From positions 28,768,001-28,832,000 of the forward strand of contig CM060733.1 in NCBI GenBank assembly GCA_030704615.1: DNA of 64,000 bases. Reading direction: 5' to 3'. Below are positions 1 to 64,000 of the stretch, piece after piece. The notes under the pieces were generated by a model that worked only from the letters and a program-made list of their open reading frames with translations, made no database searches and was not told the origin of the DNA. Positions within the stretch are counted from its first letter, which is position 1. Every line of letters begins with the position of its first letter. Both the position numbers and the translations under genes were made by a program. The DNA is from Takakia lepidozioides (lineage: Eukaryota > Plantae > Bryophyta).

Positions 1-830
1 AGTTAGGCATCCCTCCTCTAAGCTCCTGACGAGATGAATTCAAGGTCGGATGGTGGGATCAGCTGCAACGTATGACTAATATCAGAAATCCTAAGCTAAT
101 CAACTCTATATCTTGGAAGCAGGATCACCCTGTCAAACAGGCTAAGTCCTGGCGGAAGAGGGTAGAAGAGATTTTGAAGGATCTGAATCTTAGTCCGCAA
201 GTCTTTGATCCTGGTGAATAAATTTGACTTAGAGGCTGTAGTGTCCAAAGCCATGTCTGTTGCCAGGAAATTGTCTGATGAAAATTAAGTTAGGCAGAAA
301 ACTTCCCTGAACTTGTTTCCAGTCTGTGACATGGGTGAGGCCATCATGGACGACCTCAAGGGTCTACCCACTCTCGGCACAGGACTGAAATTTAAACGCA
401 GGGCGGGAATCCTACATTTGAACAGCAAACAGATGCAGAGAGGAAAGGGGGATTGCAAATGCCCGTTGCGTGGGCAACCTGAAGACAATATCCACTTTCT
501 GCATTATTGTCCTGGGTACTCTCACCAGAGCGACACCCTCTTGAATTCCATTGGGAATTGTTCCTGTACCTCTATTTACCAACTTTGAAAATCTCGAGGC
601 TCAGCCAAAAGCCCAGGCCCTTTTGGGGTCTAGTTATTGGGCAGATCATAGCAGATTGATGTTTGTGTGAAGGGATTTCTAAAGGATATCTGGAAAACTT
701 GGATCAATTGCTTGTTTCAAGGGGCTGTACTACCGGCGTCAGCCCCTGACAAAGGTAGTTTCTGTCCCTTTGTGTTCGCTCAAACTGGGCGCGAGGTCAA
801 TGGCCACAAGGCTACATTCTCTCTCCTTCT
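1..830 (+). mobile_element. Degenerate 3' end of a non-LTR (LINE) retrotransposon, apparently intronic in the OSC gene
   Basis: Translates to a post-RT segment (KVGWWDQLQRMTNIRNPKL...KSWRKRVEEIL), then a C-terminal zinc-knuckle-like segment (LKFKRRAGILHLN...CKCPLRGQPEDNIHFLHYCPGY) and DVCVKGFLKDIWKT. Ends in ggccacaaggcta plus a TC-rich tail. Contains stops and frameshifts. Confidence 0.7.
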
Positions 831-1899
831 TTGATCCTGGGTAGAATATTTCAGGTGGAATAAAGTGAGTTTTTCCTATGGAATCCTGAAACTGACAAGT
901 AGATACTTGCTACAAAATCATTCTCTGGTTAGGGCCTTGTGGGATTTATTGAGTGCTTATGTGGTGGTTTGAATTTAGGGTTTCAGAACCCTTAACCTGC
1001 AATTTAGTACTCATTTACAAAAGTTGTTTGAGTACAAATGGCGGCTGCCTGAAACTACAGGCAAAGTGTCGGGCACACCACTCACTGAGCTTTACCTTCA
1101 AGAGATTTTCAACAGGGCTGTGGCCAGCAAGGTTTAAGCGCAACCTTGCCTTCATTATGCTGGTCGAGCTCCCTATGCAGTTCCTTTATTGACATGAACA
1201 GGAAGTTACACTTAGCCCTTACATGTGCTTTGCAATTACTTGTTTTTGCGTGAATGGATATGCGCAACGTTGCAGACTGGTCTGCCTCAAACTTACAAGG
1301 TTCTGTGCAATGTCACACCTTTGCTGTTATTCTTGCAATCTTTCACTTGCTTAGATCTGCATTTCGGACAGCGAAATGCAGATCCTTCACCTTCAATGGG
1401 TCTCTAAGCTATATGTGTAAGTTTTCTACAGAGTACATTGGATAGATGATGAAATCACCTACCACATGAGGCAGCCACTGCCTGGTACAACACTCGATGA
1501 CAGCCTCATGTTTCAGTGAGGGAAGTATTTTACGGAAGTAATGTACCCTTGGAATCTGATACCAGAGGGTTTTGAAGACCCGTCTTTGACTTGGATCAAT
1601 CTCAGTTTACAGCCCAGCTGAGTGGTTTCATTTTGAATACTGTGTTTGTTTTGTTTTAAGACATGGCAATACACTGGGCTATGGTGGAAGACTTGGATTT
1701 GTCTCAGTTTCGAGACATGGGATCGTCAGGGAAGTATTTGTGTTCAGTGGCAAGCTATGTTCTGCAGTTTATGAGCTGCAAGTCTGGTCCTCTCCCCTCC
1801 TATGCCTTAGCTGAGCTCTTTCCTTGCCTTTTTTGCACCTCTTTTTGGCCTGCTAGCCACATCAGGAGCTCATTTGTTTTGTGTCAATTTTATTGGCAG

Positions 1900-4800
1900 A
1901 TAATCACTCTGTCTGTGACAAGATCACTAGGTGCTGTGTTATCCCAAGCACATCAGCATGAGATGCGTCGTTATCTCTACAACCATCAGGCACGTCTGTA
2001 TTCTTCTCTGAGCTGATACATTGCTCTGGGAATATGCTTTGAGAAACTGTTTCAACTTGCTACTTGGGAAGTGAAGAAGCAGGCCAGGCTGGCAGGCAGG
2101 AATTGCATTGAGAGACTGGGGGTCATGGAGGTTTGGGGAGTGTCTGGGCCAGGTAACCCCAGCGATATAGTGAGAAGGGGTGAGAGGGTGTTTCTTCGAG
2201 CTGAGTCACAATGTAACTTGGGGGGATGCAGAACAAGGATGGAGGATGGGGTTTGCATATAGAGGGCCACAGCACCATGTTTGGCTCGGTGCTCAGTTAT
2301 GTCACCTTGCGCCTGCTTGGTGATGGGCCTGACGGTGGTGATTTTAACGCTCTGGAGCGTGGGCGTAGTTGGATCCTGAACCATGGTGGTGCCACCGGGA
2401 TTCCCTCCTGGGGCAAATTTGGCTTTCTGTATGTGCACACTAACTCACTTACTCTTCTCTCACCACCCTCAAAAGAGGAAAATAAATTCCTCTTGAATAA
2501 ACAGTTCCTTCCTACACTTTCTCTGCTGAAAGTTATCTAACAAATGCCAACAAAGTTGAATGCATGCCTCATCTTTCTCGTAATATGAAGTCCTTAAACT
2601 TAAAAGATTGTTTGAAATTTCTTTGTTATGTCTTTTGTGGCTGCAGGTTCTAGGGGTGTTTGAATGGTCAGGCAACAACCCTTTGCCCCCTGAAATCTGG
2701 ATGCTACCCTACTTTCTCCCTATGCATCCAGGTGCACTACCTCTGATCCAACGCAACATGGGTGTTACTCTTTGAAGTAGCATTTGCTGAGAAACATGTG
2801 TATTGTCTGCTCCTATAGGGCAAGCATGTCCTTATCAATCCTCCTGTAGAGGCCATTGCAATATCTGGACTTTTACATGACCTCTTATCCTCTAACAGTT
2901 TGCTTGGAACACTTTCGCTTGGAACTGTAAGATAGAATGGACACATCTTCAATGGATTTAGCTTTTAGAAGGAAATACAAGAATGAAGAACAGAACACCT
3001 ATCCAATATATTCAAGTGGTTGGATGATGACAGGGGTCCATATTGCTGTAGTGTCTGCCTACATGTCTTGCCTACATGAGCTCTTATACTGTTCTCTTTG
3101 GATTCAAGCAATTGTAAAGTGCGTATCGATGTCATATGGACAAATGGAAATACAACATGCAAACAAAGCTTGAGCAACCTTGAACATTGAGGCCTTGACT
3201 GACTTACCTTTATTGATCAAAATCAAAAGAAGCGAGGATGGATGGAGACATCCAAAGGTGCTTTATCCTGACTTAATTACTATTGTAGTGAAATGTCATA
3301 TGCAAGTGGTGAACTTGCTCCCAGGCAAGCATTGCCATTGATAATGAAGCCCCTAACCAATGGAACTGTGGGATCACAGGACGCATGTGGTGTCACTGTC
3401 GAATGGTTTACCTGCCCATGAGCTACATTTACGGGAGTCGGTTCACAGGACCAATTACTGACACGATCAACGCTCTGAGAGAAGAACTTTTTGTGCAGCC
3501 ATACAGCACAATTAACTGGAATAAGGCCCGCAATGAGTGTGCCAAGGTATATTTGCACCTTGAGACCACATTCCTGTCAGTTTGTCCGGCAAGACGAGGG
3601 GTACAAATCCTGGCACATTGAATGATTGCTATCTAAGTTGGATTTAGGAAGACAAGAAGGATAAAGGAGAAAAATTGCAGCATGAAGGTCTACTTTGTCG
3701 CAGAGAATGAAATGAAATGAAATGGTGCTTTATAACGTCCGCGGAAAGCTCGTAGAGCTTATGGGACAAAATGGAAGAAAACATGAGAGAGGAACAAATC
3801 CAGAAGAGGAAGACCACTTCGAGGTTGACATGGGACTGGCCGTCTTTGCATATGTGAGAGACAATGGAAGAAAGAAACTTAATAGCATCCACTGAGGGCC
3901 ACGATGATGACCCATGGAGAGGGCAAAAAAAACAAGGAACTTCATAACATCCACAGTAGCCCAGCAGCTGGGAGGCCAGGGAGGGTAGTCAATCCGCTGT
4001 GCTTGTTGTAACCTTGTGACATAAATCCTGGGCCCAGTTTGGGTGGAATAAGAGGGGTTTCTGAAAGGTGGGCAGAGAGGATGATAAGACATCATACATA
4101 CCGCTGATTTGGTCGGTGCCTGTTTGTAGGAGGACCTGTACTATCCTCATCCATTGATACAGGACATACTATGGGGCACACTGCACAAGTTTGTGGAGCC
4201 TGTGTTGATGCATTGGCCAGGCTCCCTTCTTCGTGCTAAGGCCCTGGCCACAACCATGGAACATATCCACTATGAGGACGAAAACACCTGTTATCTAGAC
4301 ATTGGGCCTGTCAATAAGGTATGTGGGCTGAACCAGACTTGCTATCTGGAGTATTCTGCACTGGCTGATCCAACGAAACAAGGGAGTAGTAATTGAGGAT
4401 GCTTCTTAGCTCCTTGTTCTTGAGTGAAGGTCTTGAACTTCTTTTAGGCACAGGAAATTCGCAAAATGGGGAATCTGCCATTAATTAAGCTGGTCTTCTT
4501 ATCAGTTTTTATCAGAATCATGCAGAAACTGTATGGGGTTGCCTACAGGTCATGAACATGTTGTGCTGTTGGGTGGAGAATCCGAACTCAGAAGCATTGA
4601 AGCTGCACCTTCCTCGCATCCTTGATTATCTCTGGTTGGCTGAAGATGGCATGAAGATGCAGGTTCGTCTTGGCTTTGACTGGGCATGTCAAGTGGTAAT
4701 GATACCTGTCACTGCTTCATTGCTTGAATGATACAAGGGGATCAATTTAGCAATCTATATGTGTCCAGGAAAGAGGAGACAAATAGGACCCTTAGTTGTT

Positions 4801-7800
4801 TGGGGTCTGCCACATCCTTATATGCTTGTCTCTTTTTGTCTCCATTTGGTGGATAGAGTTCATAATCCATATCTGGTAGCATAAGCTTTGTCTCTCCAGA
4901 TGGTCCAGCCGCTAGGAAGAATGATTGTGGTTACAAGCGTAAAACTTGGAGAGAAGTGACCTATATTTATTTGAAGGCGAGGGATTCACTGAGGATGCAT
5001 TTCTTCAACATCTAGATTATTCCGACATTGCCACACTGAAGTTGGGATTGCAGGGAAACAATGGGAGTCAACTTTGGGACACGGCATTTGCGGCGCAAGC
5101 GCTGGCATCGACCAAGCTACACAATGAGTGTGGGACCATGCTTAGGAAGGCTCACTCCTACATTGATAAGTCCCAGGTTCTTCTCTAGCTCTCCTTCACC
5201 ATCTCTTGTACCACGTTACAGTCTAGGATGAGTACCGAACATTTGCAATACATCATTTCAAGCAGGATCAATCAGTAACATCTGGTTGGTGTGTTGCAGT
5301 TCAATCCACCTGCAAGCTGTAAACAGTAAATTCTTTGACGGGAATACAAGTAAGATTATTAGAAGAAAGTGCACATAAAACACGCCCAAATACCTTCATT
5401 ACCGGGATACCTATGTTTCCTATAGTTGTGTTTAGGGTTGAGCTAGGGTGTGAATCACAGCTTTCATCTGCATGTTGTGAAGGTCATGGAAGATCCCCCG
5501 GGAGATTTGGCCCACTGGCACCGCCACATTTCAAAAGGGGCCTTCCCCTTTTCTACCAGAGACCATGGGTGGACCATCTCTGACTGCTCCTGTGAGGGCT
5601 TGAAGGTGGACACATTTCTCTTCCACCATCTTTGTCATGAAAGGTTATGTTCCTTTGATGAGGGTACCCCGAAGAGCTAAGCTTGTTAGCTCAAAAGCAA
5701 TGTTGCCCCATAGTGATAGTGTAGTTCATGGTTCTAATTCATGGAAGGCTGCAGGCAGCCTTGGTGTTGTCAAAGTTACCGCGGGAACTGGTTGGGGACC
5801 CGATCTCAGCAGAGCGTTTGTATGACTGTGTCAACGTCGTTCTGTTCTACCAAGTAATTTCTTCTCTTCAGAGAATTTTCTTCTGAGATCCCCAGACAAA
5901 TGTACTTGTGACTAATAATCATGAATTCTCAATCGTTCATACTGCGCATGGTTATTAAAGCCAGTAGTTATTGCATAGTACCTAACAGGAGGCAGGACCT
6001 CATGGGTTAAGAATTTACTGAATCATGGTAGGTCTGTCAGAATTATTCTTCCTCGTGTATGTAACCTGACTTACCCTCTAAAACTTTCACTGATATGTAT
6101 TCAGTGGGGTGCCTCATATGGTCTTTTGGGTAAAATGGCAGAACAAGGATGGAGGGTCAGCCACCTATGAAAACACCAGATCCTATCCTTGGCTTGAGGT
6201 AAGCTGACAACATGTTGTTTTTACTATGCTCGCCTTCAGCTCCCCAGTAATGTGAAGAATGGGGAGGGAGAGAGAGGGAGAGGAGAGAGCATGTAAGACG
6301 TTTGCCGTAGCCTTGTGGCCATTGACCCCGCCCCCAGTTTGAGAGGAACACAAAGGGACAGAAACTACCTTTGTCAGGGGCTGACGCCAGTAGTATGACT
6401 GACCTTGAAACTTGCAATTGATCCGAGTTTTCCAGATATCGTCTAGAAATCCCTTCACACGAACATCAATCTGCTGTGTGTGATTTGCACAATAACTTGA
6501 CCCCAACTACATGCACTCTCGGAGAGAGTGTGACCAGCATAGCAACTCAAAAGTGCAGATAATTGAAAGCTTGCTGCTTGTGCATGTGGTTGCAGCTAAT
6601 CAATCCCGCCGAAATATTTGGCGACATTGTGATTGACTATTCGTAAGCCATGACCGTCCATTCCCGTTCTGACAGTATTATTGATCTTTGTTGTTAAATG
6701 ATTAGTGGCTAGTTTCAGCACTGCATTCGGATTAAGGAAAGAGGGAAGCACAGAGATGGAGTAAGTAATAACTGAAAACGGTATCAAGGAAGTTTGTTAT
6801 CAATACTTGTTGTGGTTGCTGATTGTTGGTCCACAGATATGTGGAGTGCACAAGTGCCTGTATCCAGTCCTTGGCTGCTTTTGCAAAACAGTATCCGCAG
6901 CACCGGTCTCACGAGATCACTGCTTCCATTGATTGTGCCCGTCAATATATTGAAAGGCAGCAACTGCCGGATGGGTCCTGGTGGGGCCTACTATGCACAA
7001 ATACATTCATTTGGCTGTGCTGGACTTCTTGATTGGGGTTTTAGGCTTCCTCATTCAGTAGCAGGACTGAATCCATCACTAATTACTGTTATGTTCAAAC
7101 GTTCCTCCCGCGGACATGTCTCTTATTTTGACTTGGCTAGACCTGGTAAGTTGGTAAGAGTTCAAACCATATTAGCTGTCTGGTATTCAGTGTTTAATTG
7201 TTTTGGGGACTGACAGCTACATGCTCTCCTTTCACATTCTCGCTTGTTGCTCAGTGCCCTCTCCCTGTTTCCAACTGATGTGAAACTCTTCTACAATGTT
7301 GTTTGTCTATTGATTCCATCGCGACCTCATCTTCTCAGATGTAAGAGTCCTATGATGAAAGCTGCAGGTTCTGTGAAGGTGTTTCCTTAACCATTTTGCA
7401 TGGTTGATCATGATCTTTCAATAACTTAAGGTTACAGCGCAGACAAATTCAAGTGGGGATTGGACTCATCTTACCTTGCTAGAAATTGCATACATCATTG
7501 ATTAACTATCTGTATCACTCCGTGGTCCCTTGGAAAGCAGAGTTTGATCACATCAGAATTCTGTAGTCTGAAAATGAGTCCAACTAAGGTTCATCATGTG
7601 GGTTTTGGTGCGATGGAAATAGGTATGGCTGCTGGGGAGTTTGTTTCACGTATGCTACATGGTTTGGAGTGTTGGCCTTGATAGCTGCCGGAAAAGAATA
7701 CGAGACATCAATTCACATTCAAAAGGCATGCAGTTTCCTTCTATCTAAGCAGCTTCCGTCTGGAGGCTGGGGAGAGAGCTACCTTTCTTGCCAAGACAAG
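1900..7800 (+). pseudogene. Oxidosqualene cyclase (cycloartenol-synthase-like), partial and probably disrupted
   Basis: Exons 1900-1989, 2232-2428, 2647-2731, 3380-3546, 4130-4318, 4549-4662, 5054-5176, 5483-5605, 5755-5853, 6142-6198, 6596-6642, 6837-6980 and 7623-7800 join to give [82 protein letters not shown] and [13 protein letters not shown]. The first exons lie outside the window. There is a 1-nt frameshift at ~2420, and the last exons were not found. Confidence 0.85.
6262..6506 (-). mobile_element. 5'-truncated copy of the same LINE 3' end in an OSC intron
   Basis: Reverse complement matches ~625-830 (cagattgatgt...gatatctggaaaact...gcccctgacaaaggtagtttctgtccctttgtgttc...atggccacaaggctac). 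Confidence 0.85.
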
Positions 7801-8040
7801 GTGACCACTTGCATCATTTTGGGTTGAAGTCAGAAATCGCAGCAATGGGATTGATCCAACTCTTCTGCTGTTTCACATTCTCTCTCTCCCTCTCTCATGC
7901 ATCCCAGGGATAGCCAGGCAGGAAGCTACCAGCTACCTCTGGAGCATTAAGTCTCATTGCAATTTTGGCTGTCTCATTCGAAGTTTCATTTCGTCCATAA
8001 TTTCCTTTCTCCTATTCTTCTCTCTCTGTCTCTTGTTGCG

Positions 8041-8095
8041 CCCAACCTGGTTGCGGGGTCTACGGCCACAAGGCTATGACAAACAACGTCCTATG
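8041..8095 (+). mobile_element. Very short terminal remnant of the same LINE family
   Basis: gcggggtctacggccacaaggctatgacaaac matches the extreme 3' end of the 6262-6506 copy. Confidence 0.6.
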
Positions 8096-8812
8096 AGTAC
8101 ATTCTGTCTCGTGGAATGTTTTTTCATGTTATACCTCAGCTCAGCCCAGGAGAGTAATAAACTTGCTGTCTCACCCCCCTCAAGCTTTATTGACAAGCTT
8201 GAACTTTGAAAAGATTCATCGGTTTCTATGGTTTTAGAATTTGTTTGTCCTGTGGTTCTACTTCCGTCCCTTGGGCCGTTTGCTTCCTATGGACATACGA
8301 GGTTTCTTTCTTTGTCTCTTCTTTATCCCTCTCTCGTGAATAAGCCTCTTCATCTTCTGGCCTACTTTGGTGTGGTTTGATGTAGGTTTTCAGTTGTTCC
8401 CATGGGCCTTTGAGGTTCCCCCTGGACTTGGATAAAGCTTCTTTCCAGCCTCTCATGGATGTAATGATGTCCTTTCTTCTCTGTCTCTCATATACACACA
8501 GCCACACTTGTCCCCTATTTCCAGTTAGAGGGGAATTAACTTCAAAATTCCTAGTATGGACTCCAACTCTAAATGACATGATAGTCCTGTAACCTGATTC
8601 GCATCTGGTTGGCTCTCAAACTCACAACATGCTCCAGGAAGGTTAGTATGCTGCAGGACTATGCATGCCCTGGAGGGTGTGAGATAGCGGCATTCATCAA
8701 TCAACTTTATCCCTCTGGTCCCCCATGGACATTATTGTGCTTTTTTTCTTGTTTCTCTTCTCAACATTCATTCTGTTCATTGCATGCCGTATGAGGCCCA
8801 GATCGGAACTCC

Positions 8813-9030
8813 CCACATCGAGAATTTTTGCGTTCGCAGGGCCTTTGGGGCCTAGTTATTGGGCCAACCACACAGAGCAGATTGATGCTTGTGTAAAGGG
8901 ATTTGTAGAGGATATCTGGAAAACTCGGATCAATTGTCTGTTCCAAGGTAAGTCATGCTACCAGTGCTAGCCCCTGACAAAGGTAGTTTCTGTCCCTTTG
9001 TGTTCCGCTCAAACTGAGCGTGGGGTCACT
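8813..9030 (+). mobile_element. Third long copy of the LINE 3' end, cut before its terminus
   Basis: Matches ~590-800, including gcccctgacaaaggtagtttctgtccctttgtgttc. Stops at ggggtca without the terminal atggccacaaggcta. Confidence 0.85.
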
Positions 9031-9940
9031 CCATCTTCAGTACTTACACGTTGTTGAAAACTGGACTGCATACGTTAGTGTGTCACATATATAATGATTT
9101 CTCAAACCTCCTGACGTTGTTGAAAGTATGAGTTACAACCTGTTCATACACAAAATGCTATGTTTGAAACTGAGGTGCCATAATTTGGCCTCTCATCTGC
9201 CATTACAGTTTTCACAACTTGTGTGGTCGCTTTCACTGCTAGGACATACAGTCTTCTCCTTTCAACCACTGCTCCGAAAGGACTAGCTGATCGAGAGCAG
9301 TGGTTCTGAGCACCTAGCCCCATATTACCGAGCCACAAGCTTCTGTGGCTCTGACCTTCAATTTTTGCACTTTTCAGCAGAACTTAACATACCCATGGAC
9401 GCCAAAAATTTGAGGACATTTTCGTGGTTGTCCCTTCCTGGTGGCAGTCTCTTGCATTCCTAACGATGGCAGGAAAAATATGGGCCACAGCTTGTCATCG
9501 CAGTCCATAAAGATAACAAGTACAATAATAAGTCAGTCTCTTTCCCCTTCCCATTTCGAGGGCAAATCCCTAGAAACACTACTATGTTCCATTGCGTGAC
9601 AGCAAGGAGTATGCAACTGTGTTCATGCATTTAAGCTTGTGATGAAGGAACGCTGCAAAGAGTTACTGTGATAATGAGATTTGATGCCTGTTGAGTGCAC
9701 TGACTGGATGTCATGCACCAGCAACGTCAAGAGTAGGGAGCACCCCCGTGACTGAACAATGACATCTCACAGGCACAAAAGTGGATATAAGCAGGAGTCC
9801 CCTTACAATGGGATTTCATGCAGCCCAGGAACTCACTGCCCAATACCAGTCAAAATATCCTGTGTCCCATCCTCAACTTGGGGCACTTTGACTTAATTCG
9901 CCTACTGTGGGGCAGGCAACCTTGACCTGCCAAAGCTGAA

Positions 9941-12807
9941 TCAGGTTCCATTGTTGGTTTCAGTCGAGTTCAGGGGTTGCCCCCAGTGCACCAGCATGCT
10001 CTTCCAGTCACAGAATTTTTCTGAGCACTTCTTTAACCTGGAATCCTTTATCTTTATTGCCCAATGCCTGTCTGGGAAGCCAGATGCCTCTGCCTGCCGC
10101 CTGCTGAATTCGAAGCAAGCTTTTGCCAGTGAGGGTAGCCAGCAGTACTGCTGAAGCCTTTTTGGCATGTGGTCATGGATCTGCGATGGATGAAAGTAAT
10201 GTCAATCAGCCTCTGATGGATGTGGATAGAAAACTGACAGTGGCTGCCTTCAGAAGCAATGGGATGCCACTGATCTTTAGTCTGGGAAGAAACCAGTCAT
10301 TCCTTGTATCGTACCTTGAACCACTGGGCGTGTGCAGCATCACTGGCATACATCCGCTGCGAGCCGACATTCCAGTTGCAGTCGTAGTCTCTATAACAAA
10401 GCCAGGGCTTGATTCCCAGGTAATGGAGGACATAGAGAACTGGAGGATTTGCTGCAAACAACCTGTTGCCAGTGAAAAGGTGCAATATTATGAGAACCAG
10501 CCAACTGATAAGGGGTTAGTACTCTACATGCTGAAGAACAGGTATATGAATTACTTGCATCATCCTGCTACTGTTGACCTTGACACAGTCACATCCTCAT
10601 AACTCCGACCCTCTCATACTTTGGTTTCAGTCAATACATTATAATGAACTCTCCACTGCATGTCTCTCGATGAATGGGGCCTCATATACTTACCTCGTTT
10701 TGTACTCGTACTCTGTTTCATTTGACCAAAAATGTTTCAGGAAATTCATTTGCTTGGGAAGCCGGTGCCACCATGGAAAGATTTCATTCAAAAACCCCTG
10801 ATCGCCCCCATTGTATGAGACTATCTCCTCAATTTGATCCATAAAGAGCTGGAAAGTACAGTTTGAAGGCTCTATCACCATCACACCAGAATTGAAGATG
10901 GATCTTGTGTTTCCACTAACCACTATTTCCGGCATGTCGAACAGGAAGTCCAGGTTGCGGAGAACAAGGTTGTCCGCATCAATAAAGATAACCTACATGA
11001 CCAACATTTTGTTTAATGCAATGAACTGAAAGGTGGAGTGAAATGATCAGTTCCACTTGACTACTGCCTCTTTTGCTGTTCTTAGACTATATGGCAGTCA
11101 GTAGGAGAAGAAAGGAGGGAGGGTGTAGCCAGAGATACTTCTGATATAACCAACTACACAGCCTGCAGTTTGAACTTGGAGACAACATTGAATGTATTGA
11201 TGTTATGGAGAAGGAGAGATGACCTTGCTATAGTCCGTAAGCTGCCAAAGTCTCAATTTGCTATAATTCCACTCATTGTAGCTGTCCTTCTCCGCATGGG
11301 GGTTGCGAACTCTTTCTATCTGTCGCACTTGCCATCCAGCATCACTCAATCCCTGTCGGTGCTCAGGTAAGATGTTTTCATCAACCAGCACGATAAGATC
11401 TTGCTTAGAGCCTGTCAGTCGAATGCTACGGGCAACCATGATAGCACCACATGTATAATCAGGTCTGGTGTGAAGGATTGTTGCATATGCATGCCTGTGC
11501 ATATTGGCGACCATTGGTGTTCGTGGTCGATCTGCGTGCAAGAGTACTTGAATGATTTAGGCATGCATATGTGCAGGGACCTTGTGAACATATTCGATAG
11601 CATACCCTGGCCCCAATCACAATCCTTCCAGAGCTTGTTGTGGGGACTCAGCACACATACGAATCCCTAGGTACAATTGCCATAGGACTTGTGATAAGAT
11701 ACATAATCAAACACTTTGCATGCAGCAACCCATATTTTAGAAAAATTAGTACCTTGGCTTGTCAAAGGCACAGAAAGCTCGCATGATCCAACTGGCAATG
11801 CCAGCTGCTTCTGCATTCTCCCAACATCCACTTTGTACAGCCACCCTTGATCTCGTTGCTCCATGAGCTCCCCACAAGTGAAAAGGTTTACAATGGGTCT
11901 ACATTCACTCAGTATCAATACATGCATGCTTTGATTTCCAGTTCGTACTGCAATGCTTGCAGCTCCACGGAGAAGCTGCAGCCGTCCTACATCTCTCAAT
12001 TGCTGAGTACTATCACAGGGTACCCTTACAACCAATGCATCAAGGTCAATCCTCTCTTTAAAAGAGGGCAGCAGAAGCAGAGGACACTTGGGGGTTTCAA
12101 CTTGCTGTTCCTCATCAATCCATTCAGGGTAGAGGTCATTCCACTTCAAACTCTTATTTACTGCCTCTAGTGGAAAAATTACAGGTCTCTTCCTAGCAAA
12201 GAGGTTCCACCTCCATATATCTGCTGGGTCCACGTTGTACAATCCAATCTGCAGTGGTTCACTTTTCATTTTCTGCTTCAGAGGACCTAACAATGCAGCT
12301 CCCTGTGGCCACTCATAACTGCTGCTGCTTGGAGCTTCCACCCAGTGGTTCCGTTCCTTGTATTTGACCTCCTTTTCTGCAAAATATTTGGAATTCCTTC
12401 GAAAACGTTCCTCTCTAGATCTGCCAACCAAAAGGTCCTTCTCAGATTCTTTTTGGCAGCTTTCTTTAGGCAGAACGAACACCCCCTCATGAAGACAAGT
12501 GATTATGACGCGGTAAGTCCTTCTAAGCATCCATATGCAAGGCTTAATGAGTGAACCTGGCCTCACATCTATGACTTCCATTGGCAGGACCGACTGAGGT
12601 CAAGACATGCACATAATTCAATTCCACAGGAACAGAGGGGACCAAACGACGTAGACGCAAAATCACACACCTTTCAATAACCTCAAACTCGCGATGAAAA
12701 TCACCCGGGAACCTGTCCACGAAAACAGCAGGGAATGCTAAGGCACCTACGACAGCCATGATTAAGAGCGCCAGGCCCAGCCTGCTCGCCAGCTGTTTCA
12801 GCTTCAT
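9941..12807 (-). CDS. GUX: GT8 glycogenin-like xylan glucuronosyltransferase (GUX/PGSIP family), about 6 exons
   Basis: N-terminal TM anchor (MKLKQLASRLGLALLIMAVVGALAF), then LYPEWIDEE, LPVGSCEL, AYATILH, YNEWNYSKLRLWQLTDYSK, FIDAD (DxD), FNSGVMVIEPS, SYNGGDQGFLNEIFPWWHR and LHYLGIKPWLC. GT-AG junctions checked are phase-compatible. The start codon is inferred. Confidence 0.9.
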
Positions 12808-15306
12808 CTCCGGACACAAGCAACAGAGAGTGAAAATACCACTCGCGTTTCCCGGCACCCGCCTATCAACATCGCAGCTGCCTTCCCTCTGCTGCTCCAG
12901 CGGAATTGATTCTCTCCACAAATTTCTGAAATATGCACAACATCATTATACCTCCACATCGAAAAGGAGCAAAATACCTCCGGTCATTTCCACGCCTTTC
13001 AAGTGAGGAACGTTCAAAGGTGAACATCACACATCTTATGAAGCGCTATGAAGCACTATATTGGACACAGCCGCAAAAGCTACAACCAGTGCAGGCAGTT
13101 CTATTTTCAACTTAACCAGTTCCTCTTCTCAGCAGACTGATGGGTGAACATATTAGATTGCTGACATTTTCAGCCAGTGTGGGCAATGATTATGTTGCAA
13201 GCCTCTCGATTACTTGACGTAACTGTGTTCTAACATCAACCAAGGAATCACGAAGTACAAGTCAAACCAATTTCCTTCAGCTAACGTCCAAGTATAGTCT
13301 GTCTTGTCATGAATGCAAGTGAGGATAACTAGACCCAACAGTACATTAGCTTCGACAACAACGAGAGCGAGAGAAACAGAGAGAGAATGAGGCACTTCAG
13401 TATCTCACATAGAAGTGGGTAGCCGATGTAGAGACTCGATAATGCGGACTGACCTTCATTCCTACTGGCAGTGGGAACTGGCAGCCACTAACGATTACCA
13501 CGTAATCATTCTGTAGACATACCGTCAAACAACCTCTGTTGGGTATTAAGGGAATTGGTTTCGTCTGCTATCCACAAAAGGAGAGGTTGGAGAAAGCTAG
13601 AGGGTATCTTGTGCAGCTGCAGGTGCTTACTCTTTCAGAGCAGAGAGGTACGACAGAAGCGACACGCAAAAGAGGGAATGCCACCTACCTGTGAGATACG
13701 AAAATACAGATATACGACTAAGCAGGATTCGACTGGTAGGAGAAGAGGCAGGGGACACGAAGGATGACCCTGTCAATGATTTCCAAGAATGCTCGGCTAC
13801 GGAACGAGGCGCGACCTCAACCACTACTGATTGTCGGAACCCAACTGTGAGCCCTCATCAAACTACACCGGATGACCTCTGACCTGCAGGAGATACAACA
13901 AGACTGACAGTGTTCAGGATTTCACACACTCGCGTGAGAGAGAAAGCCAATCTCGCGCGGGAGAGACATCCCACTAGCCTAGCCTATGTCAGAAAGCTCC
14001 TGAAAAGTTCCGAGACCAGAAATCTGCTGGATCTACTGCAACCATAGCCCGCCAAGGCCGCCACCCACAGCAGCCCATACGTTGCAGGACACTGCAAATG
14101 TACAGTACAAACTTATCGCCCATCGAGACATTAAAGCCATGCGCCGCAAGCAGGCCTGACTTCCGAAGCAGGTGGCGCGCTAGGAATCATGCATGGCGAG
14201 CCGTGCTGCCAGCATTACCCCTCTTATTAATGAGGCTCATGCGATCGTCCCCCATTTTCCTTTTAATCTTTGCCTCCTTTCAGGTTTCAATCCTTGCTTT
14301 TCCTTTCGTCAACATGTTCTTTTCCCTCCATAGATTGTGCTCCGAGCTGGATGCGTGTTTAAATTATAGATTCGAACCTACCACGCCCGACACGAAGCAT
14401 GTCAACGTTCTTCCAGTGCGCTGACAGAATCACTGTGCTCCTCTCACTTTTTGTGTTTCAGGCTCTCACATCGAATCCGTTGCAGACGAGGAAATAGTGC
14501 AATGGGACCCTCTGATGCCGGTTTCAAACACAATCCTACCCTCACTCCTGCAAGACAGTCTTCCGAAGTTTTTTAAGGGGAATGTGCTGCAAGCTCAAGC
14601 CTCAGACATTCTAGTAGTAAAGCAAGTGGAAGATATGCAAAAGCAAATGCAGGGTTCACACAATAAGATGTTGAACTGGAAGTGAAAGCACATCTGTCGT
14701 GCTGCATCCCTTCAGTTATCTCAACTCAAAGGCAGGAGAAGAATCAAACAATGACTCTCACAAACATCTTAAGATGCATACTGTTGGGCTCTTACCACTT
14801 CCATCCGCATATGACTGTCAGAATCAAAAACAGATTGATGCTTACGCAAAGTGAAAAACAGACCAATTGGCCTCTTCCCTTATTTCCAAAAGTTTCTGCT
14901 TGGAAACTTGTCTATTTCCAACAACTTGTCTTACAAATCACCTCAATCTTGGAGGCTTGTAAACAATTTCCATTTTACAGTGAGTGCTGTCAGACCAACT
15001 TGAAGTCACGATTCAGAACCCTCAATCTTGATTAGTATGTTAGTAATTCTGCCCGCAGGCAGGGAAGGAAAATGGAAACAATGTTAGTAAGGACTAATGT
15101 ACTTGACCGTAGGAGAGGCCAGCCCAGGTTTGCTGGAGCCCTCAATTCTAGCTAGAGAATGTACTGATGCCATTCCCTGCGAACGTTGGCTTGCCATTGC
15201 CTTAAGGCCTCTAGCTAGAGAGCCGCCTACTACCTTCATATCACCAACACAAATTAAAAATGTATCCTTACAAATAGACAGCAATGAAATAAACCAGTGC
15301 AACCAA

Positions 15307-18300
15307 TCACTTTCTCAATCGTTTCTTGGCTTGCTGTTCAGGTACCCTGCTTGGTTCTTTCATTGAGCTCAGTGTCTTCCGTAGACCCCGGGCAGGTCGT
15401 ATGAGACTCTGAGCCAGTGTGTCCTGGGACGTTGATGATACCCGAGCAGCTATGGAAGCTTTCAAATTCAAAGCTGACTTGCCGTCTCCAACAACATCAC
15501 GATCCCTCACTTTCGAAAGGCTTTTCCCCTTACGCAACAAATCATCATCCTCAATTTCGTCCCTCTCCTTCCCCCTATCTTTCTCTCCCTGCTTTTCTCT
15601 CTCATCTCGGACCTTCTCTCGTACCTTCCCTCTCCCTACTCCCTTGTTTGGAACTGCCGGTCGCTTCAAATCATCCTCCCTCGTCTCTCTGAGCTTCCCT
15701 CTGCCAGATGCCTTGTTTGAAGCCTTATTCAGCAAAAGGCCCCCCAACAGCTCTTCACGTGGTGGTTTTGCCCTTCCAAGCACACCTCCTTTATGCAGCT
15801 TTTTAATCTCCTTCATCCTTCCATCAACCTCTTGATCATCCTCTAGTGAGTCTCCCCTTTCCTCAACCCGGCTAGTGCTAGGGACACCCACAACATTTAC
15901 ACTCCCGCTACGGGCACCCCCACCCTCTGAGTCCATCACAGCCTCGCTTCCTGATGTTTCTACAGCCGACAGCCGAGCACCTACTCTCTTCTTGCTGCCA
16001 CTTTCAGGCAACCCCTGGGTGACAGGAGAGGAGGCCCCTATTTTCATTGCCCCTACCCCAGGGCTAGGGGTTACCCCTACTTTGGTGAAACCACCTCCCA
16101 TTCCCACAGCCTTTGGCTTTTTGAGTTCCCTTGTCCGTGTAGCAGGCCCATCTTGCTTCAACAAAGCCTCTGTCTTGAAGATTTTATCCATCTCCTTTGT
16201 GGCCTCCTGACGCAGGGCCTTCGCACCTAAAAATTCGGCTGACTCACTCGGATAATAGACCAACGCGTTGTTGAAGATCAGTAGCAGGTCACGGAAGAAC
16301 TCCTTGCTCCCTGAGTATGCACCCTCCTCCAGGCGTGCCCGAATGATGGTTAAGTCCATATGTCTCCTGATTAGAAGATCATATCTAGAATCCTGCATAC
16401 ATTTACAGCTGTTCATTACTATTATCACATTGTTTCAGATAAAGTCACTGATGTAAAGCAGGCTGCCTTCAATGCTCTCAACAAAATGAAAAACCGTAAC
16501 ATACATTGTGATGCAAGGGCAGCTGCTGGCGGAAAGTTTTGCCGTAAGAGCGAAGGAACTTTGCAGGGCCTAAGCCACCACAGCAAGAGCACACTGGAAG
16601 CACAAACCAGTTGAATGGTTCGAACTTCTATGGCCAACTGCCATTTCAAAGGCTAAGCCATTATTAGAGGTGTAAAAATTTGGTAGCTTGCAGGGAGTTC
16701 CTAAAACAAGTTTCAATGATTTGGTGATCTTGTCATAATCAAGTAATCCATCAACCATGGAGCAAAATTTCCAAACCTGAATCTCCTGCCGCCCTCTAAA
16801 CAGGCATGCTGACTTATGGGCGCATATATTTCGAAGGCACTCGAGAAGGGGTAGCAACTTCCCCGGGACCTTTGGTTCCCTCCGGTTGCGTCTACTGGAT
16901 GGAGACATATCATCAATACCATCCATTGGGGACCCTGCCTCACTCTTATCCACCTGACTGTCCCCGTAGTCTCGAGTCCCTTGCCTTCCTTCTTCTCCAT
17001 CATCATCACCACCATCCTTGGACTGCTCATGCACACTACCACTTCCCTCATGGCTTGAGAGCCTGCCCTTGGATTCCATCACACCAACTAGAGATTCCAC
17101 TGGGCTCGTTGGTTCTCTTGCTACTTCCATAGCTGGCGATGAAGATCTCTGCCTGTTCTCTTTCTCCTCTTTAAAATTGTCCATCTCTGTTACCTCAGTT
17201 TCCATTTCAGATTTCACATCTGTAGCTTGTGTAGCTTGAGGGTTCAACCGGGAAACTTCTGGATGCTCCTCTTCCACGACTTGGGGTTTGACTTCCTCAA
17301 CAAGCTCAGGTTTAACTATTATTTCCTCTGTTTCCGCCCTCCCTGAGCCTTCTGGGCCCTGTCCATCAGCACCTCCGGACCCTGAGCCAATGCAAGGCAA
17401 TGGCAAACACCCATTGGGAAGCCCAGAGCCTTCCAGTGAACTAATCTCCTTCCCTACATCGACATCCATGACATCTTTGCAAACTTCAGCATCCTGCTCA
17501 GTTCCTTCCCTGGGAGGACTTGAAATTAACTCCCTGGATACTAACTGCCGCTCATCTGCAGACACTCTTGGCACAGAGCTCATCTCACCCACATTCACAT
17601 TCCCTTGTTCCGGAAGATTCTCTGCATCAGCCCCCTCCTGTTTAAGACATAGACGACGATCTTGCCTGTCATCCCCATTCCCTCCATTAACATCTACTTC
17701 CTGAGGCCGTTCACTGACATCTGCTTCCATCTCCACATGCAAGGAAAGCTGTTGGGTGTTGGAATGATCAAGTCCCTCTGTGACTTGATGAGAGGTATCC
17801 CCTTGGGAAGGAATGTCCACCACTGGTCCTGCAGGTATGAAAGCCTCCAAAGCAGATGATGGGGATGGTGATGAAGCTGCAGGAGGCTCCGACACCAGAG
17901 GCTTCGCAGCCACATCTATTGAGAGAGTAGATGATTCAGGAATTGTATCAGATACAGAGTCATACACCATCCGTAGCAAATCCATAGCATTTGCAGAGGA
18001 AGGATGTGCCAGCTCTTGCTCTTCAGATCCAGGCTCATGGAATGGGCTCTCTGTTCCTGCCAGGCTCTTAGCACTGGGCCAATCAATGCTCAGACAGTCA
18101 GGAGAGACAGAAACGATTTCTGTGCCAATCAAATCAGCTTGAGGTTTGTCTGAAGAAACGAGTGTAGTCTTTGCAGTAGCAACCTCCACTTCAGACACCA
18201 CATCCGACTGCACAGACGAGCTCAGTTGGCCGGTCATTTCAGCTCCGGGATTGTCTGGGGAGACAGGTCTACTCTTTGGGTTGGCTACATCAGCTGCAGG

Positions 18301-21289
18301 CTCATCCAAAACAACAACAATCTCCCTTTCAAGAGTATCTCTTCCTGACTCAAAATAGACAGAGTTAGGAGCACAAATGGGGATAATAGAACTTTTCGCA
18401 AGCTCCTGAGCTTCCAGCATGTCTGGATTAACAACTGGGTTCTGCCCGAGACCATCATTTTCTAACTCCCTGAATGCTGACACAGACAGCACAATGTCCA
18501 GGTCTTCAGACTCATTCAAGCTTCCAGTATCAATAGAGGCTGTGGTATCTAGCACATCAGCAGCCTCTGTGCTTGGCATGCCCATATTTGTCACCTCTAT
18601 TGCTGATTCAGTGAGTGCCAAACCACCCACTGGCCTTGGCTCCAAGGACTGTTCCTTCTCAAATTGAAAGAAATCACCCTTTTGATGCTTCTGATCATCT
18701 GAGTCAGATGTCAGATCAACCAAGGACCCCTGCTTTACAGAACCCTCTGCTGAGTCTTGTTCCTTTTCTGCAACCACCTCGCCAACGGTCTCAACGAATG
18801 TTTCCGATCGGATAACTCCCTCGCCATCACGCTGCCTATGAGGGCTTTGCCCGACGTGAATAACCATTTCACCCTCGTCTTGTGTTTCCACCAATTCATT
18901 TCCCATCTTTTTGTCCAATAGACCGTTGCCACTGTCGTTCTCATCAAGCTCTTTTACTTCCATATCCTGCTGGTTCTCTTCCAACTCCACTGGACTATGA
19001 TGTTGTCCTTCATTCATTTCTTCAACCTGATCAGATGTTGCCACAATACCCTCAGCTTGTACGTCTTCAATTTTTTCTAGTATCTCTGTCTCCATGGATG
19101 TGGAAGGCAGGGGAGTGGAAGAGGGTGCTGACTCCCCACTTGCCCAATTATCCCTTTCAGGTTGTTCTAAGATAGGGGTGTGACTATCCAAGTCAATGTC
19201 CCTAACAAACTCAAAATTTCCAGCAGCAGCCATACTTCTATCTTTTCCATTACTCCGACAACCATCTTCACTTCCTTCAACCTCAGCAACTTCTGCTGCT
19301 GGGAAGTCACTTTCCTTGGCCTCAGCTATTTCCTCTTTCACACCTTTGAGCTTGAATGAGTCTTCATCTACAGTAAGCAGAACATTTCCACCAGCTTCAC
19401 GGCCCCCAACCAAGAGCTCTGCTGGCTCAAGAGCCACATCATGTCCTTTATCACTATCAACTGGATCTGCCTCTGGGGACTTGCAAAGTTCCTCATTCTC
19501 TCGTGGTGATGAAACAACTAAGTCTGGTTCCACAGCTTCCAAACAATTCACCCCAGTCCCTGAGACCACAACCGGCTCAATGGCCCCTGTTATAATACCA
19601 CATGCAAGTTGCTGTCCCTCCAACTCCTGATGATCCACACTGCTAGCATTTCCCTTAGTATCATTGCATGGCTTACTGTCCACATTATTGACAGTGATTT
19701 CTGTAGCATTGGGAGAAGCGGCCTGGAATTCCTTGTTGGCATCATGCCACTGTTCACCTTCTAAAAGTAATTCTGACCGACTTGGATCTAAAGATTCCTT
19801 AGAGTTCTCTGGGGCAACAGAGACAGATATGTCAGAGACTGCAGTATCTGAATTCTGTGTAGAGAGCTTGTTGGCAACGGATTTCAAGCCTTCGTCAGGA
19901 AGTCCATGATCAGTTGGACTACAAGGCACAGAGTCCTCGTGGCTGGAAGCTAACAAGGGCTCATTTGGTTGAGCTACAGCCACACTTTTCCCCGCCTGTT
20001 TGTTGACATGCGCCCTCTCAGCTTTTAATCTTTTGATCTTCACCTGAAGTGACCTGAATAACATGCCAACACGTTTTTTGGACCTTGAAAACATCTCATG
20101 CTGACAGAAGCACTAGTTAGAATTACATATGGATCCGAAAATTGCAGGCTGTCGTGCTATCCCAAGGGACAGCAAGACAACATCAATTCCTCGAAGTACA
20201 TCCAAAGTCCAAACATAGACCTACCTAATGACCTGAGTAGATCTAACATGACATACCCAATAGACCCGTCATAGCGCTCAAGTTCCCGCTTAAGGTGTGC
20301 TACTCTCAACTTGCGCAACTCTTCAAACCAGGGCATGCTGTTGCTCAACTCTTCATCCCTGAAAACACAAAAGAACACAAACGCACCAAAAGAAATCAAT
20401 AACAGTTGAGCCACTCCATGCTCTCTCCAGAGATGCCATCATATATTCTCTGATACAGGGCCTATAATCTAGATATGAGGATGATTCTACAAGGTTCTGG
20501 AAATCAAGAACGGTGGAAGTACCTGCTGATACTGCAGCTGCTGGTGCTGGCATACCGCCCTTTCAGAGCATCATACTTATGCTTGCATGCCTGTCAAAAG
20601 CCAACCAACACAATTGCTCAGAATGAGATTTGTCTTTCCTACCATACTACTGGTATGTCTGTGAAGAAACTAGTCAGCCTATCCTACTACACAACTCCTC
20701 TTTCAGAGAGAATCTAGAGGACATGGACCCTCTAATTATTATGGTATTGAGCTATAAGTTCAAGAAAACGAGAGATCGTAGTCCACACATAACGTCACCA
20801 AAGGAAGAATCTTCGGTCACTTAACGAGACATATCACGTAAATTCTATCTTCAAACGTGAAACCTAGACTCCAAACTCACCGTTCACTTCCAGCTCCTCT
20901 TTTCGACTTCATTTCGATTGAAATTCGCTTTACAAACTCATGTAAGATAGACCCACCTTTGGTTTTTCAAGGGGCCTGGCCATCCAAGGCAGGGGTGGAC
21001 TTCAGGATGTCAAACCCAGATCCCTGTAACATGAACTTGATAAAGGGGAAGAAGGGGGAAATAAGCTCCTTACTTCTTCAGAGAAATATAAGGGACAAAC
21101 TTTGAGAGAGATCGCTCGATCTTTGAGCTCTGAAGAGATGAGATTCCAATTGTTGGTTCCATGTCTTTTCACAGCACTGACCAGCAGCAATTCTTCACAG
21201 GTCCCCCAGCATCCGGCCCCCAATCCAGATGCCTCGGGCAGCTCTGGTGGTAGGGTGGCAGCCACGGCCAAGACTTCATGCTTCCCCAT
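15307..21289 (-). CDS. SANT/Myb-like plus bromodomain protein (plant DNA-binding bromodomain family)
   Basis: WGTCEELLLVSAVKRHGTNNWNLISSEL (SANT) and PWFEELRKLRVAHLKRELERYDGSIGSLQVKIKRL (coiled coil). A large acidic exon spans 16777-20053. The bromodomain is split by an intron (CAHKSACLFR...Q|DSRYDLLIRRHMDL...FFRDLLLIFNNALVYY). Confidence 0.9.
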
Positions 21290-22255
21290 GTCTTCTCCAC
21301 TCCGAGACTCTATTCCATATTCCAGGCCTCACAAAATCACTGACAGCCTCTATCTATGACGACCCACATGACATCTTGACAGCTCGCTTCCATCATCCTA
21401 CCATAGCGGATGTAACCGCCATCTATATGCAAAGCAGCAGAGATCAGCCTGTGAAACCCTAACACCTCTCCACACACGCATACACCAACATTTCACACCA
21501 ACAAATTTCTGATGCGCAATTAGGTCTGAAATCAAATCAAACCTCAGGGAACCAACCACTGCATACAAGAAACAACACCTCTTACAACTCTCAGATGGGA
21601 CATACGAAATGACGGTGCTTCATTACAAATGAAAGCTCCACGTCCCTCCCCAACTGGATTTGAAACCGATTCCACTTCCAGCCCATCATCTCCCGCCATG
21701 CCTCGCATCCCTCACTTTCAAAGACGGGATGTCAAAACCGATCCGCGGCTGCCATGGACGTACTTGAATCCATTGCCATGGAGCAGCCTGCCATGGCCAT
21801 GGACCTCCTGATCGCCGGGGTTGCTATTCTCGCTATAATGCCGGAGCTTAGCCGATGGTAACCGGCTGCCTCCAGTCGCCCGGCCGCCCAACCAACCGCA
21901 GAGCCTGCCACGCCGACGACCGCGGTTCGACCCTATCCCAATTACCTTGTTTTATTTTGGAAAAGGAGATGGAGAGCGCGGTCCGACCGGACTTCGAAGT
22001 TACTGGAATTAAATATATACATTACAAACTTCCACAATTCCCTTTGGAAAGTTAAAACAGGCTTTACATAATGTCATCTGCCTGGGACCTTCGGTCGCCT
22101 CAATATTTAGAGCAGTTTTGGCCTGCCCGAAACGAAAAAACATTGGGGGGTGATTGGAAAGCGCCTTTTAGGATTTGAAAGAGAAAAACCTGCATAGCTT
22201 TATAAAAAGACCCAAGTGGGCTCACTGAACAAATGGGTGTAACTGGGTAACAACG

Positions 22256-22320
22256 AACATGTAGCCCAATGGTAAGGGCATATACCCTCTTACGAGTGGT
22301 TGTGGGTTCAAACCACCCTG
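22256..22320 (+). other. tRNA-derived relic (tRNA pseudogene or SINE head)
   Basis: A-box-like TAGCCCAATGG (22262-22272) and B-box GGTTCAAACC (22305-22314) at tRNA-like spacing. No convincing complete cloverleaf. Confidence 0.4.
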
Positions 22321-23029
22321 TTGGTTGTTACAAAGGTGTCCACCTTCCTACCATAAAGCAATAGCTTTTCTGGGTCAAGTGACACCATAAGTTACGCTTG
22401 CTTTCGCCACGCATCCACCTGTAACTGGGTGTAATTTGAAAGAGGCAGAAAGTGCTCAGCAAAGTCAATCGCTTATTACCAAACTATAGCTCAATTGGTA
22501 TGTGAGGAGGTTAGGTAGCGCGTAAGCATGCTCACGTGAGCACAAGGGCAATTTCCACGAATTTCCACAGCGAAACGAAATTGACGAAACTAACAATTTT
22601 GCGAAACTAACACATAAAGAACAAGTAGCCCCTTCTAAGCGTGGGTTTTTCTCACGTTGTGCTCACACGACCCTTTTCATAACAGACATGAGAGTGGGCA
22701 GTGAGGCCTAAGCTTAAATTTAAGATCATCACCAATGGATAATTTCGCACGGCGAAACTTTGTACCAATCAGCCTGAGAAGAAATCACATTGTAGTTGAA
22801 ATGATGAATATGTCACTTTTAAAGGCCCTACCCATGTATATTTTTGTAGAACAAAACTCTCTCCCCTAACAACTAGTACAATTATATATTGAGATATGCA
22901 TTTGCAGTGCGAAACTCTGATCCCTGAAGAGAAGTTGGGTAGCGTGCGGTTAGGATGCTCACAAACAAAAAAATATGAAAAATATTCTTGAGATGTCCAG
23001 AGAAAATCGCACATGTTTTTTAACACAAG

Positions 23030-23943
23030 TTTTTGAACAAGAACAATGTCAGACATGAGTTTATTGTTGAGAAACTCTTTTGATACAGAAAAGCATTTCA
23101 ATTTCCTCGATTCATATCCCTTCATATTGTCTCAAAGCATATTGGTTTTTGAACAAATACACTGTCAGACGAGAGTTTTGTGTTGAAATACTTTTTTGTT
23201 ACGGCTAAGTAGTTCAAATCCCTCAGTTCATATCCCTCCATAAACATTTTCAGACAAGAGTTTCGTGTTAAGGAAATGATTCAGATTTTTGAATAAAACC
23301 GATGTTAGACAAGAGTTTTGTGTTGAGAAACTATTTTGTCACGGCAAAGAGTTCAAATCCCTCAATCCATATCCCTCCATATTTGTTTGAAAACATGCAC
23401 ATTTGTGAACAAAAACACTCTCAGAGAATAGTTTCGTGTTGAGAAATTCTTTTGTTATGGCGAAACAATTCAAATCTCTCAGTCCATGTCTCTTCATATT
23501 GTTCCAAAGCATGCAGGTTTTTGAGCAAAAACACTGTCAAAAAAAAAGTTTCGTATTGAGAAACTTTTTTGTTATGGCGAAGCAATTCAAATCTCCTAGT
23601 CTATGTCCCTCCATATTGGTTAAAAAACATGCAGGTTTTTGAACAAAAACACTGTTCCAGAAGAGTTTCGTATTGAGAAACTCTTTTGTTACGGCGAAGC
23701 AATTCAAATCTCTCAGTCCACGTCCGTCCATATTGGTTAAAAAACATGCAGGTTTTTGAACAAAAACACTGTCACAGAAGAGTTTCGTGTTGAGAAACTG
23801 TTTTGTATGACGAAACAATTCAAATCCCTGAGTCCATTCCCCTCTATATTGGTTCAAAAGCATGTAGGTTTTTCAACAAAAACATTGTCCCAGAAGAGTT
23901 TCGTATTGATAAACTCTTTTGTTACGGCGAAACAATTCAAATC
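23030..23943. repeat. AT-rich ~116-117-bp tandem array, left part (about 8 units)
   Basis: The unit aagagtttcgtgttgagaaactcttttgttacggcgaa...catgcaggtttttgaacaaaaacactgtc recurs at e.g. 23311, 23427, 23661, 23778 and 23894. Confidence 0.9.
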
Positions 23944-24630
23944 TGTCGTGCGCATACATATCGCTACACAATTACATCGCTGTCCAAAACCACACAACAC
24001 ATGTGCACCACACACTAGTATACCACTAGTCCAACCACCAGTCCAACCACTAGGCTACAACTAGTCAGTCACTAGGCTGCCACTATGCTGCCCACTATGG
24101 CAGTCACTAGTCCACACAATGGATAAAGAAGAAGAATACAAGCACGAGCTCACGAATCTGAAGCATAAACTCATGCATATATAACCTCATCACTCAAATA
24201 CAAGTCAAGCCAAGTGCACCCCACGCCATCGGGAATCCACACTACGGCGCCATAGCTAGGCGCGGTGAGGCTCAACTCGAGAAAGATGAGCCTTCCGCGC
24301 TTGCCGTGAAGATAACCACTCCAGGGCCTAAATCTGCCTTGACCCCCTGGATTGACACTTGGGCCAATCCCAAATGTCAATATGTAAAAGCTAGTTATTT
24401 CCTAGCTAGTTTCACACTAGTGGTAAAATAACTTGACAGCTGTCGTGCGCATACATATCGCTACACAACTACATCGCTATCCAAAACCACACAACACATG
24501 TGCACACCACACACTAGTATACCACTAGTCCAGCCATTAGTCCAACCACTAGGCTACAACTAGTCAGTCACTAGGCTGCCACTATGCTGCCCACTATGGC
24601 AGTCACTAGTCCATACAATCGCCCCCCTAG
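23944..24630 (-). repeat. A-B-gc-A terminal repeat block plus polypurine tract
   Basis: The A segment is duplicated at 23944-24120 and 24441-24619. The B/A junction reads ttgaca-gc-tgtcgt. On the minus strand the PPT ctaggggggcg (24620-24630) directly precedes at-TGT. Confidence 0.9.
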
Positions 24631-24869
24631 CTGGTGCTTAGGTCCCTCTAAGTCCAGGTAGCCACAAGATGTGATAGTGACCATAGCCTCACTAAGTCCT
24701 CCACCACTATCCCTACTACACTCAAACTCGATAGATCAAGAGGCCGGGTGCAAGAGTTGCCCCATCGTTAGTCGTCGTCTTGCAACCTGTGAACTTGAGC
24801 TTGGGATCTCATGTATTGACTCCTATGAGCTTGGCCTCCCATGTCTTGTTAGCTGCCTCCAGTCATGTC

Positions 24870-27800
24870 CACTGCCACTATCCCAAGCAGTGTGGACACA
24901 ACCAATCTCCGTCAGGAACCTTCTCAAGAGGTGGTGTCAAGCATCACATATGCCAACCCCTTGAGCATCGATCACACACCAGCATGGTGGCTGCCCCTTT
25001 GGCAGACCACAGAGCATGCACCTCAAACCTGCAGGTACCACTGCCAAGTTTGGGTCAACTCTGCCATCGACATTGGGAAGGTGACATGACGCACAATTAC
25101 GCACATGGTCCTTCCAAGTCATGCCATCCCGACCCTCTAAGATCAGGACCCTCGAGGGCAACACCTCTCGAACCCTCAGAATAACACGCCCTGCAGTAAC
25201 ATCCAGAGTCGTAGGAGCAGTCTGCTGCAAATAAACATAGTCACCAGGGCTAAACCTTCGAACCCCAGGACGATATCCTCCACCACGTATAGTGGCATAT
25301 CTCAACGTATCACGGTGTTGTGCAATGGCAAGGTTCTCAAAAGCCATGGGCATGACTTTCTTGAACAACCCTGCACGCTGATCACATGCACGTACCCACA
25401 CGTCCGGATCGTCAAGGTTAAGGACTTGAGCAGTGTCCCTACGAATGGCTGCAGGCAAATCCGGCTCTCAGCCAAAGAGAAGGAAATATGGTGAGAAGGA
25501 GGCAAGTGATGCTTGTTTGCTGAACCTGTAGCCCATGGCTAACCAATGAACCTGAATATCCCAATCTCCTAGGTGTCCCTTCTGCAAGCCATACTTGCGC
25601 AAACCTCTATTTACCGTTTGAACAACTCTCTCTGCTAAGCCATCGGCCTCAGGATGATTCCGAGAAGTGGTGCGGTGGTCTATCAAGGATTTATCACACA
25701 AAGCCTGAAACTCCCCCAAGAACTCTCTCCCTTGGTCCGTGAGTACCTCAGCTGGAGCACCAAATCGGCTAAGCACACGATCCAAGAATGCATACGCAGC
25801 CCCCTCACTAGCCTTATCAGGCAATGGAACCATTTCAATCCACTTGGAGAAGTGCTCCACCATCATCAACACATATCTGTGGTGGCGCATAGTCAGTGGC
25901 AACGGTCCTGCGAAGTCAAGACTCCACCTGTAGCCCAATCCCATGATTGGTAAAAGATGCAACTGTGGTGTAGGGGCGTTGAATGAAGCACGCACCCTGT
26001 CACACACCATGCACCTAGCCACGAACTATTGCACCTCTGTATGCATACCACGCCACCAATACTGCCCCTGCAGTAAACTGTGAGTGCGTCGCACTCCAAA
26101 ATGCCCCAACTCCTCATGGGCATGCCGCACTAACCGTGCACGCTGTGTGGGGTGAGGCACAATCCTCACCCGACCATCCTCCCACACTCGAAGTAGGTGT
26201 ATCCCCTCCCACTTGAACCTCTTGGCTCGTTGCAGGATCCGATCCCTCTCCCTGGCAGTCACAGTGGCTGTCGTGTCTCCCGTGCGGAGGTAGTCCAACA
26301 CAGCCGAATCCTCATGTATATCTCTGGCACCACCTGGCTCATCACTAGCCTCAGGGTCCTCAGACACTCCGTCTACAGTCATCCCTGTTGTAGGTCCAAC
26401 CTGACTTCCCGATGCCAAGATACACAAAAATGCAGATGCGTGCCATCCCGGCACCATCTCCTCGTCCGTCTCACCATGCCACCGAGCTCCAGTGTCATCT
26501 TGCTGGCTCATGCATGGATTGCGACTCAATCCATCCGCATCCCGATTGACCAAACCTGGTCGATGCACAACCTGAAAGTCATACTCCTGGAGTATGAGTG
26601 CCCACCGTGCAAGCTTCCCCGTAAGCTTGTCTGACTCCATCAACCACTTGAGTGGCTGGTGATCCCGTGACAAGGGTGAAAAGATTGCCGTATAGATAGC
26701 ACCTAAAGTGTGCCACGGCCCACACTGCAGCTAAGCACTCTCCCTCATATGAGCTGTACTTAGCCTCTGCAACATTGTTCGAGCGGCTAGCATAAGCCAC
26801 TACGAACTCTCTTCCCTCATCATCCACCTGTGTGAGCACCGCTCCAAGCCCCAGCATGCTCCAATCCGTATGCAGCTGAAAGGGACGCCCCCTGATAGGT
26901 CGTCTCAGGATAGGCGCCGAGGTCAACCTCGCCTTGAGCTCTTGAAAAGCTCGTTCCTGCTCATCTTCCCACTGCCACTCCTGGTCCACCTTGGTCAGCT
27001 TGGTTAGAGCCTTTGTAATGGTACTAAATCCCTTGACAAACCGTCTATAATAGTTTGCCAACCCCATGAAAGCTCGAACTCGGCTCACATCCGTGGGGCG
27101 TGGAATTTGTGCAATGGCCTCTACCTTAGTTTGTTGTACCCCCAATCATCCAGGATATATCATGTGACCCAGATACTCAATCTGGTTGTGGAAAAACTTG
27201 CACTTCCCCGGATGCAACTTCAATCCGTGTGCTCTCAAGCGCTCCAATACCACCTGAAGGTGTCTCTCATGCTCCTCCATCGTAACACTAAAGATGATGA
27301 TGTCATCTATGTAGCACCGAGCAAAGTCCACCCCTGCTAGAATCCTATCCATGACTCTCTGAAACTCTGCATGAGCATTCTTAAGCCCAAATGGTAAGAA
27401 CCGCCACTTATATAGGCAATCCTTGCCGTGCTCATTGATCCCCCAGAATGTCGTCTTCTGCTTGTCCGCCTCCTTGATTGGCAACTGGTGATATCCGGAT
27501 CGTAAATCCAAAGTGATAAAGGCCTTAGCATGCCCGATGGCATCAAAGATCTCCTCTGGTGTTGGCATGGCATACTTATCGGACTTGGTCTGACGATTTA
27601 CAGGCCGGTAATCACCGCACATACGTCTCTCCGTCCAATTGCCATAGACATCTTTCTTGGCTGGCATCACTGTGGCTGAAGCATACTCTCCACCAGAGAG
27701 CTCCACCAAACCTGCCTCCCAGAGATCTTGAGTTCTCATCTGAATCAAAGACCTCTCCATGTCACTGTATCTATAGGGTCTCCGAAAGATTGGCGTGTCA

Positions 27801-27880
27801 GTGGCCAACTCAATACAGATCTCTTGACCCTTCAGTGCTCCCAAGTCCTTCAAACTGAAGGCAAAGCAATTCATGTAAGC
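24870..27880 (-). pseudogene. pol RT - RNase H - integrase - PHD finger of family 1 (stops and frameshifts)
   Basis: [75 protein letters not shown], and a C-terminal CMLC...C..C...H..C...WLCPHC. Confidence 0.92.
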
Positions 27881-28012
27881 CCTCAGGAACCGCCGTATAC
27901 GTCGTCTCTCTCCTCCGGTGACAATGGGTCCAATGTCAGGCTCCCAATTATCCTCCGTAACTGCAACCTTAAGTCCAGTGGGCTTAGAGGTAGAGGACGC
28001 GTCCAGTGGTTG

Positions 28013-29470
28013 CTATGTTGCAACCTCTTGAGCAGTACTCCCTGCCTGCTCAGTCAATGACAAGGCCTCATCCTGCCCCATCATCTCATCCTTGAGGACC
28101 TCCTCAACCCGAGAAGAATCCCCAACCTCATCCATCACAGCCGCCTTGGCTGCCAACTCCCTCTGAACCTCGAGCACCTCCCACGTGTGCCATGGATGCA
28201 TGCACCTCGTGGTCCTCACATGCTCGCCCCCACTCACTGCCTGTACCGTCTCGGTAGGCAGAGAGACCATCGAGGGAAGTGTACTCCGCACTCTGCGTTG
28301 CTTAGCCAGAGCCAAGCTGATAATCCAGGTTAAGCAATTGAGATCCATTGCTTGCCCCAACACTTGACGACGTGATGCCTCAGAAAGAGACAACACCACC
28401 GTGGTACCAGTGGTAAAACCCATTGCCCGCTCACGCTCGTCAGCATTAGGCTCCACTAACTGCTGCAACTGAGCATCCCACAGGAGGCCAGGTCCACTAT
28501 CCCGGAAAGCATGCGATCCTGGGAAGCTGAGCAGTGTAGGTAATGCTGCTCGTGGTTGACCCACCTTGTTGACCACTGCCAAAGGCGAACGGTCATCGTG
28601 TCTCACACGCTGAGACTGCCTCCCTGTGTCCAGAATGTTATCCACTGTGAGATGTGCTGGCCGCTGCTCCCCATCAAATGCACGCTTGAGCAGTGCGGGT
28701 GGCATCAAGTTAGTCCACCATAGCCGTGGACGATGAGCCCGTGACCCCACTGTAGCTGCATCTAGCAACACTGCTGACCCAAGCCACGACTGGACTTGAT
28801 GCACACTGGCCATCACCCTGGCCCGAGAATCGCCCATCAGTGGCACATTCTCCAAGATGTATGCTGGAGATACAGCTTGATGAAGCTGCAAGTGACGCGA
28901 AACCCGCACCATCTCCCAAAACAGACCCGACCTCGAGTCTCGTAATCCATTGCCATGCCCGGCTGATGAATGCCCTTGGCAGGGCCAACCTGCCACTACC
29001 AGATCAATGGAGCCAACTCGCTCCAAATCCTGCGCCCCCAGTAACGAAATGTCTGCTGGCAAGGCCTGCTGATATCCACAAATTGCAGACACCGACAACA
29101 ACTCAGGGTACCGCTGAGCAACATGGCGAAGTGAAACGCGTCGTGCAGTCTCATCCCTCTCCACATACATGTAACGCCGAACTCGTACACCTGCCTGTAA
29201 CACAGCAGCCAATCCGGTGCTTATCCCACCAAACAAGTCCAGAAGACAAATGCCTTCATCCGGATACTGCCACACAATAGGTGTGGTGTCCAATGGAGAC
29301 AACTGAGGTGGTCCTGGTGCAATCCCCGCACTCTCCTCCTCTCCTGACGGTACAAAAGCCTCCACCCAGGCTTGTTGCATCCGTCGATCAGCATCCCGCT
29401 GCAAATCCTTGCTCGTGCCCCACAATGGAGTCTGAGCAACCATGGTAGGCAACTCCGCCATACCATACAT
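28013..29470 (-). CDS. Retrotransposon-encoded DNA (cytosine-5) methyltransferase, DNMT3-like
   Basis: Ordered C5-MTase motifs: I LDLFGGISTG, II YVERD, IV DLVVAGWPCQGHS, VI YILENV, VIII AHRPRLWWTNL, IX ERERAMGF, X RRQVLGQAMD. The frame is open across the whole domain. Confidence 0.92.
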   Translation of the reverse strand: MYGMAELPTMVAQTPLWGTSKDLQRDADRRMQQAWVEAFVPSGEEESAGIAPGPPQLSPLDTTPIVWQYPDEGICLLDLFGGISTGLAAVLQAGVRVRRYMYVERDETARRVSLRHVAQRYPELLSVSAICGYQQALPADISLLGAQDLERVGSIDLVVAGWPCQGHSSAGHGNGLRDSRSGLFWEMVRVSRHLQLHQAVSPAYILENVPLMGDSRARVMASVHQVQSWLGSAVLLDAATVGSRAHRPRLWWTNLMPPALLKRAFDGEQRPAHLTVDNILDTGRQSQRVRHDDRSPLAVVNKVGQPRAALPTLLSFPGSHAFRDSGPGLLWDAQLQQLVEPNADERERAMGFTTGTTVVLSLSEASRRQVLGQAMDLNCLTWIISLALAKQRRVRSTLPSMVSLPTETVQAVSGGEHVRTTRCMHPWHTWEVLEVQRELAAKAAVMDEVGDSSRVEEVLKDEMMGQDEALSLTEQAGSTAQEVAT

Positions 29471-29476
29471 GTCATC

Positions 29477-30465
29477 CTACTCTCCCGGAGGTGGTACATC
29501 CTTTGAATGAGCGTTTCCCTCGAGCAACTCTCTAGGCCAACTCACTGCCGTTGTGAATGCTGCTAGTGTCGGCATCTTGCCTCGCTGGGCAACCGCAACT
29601 CCTCCTATGAACGTCACAGGAAGCTGCACACGCCGGCCCTCCCCTGACTGCCATGTAGGCCTATAGGAACCTGACTCCTCCCAAAAATCCAGGGTGAAGC
29701 CCATGGGGTACAACATTGCCCCACCAACCAGGACATCGTATGAGACCACGTCTGTCACAATGGCCTTGGCTCGCATCACTGAGCCATCTGTAGGGATCCG
29801 GCCGTAGTCTGATAGCCAACTCACGCCGTGTCATGCCCCGAGCTTGCTCCGATCCTCCCAGAGACGTCTGTATCTGGAAAGGACAAGGCTCCATATCCGC
29901 CTCCGTGAGGCCCAAGCCTGCAATAGCAGCTCTGCCCAGCATCAGTGGCTGAGCTCTCGAGTCCAACAAGACCCGCAGTGGCCGGTACCTCTTGCCTGCC
30001 GGTCCACTCAAACAGAAAATGCTATCCTGGTTGTCTAACATGACAACTCCAGGTGTCACCATGGCGCGCTCAATGGCTGGCTTAGCTGGCAGCTCCATCA
30101 ACCTGGCAGCTGCAGCTTGCCATGGCACCGCCGTGGCAGTCTTGACCCTCAAATCCGAGGATCCCTCCGGCACTACACCTCCCAGTATCTCCGCAGAAGA
30201 TGAAGTAACCTCCCGACTCTCACAGAGTGTAGCTGCCAGCCTGAACACCTCAGCTGGTCTTACCCCCGGCGTCGCAATTATGGTAGCCGAGAACAATGGA
30301 GCCTGGCACACAGATGTGGCCGCTCCTAGCAGAAAGGCGTAAATAGTTGTGGATTGCGCATTTGCTGCAAATCACACCAACTATCAAACTCTTGGATAAA
30401 ATCATCCAACTCGATGGTGCCCACCACCCCAGAGTACCTTCGTGGCCCCTTGGTAGCTCCATACA
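29477..30465 (-). pseudogene. Aspartic protease plus short gag N-terminal remnant of family 1
   Basis: LRVLLDSRAQPLMLG (DSG>DSR) and YDVLVGGAML. A capsid-like start, RYSGVVGTIELDDFIQEFDSWCDLQQ, lies at ~30340-30440 and then jumps to the pre-PR linker. Confidence 0.7.
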
Positions 30466-31329
30466 TCTCCTCCATTGTGTCCCACAACAATGACAAAGAA
30501 CAACTTGCACCGCCGGTATGAGTCCTCCTGATTCACAATCCGAATCAGAACCTTCCGTAGAAGACACAGGAGGTGAAGGTGGCCTAAACCGTACACCTTG
30601 TCTCGTGTACCCACTAGTATCGCTAGTGCTTGAACCGGCACTGTCCCCAGCGACTAATGGCACCTCTGTGTTGACACTCAACCGGTCATGAACATGTCCT
30701 TAACCCCTTCTCCACAAGGTAACCGGGTAGAGAACCTGTTGCGGCTTATGGTTTGGAATACTAAGTTCTTAACATAGCCTACACCTGTACCTGCATCCAC
30801 CGCAAGCACTCCTATGGTTGGCTGGTCATCACCTCCAACCTCACCACAGGAGAAACAATGATGGTCTGGCTAGTCATCACCCCAGCATCGACAACATGCT
30901 CTAGGACTGGCCGGTGATCAAATCCAGACCAATCACCTATAAAAACAAGCGCCCACACAAAACTAGCATGGCGCACAGTCAAGCATGCAGGTATGGAGGG
31001 GATCCAAACACAAGAAATCAGAACGACAACTCCCCCACACCAAAAACAACTCCACGGTGTTGCTCCTGCAAGGACACCCCAGCCCAAACCCGAACTGACT
31101 CTTGCCTCCACCTGCGGAAAGGTCTTGGCCTAATGAGAGGGTGGAAACTACAAGGAAGAGAAGCTAAAGCAATGCCTAACCCCAGCATGCCCTCATCCCA
31201 ACACTCTTCCTCTCCTCTATTCCCTCACTTGCATGACCATGGGAATATCATGAAGATACTCCTCAAACCGCCCTCCACGAGCTTCAAAATTCGGCCTTCA
31301 AGACCACATGCCAGTCCTTAGGCAGTCCA

Positions 31330-31790
31330 CCAGTGCCTCCACGAGTCAGCACAGGCCGTCCACAGGTCAACACGAGCCACCAGACCAGCACAGGCCCACA
31401 CAGCTCACTGGTCACAGCCATCACAGTCCCACAGGCCACTGGGCACAGCCCGTCACAGCCCGTCACAGCCCCACAGGCCACAGGGCATAGCCCGCCACAG
31501 CCTGTCACAGCCCCGCACAGCCCGTCACAGCTCGCCACAGCCTGTCACAGCCCCGCACAGCCCGTCACAGCCCCACAGGCCACTGGGCACAGCCTGTCAC
31601 AGCCCCTCACAGCCCGTCACAGCTCGCCACAGCCCCTCACAGCCCCAAAGGCCTCAGGCACGGCCTGACATAGCCCCTCACAGCCCGTCACAGCCCCAAA
31701 GGCCTCAGGCACGGCTTGTCACAGCCCCGCACAGCCCGTCACAGCCCCAAAAGGCCACCGGCACAGCCCGTCACAGCCCCATCCATGGCC
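31330..31790. repeat. Short-unit (~10-11 bp) degenerate tandem repeat in the retroelement leader
   Basis: Many copies of (gt)cacagccc / cacaggcc. Confidence 0.85.
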
Positions 31791-33315
31791 GCTCTGGCAG
31801 TTTAGCCATTTCTCCAAGGGGTTTAGCCACGCCAAGCTAGGGTTTGTATCTCTTGGACTCTAGGCTTCTTTCCACCGAGCTATGGCGGCTGTGAGGAAAT
31901 CAGCAAGGTATTCTTGCTCTTTCGGCTCCCACACACCACCATAATAGCCCTAAGCCATGAGGTGGTTGCCACAAACCAAGCCTTCTTTCTCACTTAGCCT
32001 CCCCAAACACGCCACTAAACTCAATGGCAAACAACCAAGCCCTGCTGGTTCCCAGCCCTTGTGATCACTCATTCAAGCACTCTCATTGGCCATAGCATCT
32101 ATCTTAGAGCCTATTCCAACCCCCTACACCTGCTGCTTCAAGAGTTGCGCTCCCTTCAAGCTTGAAGTTGAAACCCCAACTCACATAGGCCCTACAAGTG
32201 CTTTTCTTTCACTCCAAGTGGAAACCAGCCCTAGACCTTCCATTCTAGCTCTCTAAAGCTTGAAAACAAGAGCCTCAATGGCCTGAAGGCATGCTCCACA
32301 CATGCCCCACTCTCACCATAAGAGAATCAGCTCCTTTGCTTCATTTCTTGCACCCACAAACCTGAAAATACAAGCTTCAGCAGGCTGAAAGCATGCTCCA
32401 CATGCCCTACAGGGAAACCAGCCCCTTCCTTCCTTTCTTGCACTCCCACACCTGAAAGTGCAAGCCTTCACCAGGCTGATAGCATGCTCCACACATGCAT
32501 TGCCCTCACATAAGGGAAGTCAGCCCTTCCCTCTTCCTTGCTTGCCCTCCAAGCTTGAAGATGGAAGCTTCAATGAGCTGAATACATGCTCCACACATGC
32601 AACCTCTTCACACAAGAGATATCAGCCCCCTATCTTGGCTCCTTGGCTCCTTGATGCTCTCTAAGACAAGACTAAGCACTCCACAGCCTTTGCCAAGCTC
32701 CTGAAACCCTAAGGCTTACATTTCCAGCCACAAGACACTTCTCTTGTGGTGCAAGAGCTCTTCTTCCAAGCTCTGAAACCCTAGGTGCACATTCCATGGC
32801 CTTGCCGCACCTCTTAGCTCCTGTTCCAGCCCTGCTCTTGCCATGACAAGAGCCCTCTCAATGCTAAAGCTCGAGATTGAAACCCAATCTCACCATACTC
32901 CACAAAGTGCACTGATTTGCCCCAAGCCAAATCAGCCCTTTTGCTTGGTCTTGCAATCCTTCACACAATGAAAGCTCGCATTCCCAAGTCCAGTTCTCAG
33001 CTTTGCCACCAAAGCCACTATAACCTGCTCTTGACTGGTCCTCTTCCCAATCGTGCTTGCTCATGCATGTACACAATCTGAAACCATCAAGGTGCTCTGG
33101 AATTACCTGCAGCATGGTGTTTTCATCTCTGAAGCTGAAGATCGAATGCCAAGGTCTACCACCTCGTAACCCACATCGCCTCCGCTTCTAACAACCAAGA
33201 GCTCCACGGTGCTCCTTGCATAACAACTTGGTTTCTCTCATTCTCAAGCAAAAACCACAAGTGCTACAACTAACTCGCATCTGACACTCACAGATACGAG
33301 CTGATCTTTCTCGAG

Positions 33316-33632
33316 TGATAAAGAAGAAGAATACAAGCACGAGCTCACAAATCTGAAGCATAAACTCATGCATATATAACCTCATCACTCAAATATAAGT
33401 CAAGCCAAGTGCACCCCACGCCATGGGGAATCCACACTACGGCGCCATAGCTAGGCGCGGTGAGGCTCAACTCGAGAAAGATGAGCCTTCCGCGCTTGCC
33501 GTGAAGATAACCACTCCAGGGCCTAAATCTGCCTTGACTCCTGGATTGACACTTGGGCCAATCCCAAATGTCAATATGTAAAAGCTAGCTATTTCCTAGC
33601 TAGTTTCACACTAGTGATAAAATAACTTGACA
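33316..33632 (-). repeat. 5' half-LTR (segment B only) of family 1
   Basis: About 6-7 differences from 24122-24438. No A segment lies beyond it; it ends ...aacttgaca followed by the TSD. Confidence 0.92.
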
Positions 33633-34290
33633 AATCTCTTAGTCCACGTCCGTCCATATTGGTTCAAAAGCATGCAGGTTTTTGAACAAAAACATTGTCA
33701 TAGAAGAGTTTCGTGTTGAGAAACTCTTTTGTATGGTGAAACAATTCAAATCCCTCAGTCCATTCCCCTCTATATTGATTCAAAAGCATGTAGGAAGAGT
33801 TTCGTGTTGAGAAACTCTTTTGTTATGGCGAAGCAATTTATATCTTTCAGTCCATGTCCATCCATATTGGTTCAAAACATGCAGGTTTTAGAACAAAAAC
33901 ACTGTTAGAGAAGAGTTTCTGTTGAGAAACTCTTTTGCTACGCCGAACTAGCAGTTCATATCTCTGAGTTCATATCCCTCCATATTGGTTCTAAGCATGC
34001 AGATTCTTAAACCATAACACTGTCAAACAAGAGTTTCGTATTGAGAAACTCTTTTTTTATGGCAAAAGAGTTCAAATCCCTTAGTTCGTATCCATCCATA
34101 TTGTTTCAAAAGTATGCAGATAAATACACAACCACAGTCGGATAAGAGTTTCGTGTTGAGAAACTCTTTTGTTATGGCGAAGTATTTCAAATCTTTTAGC
34201 TCATATCCCTCCATATTTGTTCAAATGCATGTAGTGCTTTGAACAAATTCACTGACAGACAAAAGTTTCGTGTTGAGAAACCTTTTTCAA
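33633..34290. repeat. ~117-bp tandem array, right part (about 6 units)
   Basis: Resumes in register (aatctcttagtccacgtccgtccatatt...) with the unit interrupted at 23943. Confidence 0.9.
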
Positions 34291-35686
34291 TCTTTGAATT
34301 TATTATTAAAAATTGTCGACATTGATGTTATCAAAGCGAAACAATATCAGACCTTCTCAGATTCTGTGATAAAATTCACGGCACAAGAAGGAATATCCTG
34401 GTTTTATTGATGATCTAAATGACAGATGTACATGTTAACTTTGTTGTTAAAGGAAATTTCAGTAAGCAAAAGTATCATCATTTGTTATTATGTCTACATT
34501 GTCCTGTGAATCATTTCAATCAATATCGCTATATTTTCTGCTTACTGTGTGTTTGGTGTTATTTTCGGACAAGGGAACAAATACATTTTCCGAGTTCTAT
34601 TTAGCATCACATTTCAATAACATTAGAATTGTATTTTGTATCAACTGCAACTATTTTGTTTTCGTTGCATGAAATTATTGCGATATTTTTTCTTTTAAGG
34701 CTCTCTTTTCTCAATGCGAAACCCACCGCTGCTTAGATTTGTGCCCATATCACCAAGTATTTCTCAATGCGAAATTCGCCGCCATCGCTATAGGTTTAGG
34801 GTTTCTGGCTACACTATTGAAGGTTTCGCCTCACTGGATTGGTGCAGATGTACCATATAAATGCACCAGTCCTCTATATCCACTTATGATTTTATTCCAT
34901 TATGAAAACATATAACTCCTATGACCGAGGTTAAAAAATCATAAAACTCCCATGACCGTGGGTTGTGCTAACGCGCGCGTGAGCATGCTCACCGCTGTGC
35001 TCACGCGATACCAACCCCCGTATAGAACACTATTTTAACTAATTCTGGACTTTTGTTTGGTCCAGAAATAATACAAGATATATGAATAATTATAATCTAT
35101 AATAGAAATAAAGAGATATATCTATAATTATTTGACTATTTGTGCACTATATAACAACAAATTATGTAATCCTCCACACATTCTACGCAAAAATACAAGT
35201 ATGTATTGTGGTCTTAGATGAACATCCACTGCCAAGTTAGCCCCAATGCCGCCTAGGGTCAGGGTGCGGACCCTACCTGCGGTAGACCCATCCTCGTGGC
35301 AAACCCACCGGGGCCCGGTCATGGAGGTCATGGATCGCAGCGGGGCCACCTAGGGGCGTCCGACGTCCGTGCATGGGCATGCTACCTGGCTCACACGTGA
35401 GCCTTAAACTCCCAATTATTCAACAATGAGAAGCATCTCCCCCCCTATTTCATTAACTATCACCAACCTGGGCCCACCTCTTCACATGCCCTCGTTCTCC
35501 TCACTCCACAATCCTTGCCCGCCCCTCCCACACCACTAAACCACCTATGCAGGGCTTTTGGCGGGCCTCCTAGAGCCATAACCCGCCTATAGAGGTCTTG
35601 GGATAGGCCTAGGGAGAACCAAACACACCTAGGCAAGTCTTGGGCCGGATAAGACGCACGGATGGGCCCGGCGGTCAGGGTTGGAC

Positions 35687-36274
35687 GTTCACAGCAGATT
35701 AGGCACAAATTAAATTTAAAAAAAATGCCTAAGCAAATCTGTGATTTTCCAAAGATTTATGCATAAAAGGTTGGAAAAATAATATGAAAGTGCCTAATTA
35801 AGTAAAATTGTCTAAAAAATTTCTTAGGTCCATACAACCTCCAAAGGACCTTCCAATGAGTCCCAAACATCCTGCATATGCTCATCATTGAAGTCTTCAT
35901 CCCAATTCAAGTTAGGCACATCTGAGTCTTCAATGTGCAAATTTCCAAGGCAGCGACTCATGCTCTCCACCACGTCAACATCAAGATAGAAATTTGGAAC
36001 CTCTGAGCAACTAAGAGTTCTTTCCACTTCCACTTGAGGAGCTGTGGGCTGTAGACAAAGGCTATGTAAAATTGGCTCTCATAGCCTCACACTGAAACTG
36101 AATAAGGGTGACATAACAAAAAAGCGGGTAACACTTATCCAGGGTTGACTGTAATACATTCCTAATGTTTGGAAAATACCTAGGTGAGGTGCCTAAATAA
36201 TAAAAACGAATCTGCCCAATAATATTTCAAATTTAATAATTATTAGGCACTGGGGTGCCTAATCTGCTATGAAC
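35687..36274. mobile_element. Non-autonomous TIR element (hAT-like deletion derivative or MITE)
   Basis: Inverted ends gttcacagcagatttaggcac / gtgcctaatctgctatgaac, with repeated subterminal gcctaa/ttaggc motifs and an internal acidic ORF remnant (35824-36033). No TSD resolved. Confidence 0.55.
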
Positions 36275-36544
36275 CTACGGTACGGTGGTATATATCCGGC
36301 TCAGCACAGGGAAATTCCCTGTCCGTAATAAGACAAGATATGTCTAACGTGGAATTTCCCTGTAAGACACCCCGCATCGGGAAAGTCTGCTCCAGAAGAC
36401 CCGTAAAAGCACAAAGGAAAAAGCCAAAAAATCTTTACGATTCAAGTGAGATTCCGAGTCAAATCCTCTTACCATGTTAGGTGGTATTATATTCTCCCGG
36501 TTGTGCCAAAGTTACTTGGAAAGAGGTTATTTTATTCGCTCATG

Positions 36545-36745
36545 TCGCATTCCATAGGACGAGGAGGGGAGTGAGGACCGGGAAAAGGGGATTCCATAGG
36601 ACGAGGAGAGGAGCGAGGACCAGGAACGGGGAGCAAGCCACGTTCCATAAGGCGAGGAGGGGACCGGGACAAGGGAGCGGGGACCAAGAACAAGGAGCGA
36701 GGACAAGGGATCGAGGATAGGGGAGCAAGACTGGGAACAAGGAGG
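36545..36745. repeat. Purine-rich minisatellite
   Basis: ttccata(g/a)g(a/g)cgaggag x3, plus ggaccgggac/aagggagcg-type units. Confidence 0.7.
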
Positions 36746-36914
36746 GGGAGCGGCGATATTGGACTTAGGATCATTTTGGAGATGAAAAAGTATATTCATC
36801 AGTCCCATGTGCATCCAATCAGTCACCGTGATTTCATGGCCACGAATTGAACTTCAGATTTCGTTTTTGCAATATTCATCACCTAGCCACCACACTACCA
36901 TCCACTTCCACTAA

Positions 36915-37307
36915 CGGCCAACTTCCTTGTCTCGGCCATAGGCCAAGTTGGCACTAGATGACAAAAATGACACCCCGCTTTCATGCCTGAGCGCGAATTT
37001 GGCGCGAGAGTTCATGGCTGATATTGGTAATTGCTTTTGACCTGCTGTACTAGGTTACCATGTCTCTTCTACCTACTGTGAAGGTCACCTGTGTGCACAT
37101 TGCTTGCCTCGGCACTCTTTGATTACGGGACCCACCCTTTGACCGGCTCAATTGGTCCCGGCGCCTTGGACGGCGAGGCAGACTACATTCCTTTTGAATC
37201 CTATGCACATAAAAGCAACGAGCCATGCCACCAGTCGGCCATTCTCCACAGACGTCGGCAATCCTTAGATAACTTGGCCGATTTGGCCTAGACATGGAAC
37301 TTGGCCC
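36915..37307. mobile_element. Tourist/PIF-Harbinger-like MITE
   Basis: ~35-bp imperfect TIRs (ggccaacttccttgtctcggccataggccaagtt vs the reverse complement ggccaagttccatgtctaggccaaatcggccaagtt), flanked by TAA at 36912-36914 and 37308-37310. Confidence 0.7.
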
Positions 37308-38213
37308 TAACCTTTGATTTCCTAATGCTTTATTCTACAAATACAGGCTGGCATGTGAGAGGGGAGCAAGGGGGGGTCTGGGTTGGGGATTTCACACTGC
37401 GCCCTCCAGGAAAGTCGCCGGTACGGCCATCCCCGGCGACAGTACCCATCCCGGGGCTACCTTACTAGCAAGGCTCCAACGCTTGCATTCAACTCGTTGG
37501 GTAAGCGTAGTATGCTCCCAGTGAAATGGGCCTAGGGTGTTTCCTTTACTTTTGATTTTTACTTTTTTTAATCTCTTATCTAGGATTTTGGCTACATGGT
37601 TTCACCACGTTTGGAGGGGTAGAGCGGAGGTTGCTTCGCAGGGCTATTAAAATATATATCCTGATAAACTCCGATGGCCAATTTGCCACAGTGCATGTTT
37701 GGAACACGAGAAATTCAGCCAACAGAGAAAACATCATCTGAATAGCAACCAAATGTGTACTCCGAGCCGATCACATGAGACTTGATTATTCTAGCGACTA
37801 CTCTAATGTGCTTTGTTACAGGCATGGGCTGCTTTGCAAGTGACAAGGTGTTAAAGCTACTGGGATGTCCTGCCCTGCGACGTTTATACCTTTACAAGAT
37901 AATATTGGCTCAAGAGAGCACTGCCTTCCGAGGTGGTCGGTTGATGTAGCAGCATGGGGCTTCATAAAACCAATACCTATAGTTCCTGGTCTTGGACCGC
38001 CTGCCATGTGAGATGGTCCTGTGGGTTTCCAACCCAGGGACGATCTCTGAAAAGCTCTTTTTCAATATCCCTGCCTGCTTCTCTTCTGCTACTGGGGAAT
38101 AGAAAGCCTTCTTGCAGACTGCACACGCACTCTCTCTATGGGGCACCGATTAGTCTCTGGTCATAGGCCAACCCATAAAACAACGAAATAAAGTTTAGGC
38201 ACGCTGCATATGC

Positions 38214-41200
38214 CTACAGAAAGAAAAGGGTAAAAGCAGCAACCATCGAAACCAGCAGAGGCGCGCCCACTCTGAATGTAGCTGAACTTCTGTTTGGTAG
38301 AGTCGGATAGTCCTGAGGATCAGGAAGCACACAATCATCCCCATTGAAGTAGACACGACGGGGAAAAGCCCACCCATCGCTGAATGTAAATGATGAATCC
38401 TTCCTGAACAGTAGTTCAGACTGAACATTTCCATCTCGGCCGGCGTGCATGAGCCAGTCATTGTAATACTTTATACCCCAGAAAACAGCCGAATCATCTG
38501 CACCAACAAACAAAATTACAGATGTCCAAATATAATCAGCTCTAGCGGTTGAAGATTCTTATTTCAGCCATCCAGTCGTACACTTACATATTCATCTCCT
38601 CCTAATCAACATAACACCTGGCTTTGCTGAAATATCTTGAGGTGCTCAAAATGTGAGTACGTACAGACGAAATGACTTGTCTACTCCATGTTGTGGCCTA
38701 CAAGCAAACTGCACGCGCTAGCCGTTGGTGCATGGTCCCAGATCAAAATGTTTTTTATTTTGCTTTGCAGAAAATTTTGGCACTCCTGTGATGCCTGTGT
38801 GCAAATGCATATTATACATTTCAGTTATAATTGCACACAAAAGAATTGAATGACTGCAACTAGCTTTTCGGCCCTAGATTTCCTTCAAAGTAGACTTTTA
38901 TCAAAGATTACTAACTCAGGTGCTTCCGGCTTTACGATTTTAGGAAAAGTAGGACACTCACTTCTGTGTGACCCGTATGGATGCAATAGCTTGTAGCTGA
39001 AGCTGAAAGCCTCTGTGAAGTTGTCAAAGTTTGGGTGCTGAAGTGCTAGAGTCCACCGTGTGAAATTTCGGGACAAGTCACGATTTGTGATGGTGACTTT
39101 GACTCGCCAATACTCCTTATAATTAGTCTTAACATGCCAGTGAATTTTCACAGGACACATATCCCTGGTACAAAACATTGTATCAGGCTGGTTGACATCT
39201 CCGGTGCTTATAGCAGGAATATGAGAATACCGCGTTCTCCTGCAATCCATCTTTCCATTGTGTTAGTACGCAAAGACATTAGCCACACAGTGAGGATCTA
39301 GCTAGCTCGAGTGTCTTAGGTTTAAAGTATAATGAGATGTAACATGCTGAAGTCTTGTCTTAGACTACAAACAACTTTCCAAGAAGTTTGAAATTGTTTG
39401 CAGTCCCTTATTTGAAGAATGTGCAAGCGTGGTGCTTGGCATAGCTAGGCCACTTTCAACATACTACACTCCCAAGGTGCTAGCTGACTGAATTTGGGAG
39501 CTCCCCAAAATTAGTGTTGTTTCGACTTAAGCCCCCTGATACATTTAAGTCTTCCATAAATATTTGCACTCTAAGCACACTGACCAGTTAAAACGAAATT
39601 GGCTACTGTGTTTTGTTGAACGTGAACAAAAATGATAAAAAAGTGAAGGCTAGAGGATCTCTCATCTGTTTGGAACAAGAAATCATTGAGGCCGGGCTCT
39701 TACGGATCCAAGCAGGCCTCTAAGTTGGAATCGGCAGTTCTCAAAGCTGTTGAGGTAGATGCACAGGCGCATGCACATTCCGCGCAAGGGATAATGGTGT
39801 CGTTGTAGAAGGTTGACAAGGACACACAGCATGTTGGTGCCTTCTGCGCCAAGTACTGGGAATAGGTGCATGTAACATTCCAAGTCACTGCACCCGTGAA
39901 GCAAATACAGTTCACACACGTTCTTAACCTCTTATCTGATTTTGCTGACAGCTACCTGCAGTGGACGGACTAACATTCCTAATCTTGAGGATAGATGTCA
40001 GGCATGCTGCTACTCCCAGGACATTGCACGCTTTTGGATATACCACGGGGATAAGAGCCACCAGTGGCCGAGCACATAACAAGATCCATAATGCAACGGA
40101 TGAACAACAACTTTTCTTTTCCGCGGATTTAATTTGTCTAACTCACTGAATGAAGATTGTGGTACATGTCGATCATCCCTTCAGCGCATGCACTGTGTCA
40201 GAAGATAGAAAGAGACAGAATACATTTCTCAGCATATAATTACTCGAACCCCGTTTAGATTGGACAAGGAGAGGGAACGCACTGAAAGCTTGGGTGAATC
40301 TTCTCCCGTCTTCCGAAGGAAACAAGCTTGCCTTCACCTTCATAGCAGGTCCGCAGGTGTATCCAGGTCCAGGCGGCGCTCGAAGCGTGAAATTCTTCGG
40401 TAAGACAACTGTGGTGTTTGTGTTCCCTGACTTCCCCACCTTTATCTGGAAAGCAGAGAGTGCAGTCGCAGGATCTTGAGCATAGGAAGATAGCACCCCA
40501 CCTCGACAGCAGTTTGCAACTTGTTGAGTATAAGAAACATCTGGAAGCAGATCTTCAACAGCCGGATTGGGAGCACAACAGTGTGGTACAGGTGAAACGT
40601 GAAATTGAGAGCAGTCGCTCTGGAACGTAGTTTGTGCTCCAACCATGGTCCAGATAACCTCCTTCCTTGCCCAATGCCAGCCAACTGTCCAGCCAGGGGC
40701 GGAAATATGTCGATATTTTTGCCAGTTGAATATTGTAACCATAGCCTGCACGGGATCAGTGTCCATCGATCATCAGTACAGTTGCTTATCATCTCACTTG
40801 CTCTGGAAAATTTAACAGCATTTTTAGCGAAAACAGTTGACCACCTTCCCAAGAGGAGGTGGCGGATCAGACATTCCATGCATCTTCAATTTTGACAAAG
40901 GTTTTTTATCTACTTTCTTCCTTTGACACCTTTAGGACCAGCCATATTTCAGACGTGCGGCTTCATTACTCTGAAAAATGAAAGTGCTCACTGTCCAATA
41001 GAACGTAGAGAAAAGAATTTGTACAATGTAGCCATCGTCAGTCCATTCCGTGATATCCCACTTGATGGTAATATTCCCATTTGGATCCAAAAGATCAAAA
41101 GCCTCTGCACATGCGCAAAGTTGGCACAGGATAGATGAGTTTTAGATTTGAAGTGAGCAACCACAAAATCAAATGGAATGATAAGATTTGGAGAGACTCA

Positions 41201-41364
41201 GCCTAGAAGACTATATGTTCCTCAAGCCTTCTGGGAATTACAACATTTTAAATAGACTCCTCAACATGGCCAATGACCCGAATCGCAACAGCACCTGCAT
41301 TCTGGAAAGCAAATAAGAGGATGACCGCTGCTGCAAAGCTGTTCAAACACCAGCACTTCTTCAT
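38214..41364 (-). CDS. COBL: COBRA-like GPI-anchored cell-wall protein, about 6 exons
   Basis: Signal peptide, DLLDPNGNITIKWDI, YRHISAPGWTVGWHWARKEVIW, NCCRGGV, TWNVTCTYSQ...PTCCVSLSTFYN (CCVS motif), HWHVKTNYKEYWRVK, GWAFPRRVYFNGDDC and a hydrophobic C-terminal tail. Confidence 0.93.
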
Positions 41365-42082
41365 ATTCGTTTGACGCTCTTATCCACGTGTAGATTCATC
41401 AGATTTCATGATGACATATTGGTTACCACAATATTAATCACCGGCACCACTTGTGCTGCCTCCCAAAGCCTGTAACCTCCATGATTCGGATGCCAGTTAT
41501 TACTGGAGCATGCAGCATTGACTAAAAAGGAGAAATGCGCCGCGTCCCGATCGGACAATGCCTCTATCTACAAACCGAGACTCATCCCAACGCAAATACT
41601 TACGATTGTTGACAGTATAATATCTAACGCTTTGAACGACAGAGACACGCAGACGCAAGTGCTAAAACTATTACCACAAGAACAAAGAACAGAATAATCA
41701 CCGCTGCCTGTAAGTTCTTGCCCCGCCGCCATTACCACTCCGTGTTAGCATGCAGCAAGAACAACTTTAGAGAGAACTTAGAAGCTCCTTGGCGGGCAGA
41801 AGAGAATAGAAGCGACCGTAGCCCACGTGTCTCTCCCCTGATGGCCATACACAGTTCAAATTTCGAATTGGCGACACTCGTGGAGAATTTCATTCATGTT
41901 TCTGTAGTAATATTATCCGTAAGACGGCCATTCAACTGTTCATCGCTTTTTCTCTCTGTGACTAGTCTTTTCAATGCTTTTGGTTTAAAGGGAAACCTTG
42001 AGCTCTACATATATTTAAAATATAGAGGATGCTGTGAAGAGGCTCTAAGAAGCTGGTTGCACTGATTGGAGATCCAGCAGTG

Positions 42083-45000
42083 TCAACAGTTGCGAGCAGT
42101 GCCCAGAATGTGAGGTGCAATTAGAGAAGCTCCTTGCACGATCACTCTTTGAATGTCCATGTCTGCAAAATTGGCGGCCTCGATGAAGCTCAGTGTATCC
42201 CGCGTTAGATGGCACCCATCGGCTACCAGCTGCTGTACAGGATCCAGCAGATTTTGCCAAAACCTCAATGCACTGCCCTCTGTCAAACCAACAACAATCT
42301 GGTAAAGATATCATGCAGATGTTGATTCCATCACTGCTCTAGCCCCCAATCTGCCACATATGTGGGACTGCCAATATCACAAGATCACCGTGCAGAGCAG
42401 CCAGAGACCAACAGAGACTCAGAAAGGGAGAGAGGTAAAACAAAGAGATCCCATTGCATGTAATGAAATTCAGCATGGCAGGCATACCAGGTGCAGACAC
42501 GTGCTCAACAAATAAAAATATGCCTCCTGGCTTCAGCACCCTTTGCATCTCTGCAAGACAGCTTGTAAGTTCATGTGAATGAAATTTGCATTGCACTTAT
42601 CCCTACTGATCCTCTTCACTCTTAGAGCTCAAAGAACAAGTGCCATTCAGCTACTGGCGAGGTATTACCTCACGAAATTGGATTCATAGAGATTTCAAGT
42701 CTCAGGGAAATTGGCCAACAAAAATGCTCAAGTCACTTTGCCACTGACTATATTCCCTATCCTTCTGGTCAAAACCAACCTTTTAGGAAAAGAAAATAAT
42801 TGAGGATGATGGAAGTACACAACTTGAGTTGCTCAAAAGATGTCGGTGGCCTGAGGAGGACAGAGTACCTTTTAGGGTCGAAGAGATGTCAGAGACGGAG
42901 CACAAAACCAGTGTGCTAACCACCGCATCCACACTCGAGTCACGAACTGGTAGCTTCTCCCCTACCTGTGAACCGCTCGCCAACTTGTATTATCTACTCC
43001 CTCTCTCAAAAGAGGAAAATTGACTTTGCCCGGAAGCAGTGGGTCTTACATTGGTTCTGGCCTTCCCAGATTTTCCTAGAGAGCTCTCAACTCCAGCATC
43101 AGTTTGATACGATTACTAGAGTTTGGACCCAAGGCTTGTCGATCTGGGGAAAAAAGAGGTGCAGTGACAGGCCGTTTGATACGTTTGAGGGGGGACTCTT
43201 GTTGGGCAGGTATCCATTACAAGTGCAGCAGAAAACATTCACAAGAGTCCATGTCCTGGCTTCAGACCAAACATGCAGATCCCCTGTTTCCCAGCTGGTT
43301 CACTTACATACTCCTAGAAATTCAGCTTGAAAGATTTGTGGTCATGTCGCTCTTTGAGAGCACAGACAGCAACAACAATACTGCTGGCTAGCAAGGAGTT
43401 CAGTCTCTGATACCAGTCATTTTGCTGAATTCAGTGCTACTGCCATCCAGGGTCGGTTACTTGAGACCCCCAAAATGAGCACTACCAGCACTTAATTGTG
43501 ACTCTTTTAGTAACTTGACCTTGTCTGCTCACATGCAACGAGTTTGCACAAGTGCTTCCACTGTCTCTTTCAATCCAAAGAAGCCTTGTTGGTGAATGTC
43601 TCTATTTGTCCAACTGTACATAGTGAGACCCATCTCCAGAATCTGAGCATTACATGTGTCCGAAGGTCCATTCACCGAAAGTGAAGATAAGAAAGAGAAA
43701 AAGAAAGAAACTTCATAATGTCCATGGGAAGCACCAGGTAATTGGCACAAGGTAGAACAACACATTAAAACTACGGAGAGAGGTTATGGATGTACCGCAT
43801 GCACAAATTCAAACTGAGAAGGAGTTAAGCCAACAGAAGCAGCAGCAGCTCCAGCAAATCTGGCCATGTGTTCATTGGGATCAACCCCTATCACCTTCTT
43901 GATATGAGGGCGCCTCCCATAGAAAGACAAGTTGGGGCCGGTGCCTATGCCAATCTCCATCACTGTTGTAACACTGTCATCCAGGTGTCTGAACAGCTGC
44001 TGCTTGTAGCCTGCCATCTTCCCCCTGCCAGAATGCTGTTAAGAAGAGAGTGGATAGAGATGCAAATTTCAACACCTAACCCTTCACTATCCCCAATATT
44101 TATGGAGAATGTTTGTCATGGGTAAGTAACGATCACGTGCAAAACTGCCCTACCTTTCTCCCATCCAGCAGCATCCTGGTTGCAGACTGAGTTATAAACT
44201 CACTACTCTCAGACACGACAGTGACATTCAGCAGTACGAAGTGATGACATTCAGCCGCATGCACACACAGATATTTGGTGAGGGGAAGGGCAGGTGGAAA
44301 AGAAGGAAGAATGTAAGAACGCAAACTGGTTCATACTTGCACAAAGATTAGGTTAGATTTCACCTGGGCTTCATATGGGCGCATGCTGGTGTCCACGACT
44401 TGGGCATAAAACTCCTCGTACCAGCCTGGCCTTGCTGGGTGCACTGCCTCCAGCATTGCCTGCCACACATCATACCTTTTAGAACCCATTCCATTGCATA
44501 ACAAAAATAGGTGAGTGACAGGGTATTGAGTGCTTGAGATACGAGCGGGTGTAGACATCGTCCAAGGAAAAAAAAGAGCCTGTATAACGTCTGGAAAGAG
44601 AGGGATTACAGTGGGATCCATGTCCTTGACGGCATATGCAGCCTGTGTCTCCTTATCTCGTACCCCACTGACAAGGGTCCCTCCCAGTGAAGCAAGCAAG
44701 CTCCGACGGCTACAGCTGTGGCACCCACACCAGTTTTTTCTTCCTATCTTGTCACCCCCTCTTGTATGTTGAGGCAAGCCTTCCTCCTCTGTTTCAGCCA
44801 GTAAAGCTCAAAACTTTCAGCACAACAATGCCCGTGATGACAGTTGAATGCAGTTCATTTGATGATCATCTAAGGTGCCATCACCTAGGCCAGTTATTGT
44901 TATCAATACAGGCTAGGCGTTTCTTGTGGCAACTACCAGAGGAGGAGGCATCTTCACCAAACCTGAATAATTAAGGCAACAGTGTCCATATATGGCTCTA

Positions 45001-45695
45001 TGGGGGTTCGGTGTGAAGATGAATCCGACTCAATCTAGTTATTTGGAAAGCTCTCAACAGATGCCACAAGCGGCCCGAGACCATTTTCGAAAATCCAAGC
45101 AACCTTCACGAGAGTTTGAATTGTTTCAGCGAAATGCACACACCATCGGATAAGCTGTAGTAGTAGCTTTACAAAATCAATCAAAACAATTTATATAAAT
45201 AGACGCATACCCAATGTCTTCACAAGAAATGTACACCACTAATCTGTTCTAGCCTCGAGATCAGAACCCAGACTTAAAACATTGCAAGCCAACTGACATC
45301 GGACCAACATGCAGGAACGTGACATTTAGATACTTTTGGTCCGGCCAACCCTGCCAAAGGTGCCAAAAAAACTAATAGTTGTCAATAACTATCAACTCAC
45401 CAGATTTCAAAGAGGCAAGGAGAATCATATCCCTCCTTTTGCAAACCTTCATCTCCATGAGGTACTCGCATAAGGTCCTCAGTCGACTTGCCTTCATCGA
45501 CCGAACATTGATAGACTTTGCAGCAGCTGCTGGACGAAGACAAGCCCATGACAGCAAATCCCCAGAGAAAGGTAACGCATCTGGAGAAAAGACAACATAA
45601 TTTGATGGCATGAACGGGGAAGTGAACCGAGAATGCATGCAGCTCAACGGAACATAGTCGGCCGAAGCTCCCCAGCTGAAGCCCAGGGCAGCCAT
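42083..45695 (-). CDS. Class I SAM-dependent methyltransferase (METTL7/Methyltransf_11-like), probably plastid-targeted
   Basis: WYEEFYAQV, VMEIGIGTGPNL (motif I), GVDPN, GEKLPVRDSSVDAVVSTLVLCSV, RVLKPGGIFLFVEHV and DGCHLTR. The N-terminal exon and start are uncertain. Confidence 0.85.
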
Positions 45696-46630
45696 AGCCG
45701 AACTCTAAGTAGACTGTCTGAAATCCCCCGCCCCCTGAATCACCTCTATAAAATCCTGTCTTTCGTCACCTACTGGAAAATGTCTCCGTTAGTGTCGTTT
45801 CTTAACGGAGAGTCAACGGTCTGAGGATTCTATCCATCCATCTGTTGGATGAAGTGATATTGCTAACCAGTTGTAGTCACCGCATGCATGCACCGTATGT
45901 AGTTTATTATTGGTGAGAGGCAGGAATGATTATGGTGCCACGCTTCTATGGAAGATCTGTTTCTGGCTGTTTCTATTTCTCCAGCTACATAGCATTTGAT
46001 GAACCTCGGCCGTCTACCTCTCTCTCTTTCGGTTAAGAGCTTGTTACTTAAGGTCCCTGCAATGTTCTTTCTTGCAACCTGTTTCTTTTGTCCCGTAAGC
46101 TCTTTGAGATTTCCAGGGATGTTATGAACTAACTATATATCTCTCTCTCACGGCGCAGTGGTATATCTGTCGTCGAATGGGGGGCTGGGGGCCTGCAGCA
46201 GCAGTGCTGGAAACAACACCGTCTGAATTAGGAGCGAAGTAGCTGCATGATGTCTACACACCCATCCCCTACCTGAGACATGAGCAATTAAAATCCAGGT
46301 GCAGCTCTTCAGTTCTTTGAGGGTTGATCATAGTCATTCCACAGAGACTACATGCTCTTGAGGATATGTCATAGCAGTGCTATGACATGCATTTTTTGGT
46401 CGATTCGTTACTCAATTTTTCCTAGGACCGATTGCAATAAAACAACATGCATGCATCAATCATATCAACTCCATATCAATCCACGGTTCAATTCAATATA
46501 ATAGTTTCAAACTACATCTCAATCTGATGATATACATGTTCTGACCAGCGACAAACTAAGTTAACTTTAGCCTTAGAACTATTCCTAACTGTAAATAATG
46601 AATTATGAAGTGCACGCAGATCATTTTCCT

Positions 46631-47221
46631 TCAGCACATGGGTGTTGTGCGCTGAACAAAGTCCCAAACACTGTCGAAGCCACGGAGCCTCATCTTCATT
46701 ATTTTGTGAGGTGCATCATAACCCTCAGGTGGGCTAGAATCAATAATCAAGTTTTTCACCATTCGTGGGTCGATGTAAGAAAGCAGATCCTCAAATTCGT
46801 CAAGTGAGATATTCCCTGCCCACTCTATTGTTTCTCCCATGTAGCCCCTGCACGAGTAAATCTTGCAGATGTTTAAGATGAGATTATCAACTACGCCAAG
46901 GTGTATATGCAAAAGTATGGACGCCACTTGTTGCGGTCGATCCATAGTGTATGGGTCCCACAGATTTTGAAGCTCCACTTTCATGGTCTTGGATCTCTGA
47001 TCATATGTCCAACAATCGGCCCAATCATCGAATGTTGCCTTTAGAATTTCCTCTTGGATATCTTGATGTTGGTCTCGCAGGCTCTCCAGTGAACCCACTG
47101 CTGCTTCGTCTTTTCTGTTTCTCTCTGTCTTCGCCATCTTCTCCATCTTCTCCATCTTCTTACGCTGTACTTTTGCTTCTCTCTTTAGTTGTCTCTTCGA
47201 TTTCATAATCATGCTTTGCAT
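46631..47221 (-). CDS. Intronless 196-aa ORF of unknown function
   Basis: Open frame with a basic/coiled-coil N-terminus and a globular-looking C-terminal half. No recognised family. Confidence 0.35.
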   Translation of the reverse strand: MQSMIMKSKRQLKREAKVQRKKMEKMEKMAKTERNRKDEAAVGSLESLRDQHQDIQEEILKATFDDWADCWTYDQRSKTMKVELQNLWDPYTMDRPQQVASILLHIHLGVVDNLILNICKIYSCRGYMGETIEWAGNISLDEFEDLLSYIDPRMVKNLIIDSSPPEGYDAPHKIMKMRLRGFDSVWDFVQRTTPMC

Positions 47222-47870
47222 TTGGCTTGTGATTAGCAGAGGGTTGGCAACTTGTTTTCAGATCCCGAGCCGCACAAATTGACAAACAAGCCAAGTAACA
47301 CCTTAACACAAGCTGATCTGAGCGATCGACCAAAGCTGATCTCAAGCTGCAGAATATTAGAACAAATGATTTGAAGACACAAGCTGAGCTCACTAATCGC
47401 CAAAGCTCTAGTCAAGCTGCGAACAAGTGATTGTGAAGACTCGCGCACAATCTCATTATGTATCCTCTCGGACAAAAAAGTAAAATCTCCACACTGAAAA
47501 AGAAAACTATTTGGGCTGATCTCCATCTCGGACAAAAGCAGCGCTCCTTCGAAAAGCTTGCTATGTTTAGAGACGCTCCTTCAAAGGCTTCCTGCCAAAG
47601 TTTGGTTCCCATGTTTTCGAAGATCTATAACCGTTCTCACAAATGTTCCCCAGGTGATTTCTGTATGTTTCATTTACGTTAAGTTTCAGATTGTTCATCC
47701 ATTTTGAATGTCACTTGCTAAGAAAAAGTTAAGGATATAAAGCTAAGGATAAAGTGAATTTACAGATATAGTGCGTTAAAAAGTAAAGTCTCGTTTAGTA
47801 GTTAGGTGGTAGTTAGTACTTTAGTACGTTATTATTAGTAGGTATTTTGAGGGCGAGTCCTTGTGATGCC

Positions 47871-47978
47871 TGATTCCGGCGCTATGGGTTTGTTCCCCTT
47901 CCTCTACCGGACTTGACCCTATCTTGATTCCGGCGCTATGGGTTTGTTCCCCTTCCTCTACCGGACTTGACCCTATCT
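47871..47978. repeat. Perfect 54-bp tandem duplication inside the candidate LTR
   Basis: tgattccggcgctatggg...cttgaccctatct at 47871-47924 and 47925-47978. Confidence 0.95.
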
Positions 47979-50900
47979 GGGAATGTAGTCAGTAGAAGGG
48001 CATGGCAGAGAAGACGGAATCTTTCCAAGAGGACGTCACACACCCGTACCTCCAACACTTTCATCCAACCACACCGTTACACCCAACGTACGCTTGCGTA
48101 AGACTCAAAAGCCACCACCCTCACTGCCACGGCAGTGAGGCTTAAATAGCATTAGGTCATAATCTAATCTTAGTGCCATGTGGCACTTACACATAGGTTC
48201 GCTAGATGTCTTTTCAGCATAGCCATAGAAAGAAGCCAGATCACCTAGTCCCATCCTAATCTGATCCTAAACTAGCTGTTAGAATAAGACAGCCCTTAAT
48301 AAAGCCATCAGCTATTGCCAGCTCAAAGAAAGGAAGCCTAGCCAAAACAAGCTACACACCCGGCGCACAAGGGATGAAAAAACCTAGGGAAGAAAACCTC
48401 ACCCTGCAAGCTGGGTGGAGGACAAAACATCCCATAGGAAAAACCCCAAGTGCTACAAATGGTGTAGAAAACTAGCACGAAATTCAAACACTACTCTAAA
48501 GAAGAGGCTGGCAGATTGCAAGCTGTCCGAGCTGTGGGAGTGAAGATCACCTGACGGTTCTCAACATTCAAACAGGTTAGATCAAAAGTAAGAGTGCATA
48601 GAACAAGTAATGAAACATGAATGGAGCTAGCTAAGTGAAGAGTCAAGGCATGTTATGGGAGCAAGACATACTGCCTGCCAGGAAGAATATAAGAGATAAG
48701 GTAAGGGCCATCAATGCGTTGTTTAGCCTTGGAATTCTACTTACCAGGCTGGAGTTTCACACAAACAGACTGGCCTACCTTGAAGGACTCAGAATATACA
48801 ACACGGCAGTTGTAATTCTTTGCCTGAGCAGCTTGAGCAAACACAATGTTAGATTTGGCAGTCTCCCTCAAACGACGCCGTTGCGCATCCATGAAAAGCA
48901 AGAAGGTTTCCCAATTCTCAGGCTCAGTAGCCGAGACCTGCAGCCAGGAAATATGCAAAGGGGTCCTACATTTTCTACCATATAAAAGTTCAAAAGGTGA
49001 GATTTTGGTACTGGCATGGATAGAGGTCCTGTGTCAAAGAGCAGAATAGGCACAACAATATCCCATTCATCAATGAGTGTCCCATTCTTCTCGAGCATCT
49101 GGCATATAGTTTTGTCAAATCGTTCTGTCAAAGCATTGCATTGGGGATTGTAGGGAGCAGTAACGGCATGCTTAGTGTTGAGATTAAACAAGACAATCTC
49201 CATAAGTTGGTTGCAGAACTTTGTACCTTGATCCGTGAGGATTTCGAGAGGGCAACCATGATGAAGAATCACCTTATCAAAGAAGAATTGCACCACCTCA
49301 TCACTATCCTTAGTAACCAGAGATCGGAGCTCAACCCATTTCGTCAGGTAGTCCGTTGCAACCGCAAGGTATGCATGGCCCTTGGACGTGGATTTAAGGG
49401 GTCCGACTAGATCTAAGCCAACCCTGGCAAATGGTTCAGTCACCGGGATAGGCTGTAAAGACAAGGGAGCATCGGTTCTAGGTAGGATGGTCTTAGCATG
49501 ATAGGGCACACACCTTGCAATGAAAACTGAGACATCTTTAACTAAGCATTTCCAGTGATACTGCTCCTTTAATCTCTTGACAGTTTTAGCAACCCCCAAA
49601 TGACCAGCATAAGTAGAAGCATGGTATAATTCAAGTAAAGTAGGGACAGCGGACCTAGAAGGGACTTCCACAGCAGAGGTACCTTCCAAAGCAGTGACTC
49701 TGAACAATCTCCCTTCACTTTTCCCGGTGGCTGGGTAAGTGATAGTTGACTTGCCTCATGAGAAGCTTGGATATGCCACTAAGGTAAGGAAGAGTACCAA
49801 ACTAAGCTACAGGATACCAGACCAAAATTCATGCCAATACCAGGGGAAGTTCAGCCAACATCAAACTGTAGAAGATCCGAAGTATCAAGTAAATCTGGAG
49901 GAACATAAGGATAATCCAACAAATGACACAAGGCATATGGGTCTAAAACAGGTACAGTAGGTGAGGGAGATCGTTCAGCAGGGGAGACAAGATCACTTAA
50001 GGTAGTGTAGGGGGCAGGTATTTTGGATTCGCCTCTAGTCAGAGCATCTGCAATAACATTGTCATTCCCACGCTTGTATGAGATGGTGAAGTCATAGCCT
50101 TGCAAGATTAGAGCCCATCTAGCTAACCTGCCAGTGAGTTCATGAGGAGTTAGCAAGGCTTTTAAAGGGAGATGGTCAGTTTCAACGGTAAAAATGATAG
50201 CCATGCAAATACTGCCTAAAATATTTGACGCCAAAAATAACGGCAAGGCCTTCCTTGTCAGTGATGGAGTAATTGCGTTCATGTTTATCAAGGCGGCGAG
50301 AGGCGTAGGCGATGGCATGCTCCTGACCATCTTGAATCTGGCTTAACACAGCAGAGATAGCGAGATCACTGGCATCAGTTTGCAAGAGAAATGGCAAGGT
50401 AAAATCAGCACAGGAGCAGAGGTAAGTGCAATTTTGAGCTTCTCAAATGCTGACGTTTCTGCAGTACCCCAGACAAAACGAGCATCCTTGGATAACAAGC
50501 GAGTGAGGGGAGCAGCTAACTTGGCAAACTAAATGAAGCGGCGATAGTAAGAACCCAAGCCTAAGAAGGCTTTAACGCATGTTCTAGTCCGAGGGGCTGG
50601 ATAGTTCCACACAGCTTGGATCTTGGCAGGGTCGGGACTGACGCCAGCAGCAGAAAGCAGATGGCCCAAGAAATGGAGCTGTTCCATACAGAAATCACAC
50701 TTCTTGGCCTTAACCTTAAGCCTAGCGGCACGAAGCCTGCACACAACCCGCTGTAAATCCAACAGATGAGCATCAAACGTAGTAGAGTAAATGTTGATGT
50801 CATCGATGTAAACCAGGGCACATTCCCAACGAAGGTTTCCTAAAACGATATCCATGAGGCGCTGAAATGTGGCAGTGGCATTGCAAAGGCCAAAAGGCAT

Positions 50901-51579
50901 GGTTTCAAATTGAAAGAAGCCCATCTTGCACGTGAAGGCAGTTTTCTCTTTAGCAGCAGCAGTTAAAGGAACTTGCCAAAAGCCAGAGGCTAAATCTAAG
51001 GAAGAGAAGATAGTGGCCCTATTAAGTTGATCTAGCATTTCATTCATGCGTGACGAAGGGTAAACATCCCTCTTAGTGATGGCATTTAAACGCTGAAAAT
51101 CAACGCAAAAGCGGGTTGAGCCATCCTTTTTAGCCACCAATACAATGGGACTGGCCCAAGGAGATATGGAGGGGGTAATGACACCAGCATCAAGCATTTT
51201 TGTAATCTCATCCTGAATGACCTTGCGCTCACGTACACTCTCCCTGTAGGCATGTTGTTTGATAGGCTTACCATCCGTGATGATGTCATGATCCAGAAAG
51301 GTTGTACGGCCCAAGTCATGAAGCCCTTGATTAAAGATATCGAGGTTGGCACGTAGAAACTGGTGCAGGCGACTAATCTGTTGGGGAGCGGTGATCACCC
51401 ACCTTGATATCCTTTAATACTTGCTGGAAATGTTGCTATGCCTCCGGAGTAAGCGGGCCTTTGTCAGTGGGACCAGAGTGAGAGGCAAAGGCCTGGAGTT
51501 GGTCCACAGGGGAGTCCACCAGCCCAATATCATGAAGACTGAGACCTGAACAGAGGTCAGCTCAAACAAAGGAGTAGCA

Positions 51580-51900
51580 GTAAGTCTAGCAAGGACCTGA
51601 CCCTTACGTATACAGATGCTGATGCGTTCAGGATTAGCAAGAAGTAACCGGACCTCGCCTTTGAAACCTCAGTCTAAAACCCCAGAAGCAATCAGACAGT
51701 GCTTTTGGAGGGTAAGTTTCTTCCAACCCTCAATCTCAAGGAAATGACCTGCAGGGCAAGCAAAAGCTAGACCTGTAGGTATTATGCGCTGAGAAAAAGC
51801 AAGGATGATGAAGTCAACAGGAGAACGTAGCAAAAGAGAGTTCTTTGCCACGGGCAGTGGAGGTCCAGACTTCTTACCTGGTGGAGGGAAATGCCATTGA
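51580..51900 (-). pseudogene. dUTPase-like domain between PR and RT
   Basis: LRSPVDFII...IIPTGLAFACPAGHFLEIEG...IASGVLD*GFKGEVRLLLAN...IRKGQVLARL follows the trimeric dUTPase pattern (motif III GVIDxDYxG, motif IV KGxxIAQL). Confidence 0.75.
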
Positions 51901-53328
51901 TACAAGGTAGCACCAATTGGTTGGAACTGGCTGAACATGGCCCAATTATAATGCAAACCCACCTGCTCCTTCATCTGCTCAGCTTGAAGCTTGAGACTAG
52001 AATAGTTGGCCATGGAGGTCCCAGCAACAATGGTACACATGGTTTAGATTCACTTTGTAGGGTTGCCCTTCACCATTGTGAAGACACATAATGTTATTCA
52101 TGATGTCTATGCTGGCCTCTGCACCCTTCATCCAATCCAGACCCAGCAAAACTTGCTCACCCATGGTGGCAATGCAGGTTAGCAAGACAATTTTTCCATA
52201 GGTAAGGTGACTAACCCGATAGGTTCATAAGCCGTGCCATCAGCTATGGTGACCACAAGGCCGTGAGAAGAGCCAATCTTTAATCCAAGAATGCGAACTG
52301 TGCTAAGTGGAATGGCAGACATGGTACAGCCCATATCAATAACACATGGAAATGAAAGGTAGCCTACATGGCATTGTGTCATCAACGGATGAATACGGTC
52401 CCGACTGACACGTTTATAGGCTTCACAATGCATGAGTTTGAAATCACGAGAAAGACCAGCACTTACCAGCGTGTTGGGGTTCTTACCATGGTCATCTGGC
52501 ACCATCACAGACGACCGGGTTCGTTTAAAGTACCCTGCTGTTTCTTATCCCTTTGTAACTGTTCAATCAGGGCAAGCAAGTCAGACTGGTAAGGGCACCA
52601 CCTGGTGTATTGCTTGATGGACTTGCAAATCATGCAAGCCACCACTGAGGTCCTGGTGTCATGACGCATGCCAGCATAGGCTTTAATTTGAGTCCCAGAT
52701 CTGGCAGGGACTGCAGGGTTCCAGCCTACCTTAGCCTTGAAGGCTTGCAGCTCTCCTTGGATTTCATTACGAAAGGATGACAATTCATGCACAATGGAAG
52801 GGACCAGATCTGCTGCAATACCTTTCACCCCAGGGTCCCCATCAGTAGGCTCTACACAGTGACTCTCACTAGCGAAATGAGTGTGTTTCGTGGTGGCGAC
52901 TTTAGACAGGCCTGCCTTAGCAACTTTGAGACGTAATCGTTCTTCAATCAATTCCACCATCACATCTTCAGTGGTGTAAGACTATTTTTGCAAAAACACT
53001 TTCTCAGCAGGTGGCAAGCCTTTTACAAAACAATGTTTCAAAATAGCAGGTCTTTCTGATGTAATCAAAACCGACTTACAAATTGCAGTTCGTAAATCAA
53101 TGTAGTATTTCCACACACTATCGCCATAATGAAATTTTAAGTCTGGTGTGGTGTAAGGTATGGGCTTTTCTTCACGAAAGAGCTTGCGAGCCAACTCTCT
53201 AGCCTCGACCCACGTAAGATCAGTTTTGTCCTTAATGTTGGACTCAAATAGTTTCTTGGCCTCTCCCTTGAGATAGATCCGAAATGACTTGACTTGGAAT
53301 CGTGGAGGAACCCCATTCATTTCAGTGT

Positions 53329-56300
53329 TGTCGTGCACCTAAGCATCGTGCCACAACATACATCGTTGTCCATCACACAATCTAAGCACACAATCCTAGA
53401 AAGCTATACCACAATGATAATGAAAGTGAACATAATGGAAACCCTCCACTCATGAATCCACTCAATCACATAAAGTAAGTCAAGCCAATGGCACCCTTGC
53501 TAAGGGAATCCACCCTACAAAGCACTCACCACACTCCCTCTCAATACCTAGAGCTATGGAGGTGAGAGAGGCTCATGGAGGCTCAACTACAAGAAGATGG
53601 GCCTCCTCCATCCTCACAAGGGATATAAATATCTAAAATGTCCTAGTTAACTAGAAGTAGGTAATTCTAGATAGCCATGACAGCTGTCATGCACCTAAGC
53701 ATCGTGCCACAACATACAAGCACACAATCCTAGAAAGCTATACCACAATCGCCCCCCTAGCTGGTGATTAGGTCCCTCTAACACCGGATAGCTGACAAAT
53801 ATCCATCCCAATAAGATCATCGCGTGGTCATCAATCGCCCATTGGCAAACTACTATCGATGGCGTGTCAAGGGATTTAACAGCATTGCAAAGGCTCTTAC
53901 CAAGTTGACCAAGGTGGGTCAAGAGTGGCAGTGGGAGGAAGAGCAAGAGGAAGCATTTGAGGAACTCAAGGCTCGATTGACTTCTGCACCTATTCTGAGG
54001 CGGCCTTTCCAGCTACATACAGATTGGAGTATTCTGGGGATTGGAGCAATGCTCACACAGGTGGATGATGAGGGAAGAGAGTTCATAGTGGCATATGCTA
54101 GCCGCTCGAACAATGATGCCGAGGCGAAGTATAGTTCCTATGAAGGGGAGTGTCTGGCTGCAGTATGGACAGTGGCACATTTTAGATGCTACCTCTATGG
54201 CAATCTCTTCACTCTTGTCACGGATCACCAACCATTGAAGTGGTTGATGGAGTCAGACAAGCTTACAGGGAAGCTTGCACAGTGGGCACTTATGCTTCAA
54301 GAGTACGACTTCTAGGTGGTACATCGAGCCGGAATAGTCAACCGGGATGCGGATGGATTGAGTCGCAATCCATGCACAAGTGAGCTTGATGATACAGGAG
54401 CTCGTTGGCATGGTGAGACGGACAAGGAGATGGTGCCAGAATGACACACATCTGTCTTTTTATGCATTCTAGCAATGGGAGCTCAAGCTGGTCCATCCCA
54501 TGTGATTGGTCATAGAGATAGTGTGCATGACGATCCAGAGATCAGTGAGGAGTTTGGTGGTGCTAAGGATGTACATGAAGATGCAGCAATGTTGGCCTAC
54601 CTTCGTACTGGAGAGACAGCAGCCAGTGTGACTGCTAAGGAGAGAGATCGGATCCTACAACGAGCCAAAAGGTTTAAGTGGGAGGGGACTCACCTACTCC
54701 GAGTATGGGAGGATGGACGAGTGAGGATTGTGCCTCATCCAACACAGCGAGCGCGATTGGTACGCCATGCCCATGAGGAGTTGGGACATTTTGGGGTGCG
54801 ACGCACTCATAGCTTGCTGCAATGACAGTATTGGTGGCGGGGCATGCACACGGATGTGCAACAGTTAGTGGCAAGGTGCATGGTGTGTGATAGAGTGCGG
54901 GCTTTTTTCAATGCACCTACTCCACAATTGCATCATTTCCCCATTATGGGTTTGGGCTATCGTTGGAGTCTTGACTTTGCAGGCCCATTGCCACTGACGA
55001 TTCGCCATAACAATTATGTGCTGGTGATGGTGGAACATTTCTCCAAATGGATTGAACTAGTGGCATTGCCTGATAAGGCAAGTGAGGGGGCTGCGTATGC
55101 ATTCTTAGATCGAGTGCTTAGCCAATTTGGTGCTCCAGCCGAGATACTCACGGACCAGGGGAGAGAGTTCTTGGGGGAATTTCAGACTTTGTGTAAGCAA
55201 GCCTTGATAGATCACCGCACTACTTCTCGGGATCATCCCGAGGCTGATGGCTTGGCGGAGAGAGTTGTTCAGACAGTCAAGAGAGGTTTGCGCAAGTACG
55301 GTTTGCAGAAGGGACACCTAGGAGATTGGGACCTTCAGCTGCCTTGGCTAGCTATGGGCTATAGGTTCAGCAAACAAGCTTCGCTTGCCTCTTTCTCACC
55401 TTACTTTCTTCTCTTCAGCCGAGAGCCAGATTTGCCTGCATCTATTTGCAGGGAGACTGCAGTAGTCCTCAACCTTGATGATCCGGATGTGTGGACACAA
55501 GCATGTGCCCAACGGACAGAGTTGTTCAAGAGAGTCATGCCTATGGCTTTTGAGAACCTTGTTATTGCCCAACACCGAGACACATTGAGGTATGTCACTA
55601 TACGTGGAGGGAGGTATCGGCCAAGTGTTCGGCGTTTCCATCCTGGGGACTATGTGTATCTGCAGCAGACATCGCCTACGACATTGGATGTCACAGCAGG
55701 TCGTGTGATTCTAAGGGTCCGGGAGGTGTTGCCTTCAAGAGTGTTGATTCTGGAGGGTCGAGATGGCATGGTATGGAAGGACCATGTGCGCAATTGTGTG
55801 CCATGTCACCTTCCACATGTGGATGGGATGATAGATCCCAACCTTGCAGTGGTACCTGCAGGGTTGCATTGCATGCTATGTGGGCATGCTGGTGGTGTCG
55901 CGACCATGTTGGTGTGTGACAAATGCTCAAGGGGGTGGCACATGGAATGCTTGACACCGCCACTTGAGGAGGTTCCTAGTGGAGAATGGTTGTGTCCACG
56001 ATGCCTTGGATAGAGGTAGTGGGGCATGACAGTGGTGAGGTTGACAAGTGATCCAAGGTCTAGCTAACGGGAGTTCAATGCCATGGACACCCAATTGAAG
56101 CCATGAAAGCACGAACTCTGCTCACATCTATGGGGCGTGGATTGCATGCAATGGCCTCCACCTTTGTCTATTGAACACCCAATCCTCCAGGGTATATCAT
56201 GTGGCCCAGATACTCAATCTGATTGTGGAAGAACTTGCACTTTCCAGCGTGCAGTTTCAACCCGTGCGTTCTCAAGCGCTCAAACACCATCTGAAGGTGT

Positions 56301-57494
56301 CTCTCGTGCTCCTCAATCGTAGCACTAAAGATGATGATGTCATCAAAGTAGCACCGGGCGAAGTCTAGCCCCGCAAGAATCCTATCCATGACCCTTTGAA
56401 ACTCTACAGGAGCATTCTTCAACCCAAACGGTAAGAACCGCCATAGGTACAAACCATCCTTCCCATGTTGGTCAATCCTCCAGAATGTCGTCTTTTGCTT
56501 GTCAGCCTCTTTGATTGGCAACTGGTGGTAACCGGATCGCAAATCCAATGTGTTAAACACCTTTGCATGCCCAATGGCATCAAATATCTCCTCTGGAGTT
56601 GGCATGGCATATCTATCGGACTTAGTCTGACGGTTCACAGGACGATAGTCCCCACACATCCTTCTTTCTATCCAATTGCCATAGATATTCTTCTTAGCTG
56701 GCATCACCGTTGCCGAGGCATACTCCCCGCCTGACAACTCCACCAATCCAGCTTCGAACAACTCCATAGTCCGTGACTGGATCAATGACCTCTCCATGTC
56801 ACTATACCGGTAGGGCCTTCGAAAGATTGGCGTGTCACTTGTCAAATCAATACGAATCTCTTGACCCTTCAAACTCCCCAAATCCTTCAATCCGAAGGCA
56901 AAACAATTTCTATAAGCCCTTAGAAATCGCCGAATCCTCCGTCTATCTCCTCCGGTGACTGTAGGTCCAACATCTGGTTCTCAATTGTCCTCAGTGACTG
57001 CAACCTTGGGTACACCAGGCTTGGAGGTAAGAGACGCATCCTTTGGTTGCTAGATAACAACCTCTTGGGCCTTGTCCGCCCATCCTGACTGTGGCATAGC
57101 CTCCACTTGCTCCGCCATAGCCACCTTGAGAACATCCTCTGAACAAGAAACATTCTCAACCTCTTCAAAAACCTTAGCCACCTTGTCCTCCAATTGATCC
57201 TCAATGTATGGCTCTCCCCACTCCTCCTACTGCTGCTTGAGGGATCCAATGACTCTCTCTTTGCGCATCTCATCCCACATCTGCCATGGGAGTTTTCACC
57301 CGTATGATCATGTGCTCGCCTCCACTCACTGCCTCCACCGTCCCGGTTGACAGAGAGGGTGCAATATCCAATAGGAGTGCGGAAGTAGCCTGCTTGCAAT
57401 CTCCGTTGCTCAGCCATACACAAGCCAATGACCCATGTCAAGCAATTGGGATCCATTGTCTGACCCAACACCTAGCGTCGTGATGCCTCTGACA
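53329..57494 (-). mobile_element. Second DNMT/PHD gypsy family (family 2): permuted LTR block, internally inverted pol, truncated
   Basis: A 53329-53415, B 53416-53682, gc, A 53685-53749, then the PPT complement cgcccccctag. RNase H-IN-PHD is on + (~53840-56100) and RT is on - (56100-56900). DNMT motif X remnant SEASRR*VLGQTMDPNCL at ~57400-57494. Confidence 0.9.
54844..56013 (+). CDS. Integrase core with C-terminal PHD finger (family 2, inverted segment)
   Basis: DDE core, then CMLCGHAGGVATMLVCDKCSRGWHMECLTPPLEEVPSGEWLCPRC, a canonical C4HC3 PHD finger. Confidence 0.92.
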   Translation: MHTDVQQLVARCMVCDRVRAFFNAPTPQLHHFPIMGLGYRWSLDFAGPLPLTIRHNNYVLVMVEHFSKWIELVALPDKASEGAAYAFLDRVLSQFGAPAEILTDQGREFLGEFQTLCKQALIDHRTTSRDHPEADGLAERVVQTVKRGLRKYGLQKGHLGDWDLQLPWLAMGYRFSKQASLASFSPYFLLFSREPDLPASICRETAVVLNLDDPDVWTQACAQRTELFKRVMPMAFENLVIAQHRDTLRYVTIRGGRYRPSVRRFHPGDYVYLQQTSPTTLDVTAGRVILRVREVLPSRVLILEGRDGMVWKDHVRNCVPCHLPHVDGMIDPNLAVVPAGLHCMLCGHAGGVATMLVCDKCSRGWHMECLTPPLEEVPSGEWLCPRCLG

Positions 57495-60400
57495 CACTTC
57501 GGTAAGCTCCCCTTCAAGTCATAGTTACTTGCTTGATGTGCGCGCCTAACTCCCAAACTAGCCACCGGGCCAACTCGGAGCTTCGGCTACTCACCGGGGC
57601 ATAACGGTCCCCCTTTACTCCTCCACTAGACCCTCTCCCAATTTGAGCCTAGTGGAAATTCCCTTTGGTCGAAGGCAGTCCGGAATAGCTCCCCACACCT
57701 TGGTCGCTTTCCGGCTCGCACGCTTACTCACTAGTTTTTGGACACCAACGGGCTTGCACCGTTCTCGGGGTTACTACTCCCTATATATACTTTTGTGACT
57801 GTCCGCGGGGGTTTCACAAACAACACCACCATTTTATGGCGAACCACCACGAAAACCCTCGATTCCCGGTGATGAGTCGCGGTGAGTCTTGGCCCACCCA
57901 CCACGGTCCCCTTGGACCATGATGAGTCCCAAGACTCCCCACGACTCCCACCACAAGGTCTCCGCCCCCATGGTGAGTCCTATGCCACCCCCACTAAGTC
58001 CCACTAAGCTACCACCACCCCTTGTGGAGCCACCCCCACCGCAACCCGGTGTGCGGGGCTCCACCTAGTGAGTGCCTCCGCCTCCTCGAGTGCTTTGGGC
58101 ACTTGAGGTTGCTTCAGCCCCCTGTACCTATTGCTGCCACCGCCCCCACCACAAGGGCAGCCCCTCTCCGACCCGACCCCCTGCCCTCAAGGCAAAGGGC
58201 CGCGACACACACCCCTACCAACAGGGAGTTGATGTCCTTATCGACTTGTCCATTTTGTAGAAATGAACATCCAAGTTGTGGCGTCCCACATCAAGGAGTT
58301 TGTTTCTACACCATGGCATCCCATGACTAAGAACCAAACCCCCACTTGACTCTTCTCTCCACTAGCTAGTTCGGCCGACTTCATCCAAGTCCCAGCCAAG
58401 GGTGGAGCCTCTCAAGCTCCTCCCAATGCACTCTTCTTGACCCACTTCAGGGCCAAGGATCGATCCTCCCCGAGGATTGAATCGCCTTACTGCAACAACA
58501 TTTGCTTGCGACCGCTCGTGATGTCATTTTTGGCATCACCTTGAGCAAGGGTTCACCTTGAACCCTTTTTGACTAGGAAGATAACCTTGAACCAACCGTG
58601 CGCCTCAATCACTACAAATTGGGTCCGCTTTGGAATGCTGGCATGAGGTACGGGAACACGCTGAAGCCGCACTACGACTTCGTCCCAAGGCTACACGATT
58701 ATAGTACGTGAACGGAAGCATGTAGCTTCCGCGTTAGCCCGCACTACAAGGCAACCCCCTCGGTAGCGCAGTTATAGTACGCGCACGCGCCAGGTGCGCA
58801 CTAGCACGTGAACTCCCAACGAAGGTGCAAGTTTCATTGCCCCTTGGGTGGGAGTCACCCGATTTCGGCACTACACAAACACACGATTAATCCAATTTAC
58901 CTCTCCCACTTTGTAAGCTTAGCATGCATTCTACACACTAGCCAACCATACCATGCATCACCATTCCAAACAAAATAGGAAGCACAAGATTTGGAAACCA
59001 TTTCTTTTATAACAAAATTTGTACAATACAAGTTTTTGCAATTGGATTCCTGAGCTAGCTAAGCCGGGCTAAGCATGCATTTCCTCCCCCATGCTCTAAG
59101 GTTGATGTCCCCATCAACGCTTCTTCCGCTTTTGAGGTCGCCCTTCGAAAGCTGCAACCGCCTTGGATGCGTTTCCCATTTCTGAGGCACACACCCAAGA
59201 TGCCTCCACATGATGATAGCCCTTCCATTTCACGAGATACTCCGTTTCTCAATTCTTGAACCTCCTCGACTTAAGCACTGCCTCCACCTCGTACTCAGGT
59301 TCATTTTCATGATCCAACAGCACAGGTGGCGGACGCAACACTTGAGGCCGATTCGGACGCGCTTCATCTTTGAAGTAAGGCTTCAAAAGGGAGACATGGA
59401 ATATCGGATGCACCTTGCTGTTTGCCGGCAGCTCCAATTCATACACATCCTCATTCATAATCTTCCGGATGCGAAAGGGTCCCGCATATGGAGGTACGAA
59501 CTTCAGACTCACTTCTAGAGGTAGTCGAAATTTTTTGATGTTCAACCAGACCTCCGTGCCTGCCTCAAACTTAACCTCCCTCCGCTTCCGATTCGCCTAC
59601 CGTTCATACCGTTTCCTAGCTTTGGCAATGTTGAGCTTCAACAAACGCCCGTGTTCTTCCAACACTGCCGCTGCTGCCGGTTCCTCAACGTCTTGAGCGG
59701 CCCAACTTGTCGGCACCAGAGGTGCTTTTCCATAGACCAATACGAAAGGGGAAACTCCTGTTGCGGAATGTTTTGTGTTATTATAACATAACTTTGCCGC
59801 ATCCAAGTGCTCCACCCAGTCCGATTGGTCTGCCGGCACGTAATTCCGCAAAATCTGCTTCACCACGGAATTCACTTCACCGGGTTGGAGCCAATATAGT
59901 GGCGCCAAAGCTCAAGGCAATGCACCACTTCCTTCATTTCTTTCTCGTGCGTTGGCCACCGCCGCTCCACTTCATTCAGTTTCTTATTATCGTAAGCCAC
60001 TGGACGTCCCTCCTGCATGAGTACACCGCCAATCGCGAAGTCCGACGCATCCGTATGAATCTCAAATGGGCGGTCGAACTCCGGGATTTTCAGGACTGGA
60101 ACTTCTGCCATCCACTGCTTCAACTCGGTAAAAGCTTGGCCACAAAAGGTGTTCCATACCCAGACTTTGGATTTACACAGGAGGTCTGACAGCGGCCCCG
60201 CGATCTTGGCGAAATTTCTCACATACTTTCGGTAATAGGAGGCGAGTCGATCCTCCTGGGATCGAAGTCGGAGGCTCCCAGTCCAAGATTGCTCTCACCT
60301 TTCTGTCATCCATTTTGATATCATCCTGTGTAATCACATGCCCCAAGAACTCCACTTTTGTGACCCCGAATTCGCACTTTGAAGCTTTGGCATACAGCTT

Positions 60401-62748
60401 CCCTTCCCGTAATTTCTGGAACACCTTTTTGAGATGCTCCAAGTGCTCTTCCTTTGTTTTTGAGTACACCAAGATGTCGTCGATGTACACGATCACAAAG
60501 TCGTCCAACCACTCCTGGAAAAGGCTGTTCATTAGCGTGCTAAAGGTTGCGGGTGCGTTGGTGAGCCCAAAGGGCATCACCAAAAACTCATAAGAACCAT
60601 ACCTTGTCCTGCACGTAGTCTTTTCCTCATCTCCTTCCGCCACTCGAATTTGATGATATCCGGAGCGCAAATCGATCCGGCTGAAATACTTCGCTCCTAC
60701 CAACCGATCGAAGAGGTCATCGATCCTTGGCAAAGGGTATCGGTTTTTGATAGTCACCTTATTGAGAGTTCTGTAATCGACACACATCCGCAGCGTCCCA
60801 TCCTTCTTGTCTGCGAATAGCACCGGGGCTAAGGTGACTTACTCGGCCGGATGTACCCCTTTGACATTATAGCCTTGAGCTGAGTCTTCAGCTCGACCAA
60901 CTCTCTGTGGCTCAACCGGTAGGGTGCCTTGGCAGGCGGCTCCGATCCCGGTATCACCTCAATTTTGTGGTCAACTCCTCTTGGTAAATCCTCCGGCATC
61001 ACATCCTGATAATTCTCCAAAATCCCCTTGATCCAATCTGGGCTCAGCTCCCCATCGCCTTTTTCCTTCACTTGTCTTACGTAAAGCAAAAACTGGGGCT
61101 CGTGTGGCTCCTCCACGGCCCACTCCCTTGCTTACAAAAGGTTTATTCGCCCTCCCACGGGGTTGGGCGTTTCCGACATTCGTAAAACTTCGCCACCATT
61201 TCCACACGGTAGCGTGACTACTCTTTTGCCATCTATGACCGCTCCGGATCTGCTCAAAAAGGTCATCCCCAAAATGAGATCCACTCCATCGATCTCACAA
61301 ATGGTGAAGTTCTCACGTCCCTCCCAACTCCCGAACTGAAGAGGAACATCGAACGCCAACCTCGTCGCCAATTGTGGTTCTCCTTTAGCAGAACGCACCT
61401 CAATCGAGGCCCCCACATCACTTGTCGGGAGTCCCAGCTTCCGTGCCGTTGCCGGTGTCATGAAGGAGTGCGACGCTCATGTGTCCACCAACAACAATAC
61501 GTTAGTTCCGGAGATTATCCCACTCACAAACATTAACTGACTCCCTTTACGCAATGCGCCAGTTTCTTGATACAACTCACAAGAGTAGTTGCCTACCTTG
61601 CAAGTCTTGGCGACCACCGCCTCTACCAAGTGGCTGATGGAGGCTTCGGATAACTTAGTGGTTGCCCGAGTCATGTTCAATTGTCGAGGATTCATACACT
61701 TCTTGGCCATGTGCCCGGGCTCCCCGCAATTAAAGCACATTCCATCGAAGATCGCCTTCTGTCCGCCATAAGCCGCCGCACCTGGTTTCCCTTTCGAGGC
61801 ACCGGGTGTCGTCTTGACGTGTGAGGGCCATCCCTTCAATTTCCATGTGCCATTGTTGCCGCGTGGCCTATCCCACTTCTTTTCCGGTCGGAAGGAGTCA
61901 CCTTCCCGCCGGACCTTCTTGTGGTTCAGCTCCGTACGGCCTTGTCTTTCGCCCCTAGGGACATCCGAGAAACATTCAGCCCTTTCAATTGCCTCGTTCA
62001 AAGTCTTAGGTGGCTTCTCCTCCAACTTCCGTCTGGCCCATGGGGCCAGTCCCGCCACAAAGTTGAAGACCATTTCTGGTTCTGCCATGTCCACGACTTC
62101 GAGCAACAGCACATTGAAAGCCTGGACATATCCCCGAATGTCATCCGTTTGCTTCAAATTCCTCATCTTGTCTCGAGTGAGCCAGGACGCGTTGAGGGGC
62201 ACAAACTGTCTCTTCATGAGTTCCTTGAACCCACTCCAGTTTAAGGTCTCCAGGTTTGGACCTCGGTCGTGAAGGCGTTTCTACCACCATTGTTGAGCAT
62301 AGCCCCTCAAATAGGTGGGAGCCACTTCCACCTGATCCTCGTCATCCAACTTGGCCGCCCGGAAGTATTGCTCTAGCTCCAAGAGCCAGGTGTTGAGTGC
62401 CTTCCGATTTTGGACGCACTCAAAGGTGTCGGGTTCCTTAGGCTTCACCTTAAACTTTGCCTTAGTGGAAGTGGCATTAGTGGTCTTTAACACGTCTTCC
62501 AACGTCCCACCAAACTGCGCCAACAACCCTTCCCAAAAGGTTGCTGGCATGGGAGGTATCTGTTGGTTTGTCGGAGCTCTCAGGGATTCCTCGGGCTCCG
62601 ACTCCTCAGATTCCTCCTGTCCTTGAGCGGCCTCGCTTCCAAAGGCATGCATCGCTTCCTCAAATGGCTGCTTCGGTGACACGTCGCCCCCATCGGGCTC
62701 ACCAGGATCATCATCTTTCGGGCCGTTCTGCTTTCGCTTTGGCTTGCC

Positions 62749-63289
62749 TGTCGTGCGCATACATATCGCTACACAACTACATCGCTGTCCAAAACCACAC
62801 AACACATGTGCACACCACACACTAGTATACCACTAGTCCACCACTAGTCCAGCCACTAGTCCAACCACTAGGCTACAACAAGTCAGTCACTAGGCTGCCA
62901 TTATGCTGCCCACTATGGCAGTCACTAGTCCACACAATAGTTGTAGCACTTGTGGTTTCGAGTGATAAAGAAGAAGAATACAAGCACAAGCTCATGCGAG
63001 CTCACAAAGCTGAAGCATAAACTCATGCATATATAACCTCATCACTCAAATACAAGTCAAGCCAAGTGCACCCCACGCCATGGGGAATCCACACTACGGC
63101 GCCATAGCTAGGCGCGGTGAGGCTCAACTCGAGAAAGATGAGCCTTCCGCGCTTGCCGTGAAGATAACAACTCCAGGGCCTAAATCTGCCTTGACCCCTG
63201 GATTGACACTTGGGCCAATCCCAAATGTCAATATGTAAAAGCTAGCTATTTCCTAGCTAGTTTCACACTAGTGGTAAAATAACTTGACA
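62749..63289 (-). mobile_element. Solo permuted LTR (A-B) of family 1, inserted in the chromovirus gag
   Basis: Matches 23944-24438. TSD TGCC at 62745-62748 and 63290-63293. Removing it restores the gag start MGSGKPKRKQNG from the ATG at 63302. Confidence 0.93.
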
Positions 63290-63343
63290 TGCCCGACCCC
63301 ATGATGAGGCCGATCCCAAGGACTATCGCGTACTAAACTCTAA

Positions 63344-63355
63344 GCTCTGATACCA
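63344..63355 (-). promoter_or_regulatory. Primer-binding site complementary to initiator tRNA-Met
   Basis: Minus strand reads TGGTATCAGAGC, 2 nt from the LTR end. Confidence 0.92.
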
Positions 63356-64000
63356 AGTGTCGTGCACCTCACTTCGGTAAGCTCCCCTTCAAGTCATAGT
63401 TACTCGCTTGATGCGCGCGCCTAACTCCCAAACTGGCCACCGGGCCAACTCGGAGCTTCGGCTACTCACCGGGGCATAACGGTCCCCCTTTACTCCTCCA
63501 CTAGACCCTCTCCCAATTTGAGCCTAGTGGAAATTCCCTTTGGTCGAAGGCAGTCCGGAATAGCTCCCCACACCTTGGTCGCTTTCCGGCTCGCACGCTT
63601 ACTCACTAGTTTTTGGACACCAACGGGCTTGCACCGTTCTCGGGGTTACTACTCCCTATATATACTTTTGTGACTGTCCGCGGGGGTTTCACAAACAACA
63701 CCACCATTTTATGGCGAACCACCACGAAAACCCTCGATTCCCGGTGATGAGTCGCGGTGAGTCTTGGCCCACCCACCACGGTCCCCTTGGACCGTGATGA
63801 GTCCCAAGACTCCCCACGACTCCCACCACAAGGTCTCCGCCCCCATGGTGAGTCCTATGCCACCCCCATTAAGTCCCAATAAGCTACCACCACCCTTTGT
63901 GGAGCCACCCCCACCGCAACCCGGTGTGCGGGGCTCCACCTAGTGAGTGCCTCCGCCTCCTCGAGTGCTTGGGCACTCGAGGTTGCTTCAGCCCCCCATA

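Follow-up and report, generated by a model that had tools for sequence, protein, structure and literature searches.

What does a cytosine methyltransferase do inside a plant retrotransposon? The role of retrotransposon-borne methyltransferases has been a question since 2018, and the sole plant example has been an alga with few copies. The window, which is the whole stretch of 64,000 nucleotides analyzed here, contains a decayed Ty3/gypsy element (23944-33632, minus strand) in which a methyltransferase domain lies between the protease and the reverse transcriptase (RT). The window copy is dead; its family is abundant and has intact relatives. We therefore consider what kind of enzyme the domain represents, how it would be expressed, how the element may integrate, how old the association is, and which function best accounts for these features.

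The methyltransferase domain

A single open frame of 487 codons on the minus strand (28013-29476) matches PF00145, the profile named in the preliminary description, with an E-value of 5e-12. The DNMT3-like C5 cytosine methyltransferase domain within it was placed at 28250-29290 (minus strand) by the frame, Pfam, structure and profile matches, and an AlphaFold model. The motifs run from I to X in order, comprising LFGG (I), YVERD (II), AGWPCQ (IV) and ILENV (VI), followed by AHRPRLWWTNL (VIII) and by ERERAMGF and RRQVLG (IX-X), with RxR intact. In the window copy, the catalytic Cys is encoded at 28979-28981 and the Glu of ENV at 28850-28852. The complete motif set in normal order, with intact PC and ENV, that had been described from the letters is thus borne out. 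Near 29113, the window copy's methyltransferase is 9 bases shorter than in other copies.

When the single sequence was searched against solved structures, DNMT3A was the best match (E 1.7e-9), followed by a plant DRM-type enzyme (1e-4) and M.HhaI (1e-3). A profile of 47 relatives scored DNMT3A at 94.7 bits, compared with 49.5 bits for the plant DRM-type enzyme and 31.2 bits for M.HhaI, and the best of 61 phage matches on the same profile reached 82.8 bits. The AlphaFold model of the methyltransferase (pLDDT 93.7) was closest to DNMT3A/B in Foldseek (E 1e-19); fold alignment to DNMT3A/B gave Z 29.0 and rmsd 2.6 over 274 residues, with ~24% identity to DNMT3A, and the next non-DNMT3 structure had Z 25.7. 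The domain is DNMT3-like by profile and fold, as the preliminary description had proposed in preference to the DRM enzymes. A DRM identity was rejected, given that the motifs run unpermuted from I to X and that matches to DRM chains are confined to motifs I-V. In the ESM Atlas, one streptophyte and two phage PF00145 clusters were tied at 0.96, while the matches in viral contigs were confined to distant phage enzymes with 24-48% identity over short segments. Since some phage enzymes score near DNMT3A and the comparison set comprised retroelement, phage and structurally solved enzymes, the tested claim is limited to "DNMT3-like"; derivation from a host DNMT3 gene rests on the available text of PMC5890265.

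Anatomy of the window copy

The element belongs to family 1 of two methyltransferase-bearing families in the window and has the ends TGTC...GACA. It lies in a 115-117 bp satellite array (23029-23944 and 33633-34286), which it splits. All coding features and repeats are on the minus strand. The 5' end is formed by repeat A1 (33316-33632; 307 matching columns with 6 mismatches relative to A2), and the long 5' leader includes a 10-base tandem repeat of ~33 copies (31381-31780) whose length varies among copies. A gag remnant (30332-30624) was detected by tblastn with P0172 and with P0099, the Marchantia protein Mp_4g09160; it has loose ends at 30332, where ~470 gag codons are missing relative to a full-length relative. 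The Gag-protease linker and aspartic protease follow at 29477-30320, with a protease-like stretch reaching 30371, the assignment being based on a Pfam protease match in the intact relative L024. In the window copy this region is broken by a frameshift near 29794 and by a stop at 29477-29479, upstream of the methyltransferase, which is private to this copy.

Downstream of the methyltransferase, a conserved in-frame stop with a readthrough-type context, TAG-CAA-CCA (28007-28015), is followed by RT (27146-28012; PF00078, E 2e-31), RNase H (26579-27145; PF17919, E 1.7e-33) and the zinc-binding and core parts of a DDE integrase (25468-26200; PF17921 and PF00665). The integrase ends in a frameshifted PHD finger (24881-25003) that is 80% identical to the intact family-2 PHD (PF00628). 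A polypurine tract (24620-24629), found at the same position in related loci, directly precedes repeat B1 (24441-24619; 172 matching columns with 6 mismatches relative to B2). The internal palindromic junction GACA-GC-TGTC (24435-24444), in which the element's two ends are joined by two bases, leads to repeat A2 (24121-24438) and to repeat B2 (23944-24120), the 3' end; these two were delimited by repeat comparison. The protease-RT-RNase H-integrase order agrees with the earlier assignment to gypsy, and the location of the domain between a protease-like stretch and RT likewise holds.

A conserved stop and the Gag-side placement

One element of the preliminary description requires revision, namely the embedding of the domain in the pol polyprotein. 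The domain instead closes the Gag-protease frame, and the conserved TAG at 28013-28015 precedes RT, so that the methyltransferase is on the Gag side and not in pol proper. Across 80 loci, which were retrieved via the methyltransferase domain and hence are unable to show its absence, the nearest upstream domain was protease in 51, gag in 3 and none found in 26; the nearest downstream domain was RT in 64, PHD in 1 and none found in 15. Both flanks were present in 65 copies (63 loci and the two window copies). The pattern TAR-CAR-YY occurs between methyltransferase and RT in 58 of these, in the RT frame in 56, and is lacking in 7, against a background of 0.19 per kb in element DNA.

The exact stop context varies. 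TAG-CAA-CCA is found in both window families and in L006, TAG-CAG-TTA in L024 and L025, and TAG-CAA-TCA in L035. An exact CARYYA match follows only 7 of the 58 stops; CAACCC, one base off, accounts for 49 and comes largely from one close family, and 14 of the 58 stops are TAA. In intact L024, a Gag-protease-methyltransferase frame of 1369 codons is followed by TAG-CAG-TTA and an RT-RNase H-integrase-PHD frame of 1047 codons; the two frames abut in register there and in L035. Many database proteins stop 95-165 residues past the last methyltransferase motif. According to the available text of PMC4132726, from which the motif was taken, CARYYA after a stop is a plant-virus readthrough signal and TAA reads through poorly. 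Judged by context and frame, the conserved stop is likely leaky. As the domain lies before it, large amounts of the enzyme would be produced alongside the capsid protein.

Split repeats and integration

The order of the window copy is A1, body, polypurine tract, B1, GC, A2, B2. Neither this arrangement nor its palindromic junction figured in the preliminary description. An empty-site joint (23937-33631) was present in contigs from three of four runs, and the element is bordered by a 4-base target duplication, AATC (23940-23943, plus strand; partner 33633-33636). A solo A-B unit of family 1 (62749-63289, minus strand) lies inside an unrelated gypsy element and has the 4-base duplication TGCC. 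Duplications of 4 bases were found at five separate insertions, namely the window copy, the solo unit, L048, L070 and L074/L077, the last pair representing one insertion site. The internal junction pattern was seen in both window families and in 9 of the 80 loci, the majority of which stop short of the junction; the spacer in the nine loci is GC in 4 and AC, GT or AT in the others. No tRNA-type primer site was found after A1, and folding produced hairpins but no clear self-primer.

Retroviral integrases use a 2-base overhang. A cut after CA on each strand of the palindromic junction would leave such an overhang, from which a circular intermediate opened by integrase is inferred; the repeat layout thus suggests that the integrase opens a circle. 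A two-LTR circle cleavable at both junctions should yield some copies that begin with B; each of the six 5' ends (five flanked loci and the window copy, two of the six being one insertion) begins with A. Two A-B joins contain additional bases: the solo unit (62920-62990) has 5 leader bases and an inverted 19-base copy of 33235-33253, just downstream of A1, and L070 has ~20 extra bases too. Such bases might be left over from a fold-back primer or from end-joining. A PHD finger follows the integrase in all 21 loci long enough to include it and is most like those of CHD4, PHF12, KDM5 and PHF21A.

Relatives, age and selection

Named relatives occur in Calypogeia, Marchantia, Riccia, Sphagnum, Closterium, Klebsormidium, Chromochloris and Scenedesmus. 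Those in Marchantia polymorpha are ~70% identical and are annotated as hypothetical proteins. Among 50%-identity representatives, the profile retrieved 694 clusters at E 1e-30 or better, a number that is overstated because the profile spans flanking positions.

Three layouts were distinguished. The window's branch has Gag-protease-methyltransferase, stop, RT-RNase H-integrase-PHD; Klebsormidium and Closterium have the same order in one frame; and a group including a Chromochloris protein has the methyltransferase between RNase H and integrase. In the Klebsormidium and chlorophyte relatives, the domain is within the RT frame. Members P0128, P0132, P0137, P0141, P0147, P0248 and P0079, which include Scenedesmus and Chromochloris, have the methyltransferase after RT and before integrase, many with EC for PC. 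Motif IV reads EC in 74 and PC in 35 of 139 distant representatives, and HRxRxxW is kept in 119 of the 139.

Trees of RT and of the methyltransferase each recovered, with support, one clade of stop-containing elements and another of elements with the domain before the integrase. All 42 retroelement domains separated from 7 phage enzymes (SH-aLRT 100), in a tree that gave a long-branch warning and was built without host DNMT3. A clade of moss and Klebsormidium only was neither recovered nor rejected (p-AU 0.12). RT and methyltransferase distances were correlated (Spearman 0.71, 27 rows), a loose sign of co-inheritance given that the rows share kinship.

Between the window copy and the 35 unsaturated of 47 other copies, methyltransferase dN was 0.24 and dS 2.4, a ratio of 0.10 that is rough because dS is near saturation; the corresponding RT ratio was 0.085 (11 of 39 unsaturated). 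The catalytic Cys and the ENV Glu are each kept in 46 of 48 copies and, together with the SAM-binding Phe, these residues are kept in 46-47 of 48. By these ratios, the methyltransferase is under purifying selection between lineages. Relatives extending from mosses to chlorophytes, combined with dN/dS of ~0.1, identify the intronless domain as old and element-borne and not as a recent capture. Two of the doubts raised in the preliminary description, neutral evolution and a recent capture of the host gene, are therefore answered. The third was absence from most family members, a point testable within the host's own family only, and such absence was not observed: among the 15 joints listed from related-run contigs, each from a single contig, none removes the domain. 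Every methyltransferase bin was covered in two of the four runs, with a contig depth unfit for ranking genes.

Function and alternative explanations

The most likely reading, which we hold to be somewhat more probable than not, is that Gag-level synthesis and packaging bring the methyltransferase into the particle, where cleavage by the protease would free it to methylate the double-stranded copy before integration; the PHD finger would then steer the copy to silent chromatin. Most ribosomes would halt at TAG-CAA-CCA, and a minority would read through to produce RT-RNase H-integrase-PHD. The protease would free the methyltransferase inside the particle, where the new double-stranded DNA copy would be methylated. 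The cDNA would then circularize, and integrase would open GACA-GC-TGTC with a 2-base stagger, generating the TG...CA ends and the A…B-GC-A-B layout. The copy would arrive pre-methylated, be guided by the PHD finger toward silent chromatin, and blend in there at little host cost. Gag-side placement predicts many enzyme molecules per particle, which favors action on cDNA. Since the Klebsormidium and chlorophyte domains lie in the RT frame, Gag-level amounts would not be required. Other points against this reading are the failure of the isolated Klebsormidium domain to methylate yeast DNA and, from the sections above, the inexact stop contexts, the EC forms of motif IV and the uniform A starts. 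Base composition lends it no help either: CpG observed/expected is 0.49 in the element, 0.42 in the host background and 0.47 in a gypsy element without methyltransferase, a background-like depletion that gives no sign of self-methylation, and CpG and CHG ratios do not separate self-methylation from host methylation.

An enzyme active in the nucleus, which it would reach as free Gag-side protein or together with the integration complex, there to methylate the target site, the newly inserted copy or other host DNA, is a less probable reading that we consider unlikely. Several of the proteins most similar to the element's PHD finger read H3 unmethylated at lysine 4, like the DNMT3 ADD domain, and the chlorophyte relatives place the methyltransferase directly before integrase, both of which would suit nuclear action; in the window's branch, however, the stop parts the enzyme from the integrase, and host CpG and CHG composition shows nothing unusual. 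It is also rather unlikely that the fold has been kept for binding and not for DNA methylation, either to clamp cDNA ends or the circle junction, to act on RNA, or to serve as a structural part of the particle. Gag-level amounts would fit a structural part, many distant relatives have EC in place of PC at motif IV, all split-repeat elements seen carry the domain (though they were found by it), and the Klebsormidium domain was inactive in yeast according to the available text of PMC5890265. Retention of the catalytic Cys, ENV Glu and SAM-binding Phe in nearly all copies, and of HRxRxxW in most distant representatives, argues against a binding-only role.

A further possibility retains the proposed role of the methyltransferase and dispenses with readthrough, with RT-integrase arising through splicing, from a separate transcript or by reinitiation. 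In its favor, the prevailing context, CAACCC, deviates from CARYYA, about a quarter of the stops are TAA, and single-sequence folds of 7 copies revealed no evident conserved 3' RNA structure. We nevertheless regard this as improbable, because the frames abut in register in L024 and L035, the exact CARYYA hexamer recurs in four lineages (the window families, L006, L024/L025 and L035), and TAA may come from TAG via ordinary decay in dead copies. Least credible, to the point of near dismissal, is a neutral passenger recently captured from a host DNMT3 gene by a few copies. Among close copies dN/dS is 0.6-0.9, and the domain is interrupted by stops in 41 of 48 copies, which would be normal for dead insertions; RT decays alike, with stops in 27 of 40 copies, and the absence of introns, the low identity to DNMT3A beside 40% to the Klebsormidium element domain, and the range from chlorophytes to mosses all oppose this explanation.

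Taken as a whole, the larger picture is of an ancient green-plant gypsy lineage, spanning chlorophytes, liverworts and mosses, that places an active DNMT3-type enzyme in every capsid subunit via a leaky stop, pre-methylates its DNA, and uses a DDE integrase to cut a palindromic circle junction. We offer it tentatively, as a combination that is on balance doubtful. If true, it would represent a third route of integration, intermediate between the LTR and DIRS routes, and bryophyte genomes with many copies would contain a source of de novo methylation carried by the element itself. A DDE integrase acting on a circle, as the repeat layout predicts, would be unusual. Because close relatives reside in transformable Marchantia polymorpha, the question is testable with natural copies. 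For annotation, element domains inflate DNMT counts in bryophytes, and tools that need two full LTRs likely miss such elements.

Family 2 and the surrounding sequence

A family-2 copy (53329-57498, minus strand) comprises B2-A2-GC-B1 repeats (53329-53749), RT, the TAG-CAA-CCA stop and the last methyltransferase motif (57391-57498), which is 67% identical and has one stop; the report that this family keeps motif X at the same position is thus confirmed. Only that motif remains because an unrelated LTR element has inserted at 57495. The RNase H-integrase-PHD segment of this copy (53842-56030) is inverted relative to its own RT and terminal repeats. The nested element (57495-63996) is a young gypsy without a methyltransferase; its LTRs are 98.6% identical, its primer site is of the tRNA-Met type, and it has a chromodomain-like tail unconfirmed by Pfam. 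A third decayed gypsy (48800-51500, minus strand) contains RT, RNase H and integrase and gave no methyltransferase match.

A host COBRA-like gene (38280-41111, minus strand), with five exons found, groups with Sphagnum and Physcomitrium at 100/100 in a tree without liverwort or hornwort rows. On this placement the host is a moss or close bryophyte, consistent with the land plant deduced earlier from the flanking genes. A large host gene with a bromodomain (15307-16434) occupies 11667-20112 (minus strand) and includes an open exon of 1180 codons (16570-20112) in which CpG is strongly depleted (0.29). Three copies of a ~190-base repeat, one inverted, lie at 614-815, 6307-6506 and 8837-9028 and are 82-88% identical.

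Comparison with known systems

The domain shares its fold and motif order with DNMT3A and DNMT3B, which are its top matches by sequence, profile and structure. It differs in having no PWWP, ADD or DUF3444 companion detected by Pfam, in reading AGWPCQ where they have GGSPCN, and in a target-recognition stretch that does not align. A CG preference is consequently not assumable, and naming CG as the methylated context would be a guess by analogy with DNMT3. The conserved stop resembles the UAG-CARYYA sites of tobacco mosaic virus and other plant viruses, as given in the available text of PMC4132726, in having a stop followed by CAR-YYA, whereas in the element it comes after protease and methyltransferase and not at the gag-pol border.

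The split direct repeats A1-B1-A2-B2 recall the tyrosine-recombinase elements PAT, Ngaro and Viper (PMC4157794, available text); the element differs from these in its DDE integrase, polypurine tract, TG...CA ends and 4-base target duplications. Membership in DIRS, PAT or Ngaro was rejected on the basis of the rve integrase and the 4-base target duplications; a Pfam search of intact L024 likewise detected no tyrosine recombinase. Membership in the chromoviruses was also rejected, Pfam having found a PHD finger and no chromodomain in the RT-integrase frame of L024. EpiLTR and DAM-LTR are likewise LTR elements with DNA methyltransferases and a chromatin reader, but they carry a DNMT4-related cytosine enzyme as an appendage of pol; in the accessible part of that report (bioRxiv 10.64898/2026.05.21.726589), the authors set the EpiLTR enzyme apart from "streptophytes (Gypsy-DNMT3)". 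The available text of PMC12344493 likewise gives "streptophytes" only, with no narrower host, and that of the plant LTR survey PMC6317226 contains no "methyltransferase", "PHD" or "Marchantia".

The closest known system is KnitGypsy-Dnmt3 of Klebsormidium nitens (de Mendoza et al. 2018), for which the available text of PMC5890265 reports a Dnmt3 domain, DIRS-like repeats and purifying selection. That text describes the domain as an acquisition of the K. nitens lineage, proposes cDNA methylation for DIRS elements, and records that the isolated domain did not methylate yeast DNA, a result its authors call inconclusive; it does not mention Marchantia, and target duplications and a junction palindrome were not found in it. 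The kinship suspected in the preliminary description is supported by the domain, which is 40% identical to KFL_009030040. Both systems share the Ty3/gypsy order protease-RT-RNase H-integrase, an intronless, unpermuted Dnmt3-related domain with catalytic residues, split repeats A1-B1-A2-B2, and purifying selection on the methyltransferase (~0.10 between lineages here, with dS near saturation). They differ in that the Klebsormidium domain forms one frame with RT and RNase H, whereas 56 of 65 copies here have an in-frame stop, and in that a lineage acquisition was described there, whereas relatives here reach mosses, liverworts and chlorophytes. Because the shared RT frame, a defining feature, is lacking, the element is a variant of the KnitGypsy-Dnmt3 type and not a plain member. 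The land-plant range, Gag-side placement, stop, junction and chlorophyte layout were not found in the literature searched, whose supplementary trees may hold bryophyte sequences. As far as that search extends, the kind of element and its repeat layout were already known from KnitGypsy-Dnmt3, and what is new here is the land-plant range, the Gag-side placement and the chlorophyte layout.

What the first reader, a model, noticed from the sequence alone, without database searches (positions are those of the whole stretch)
33252..33316. No tRNA primer-binding site; an RNA hairpin sits where the PBS should be
Seen: after the ...TTTATCA end, the sense strand reads CTCGAGAAAGATC-AGCTCGTATCTG-TGAGTGT-CAGATGCGAGTT-AGTTGTAGCACTTGTGGTTT. 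There is no TGG-initiated PBS, unlike the Met PBS at 63344. The 12-bp stem (33272-33302) pairs fully only on the sense strand, using two G:U pairs. Inference: a structured leader used for tRNA-independent priming, analogous to but different from Tf1-type self-priming.
Basis: partly seen in the sequence, partly recalled or inferred. Interest (0 to 1): 0.72.

Follow-up and report, generated by a model that had tools for sequence, protein, structure and literature searches.

The report
Hidden self-primer site beside leader hairpin
The primer site of this moss/liverwort-type jumping gene is not missing: the 12 bases before the hairpin match a stretch inside its own end repeat, so it likely primes its copying with the start of its own RNA, as yeast Tf1 does, and the hairpin is a family-specific extra.

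Summary
The sequence, the 12-pair hairpin (33272-33302) and the lack of a TGG site are confirmed. The reading is not: a PBS exists. The 12 nt between repeat end and hairpin (33304-33315) are the exact reverse complement of 33471-33482 inside the element's own 5' repeat (0 of 20,000 shuffles). The match changes in step across four sequence types from metagenome relatives, at the same place in the repeat. That is the Tf1 self-priming signature, so 'different from Tf1' fails. The hairpin is absent from typical relatives, and one of its two G:U pairs is A-U in most copies. It is likely the tip of a longer stem-loop that can mask the PBS; a solo copy holds an inverted 21-nt leader copy ending at the hairpin's foot. 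The element is a Ty3/gypsy with DNA methyltransferase, DDE integrase and split repeats (A...B-A-B, 4-bp TSD), a layout noted for KnitGypsy-Dnmt3 (PMC5890265). Its integration ends lie inside the reverse-transcribed LTR. No RNA start was measured. The scan found the same self-primed, split-repeat lineage before in other genomes.

The parts
33316..33632 (-). 5' repeat A1 (starts TGTCA, ends TTTATCA); left integration end of the element
   Evidence: 98% identical to A2 and 95% to the solo copy; TSD AATC at 33633-33636 and 23940-23943
33471..33482 (-). Predicted self-primer, likely the 5' end of the RNA; complementarity reaches 33486 in copies with the common allele at 33303
   Evidence: exact complement of the PBS, 0 of 20,000 shuffles; same place in relatives; allele table. 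RNA start inferred, not measured
33304..33315 (-). Self-priming PBS, CTCGAGAAAGAT, directly after the repeat end
   Evidence: no variant row listed for these positions among the 40 rows shown (8 rows not shown)
33272..33302 (-). The reported 12-pair leader hairpin; family-specific, downstream of the PBS
   Evidence: mean pair probability 0.85-0.98 in 12 of 12 folds; absent from typical relatives
33243..33257 (-). Anti-PBS arm: can pair with the PBS and close a long stem-loop around the hairpin
   Evidence: fold; duplex -11.5 kcal/mol, 0 of 94 control windows and 1 of 300 shuffles as good
33252..33272 (-). 21-nt leader stretch that recurs, inverted, in the solo junction
28013..29476 (-). pol piece with C5 cytosine methyltransferase domain
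   Evidence: PF00145, E 5e-12; relatives in Marchantia polymorpha 56-66% identical
25468..28012 (-). pol pieces: reverse transcriptase, RNase H, DDE integrase; broken by stops and a frame change
   Evidence: RVT_1, RT_RNaseH, Integrase_H2C2, rve
24619..24628 (-). Polypurine tract, directly followed by repeat B1
   Evidence: same tract in family 2 and in relatives
24441..24618 (-). Repeat B1
   Evidence: 96% identical to B2
24435..24444 (.). Palindrome GACA-GC-TGTC joining B1 to A2: the two integration ends back to back with 2 nt between
   Evidence: alone it is within chance (2 matches, 2.66 expected) but it sits at the same joint in family 2 and in relatives
24120..24438 (-). Repeat A2
23944..24119 (-). 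Repeat B2 (ends GACA); right integration end
62749..63289 (-). Solo A-junction-B copy of the same family, TSD TGCC
62938..62962 (-). Junction insert of the solo: first 4 PBS bases plus the inverted 21-nt leader copy
53329..53758 (-). Family 2 3' end: PPT-B1-GC-A2-B2, with a candidate self-primer at 53587-53598 about 33 nt after a TATA-like box; its leader is outside the window
   Evidence: RT 87% identical to family 1

Best explanation
33304-33315 is a primer-binding site complementary to a stretch inside the element's own 5' repeat, so reverse transcription is likely primed, Tf1-style, by the first 11-16 nt of the element's RNA, and the hairpin is a family-specific leader structure next to it, not the primer. 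Shown: the complementarity, its fixed position and its covariation. Inferred: RNA starts at or a few bases before 33482; its 5' end folds onto the PBS; RT/RNase H cuts after 33471 to free a 3'-OH (as established for Tf1/Tf2); minus strong-stop DNA jumps to A2; the plus strand starts at the PPT, so the reverse-transcribed LTR is B-GC-A. Its two ends are then joined (A|B), and integrase likely uses the GACA-GC-TGTC site inside the left LTR, giving A...B-A-B with a 4-bp TSD. The hairpin with the anti-PBS arm likely forms a competing fold that masks the PBS and can stall RT, which would explain the leader copy in the solo junction.
For: 12 of 12 Watson-Crick pairs starting at the first base after the repeat; 0 of 20,000 dinucleotide shuffles reach 12. 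In 26 metagenome loci with a defined repeat end, the best match falls at the homologous site in 20 (160 nt from the end in 19, 113 nt in the shorter repeat of L075; 155 in the window), with 10 or more of 12 pairs in 13 of those 20. Four different PBS types each match their own repeat; cognate duplexes -16.6, -14.8, -7.9, -12.8 kcal/mol, and in every row the cognate is the strongest. L066/L068 and L022 carry two-sided changes against L009. A TATA-like box lies about 30 nt upstream in the relatives and in family 2. Primer nt 1-9 pair with the PBS at probability 0.52-1.0 in 10 of 12 folds of the predicted RNA. This matches the definition in PMC4600332 and PMC5341516 (passages). Split repeats with matching 4-bp TSDs: window twice; 9 of 12 loci with both ends exact, 2 with 3 of 4, 1 none. 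Junctions with PBS remnants (solo; L012) show that A|B is a join of RT ends.
Against: No RNA 5' end was seen: X14 laid 0 reads and contigs cannot show starts. The TATA box of family 1 itself is weak. Six of 26 loci lack the match at the homologous site (L015, L018, L019, L021, L036, L039, L041 minus ties; decayed, deleted or interrupted) and several others have only 8-9 pairs, not above shuffles. One non-cognate pair is strong (L009 primer with L066 PBS, -12.1). In free folds the last 3 primer bases do not pair with the PBS (probability 0.03 or less), and in 2 of 12 folds the anti-PBS arm wins; forcing all 12 pairs cost 5.8 kcal/mol in one fold. Only one of the two flanking duplexes of the Tf1 'pretzel' is predicted. 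Covariation may partly reflect the PBS being recopied from the primer each cycle. The relatives are mostly one family from a few metagenomes.
Confidence: 0.85

Rival explanations
1. Fold-back priming from the leader (closest to the first reader): the RNA is cut in the anti-PBS arm near 33250-33252, and the new 3' end, already paired with the PBS, primes minus-strand synthesis, as the main route or as a second one.
For: The anti-PBS duplex is strong in this copy. Read on the minus strand, the solo junction is 21 nt of sense leader followed by repeat A, the order expected of a primer left on the minus strand; it starts at the hairpin's foot and ends in the arm.
Against: One event. The register is off by about 4 nt. 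The same junction arises if the plus-strand end, which carries PBS sequence, lands on the anti-PBS arm and copies to the hairpin, with no new cut needed. The arm is not significant in most relatives (5 of 20 have 5% or fewer shuffles as good). It does not explain the covarying repeat-PBS match. Other junctions are clean or carry PBS remnants.
Confidence: 0.1
2. A host tRNA fragment or other small RNA primes at this site.
For: Half-tRNA priming exists in bryophyte and other plant copia lineages (PMC6317226 passages). No eukaryotic tRNA set could be searched here.
Against: The PBS differs among four types and each matches its own repeat, which one fixed host RNA cannot do. No TGG. Rfam gives no tRNA-like hit in 32900-33700. 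The same paper finds half-tRNAs only in Ty1/copia.
Confidence: 0.03
3. The hairpin is a chance or decayed feature with no function; only the PBS matters.
For: 24 equally stable 31-nt hairpins on this strand of the window; absent from most relatives, and an unrelated insert sits at the same place in L066/L052; a variant pair at 33295/33296 (3-23% of depth) breaks one pair.
Against: The common allele at 33278 restores a Watson-Crick pair, and changes at 33283 and 33291 have similar depth (10-35% and 8-32%), which would turn G-C into A-U if linked (linkage not shown). The solo's insert stops at the stem's outermost pair. This rival is compatible with the best explanation; the confidence refers to the hairpin alone.
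Confidence: 0.4

Closest known systems
Tf1/Tf2 of Schizosaccharomyces pombe and the Tf1/sushi group, including plant Tcn1 (PMC4600332, PMC5341516, PMC10085805, PMC6317226; passages read)
   Same: Ty3/gypsy; no tRNA PBS; PBS just after the 5' repeat complementary to a site in R.
   Different: No chromodomain found (PHD finger after integrase in family 2; no PF00385 among 63 long relatives); carries a cytosine methyltransferase; repeats are split; the PBS-downstream sequence folds on itself rather than on the LTR.
KnitGypsy-Dnmt3 of Klebsormidium nitens (de Mendoza et al. 2018, PMC5890265; passages and part 3 of 7 of the text read, supplements not seen)
   Same: Gypsy pol with a DNMT domain; the Fig. 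4 legend says its repeats are arranged as in DIRS (A-coding-B-A-B).
   Different: The parts I read do not describe priming, TSDs or the internal integration site. No named Klebsormidium protein appeared, so direct kinship is untested.
PAT/Ngaro-type tyrosine-recombinase retrotransposons with split direct repeats (layout from PMC5890265 Fig. 1 legend; names recalled)
   Same: A...B-A-B repeat order and a B/A joint as the insertion site.
   Different: This element has a DDE integrase (rve), a PPT, TG...CA ends and 4-bp TSDs; no tyrosine recombinase domain was hit in the ORFs scanned.

Membership tests
Tf1-type self-priming (mechanism) | PBS directly after the 5' LTR, complementary to a site inside that LTR | tested here: met
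   12 of 12 pairs, 0 of 20,000 shuffles; covaries across four types
Tf1-type self-priming (mechanism) | The complementary site is the 5' end of the RNA | tested here: inconclusive
   TATA-like box about 30 nt upstream in relatives and family 2; no RNA reads laid
Tf1-type self-priming (mechanism) | Three-duplex 'pretzel' (PMC10085805) | tested here: inconclusive
   central duplex and a U5-side duplex predicted; the downstream sequence forms the local hairpin instead
Tf1-type self-priming (mechanism) | Cleavage of the primer by RT/RNase H | not testable with these tools
   needs biochemistry or particle RNA
Tf1/sushi or Tcn1 chromoviruses (clade) | Chromodomain at the integrase C-terminus | tested here: not met
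   PHD, no chromodomain, at E up to 1; none listed in 63 relatives
Tf1/sushi or Tcn1 chromoviruses (clade) | RT tree placement | not tested
   no named reference RTs of these clades were at hand; best solved-structure hit is Ty3 RT
tRNA-primed LTR retrotransposon | TGG-initiated PBS complementary to a tRNA 3' end | tested here: not met
   sequence; 26 relatives also lack it
tRNA-primed LTR retrotransposon | PBS complementary to a half-tRNA | not testable with these tools
   no eukaryotic tRNA set; window has no tRNA gene
KnitGypsy-Dnmt3-like elements | DNMT domain in Gypsy pol | tested here: met
   52 of 57 loci with enough upstream DNA carry it
KnitGypsy-Dnmt3-like elements | A-coding-B-A-B repeats | tested here: met
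KnitGypsy-Dnmt3-like elements | Common descent with the Klebsormidium element; Dnmt3 class | not tested
   no named Klebsormidium sequence returned; no tree built
Phygy (REXdb) | Insertion preference NCGN (PMC6317226) | tested here: not met
   none of the TSDs read (AATC, TGCC, AAGG, CACA, TGTT, TACA, CATA, ATTA, TGTG) fits
Tyrosine-recombinase split-repeat elements | Tyrosine recombinase, no DDE integrase | tested here: not met
   rve and H2C2 present, no recombinase hit among the 25 ORFs scanned

The most novel reading that the evidence does not exclude
This lineage has moved its integration ends into the middle of the LTR, so the ends made by reverse transcription are buried in the A|B junction and need not be exact. 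That slack lets the leader stem-loop act as a second, fold-back primer beside the Tf1-type one, and the solo junction at 62938-62962 is a fossil of such an event.
Probability: 0.12. Interest if true: 0.8.

Novelty: new variant of a known kind. Interest (0 to 1): 0.48.

Why it matters
The priming mechanism is known, but the plant survey I read (PMC6317226 passages) predicts it among Ty3/gypsy lineages for the Tcn1 chromoviruses; here it appears in a lineage without a chromodomain, with a methyltransferase and split repeats. Fixing the PBS and PPT defines the true reverse-transcribed LTR (B-GC-A) and shows that integration ends lie inside it, which departs from the rule that integrase works on the ends of linear cDNA. 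Junctions of such elements keep a record of RT slips that normal elements lose. Close relatives in Marchantia polymorpha make both points testable in a laboratory plant. LTR finders that expect two whole LTRs would likely miss these elements.

Tried and rejected
No whole genome is held for this window. Viral contigs: no relatives. No RNA holder listed for the stretch; raw RNA run X14 laid 0 reads, which is no test. Contigs were too short to list junction variants, so how often junctions carry leader sequence is unknown; depth in the junction bin can come from leader contigs alone. Family 2's leader lies outside the window, so its predicted PBS could not be checked. ARAGORN found no tRNA; Rfam gave one chance hit, E 3.2. 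An unanchored scan for 9-12-nt inverted matches in 21 loci gave many chance hits, so only the test anchored at the repeat end counts. A conserved PBS-masking arm was considered and not supported in relatives. Leader folds of 26 loci gave z from -2.13 to +1.12 against -2.89 for the window. Symmetric cutting of a two-LTR circle was considered; it predicts A-B-A...B forms, yet none of 24 loci with a 5' end (20 distinct flanks) has B before A1. Literature: searches found no paper describing priming or integration of this lineage; two searches returned 0 papers; subscription journals and Repbase were not searched.

Full report
Setting. The window is plant DNA packed with nested retrotransposons. 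The finding lies at the 5' end of a minus-strand Ty3/gypsy element, 23944-33632, flanked by a 4-bp duplication (AATC) in a 117-bp satellite. Its pol, in pieces, holds a C5 methyltransferase, RT, RNase H and a DDE integrase; a second family with 87% identical RT ends its integrase with a PHD finger. Named relatives are from liverworts, Sphagnum and Closterium. No genome is held, so other copies came from 80 metagenome loci (the best 80 of 304) and from contigs of public runs.

The observation. The quoted sequence is right and has no TGG near the repeat end. The stem 33272-33302 folds at -16.4 kcal/mol, better on the sense strand, and stays formed in all 12 longer folds. It is one of 24 such loci on this strand: notable beside a repeat end, not exceptional. 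In contigs of runs X1, X2 and X5, 84-97% of depth at 33278 has the base that makes the U:G pair a U-A pair. Changes at 33283 and 33291 have similar depth and would be compensatory if linked; changes at 33295/33296 break one pair (depth is a rough measure, 8 rows not shown).

The missed PBS. The 12 nt between the repeat end and the hairpin (33304-33315) are the exact reverse complement of 33471-33482, 155 nt inside the same repeat; 0 of 20,000 shuffles match as well. The same site is in A2 and in the solo. With the common allele at 33303 (57-79% of depth) the match runs to 16 nt and takes 3 bases from the hairpin's 5' arm. Of 80 loci, 26 had a definable end of the 5' repeat; the rest were too short, deleted or too divergent. 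In 20 of the 26 the best match falls at the homologous place, 13 of them with 10 or more of 12 pairs; the others are decayed or interrupted. The PBS comes in four types (window, L009, L066, L075) and each is matched by its own repeat; L022 shows two further paired changes at positions 13-14. A TATA-like box lies about 30 nt upstream in the relatives and family 2, weakly in family 1. Passages of PMC4600332 and PMC5341516 define Tf1/Tf2 self-priming by this arrangement. The 'pretzel' of PMC10085805 is only partly predicted: central and U5-side duplexes form, and the latter competes for the first 3 PBS bases. The RNA start and the cleavage are inferred.

The hairpin. Aligned leaders show it as an insert: L009, L017 and L074 have none, and L066/L052 have an unrelated insert of about 60 nt at that place (5 loci aligned). 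Leader folds of 26 loci are not unusual. In the window the PBS has a second partner, 33243-33257, which closes a long stem-loop around the hairpin (0 of 94 control windows, 1 of 300 shuffles). This arm is significant in only 5 of 20 relatives. So the hairpin is best read as the tip of a family-specific fold that competes with primer binding.

The solo junction. The solo at 62749-63289 joins A to B through the first 4 PBS bases and an exact inverted copy of 33252-33272. The copy begins in the anti-PBS arm and stops at the stem's outermost pair. The simplest reading (inference): a plus-strand end carrying PBS sequence paired with the arm, RT copied the leader back to the hairpin and stalled, and the end was joined to B. 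Fold-back priming from a cut leader gives the same letters; both need a slip of about 4 nt.

Repeat layout. The order is A1-PBS-pol-PPT-B1-GC-A2-B2. PPT and PBS define the reverse-transcribed LTR as B-GC-A, but the TSD-flanked ends are the start of A and the end of B. Family 2 and loci L009, L025/28/32, L026, L053, L060, L066/68, L071/72 and L075/76 show the same 3' end. Others are A...B, such as L017, L022, L034, L036 and L052. Of 12 loci with both ends, 9 have exact 4-bp TSDs. A|B junctions are mostly clean; L012 keeps 9 PBS bases. Integrase therefore likely acts at the joint inside the LTR of an end-joined intermediate. No 5' end is preceded by B (0 of 24 loci), which a symmetric two-LTR circle does not explain; a polar step, such as the plus strand jumping from the right end to the left end, would, but this is untested.

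Known and new. Self-priming is known from Tf1/sushi and predicted for plant Tcn1 (PMC6317226 passages). The split layout is noted in a figure legend for KnitGypsy-Dnmt3 (PMC5890265; supplements not seen and may bear on this). It works like Tf1 but fails the chromodomain test for the clade. Nine searches found no description of priming or integration in this lineage. Earlier scan notes reached the same reading in other genomes; I looked at them after searches had shown it here, and they are not independent support.

Verdict. Real hairpin, wrong role. The element is likely self-primed in the Tf1 manner (0.85). New variant of a known kind; the interest lies in the split-repeat integration and in the junction fossil more than in the hairpin.

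Noticed in passing
window 48441-48460 (-): 18 of 20 match to the leader 20-mer, downstream of the integrase of an unrelated Ty3/gypsy element (RT 38% identical); 0 of 100 shuffles gave such matches. Unexplained.
   Followed up: partly
window 53842-56030: Family 2 has an internal inversion covering RNase H, integrase and PHD relative to its RT.
   Followed up: no
window 57495-58207 and 63358-64000: A tRNA-type Ty3/gypsy element (TGG site at 63344-63355) whose LTR ends in GTGCACGACA, the same letters as the end of repeat B in family 2; RT only 41-42% identical. It is inserted in family 2 and itself carries the solo.
   Followed up: partly
window 15307-20112 (-): A 1180-codon open frame with no Pfam hit next to a 375-codon frame with a bromodomain.
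   Followed up: no
window 22950-23943 and 33633-34300: 117-bp tandem satellite into which the element inserted.
   Followed up: no
window 31400-31820 and 32220-32630: 10-bp tandem array and about 100-bp repeats in the long region between leader and pol.
   Followed up: no
L009, L017, L074 and related loci, repeat A about 150-180: A second copy of the PBS sequence lies just upstream of the predicted primer, forming an inverted repeat with it.
   Followed up: no
window 40173-40769 (-): COBRA-like host gene exon, PF04833.
   Followed up: no

What the first reader, a model, noticed from the sequence alone, without database searches (positions are those of the whole stretch)
62939..62962. Solo-LTR junction contains an inverted 20-nt copy of the leader: possible fossil of a self-primer
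Seen: the A/B junction of the solo copy is acaat-AGTTGTAGCACTTGTGGTTT-CGAG-tgataaag. The 20-mer is the exact reverse complement of 33252-33271, immediately next to the hairpin, and CGAG is the leader sequence abutting B (33312-33315). The equivalent junctions are acaat-g-gataaag (24121) and acaat-gataatg (53415), so all three differ. Inference: the junction is remade in each cycle by end-joining. Here a sense-strand leader fragment is fused to the start of minus-strand DNA, as expected if a cleaved, folded-back piece of the element's own RNA primed reverse transcription and was copied before circularisation.
Basis: partly seen in the sequence, partly recalled or inferred. Interest (0 to 1): 0.8.

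Follow-up and report, generated by a model that had tools for sequence, protein, structure and literature searches.

The report
Junction scar points to true self-primer
A 20-base backwards piece at the seam of a plant jumping gene's end repeat is likely a one-off copying scar and not the primer, but the five bases beside it, and a segment that stays complementary to the priming site across diverged relatives, indicate that the element likely primes its own copying with the start of its RNA, as the yeast element Tf1 does.

Summary
Observation confirmed: 62939-62958 is the exact reverse complement of leader 33252-33271, followed by CGAG(T); the window's three junctions differ. The element is a Ty3/gypsy (DNA methylase, RT, RNase H, DDE integrase) with split repeats and 4-bp target duplications.

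The 20-mer is not the family's primer. It pairs at 4 of 12 positions with the priming site and does not recur (0 of 13 independent sister-family junctions; no long insert listed among contigs laid on the junction). The likely primer lies inside repeat B (33470-33487): 127 of 132 positions pair in 11 selected 5' ends from four sequence groups, with compensatory changes, in a Tf1-like fold. The usual junction is a plain join that starts right after this primer's predicted end, so CGAGT is likely the primer remnant and the 20-mer a templated filler (RT jump or Pol theta). A relative (L066/L068) folds back exactly at the primer and ends at the internal integrase site.

Self-priming is known; the split layout was drawn once in print. 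This scan noted the layout in this genome and self-priming in another. New variant; interest 0.45.

The parts
62749..63289 (-). Solo copy of the split repeat (sense order B', junction, A'), TG...CA ends, inserted in another LTR retrotransposon between its PBS and gag
   Evidence: target duplication TGCC at 62745-62748 and 63290-63293; empty site listed in 4 of 4 runs (table 5)
62939..62958 (+). 20-nt filler, exact inverted copy of leader 33252-33271, 1-nt microhomology on each side
62959..62963 (+). CGAGT: 5 nt beyond the usual B end, identical to the 3' end of the predicted self-primer and to the start of the PBS; likely primer remnant
   Evidence: inferred
62749..62938 (-). Repeat A of the solo; its junction side begins at the base that follows the polypurine tract in the full element
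62964..63289 (-). Repeat B of the solo, with its own copy of the predicted primer segment at 63127-63144
23944..33632 (-). Full element 1: B' (33632-33317), PBS, leader, broken gag-pol with DNA methylase, RT, RNase H, integrase, PPT, A' (24619-24441), GC, B' (24438-24122), junction (24121), A' (24120-23944); target duplication AATC
33470..33487 (-). Predicted self-primer: segment of repeat B complementary to the PBS (13 perfect pairs, 15 of 16)
33299..33316 (-). Primer-binding site directly after repeat B; no tRNA-type TGG start
33272..33302 (-). Leader hairpin whose 3' base abuts the donor of the filler
33252..33271 (-). Donor of the filler, in the 5' leader 45-64 nt after repeat B
24431..24448 (.). 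Internal palindrome GACA-GC-TGTC between A and B; its halves are the ends of integrated copies
   Evidence: same site in relatives
24620..24634 (-). Polypurine tract immediately before A'
53329..53750 (-). 3' end of a second, diverged element with the same A-B-A layout; plain junction near 53415; predicted primer segment near 53584-53603 about 28 nt after a TATA-like motif; its 5' end is not in the window

Best explanation
The 25 extra bases at this junction are likely a scar left when the two ends of one DNA copy were joined: 5 bases likely copied from an incompletely removed self-primer, and a 20-base filler likely copied once from the element's own leader RNA. Steps: (1, inferred) the RNA starts inside repeat B near 33487; its first 13-17 bases pair with the site right after B and are cut off to prime minus-strand DNA, as in Tf1. 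(2, inferred) Plus-strand DNA starts after the polypurine tract at ATTGT, so the copy runs A'-GC-B' ... A'-GC-B'. (3, shown in sequence) The B' end is joined to the A' start, usually with nothing or one base between. (4, inferred) In the parent of this solo the plus strand ran 5-6 bases into the primer, jumped on 1 base of homology to a leader RNA fragment, copied 20 bases until it met the leader hairpin, and was then joined. (5, ends shown, enzyme inferred) Integrase opens the joined molecule at the internal GACA-GC-TGTC palindrome and makes a 4-bp target duplication, so the seam is kept in the chromosome. (6, inferred) The solo arose by B-to-B recombination or by direct insertion. I put the core (primer is in repeat B; the 20-mer is a one-off filler at a cDNA join) at about 0.85, and the full account with an RT jump at 0.5.
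For: Primer: 13 perfect pairs in element 1, 0 of 500 shuffles reach it; predicted 5' RNA folds into primer:PBS duplex plus two stems, z -6.2, 0 of 200 shuffles. In 11 selected 5' ends from four sequence groups 127 of 132 positions pair, against 43-67 of 132 when slid by 1-3 bases; each group's primer fits its own PBS best (11-12 of 12 against 2-10 of 12); L037 and L081 differ by paired changes. A TATA motif lies 26-29 nt before the 16-mer in 4 of the 11. Contigs of the family show a PBS variant that removes element 1's single mismatch (loose ends). Primer end: the duplex includes the A of the final CA in 11 of 11, and the usual junction lacks that base or shares it. Fold-back: in L066/L068 the B' end continues as an inverted copy of B' that starts at the primer's 3' end (176-178 nt, 94%) and stops at the palindrome half-site. 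Rarity: 0 of 13 independent sister-family junctions carry inverted leader (10 plain, 1 with +G, 1 with a 17-nt filler partly copied from U5 in direct orientation, 1 fold-back); on the 24121 junction only 'no base' (23 contigs of X1, 2 of X6) and 'A' (25 contigs of X1) are listed as variants; depth over the insert is about a tenth of its flanks in X1. RT jump: orientation fits a plus strand copying sense RNA; the donor ends at the hairpin base; it lies over 500 nt from the nearer cDNA end; Tf1 RT switches onto RNA templates on 2-nt homology in vitro (PMC3035444, passages). HIV 2-LTR junctions carry PBS, PPT and internal 41-nt inserts (PMC5618025, Table 1 legend).
Against: One insert only, so its route cannot be fixed. 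Homology at the jump is 1 nt (A:U), below the 2 nt with a G or C that PMC3035444 requires. No RNA data: the start site and the cut are predicted. In the unselected test only 6 of 14 5' ends had a perfect run of 10 or more; L018 has the segment deleted in its 5' repeat, and L007, L022, L062 and L078 were left out; 7 of the 11 ends belong to one family and the L048 anchor was chosen from the complement itself. Element 1 has no clear TATA motif before the primer. PBS and primer complement are the same letters here, so CGAGT could be read-through into the PBS. Contigs drop rare variants and tables were cut (8 loose-end rows hidden, 230), so the insert rate in this genome is not measured. The 13 junctions come from a sister family in other organisms.
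Confidence: 0.5

Rival explanations
1. Same self-priming and same join, but the host's polymerase theta made the filler from the leader DNA while joining the two cDNA ends.
For: Templated fillers are the hallmark of Pol theta joining in plants and can come from flanks or other molecules (PMC10923293, passages). Plant LTR-LTR junctions carry small indels ascribed to end-joining (PMC9324142, passages). The L018/L024 filler holds an 11-nt direct copy from about 30 nt upstream, the usual Pol theta pattern.
Against: The donor is over 500 nt from the nearer end of the finished copy; no bases are lost on the A side; the donor ends at a hairpin base, which suits a single-stranded template.
Confidence: 0.3
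2. One reading: a cleaved piece of the leader next to the hairpin is the family's regular primer for reverse transcription.
For: The junction reads sense-leader 20-mer followed directly by minus-strand sequence, as a kept primer would; the donor abuts a hairpin.
Against: 4 of 12 positions pair with the site it would have to prime; -7.5 kcal/mol against -24.4; not recurrent; the motif is absent from all 80 loci then held; a far better, covarying primer exists.
Confidence: 0.03
3. The solo is a chromosomal deletion derivative: repair after a break joined the 5' repeat plus 5 nt of PBS to the terminal A', with filler from the deleted leader.
For: CGAGT and the donor both lie next to the 5' repeat, at the edge of what would be deleted.
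Against: The A-side breakpoint is exactly the base after the polypurine tract, the same as in every ordinary junction; a random deletion would rarely stop there.
Confidence: 0.1
4. The filler was captured from the end of another LTR family's DNA copy.
For: An 18-of-20 copy lies at 48441-48460, ending an LTR-like stretch just before a TGG motif; 0 of 200 shuffled windows give such a hit.
Against: The element's own leader matches 21 of 21.
Confidence: 0.04

Closest known systems
Tf1/Tf2 of Schizosaccharomyces pombe, Tj1, and predicted self-primed plant lineages Tcn1 and TAR (PMC4600332, PMC5341516, PMC6317226; passages read)
   Same: PBS directly after the repeat, complementary to a segment of the element's own repeat at the predicted RNA start; no tRNA site; predicted multi-stem fold around the duplex.
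   Different: Ends are permuted and integrated copies stop at an internal palindrome; integrase ends in a PHD finger and pol carries a DNA methylase; duplex predicted 12-17 bp; start site and cut not shown here.
KnitGypsy-Dnmt3 of Klebsormidium nitens (PMC5890265; passages including the Fig. 4 legend, figure and supplements not seen)
   Same: Gypsy pol with a cytosine methylase; legend states DIRS-like repeat structure with Gypsy domains.
   Different: The passages I saw give no priming mechanism, junction analysis or integration route (term 'primer' occurs once, for PCR). Relationship not tested by a tree.
2-LTR circle junctions of HIV-1 (PMC5618025; passages and Table 1 legend) and plant LTR-LTR junctions (PMC9324142; passages)
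   Same: U5 end joined to the PPT-side end, with kept PBS or PPT bases and inserts of internal sequence.
   Different: There the junction sits in unintegrated circles; here it is carried into the chromosome in every full copy.
Polymerase theta templated insertions ('fillers') in plants (PMC10923293; passages)
   Same: Short insert copied from nearby sequence between two joined ends.
   Different: Donor is far from the predicted ends and bounded by a hairpin; no loss on one side.
DIRS-order elements with split direct repeats (SymbioDIRS in PMC5890265; PAT/Ngaro recalled)
   Same: A-internal-B-A-B repeat order.
   Different: No tyrosine recombinase found; DDE integrase and 4-bp target duplications.

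Membership tests
Tf1-type self-priming (works like) | At least 10 nt starting 0-5 nt after the 5' repeat are complementary to a segment of that repeat (criterion of PMC6317226) | tested here: met
   13 nt in element 1; 6 of 14 unselected 5' ends reach 10 perfect; 127 of 132 positions pair in 11 selected ends
Tf1-type self-priming (works like) | No tRNA-complementary PBS | tested here: met
   Sequence after repeat B starts CTCG, not TGG, and differs between groups; not compared with a tRNA set
Tf1-type self-priming (works like) | Primer segment is the 5' end of the transcript | tested here: inconclusive
   TATA motif 26-29 nt upstream in 4 of 11 ends; no RNA data
Tf1-type self-priming (works like) | Supporting stems beside the primer duplex (recalled from the Tf1 literature; only titles seen) | tested here: met
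   Predicted in element 1 and L037; less regular in six sister-family folds
Tf1-type self-priming (works like) | RNase H cuts the primer from the transcript | not testable with these tools
   Needs biochemistry; junctions only suggest the cut site
Tf1/sushi-Tcn1 chromovirus clade (membership) | Chromodomain at the integrase C-terminus | tested here: not met
   PHD finger, no chromodomain hit, in the 395-aa integrase of element 2
Tf1/sushi-Tcn1 chromovirus clade (membership) | RT-RH-IN phylogeny within the clade | not tested
   No tree built
KnitGypsy-Dnmt3 / streptophyte Gypsy-DNMT3 | Cytosine methylase inside a Gypsy pol | tested here: met
   PF00145 before RVT_1, RT_RNaseH and rve; DNMT3 subclass not tested
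KnitGypsy-Dnmt3 / streptophyte Gypsy-DNMT3 | DIRS-like split repeats | tested here: met
KnitGypsy-Dnmt3 / streptophyte Gypsy-DNMT3 | Phylogenetic grouping with the Klebsormidium elements | not tested
   Klebsormidium sequences not fetched
DIRS order (tyrosine-recombinase retrotransposons) | Tyrosine recombinase instead of DDE integrase | tested here: not met
   rve integrase; no recombinase hit in the 17 frames scanned, 8 of them from the two elements
Canonical Ty3/gypsy integration | Integrated ends are the ends next to PPT and PBS | tested here: not met
   Target duplications flank the halves of the internal palindrome; the PBS-side end of L048 is not CA
2-LTR circle junction | PBS-side end joined to PPT-side end, with variable remnants | tested here: met
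2-LTR circle junction | Free circular DNA exists | not testable with these tools
   Only integrated copies and contigs seen; head-to-tail dimers would give the same junction

The most novel reading that the evidence does not exclude
The solo never was a full element. Plus-strand strong-stop DNA (one whole repeat plus 5 primer bases) was made double-stranded with the 20-nt leader RNA fragment as an accidental primer, closed into a one-repeat mini-circle and inserted directly through its internal palindrome. Solos of this family would then be integrated copying intermediates, integrase would need only two internal half-sites whatever joins them (as the L066 fold-back suggests), and every copy would be a readable record of raw reverse-transcription ends.
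Probability: 0.15. Interest if true: 0.7.

Novelty: new variant of a known kind. Interest (0 to 1): 0.45.

Why it matters
The insert alone is a known kind of joining scar. Its value is what it marks. Ordinary LTR elements lose the record of their raw DNA ends when they integrate; this lineage keeps the seam between them in each chromosomal copy. The seams map the likely primer end to the base, show primer and PPT remnants, and include a fold-back whose end was cut at the internal palindrome. That makes an old question testable from genomes alone: whether end-joined DNA copies, usually treated as dead ends, can be the normal substrate of a DDE integrase. It also extends predicted Tf1-type self-priming to a PHD- and methylase-bearing plant lineage for which my searches found no such report.

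Tried and rejected
Scans of viral contigs found nothing. The two lays gave contigs only, with cut tables; the solo's own junction was not shown as a bridged record. Element 2's predicted PBS is not in the window: the pattern hits only the primer segment itself. The insert motif is absent from the 80 loci then held. The 20-mer's best partners elsewhere in element 1 (about -20 kcal/mol, bulged, inside pol) were judged chance. The shuffle control for L037 used a stretch that was too long (7,428 nt); it is conservative and still gave 0 of 500. Five junctions of more distant groups (L001, L048, L070, L074, L082) show no long insert that I could recognise but were left out of the 13 because their B ends could not be fixed exactly. 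A tyrosine-recombinase element was rejected. The paper on non-removal of the Tf1 primer is not held; I saw its title only. Look-ups of earlier findings by sequence, by nearby place and by junction words were empty. Supplements of PMC5890265 and PMC6317226 were not read and may bear on the claim that priming in this lineage is undescribed.

Full report
Observation. The 20 bases at 62939-62958 are the exact reverse complement of 33252-33271; with the shared T the match is 21 of 21. Chance in the window is about 1e-7. They are followed by CGAGT, which matches 33312-33316. The donor abuts the 3' base of a hairpin at 33272-33302.

Context. The window is from a land plant (COBRA-like gene; lineage not determined). 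Element 1 (23944-33632, minus strand, target duplication AATC) encodes a broken pol with DNA methylase, RT, RNase H and a DDE integrase; a second copy's integrase ends in a PHD finger. In sense order it reads B', leader, pol, polypurine tract, A', GC, B', junction, A'. The solo (62749-63289, duplication TGCC) is B', junction, A'; the empty site is listed in 4 of 4 runs laid. A' starts right after the polypurine tract and B' ends right before the leader, so the repeat that reverse transcription would make is A'-GC-B', and the junction joins its two outer ends. Integrated copies end at the halves of the internal palindrome GACA-GC-TGTC. The same layout recurs in relatives. PMC5890265 notes DIRS-like repeats in a Klebsormidium Gypsy with a methylase (Fig. 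4 legend). Earlier notes of this scan describe the layout in this genome and self-priming in another; I had written the same reading before opening them.

Is the 20-mer the primer? A primer must pair with the RNA just after repeat B. Placed as in the junction, the 20-mer pairs at 4 of 12 positions, with a best duplex of -7.5 kcal/mol. A segment inside repeat B (33470-33487) pairs with that site over 13 perfect bases (0 of 500 shuffles; -24.4 kcal/mol). An RNA starting there folds into the duplex plus two stems, z -6.2. Loose ends of family contigs show a site without element 1's one mismatch. This is the Tf1 arrangement, in which a 5' segment of the mRNA is the primer (PMC4600332, PMC5341516, passages), and it meets the criterion used in PMC6317226.

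Covariation. Of 80 related loci (the best 80 of 221) plus 2 more, several keep a 5' end. In an unselected test 6 of 14 ends had a perfect run of 10 or more bases; the others had 0-8, L018 because the segment is deleted. In an anchored test on 11 ends from four sequence groups, leaving out L007, L018, L022, L062 and L078, 127 of 132 positions pair against 43-67 when slid, the primer sequence differs between groups, each fits its own site best, and L037 and L081 differ by paired changes. Seven of the 11 are one family and the L048 anchor was chosen from the complement, so the independent evidence is four groups. A TATA motif lies 26-29 nt upstream in 4 of 11; element 1 lacks a clear one.

Junction spectrum. 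On the 24121 junction, 659 records of run X1 and 16 of X6 were laid; the listed variants are no base (23 and 2 contigs) and A (25 contigs of X1); no longer insert or joint is listed. Contigs are not copies and drop rare forms. Over the solo's insert the summed depth in X1 is 58,323 against 534,882 and 702,340 in the neighbouring bins. In a sister family 22 loci carry the junction; by host flank they are 13 insertions: 10 plain joins (some with later point changes, seen between copies of one insertion), 1 with an extra G from the polypurine tract side (L008), 1 with a 17-nt filler holding an 11-nt direct copy from the repeat and CG from the tract side (L018 = L024), and 1 fold-back (L066 = L068). 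None has inverted leader.

What the primer fossil is. In 11 of 11 anchored ends the duplex includes the A of the final CA, so the primer likely ends in U and minus-strand DNA likely starts at GATAAAG. The usual junction, ACAAT-GATAAAG, is then a blunt join, with an optional extra purine (a 1-nt homology join would read the same). In the solo, CGAGT is exactly the predicted primer's last five bases. The clearest case is L066/L068: after B' the sequence continues as an inverted copy of B' that begins at the primer's 3' end, runs 176-178 nt at 94% identity and stops at the palindrome half-site, where host DNA begins. The divergence of the arms argues against a library artefact. This fits a kept primer copy snapping back on its source, and a cut at an internal site with no join to A'. 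Its 5' end is missing, so no target duplication could be checked. Similar fold-backs were noted by this scan in other genomes.

How the filler arose. Kept PBS, PPT and internal viral pieces (41 nt of nef between unprocessed ends) occur at HIV 2-LTR junctions (PMC5618025). Two routes fit. An RT jump from the plus-strand end onto a leader RNA fragment gives this orientation, explains the stop at the hairpin base and needs no nearness in the finished DNA; Tf1 RT does such jumps in vitro, though on 2-nt homology (PMC3035444), and here there is 1 nt. Host Pol theta makes templated fillers in plants (PMC10923293) and suits the L018 filler. I favour the jump (0.5 against 0.3). A chromosomal deletion is unlikely because the A-side breakpoint is the exact base after the polypurine tract. 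One insert cannot decide, and accidental priming by the fragment in this one molecule gives the same letters.

Unexplained. A 19-of-20 copy of the donor region lies at 48439-48458, at the end of an LTR-like stretch of another element.

Verdict. Interest 0.45.

Noticed in passing
L066:3361-3878 and L068:1412-1929 (same insertion): Element end folded back at the predicted primer: B' is followed by an inverted 176-178 nt copy of itself that ends at the palindrome half-site. Suggests integrase cuts any internal half-site, with no circle needed.
   Followed up: partly
window 47984-48464: LTR-like stretch (TGTAG...CTACA, then AA and TGG) whose last bases match the filler's donor region at 19 of 20 (48439-48458 against 33250-33269); 0 of 200 shuffles. 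Unexplained.
   Followed up: partly
window 28013-28015; L037:5083-5085; L038:4661-4663: A single in-frame stop splits pol in element 1 (between methylase and RT) and splits two long open frames in L037 and L038; may be a conserved read-through stop.
   Followed up: no
L006:1830-1865; L037:8827-8854; L081:7228-7255; window 33463-33487: The primer segment can also pair with bases just upstream or around it in the repeat, so RNAs that start too early could hide the primer in a hairpin.
   Followed up: no
L037 (9317 nt) and L081 (9285 nt): Contigs with A'-B' contiguous between PPT and PBS; L037 has open frames, L081 has a 127-nt end overlap. Collapsed repeats or one-repeat circles. L081 and L082 sit in a record titled as a cyanobacterial assembly, likely stray eukaryotic contigs.
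   Followed up: partly
window 53329-57492: Second element of the lineage with an internal inversion (53842-56022), nested in another Gypsy and interrupted by an LTR element.
   Followed up: partly
window 57495-64000: LTR retrotransposon with 98.6% identical LTRs and a TGG-type PBS near 63345; the solo sits between its PBS and gag.
   Followed up: partly
window 23018-23943 and 33633-34400: Element 1 is inserted in an array of about 117-bp tandem repeats.
   Followed up: no
window 31400-31820 and 32220-32630: 10-bp tandem repeats and three diverged copies of about 100 bp in the long leader of element 1.
   Followed up: no
window 647-815, 6300-6506, 8034-9028: Dispersed repeats in direct and inverted orientation; not examined.
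   Followed up: no
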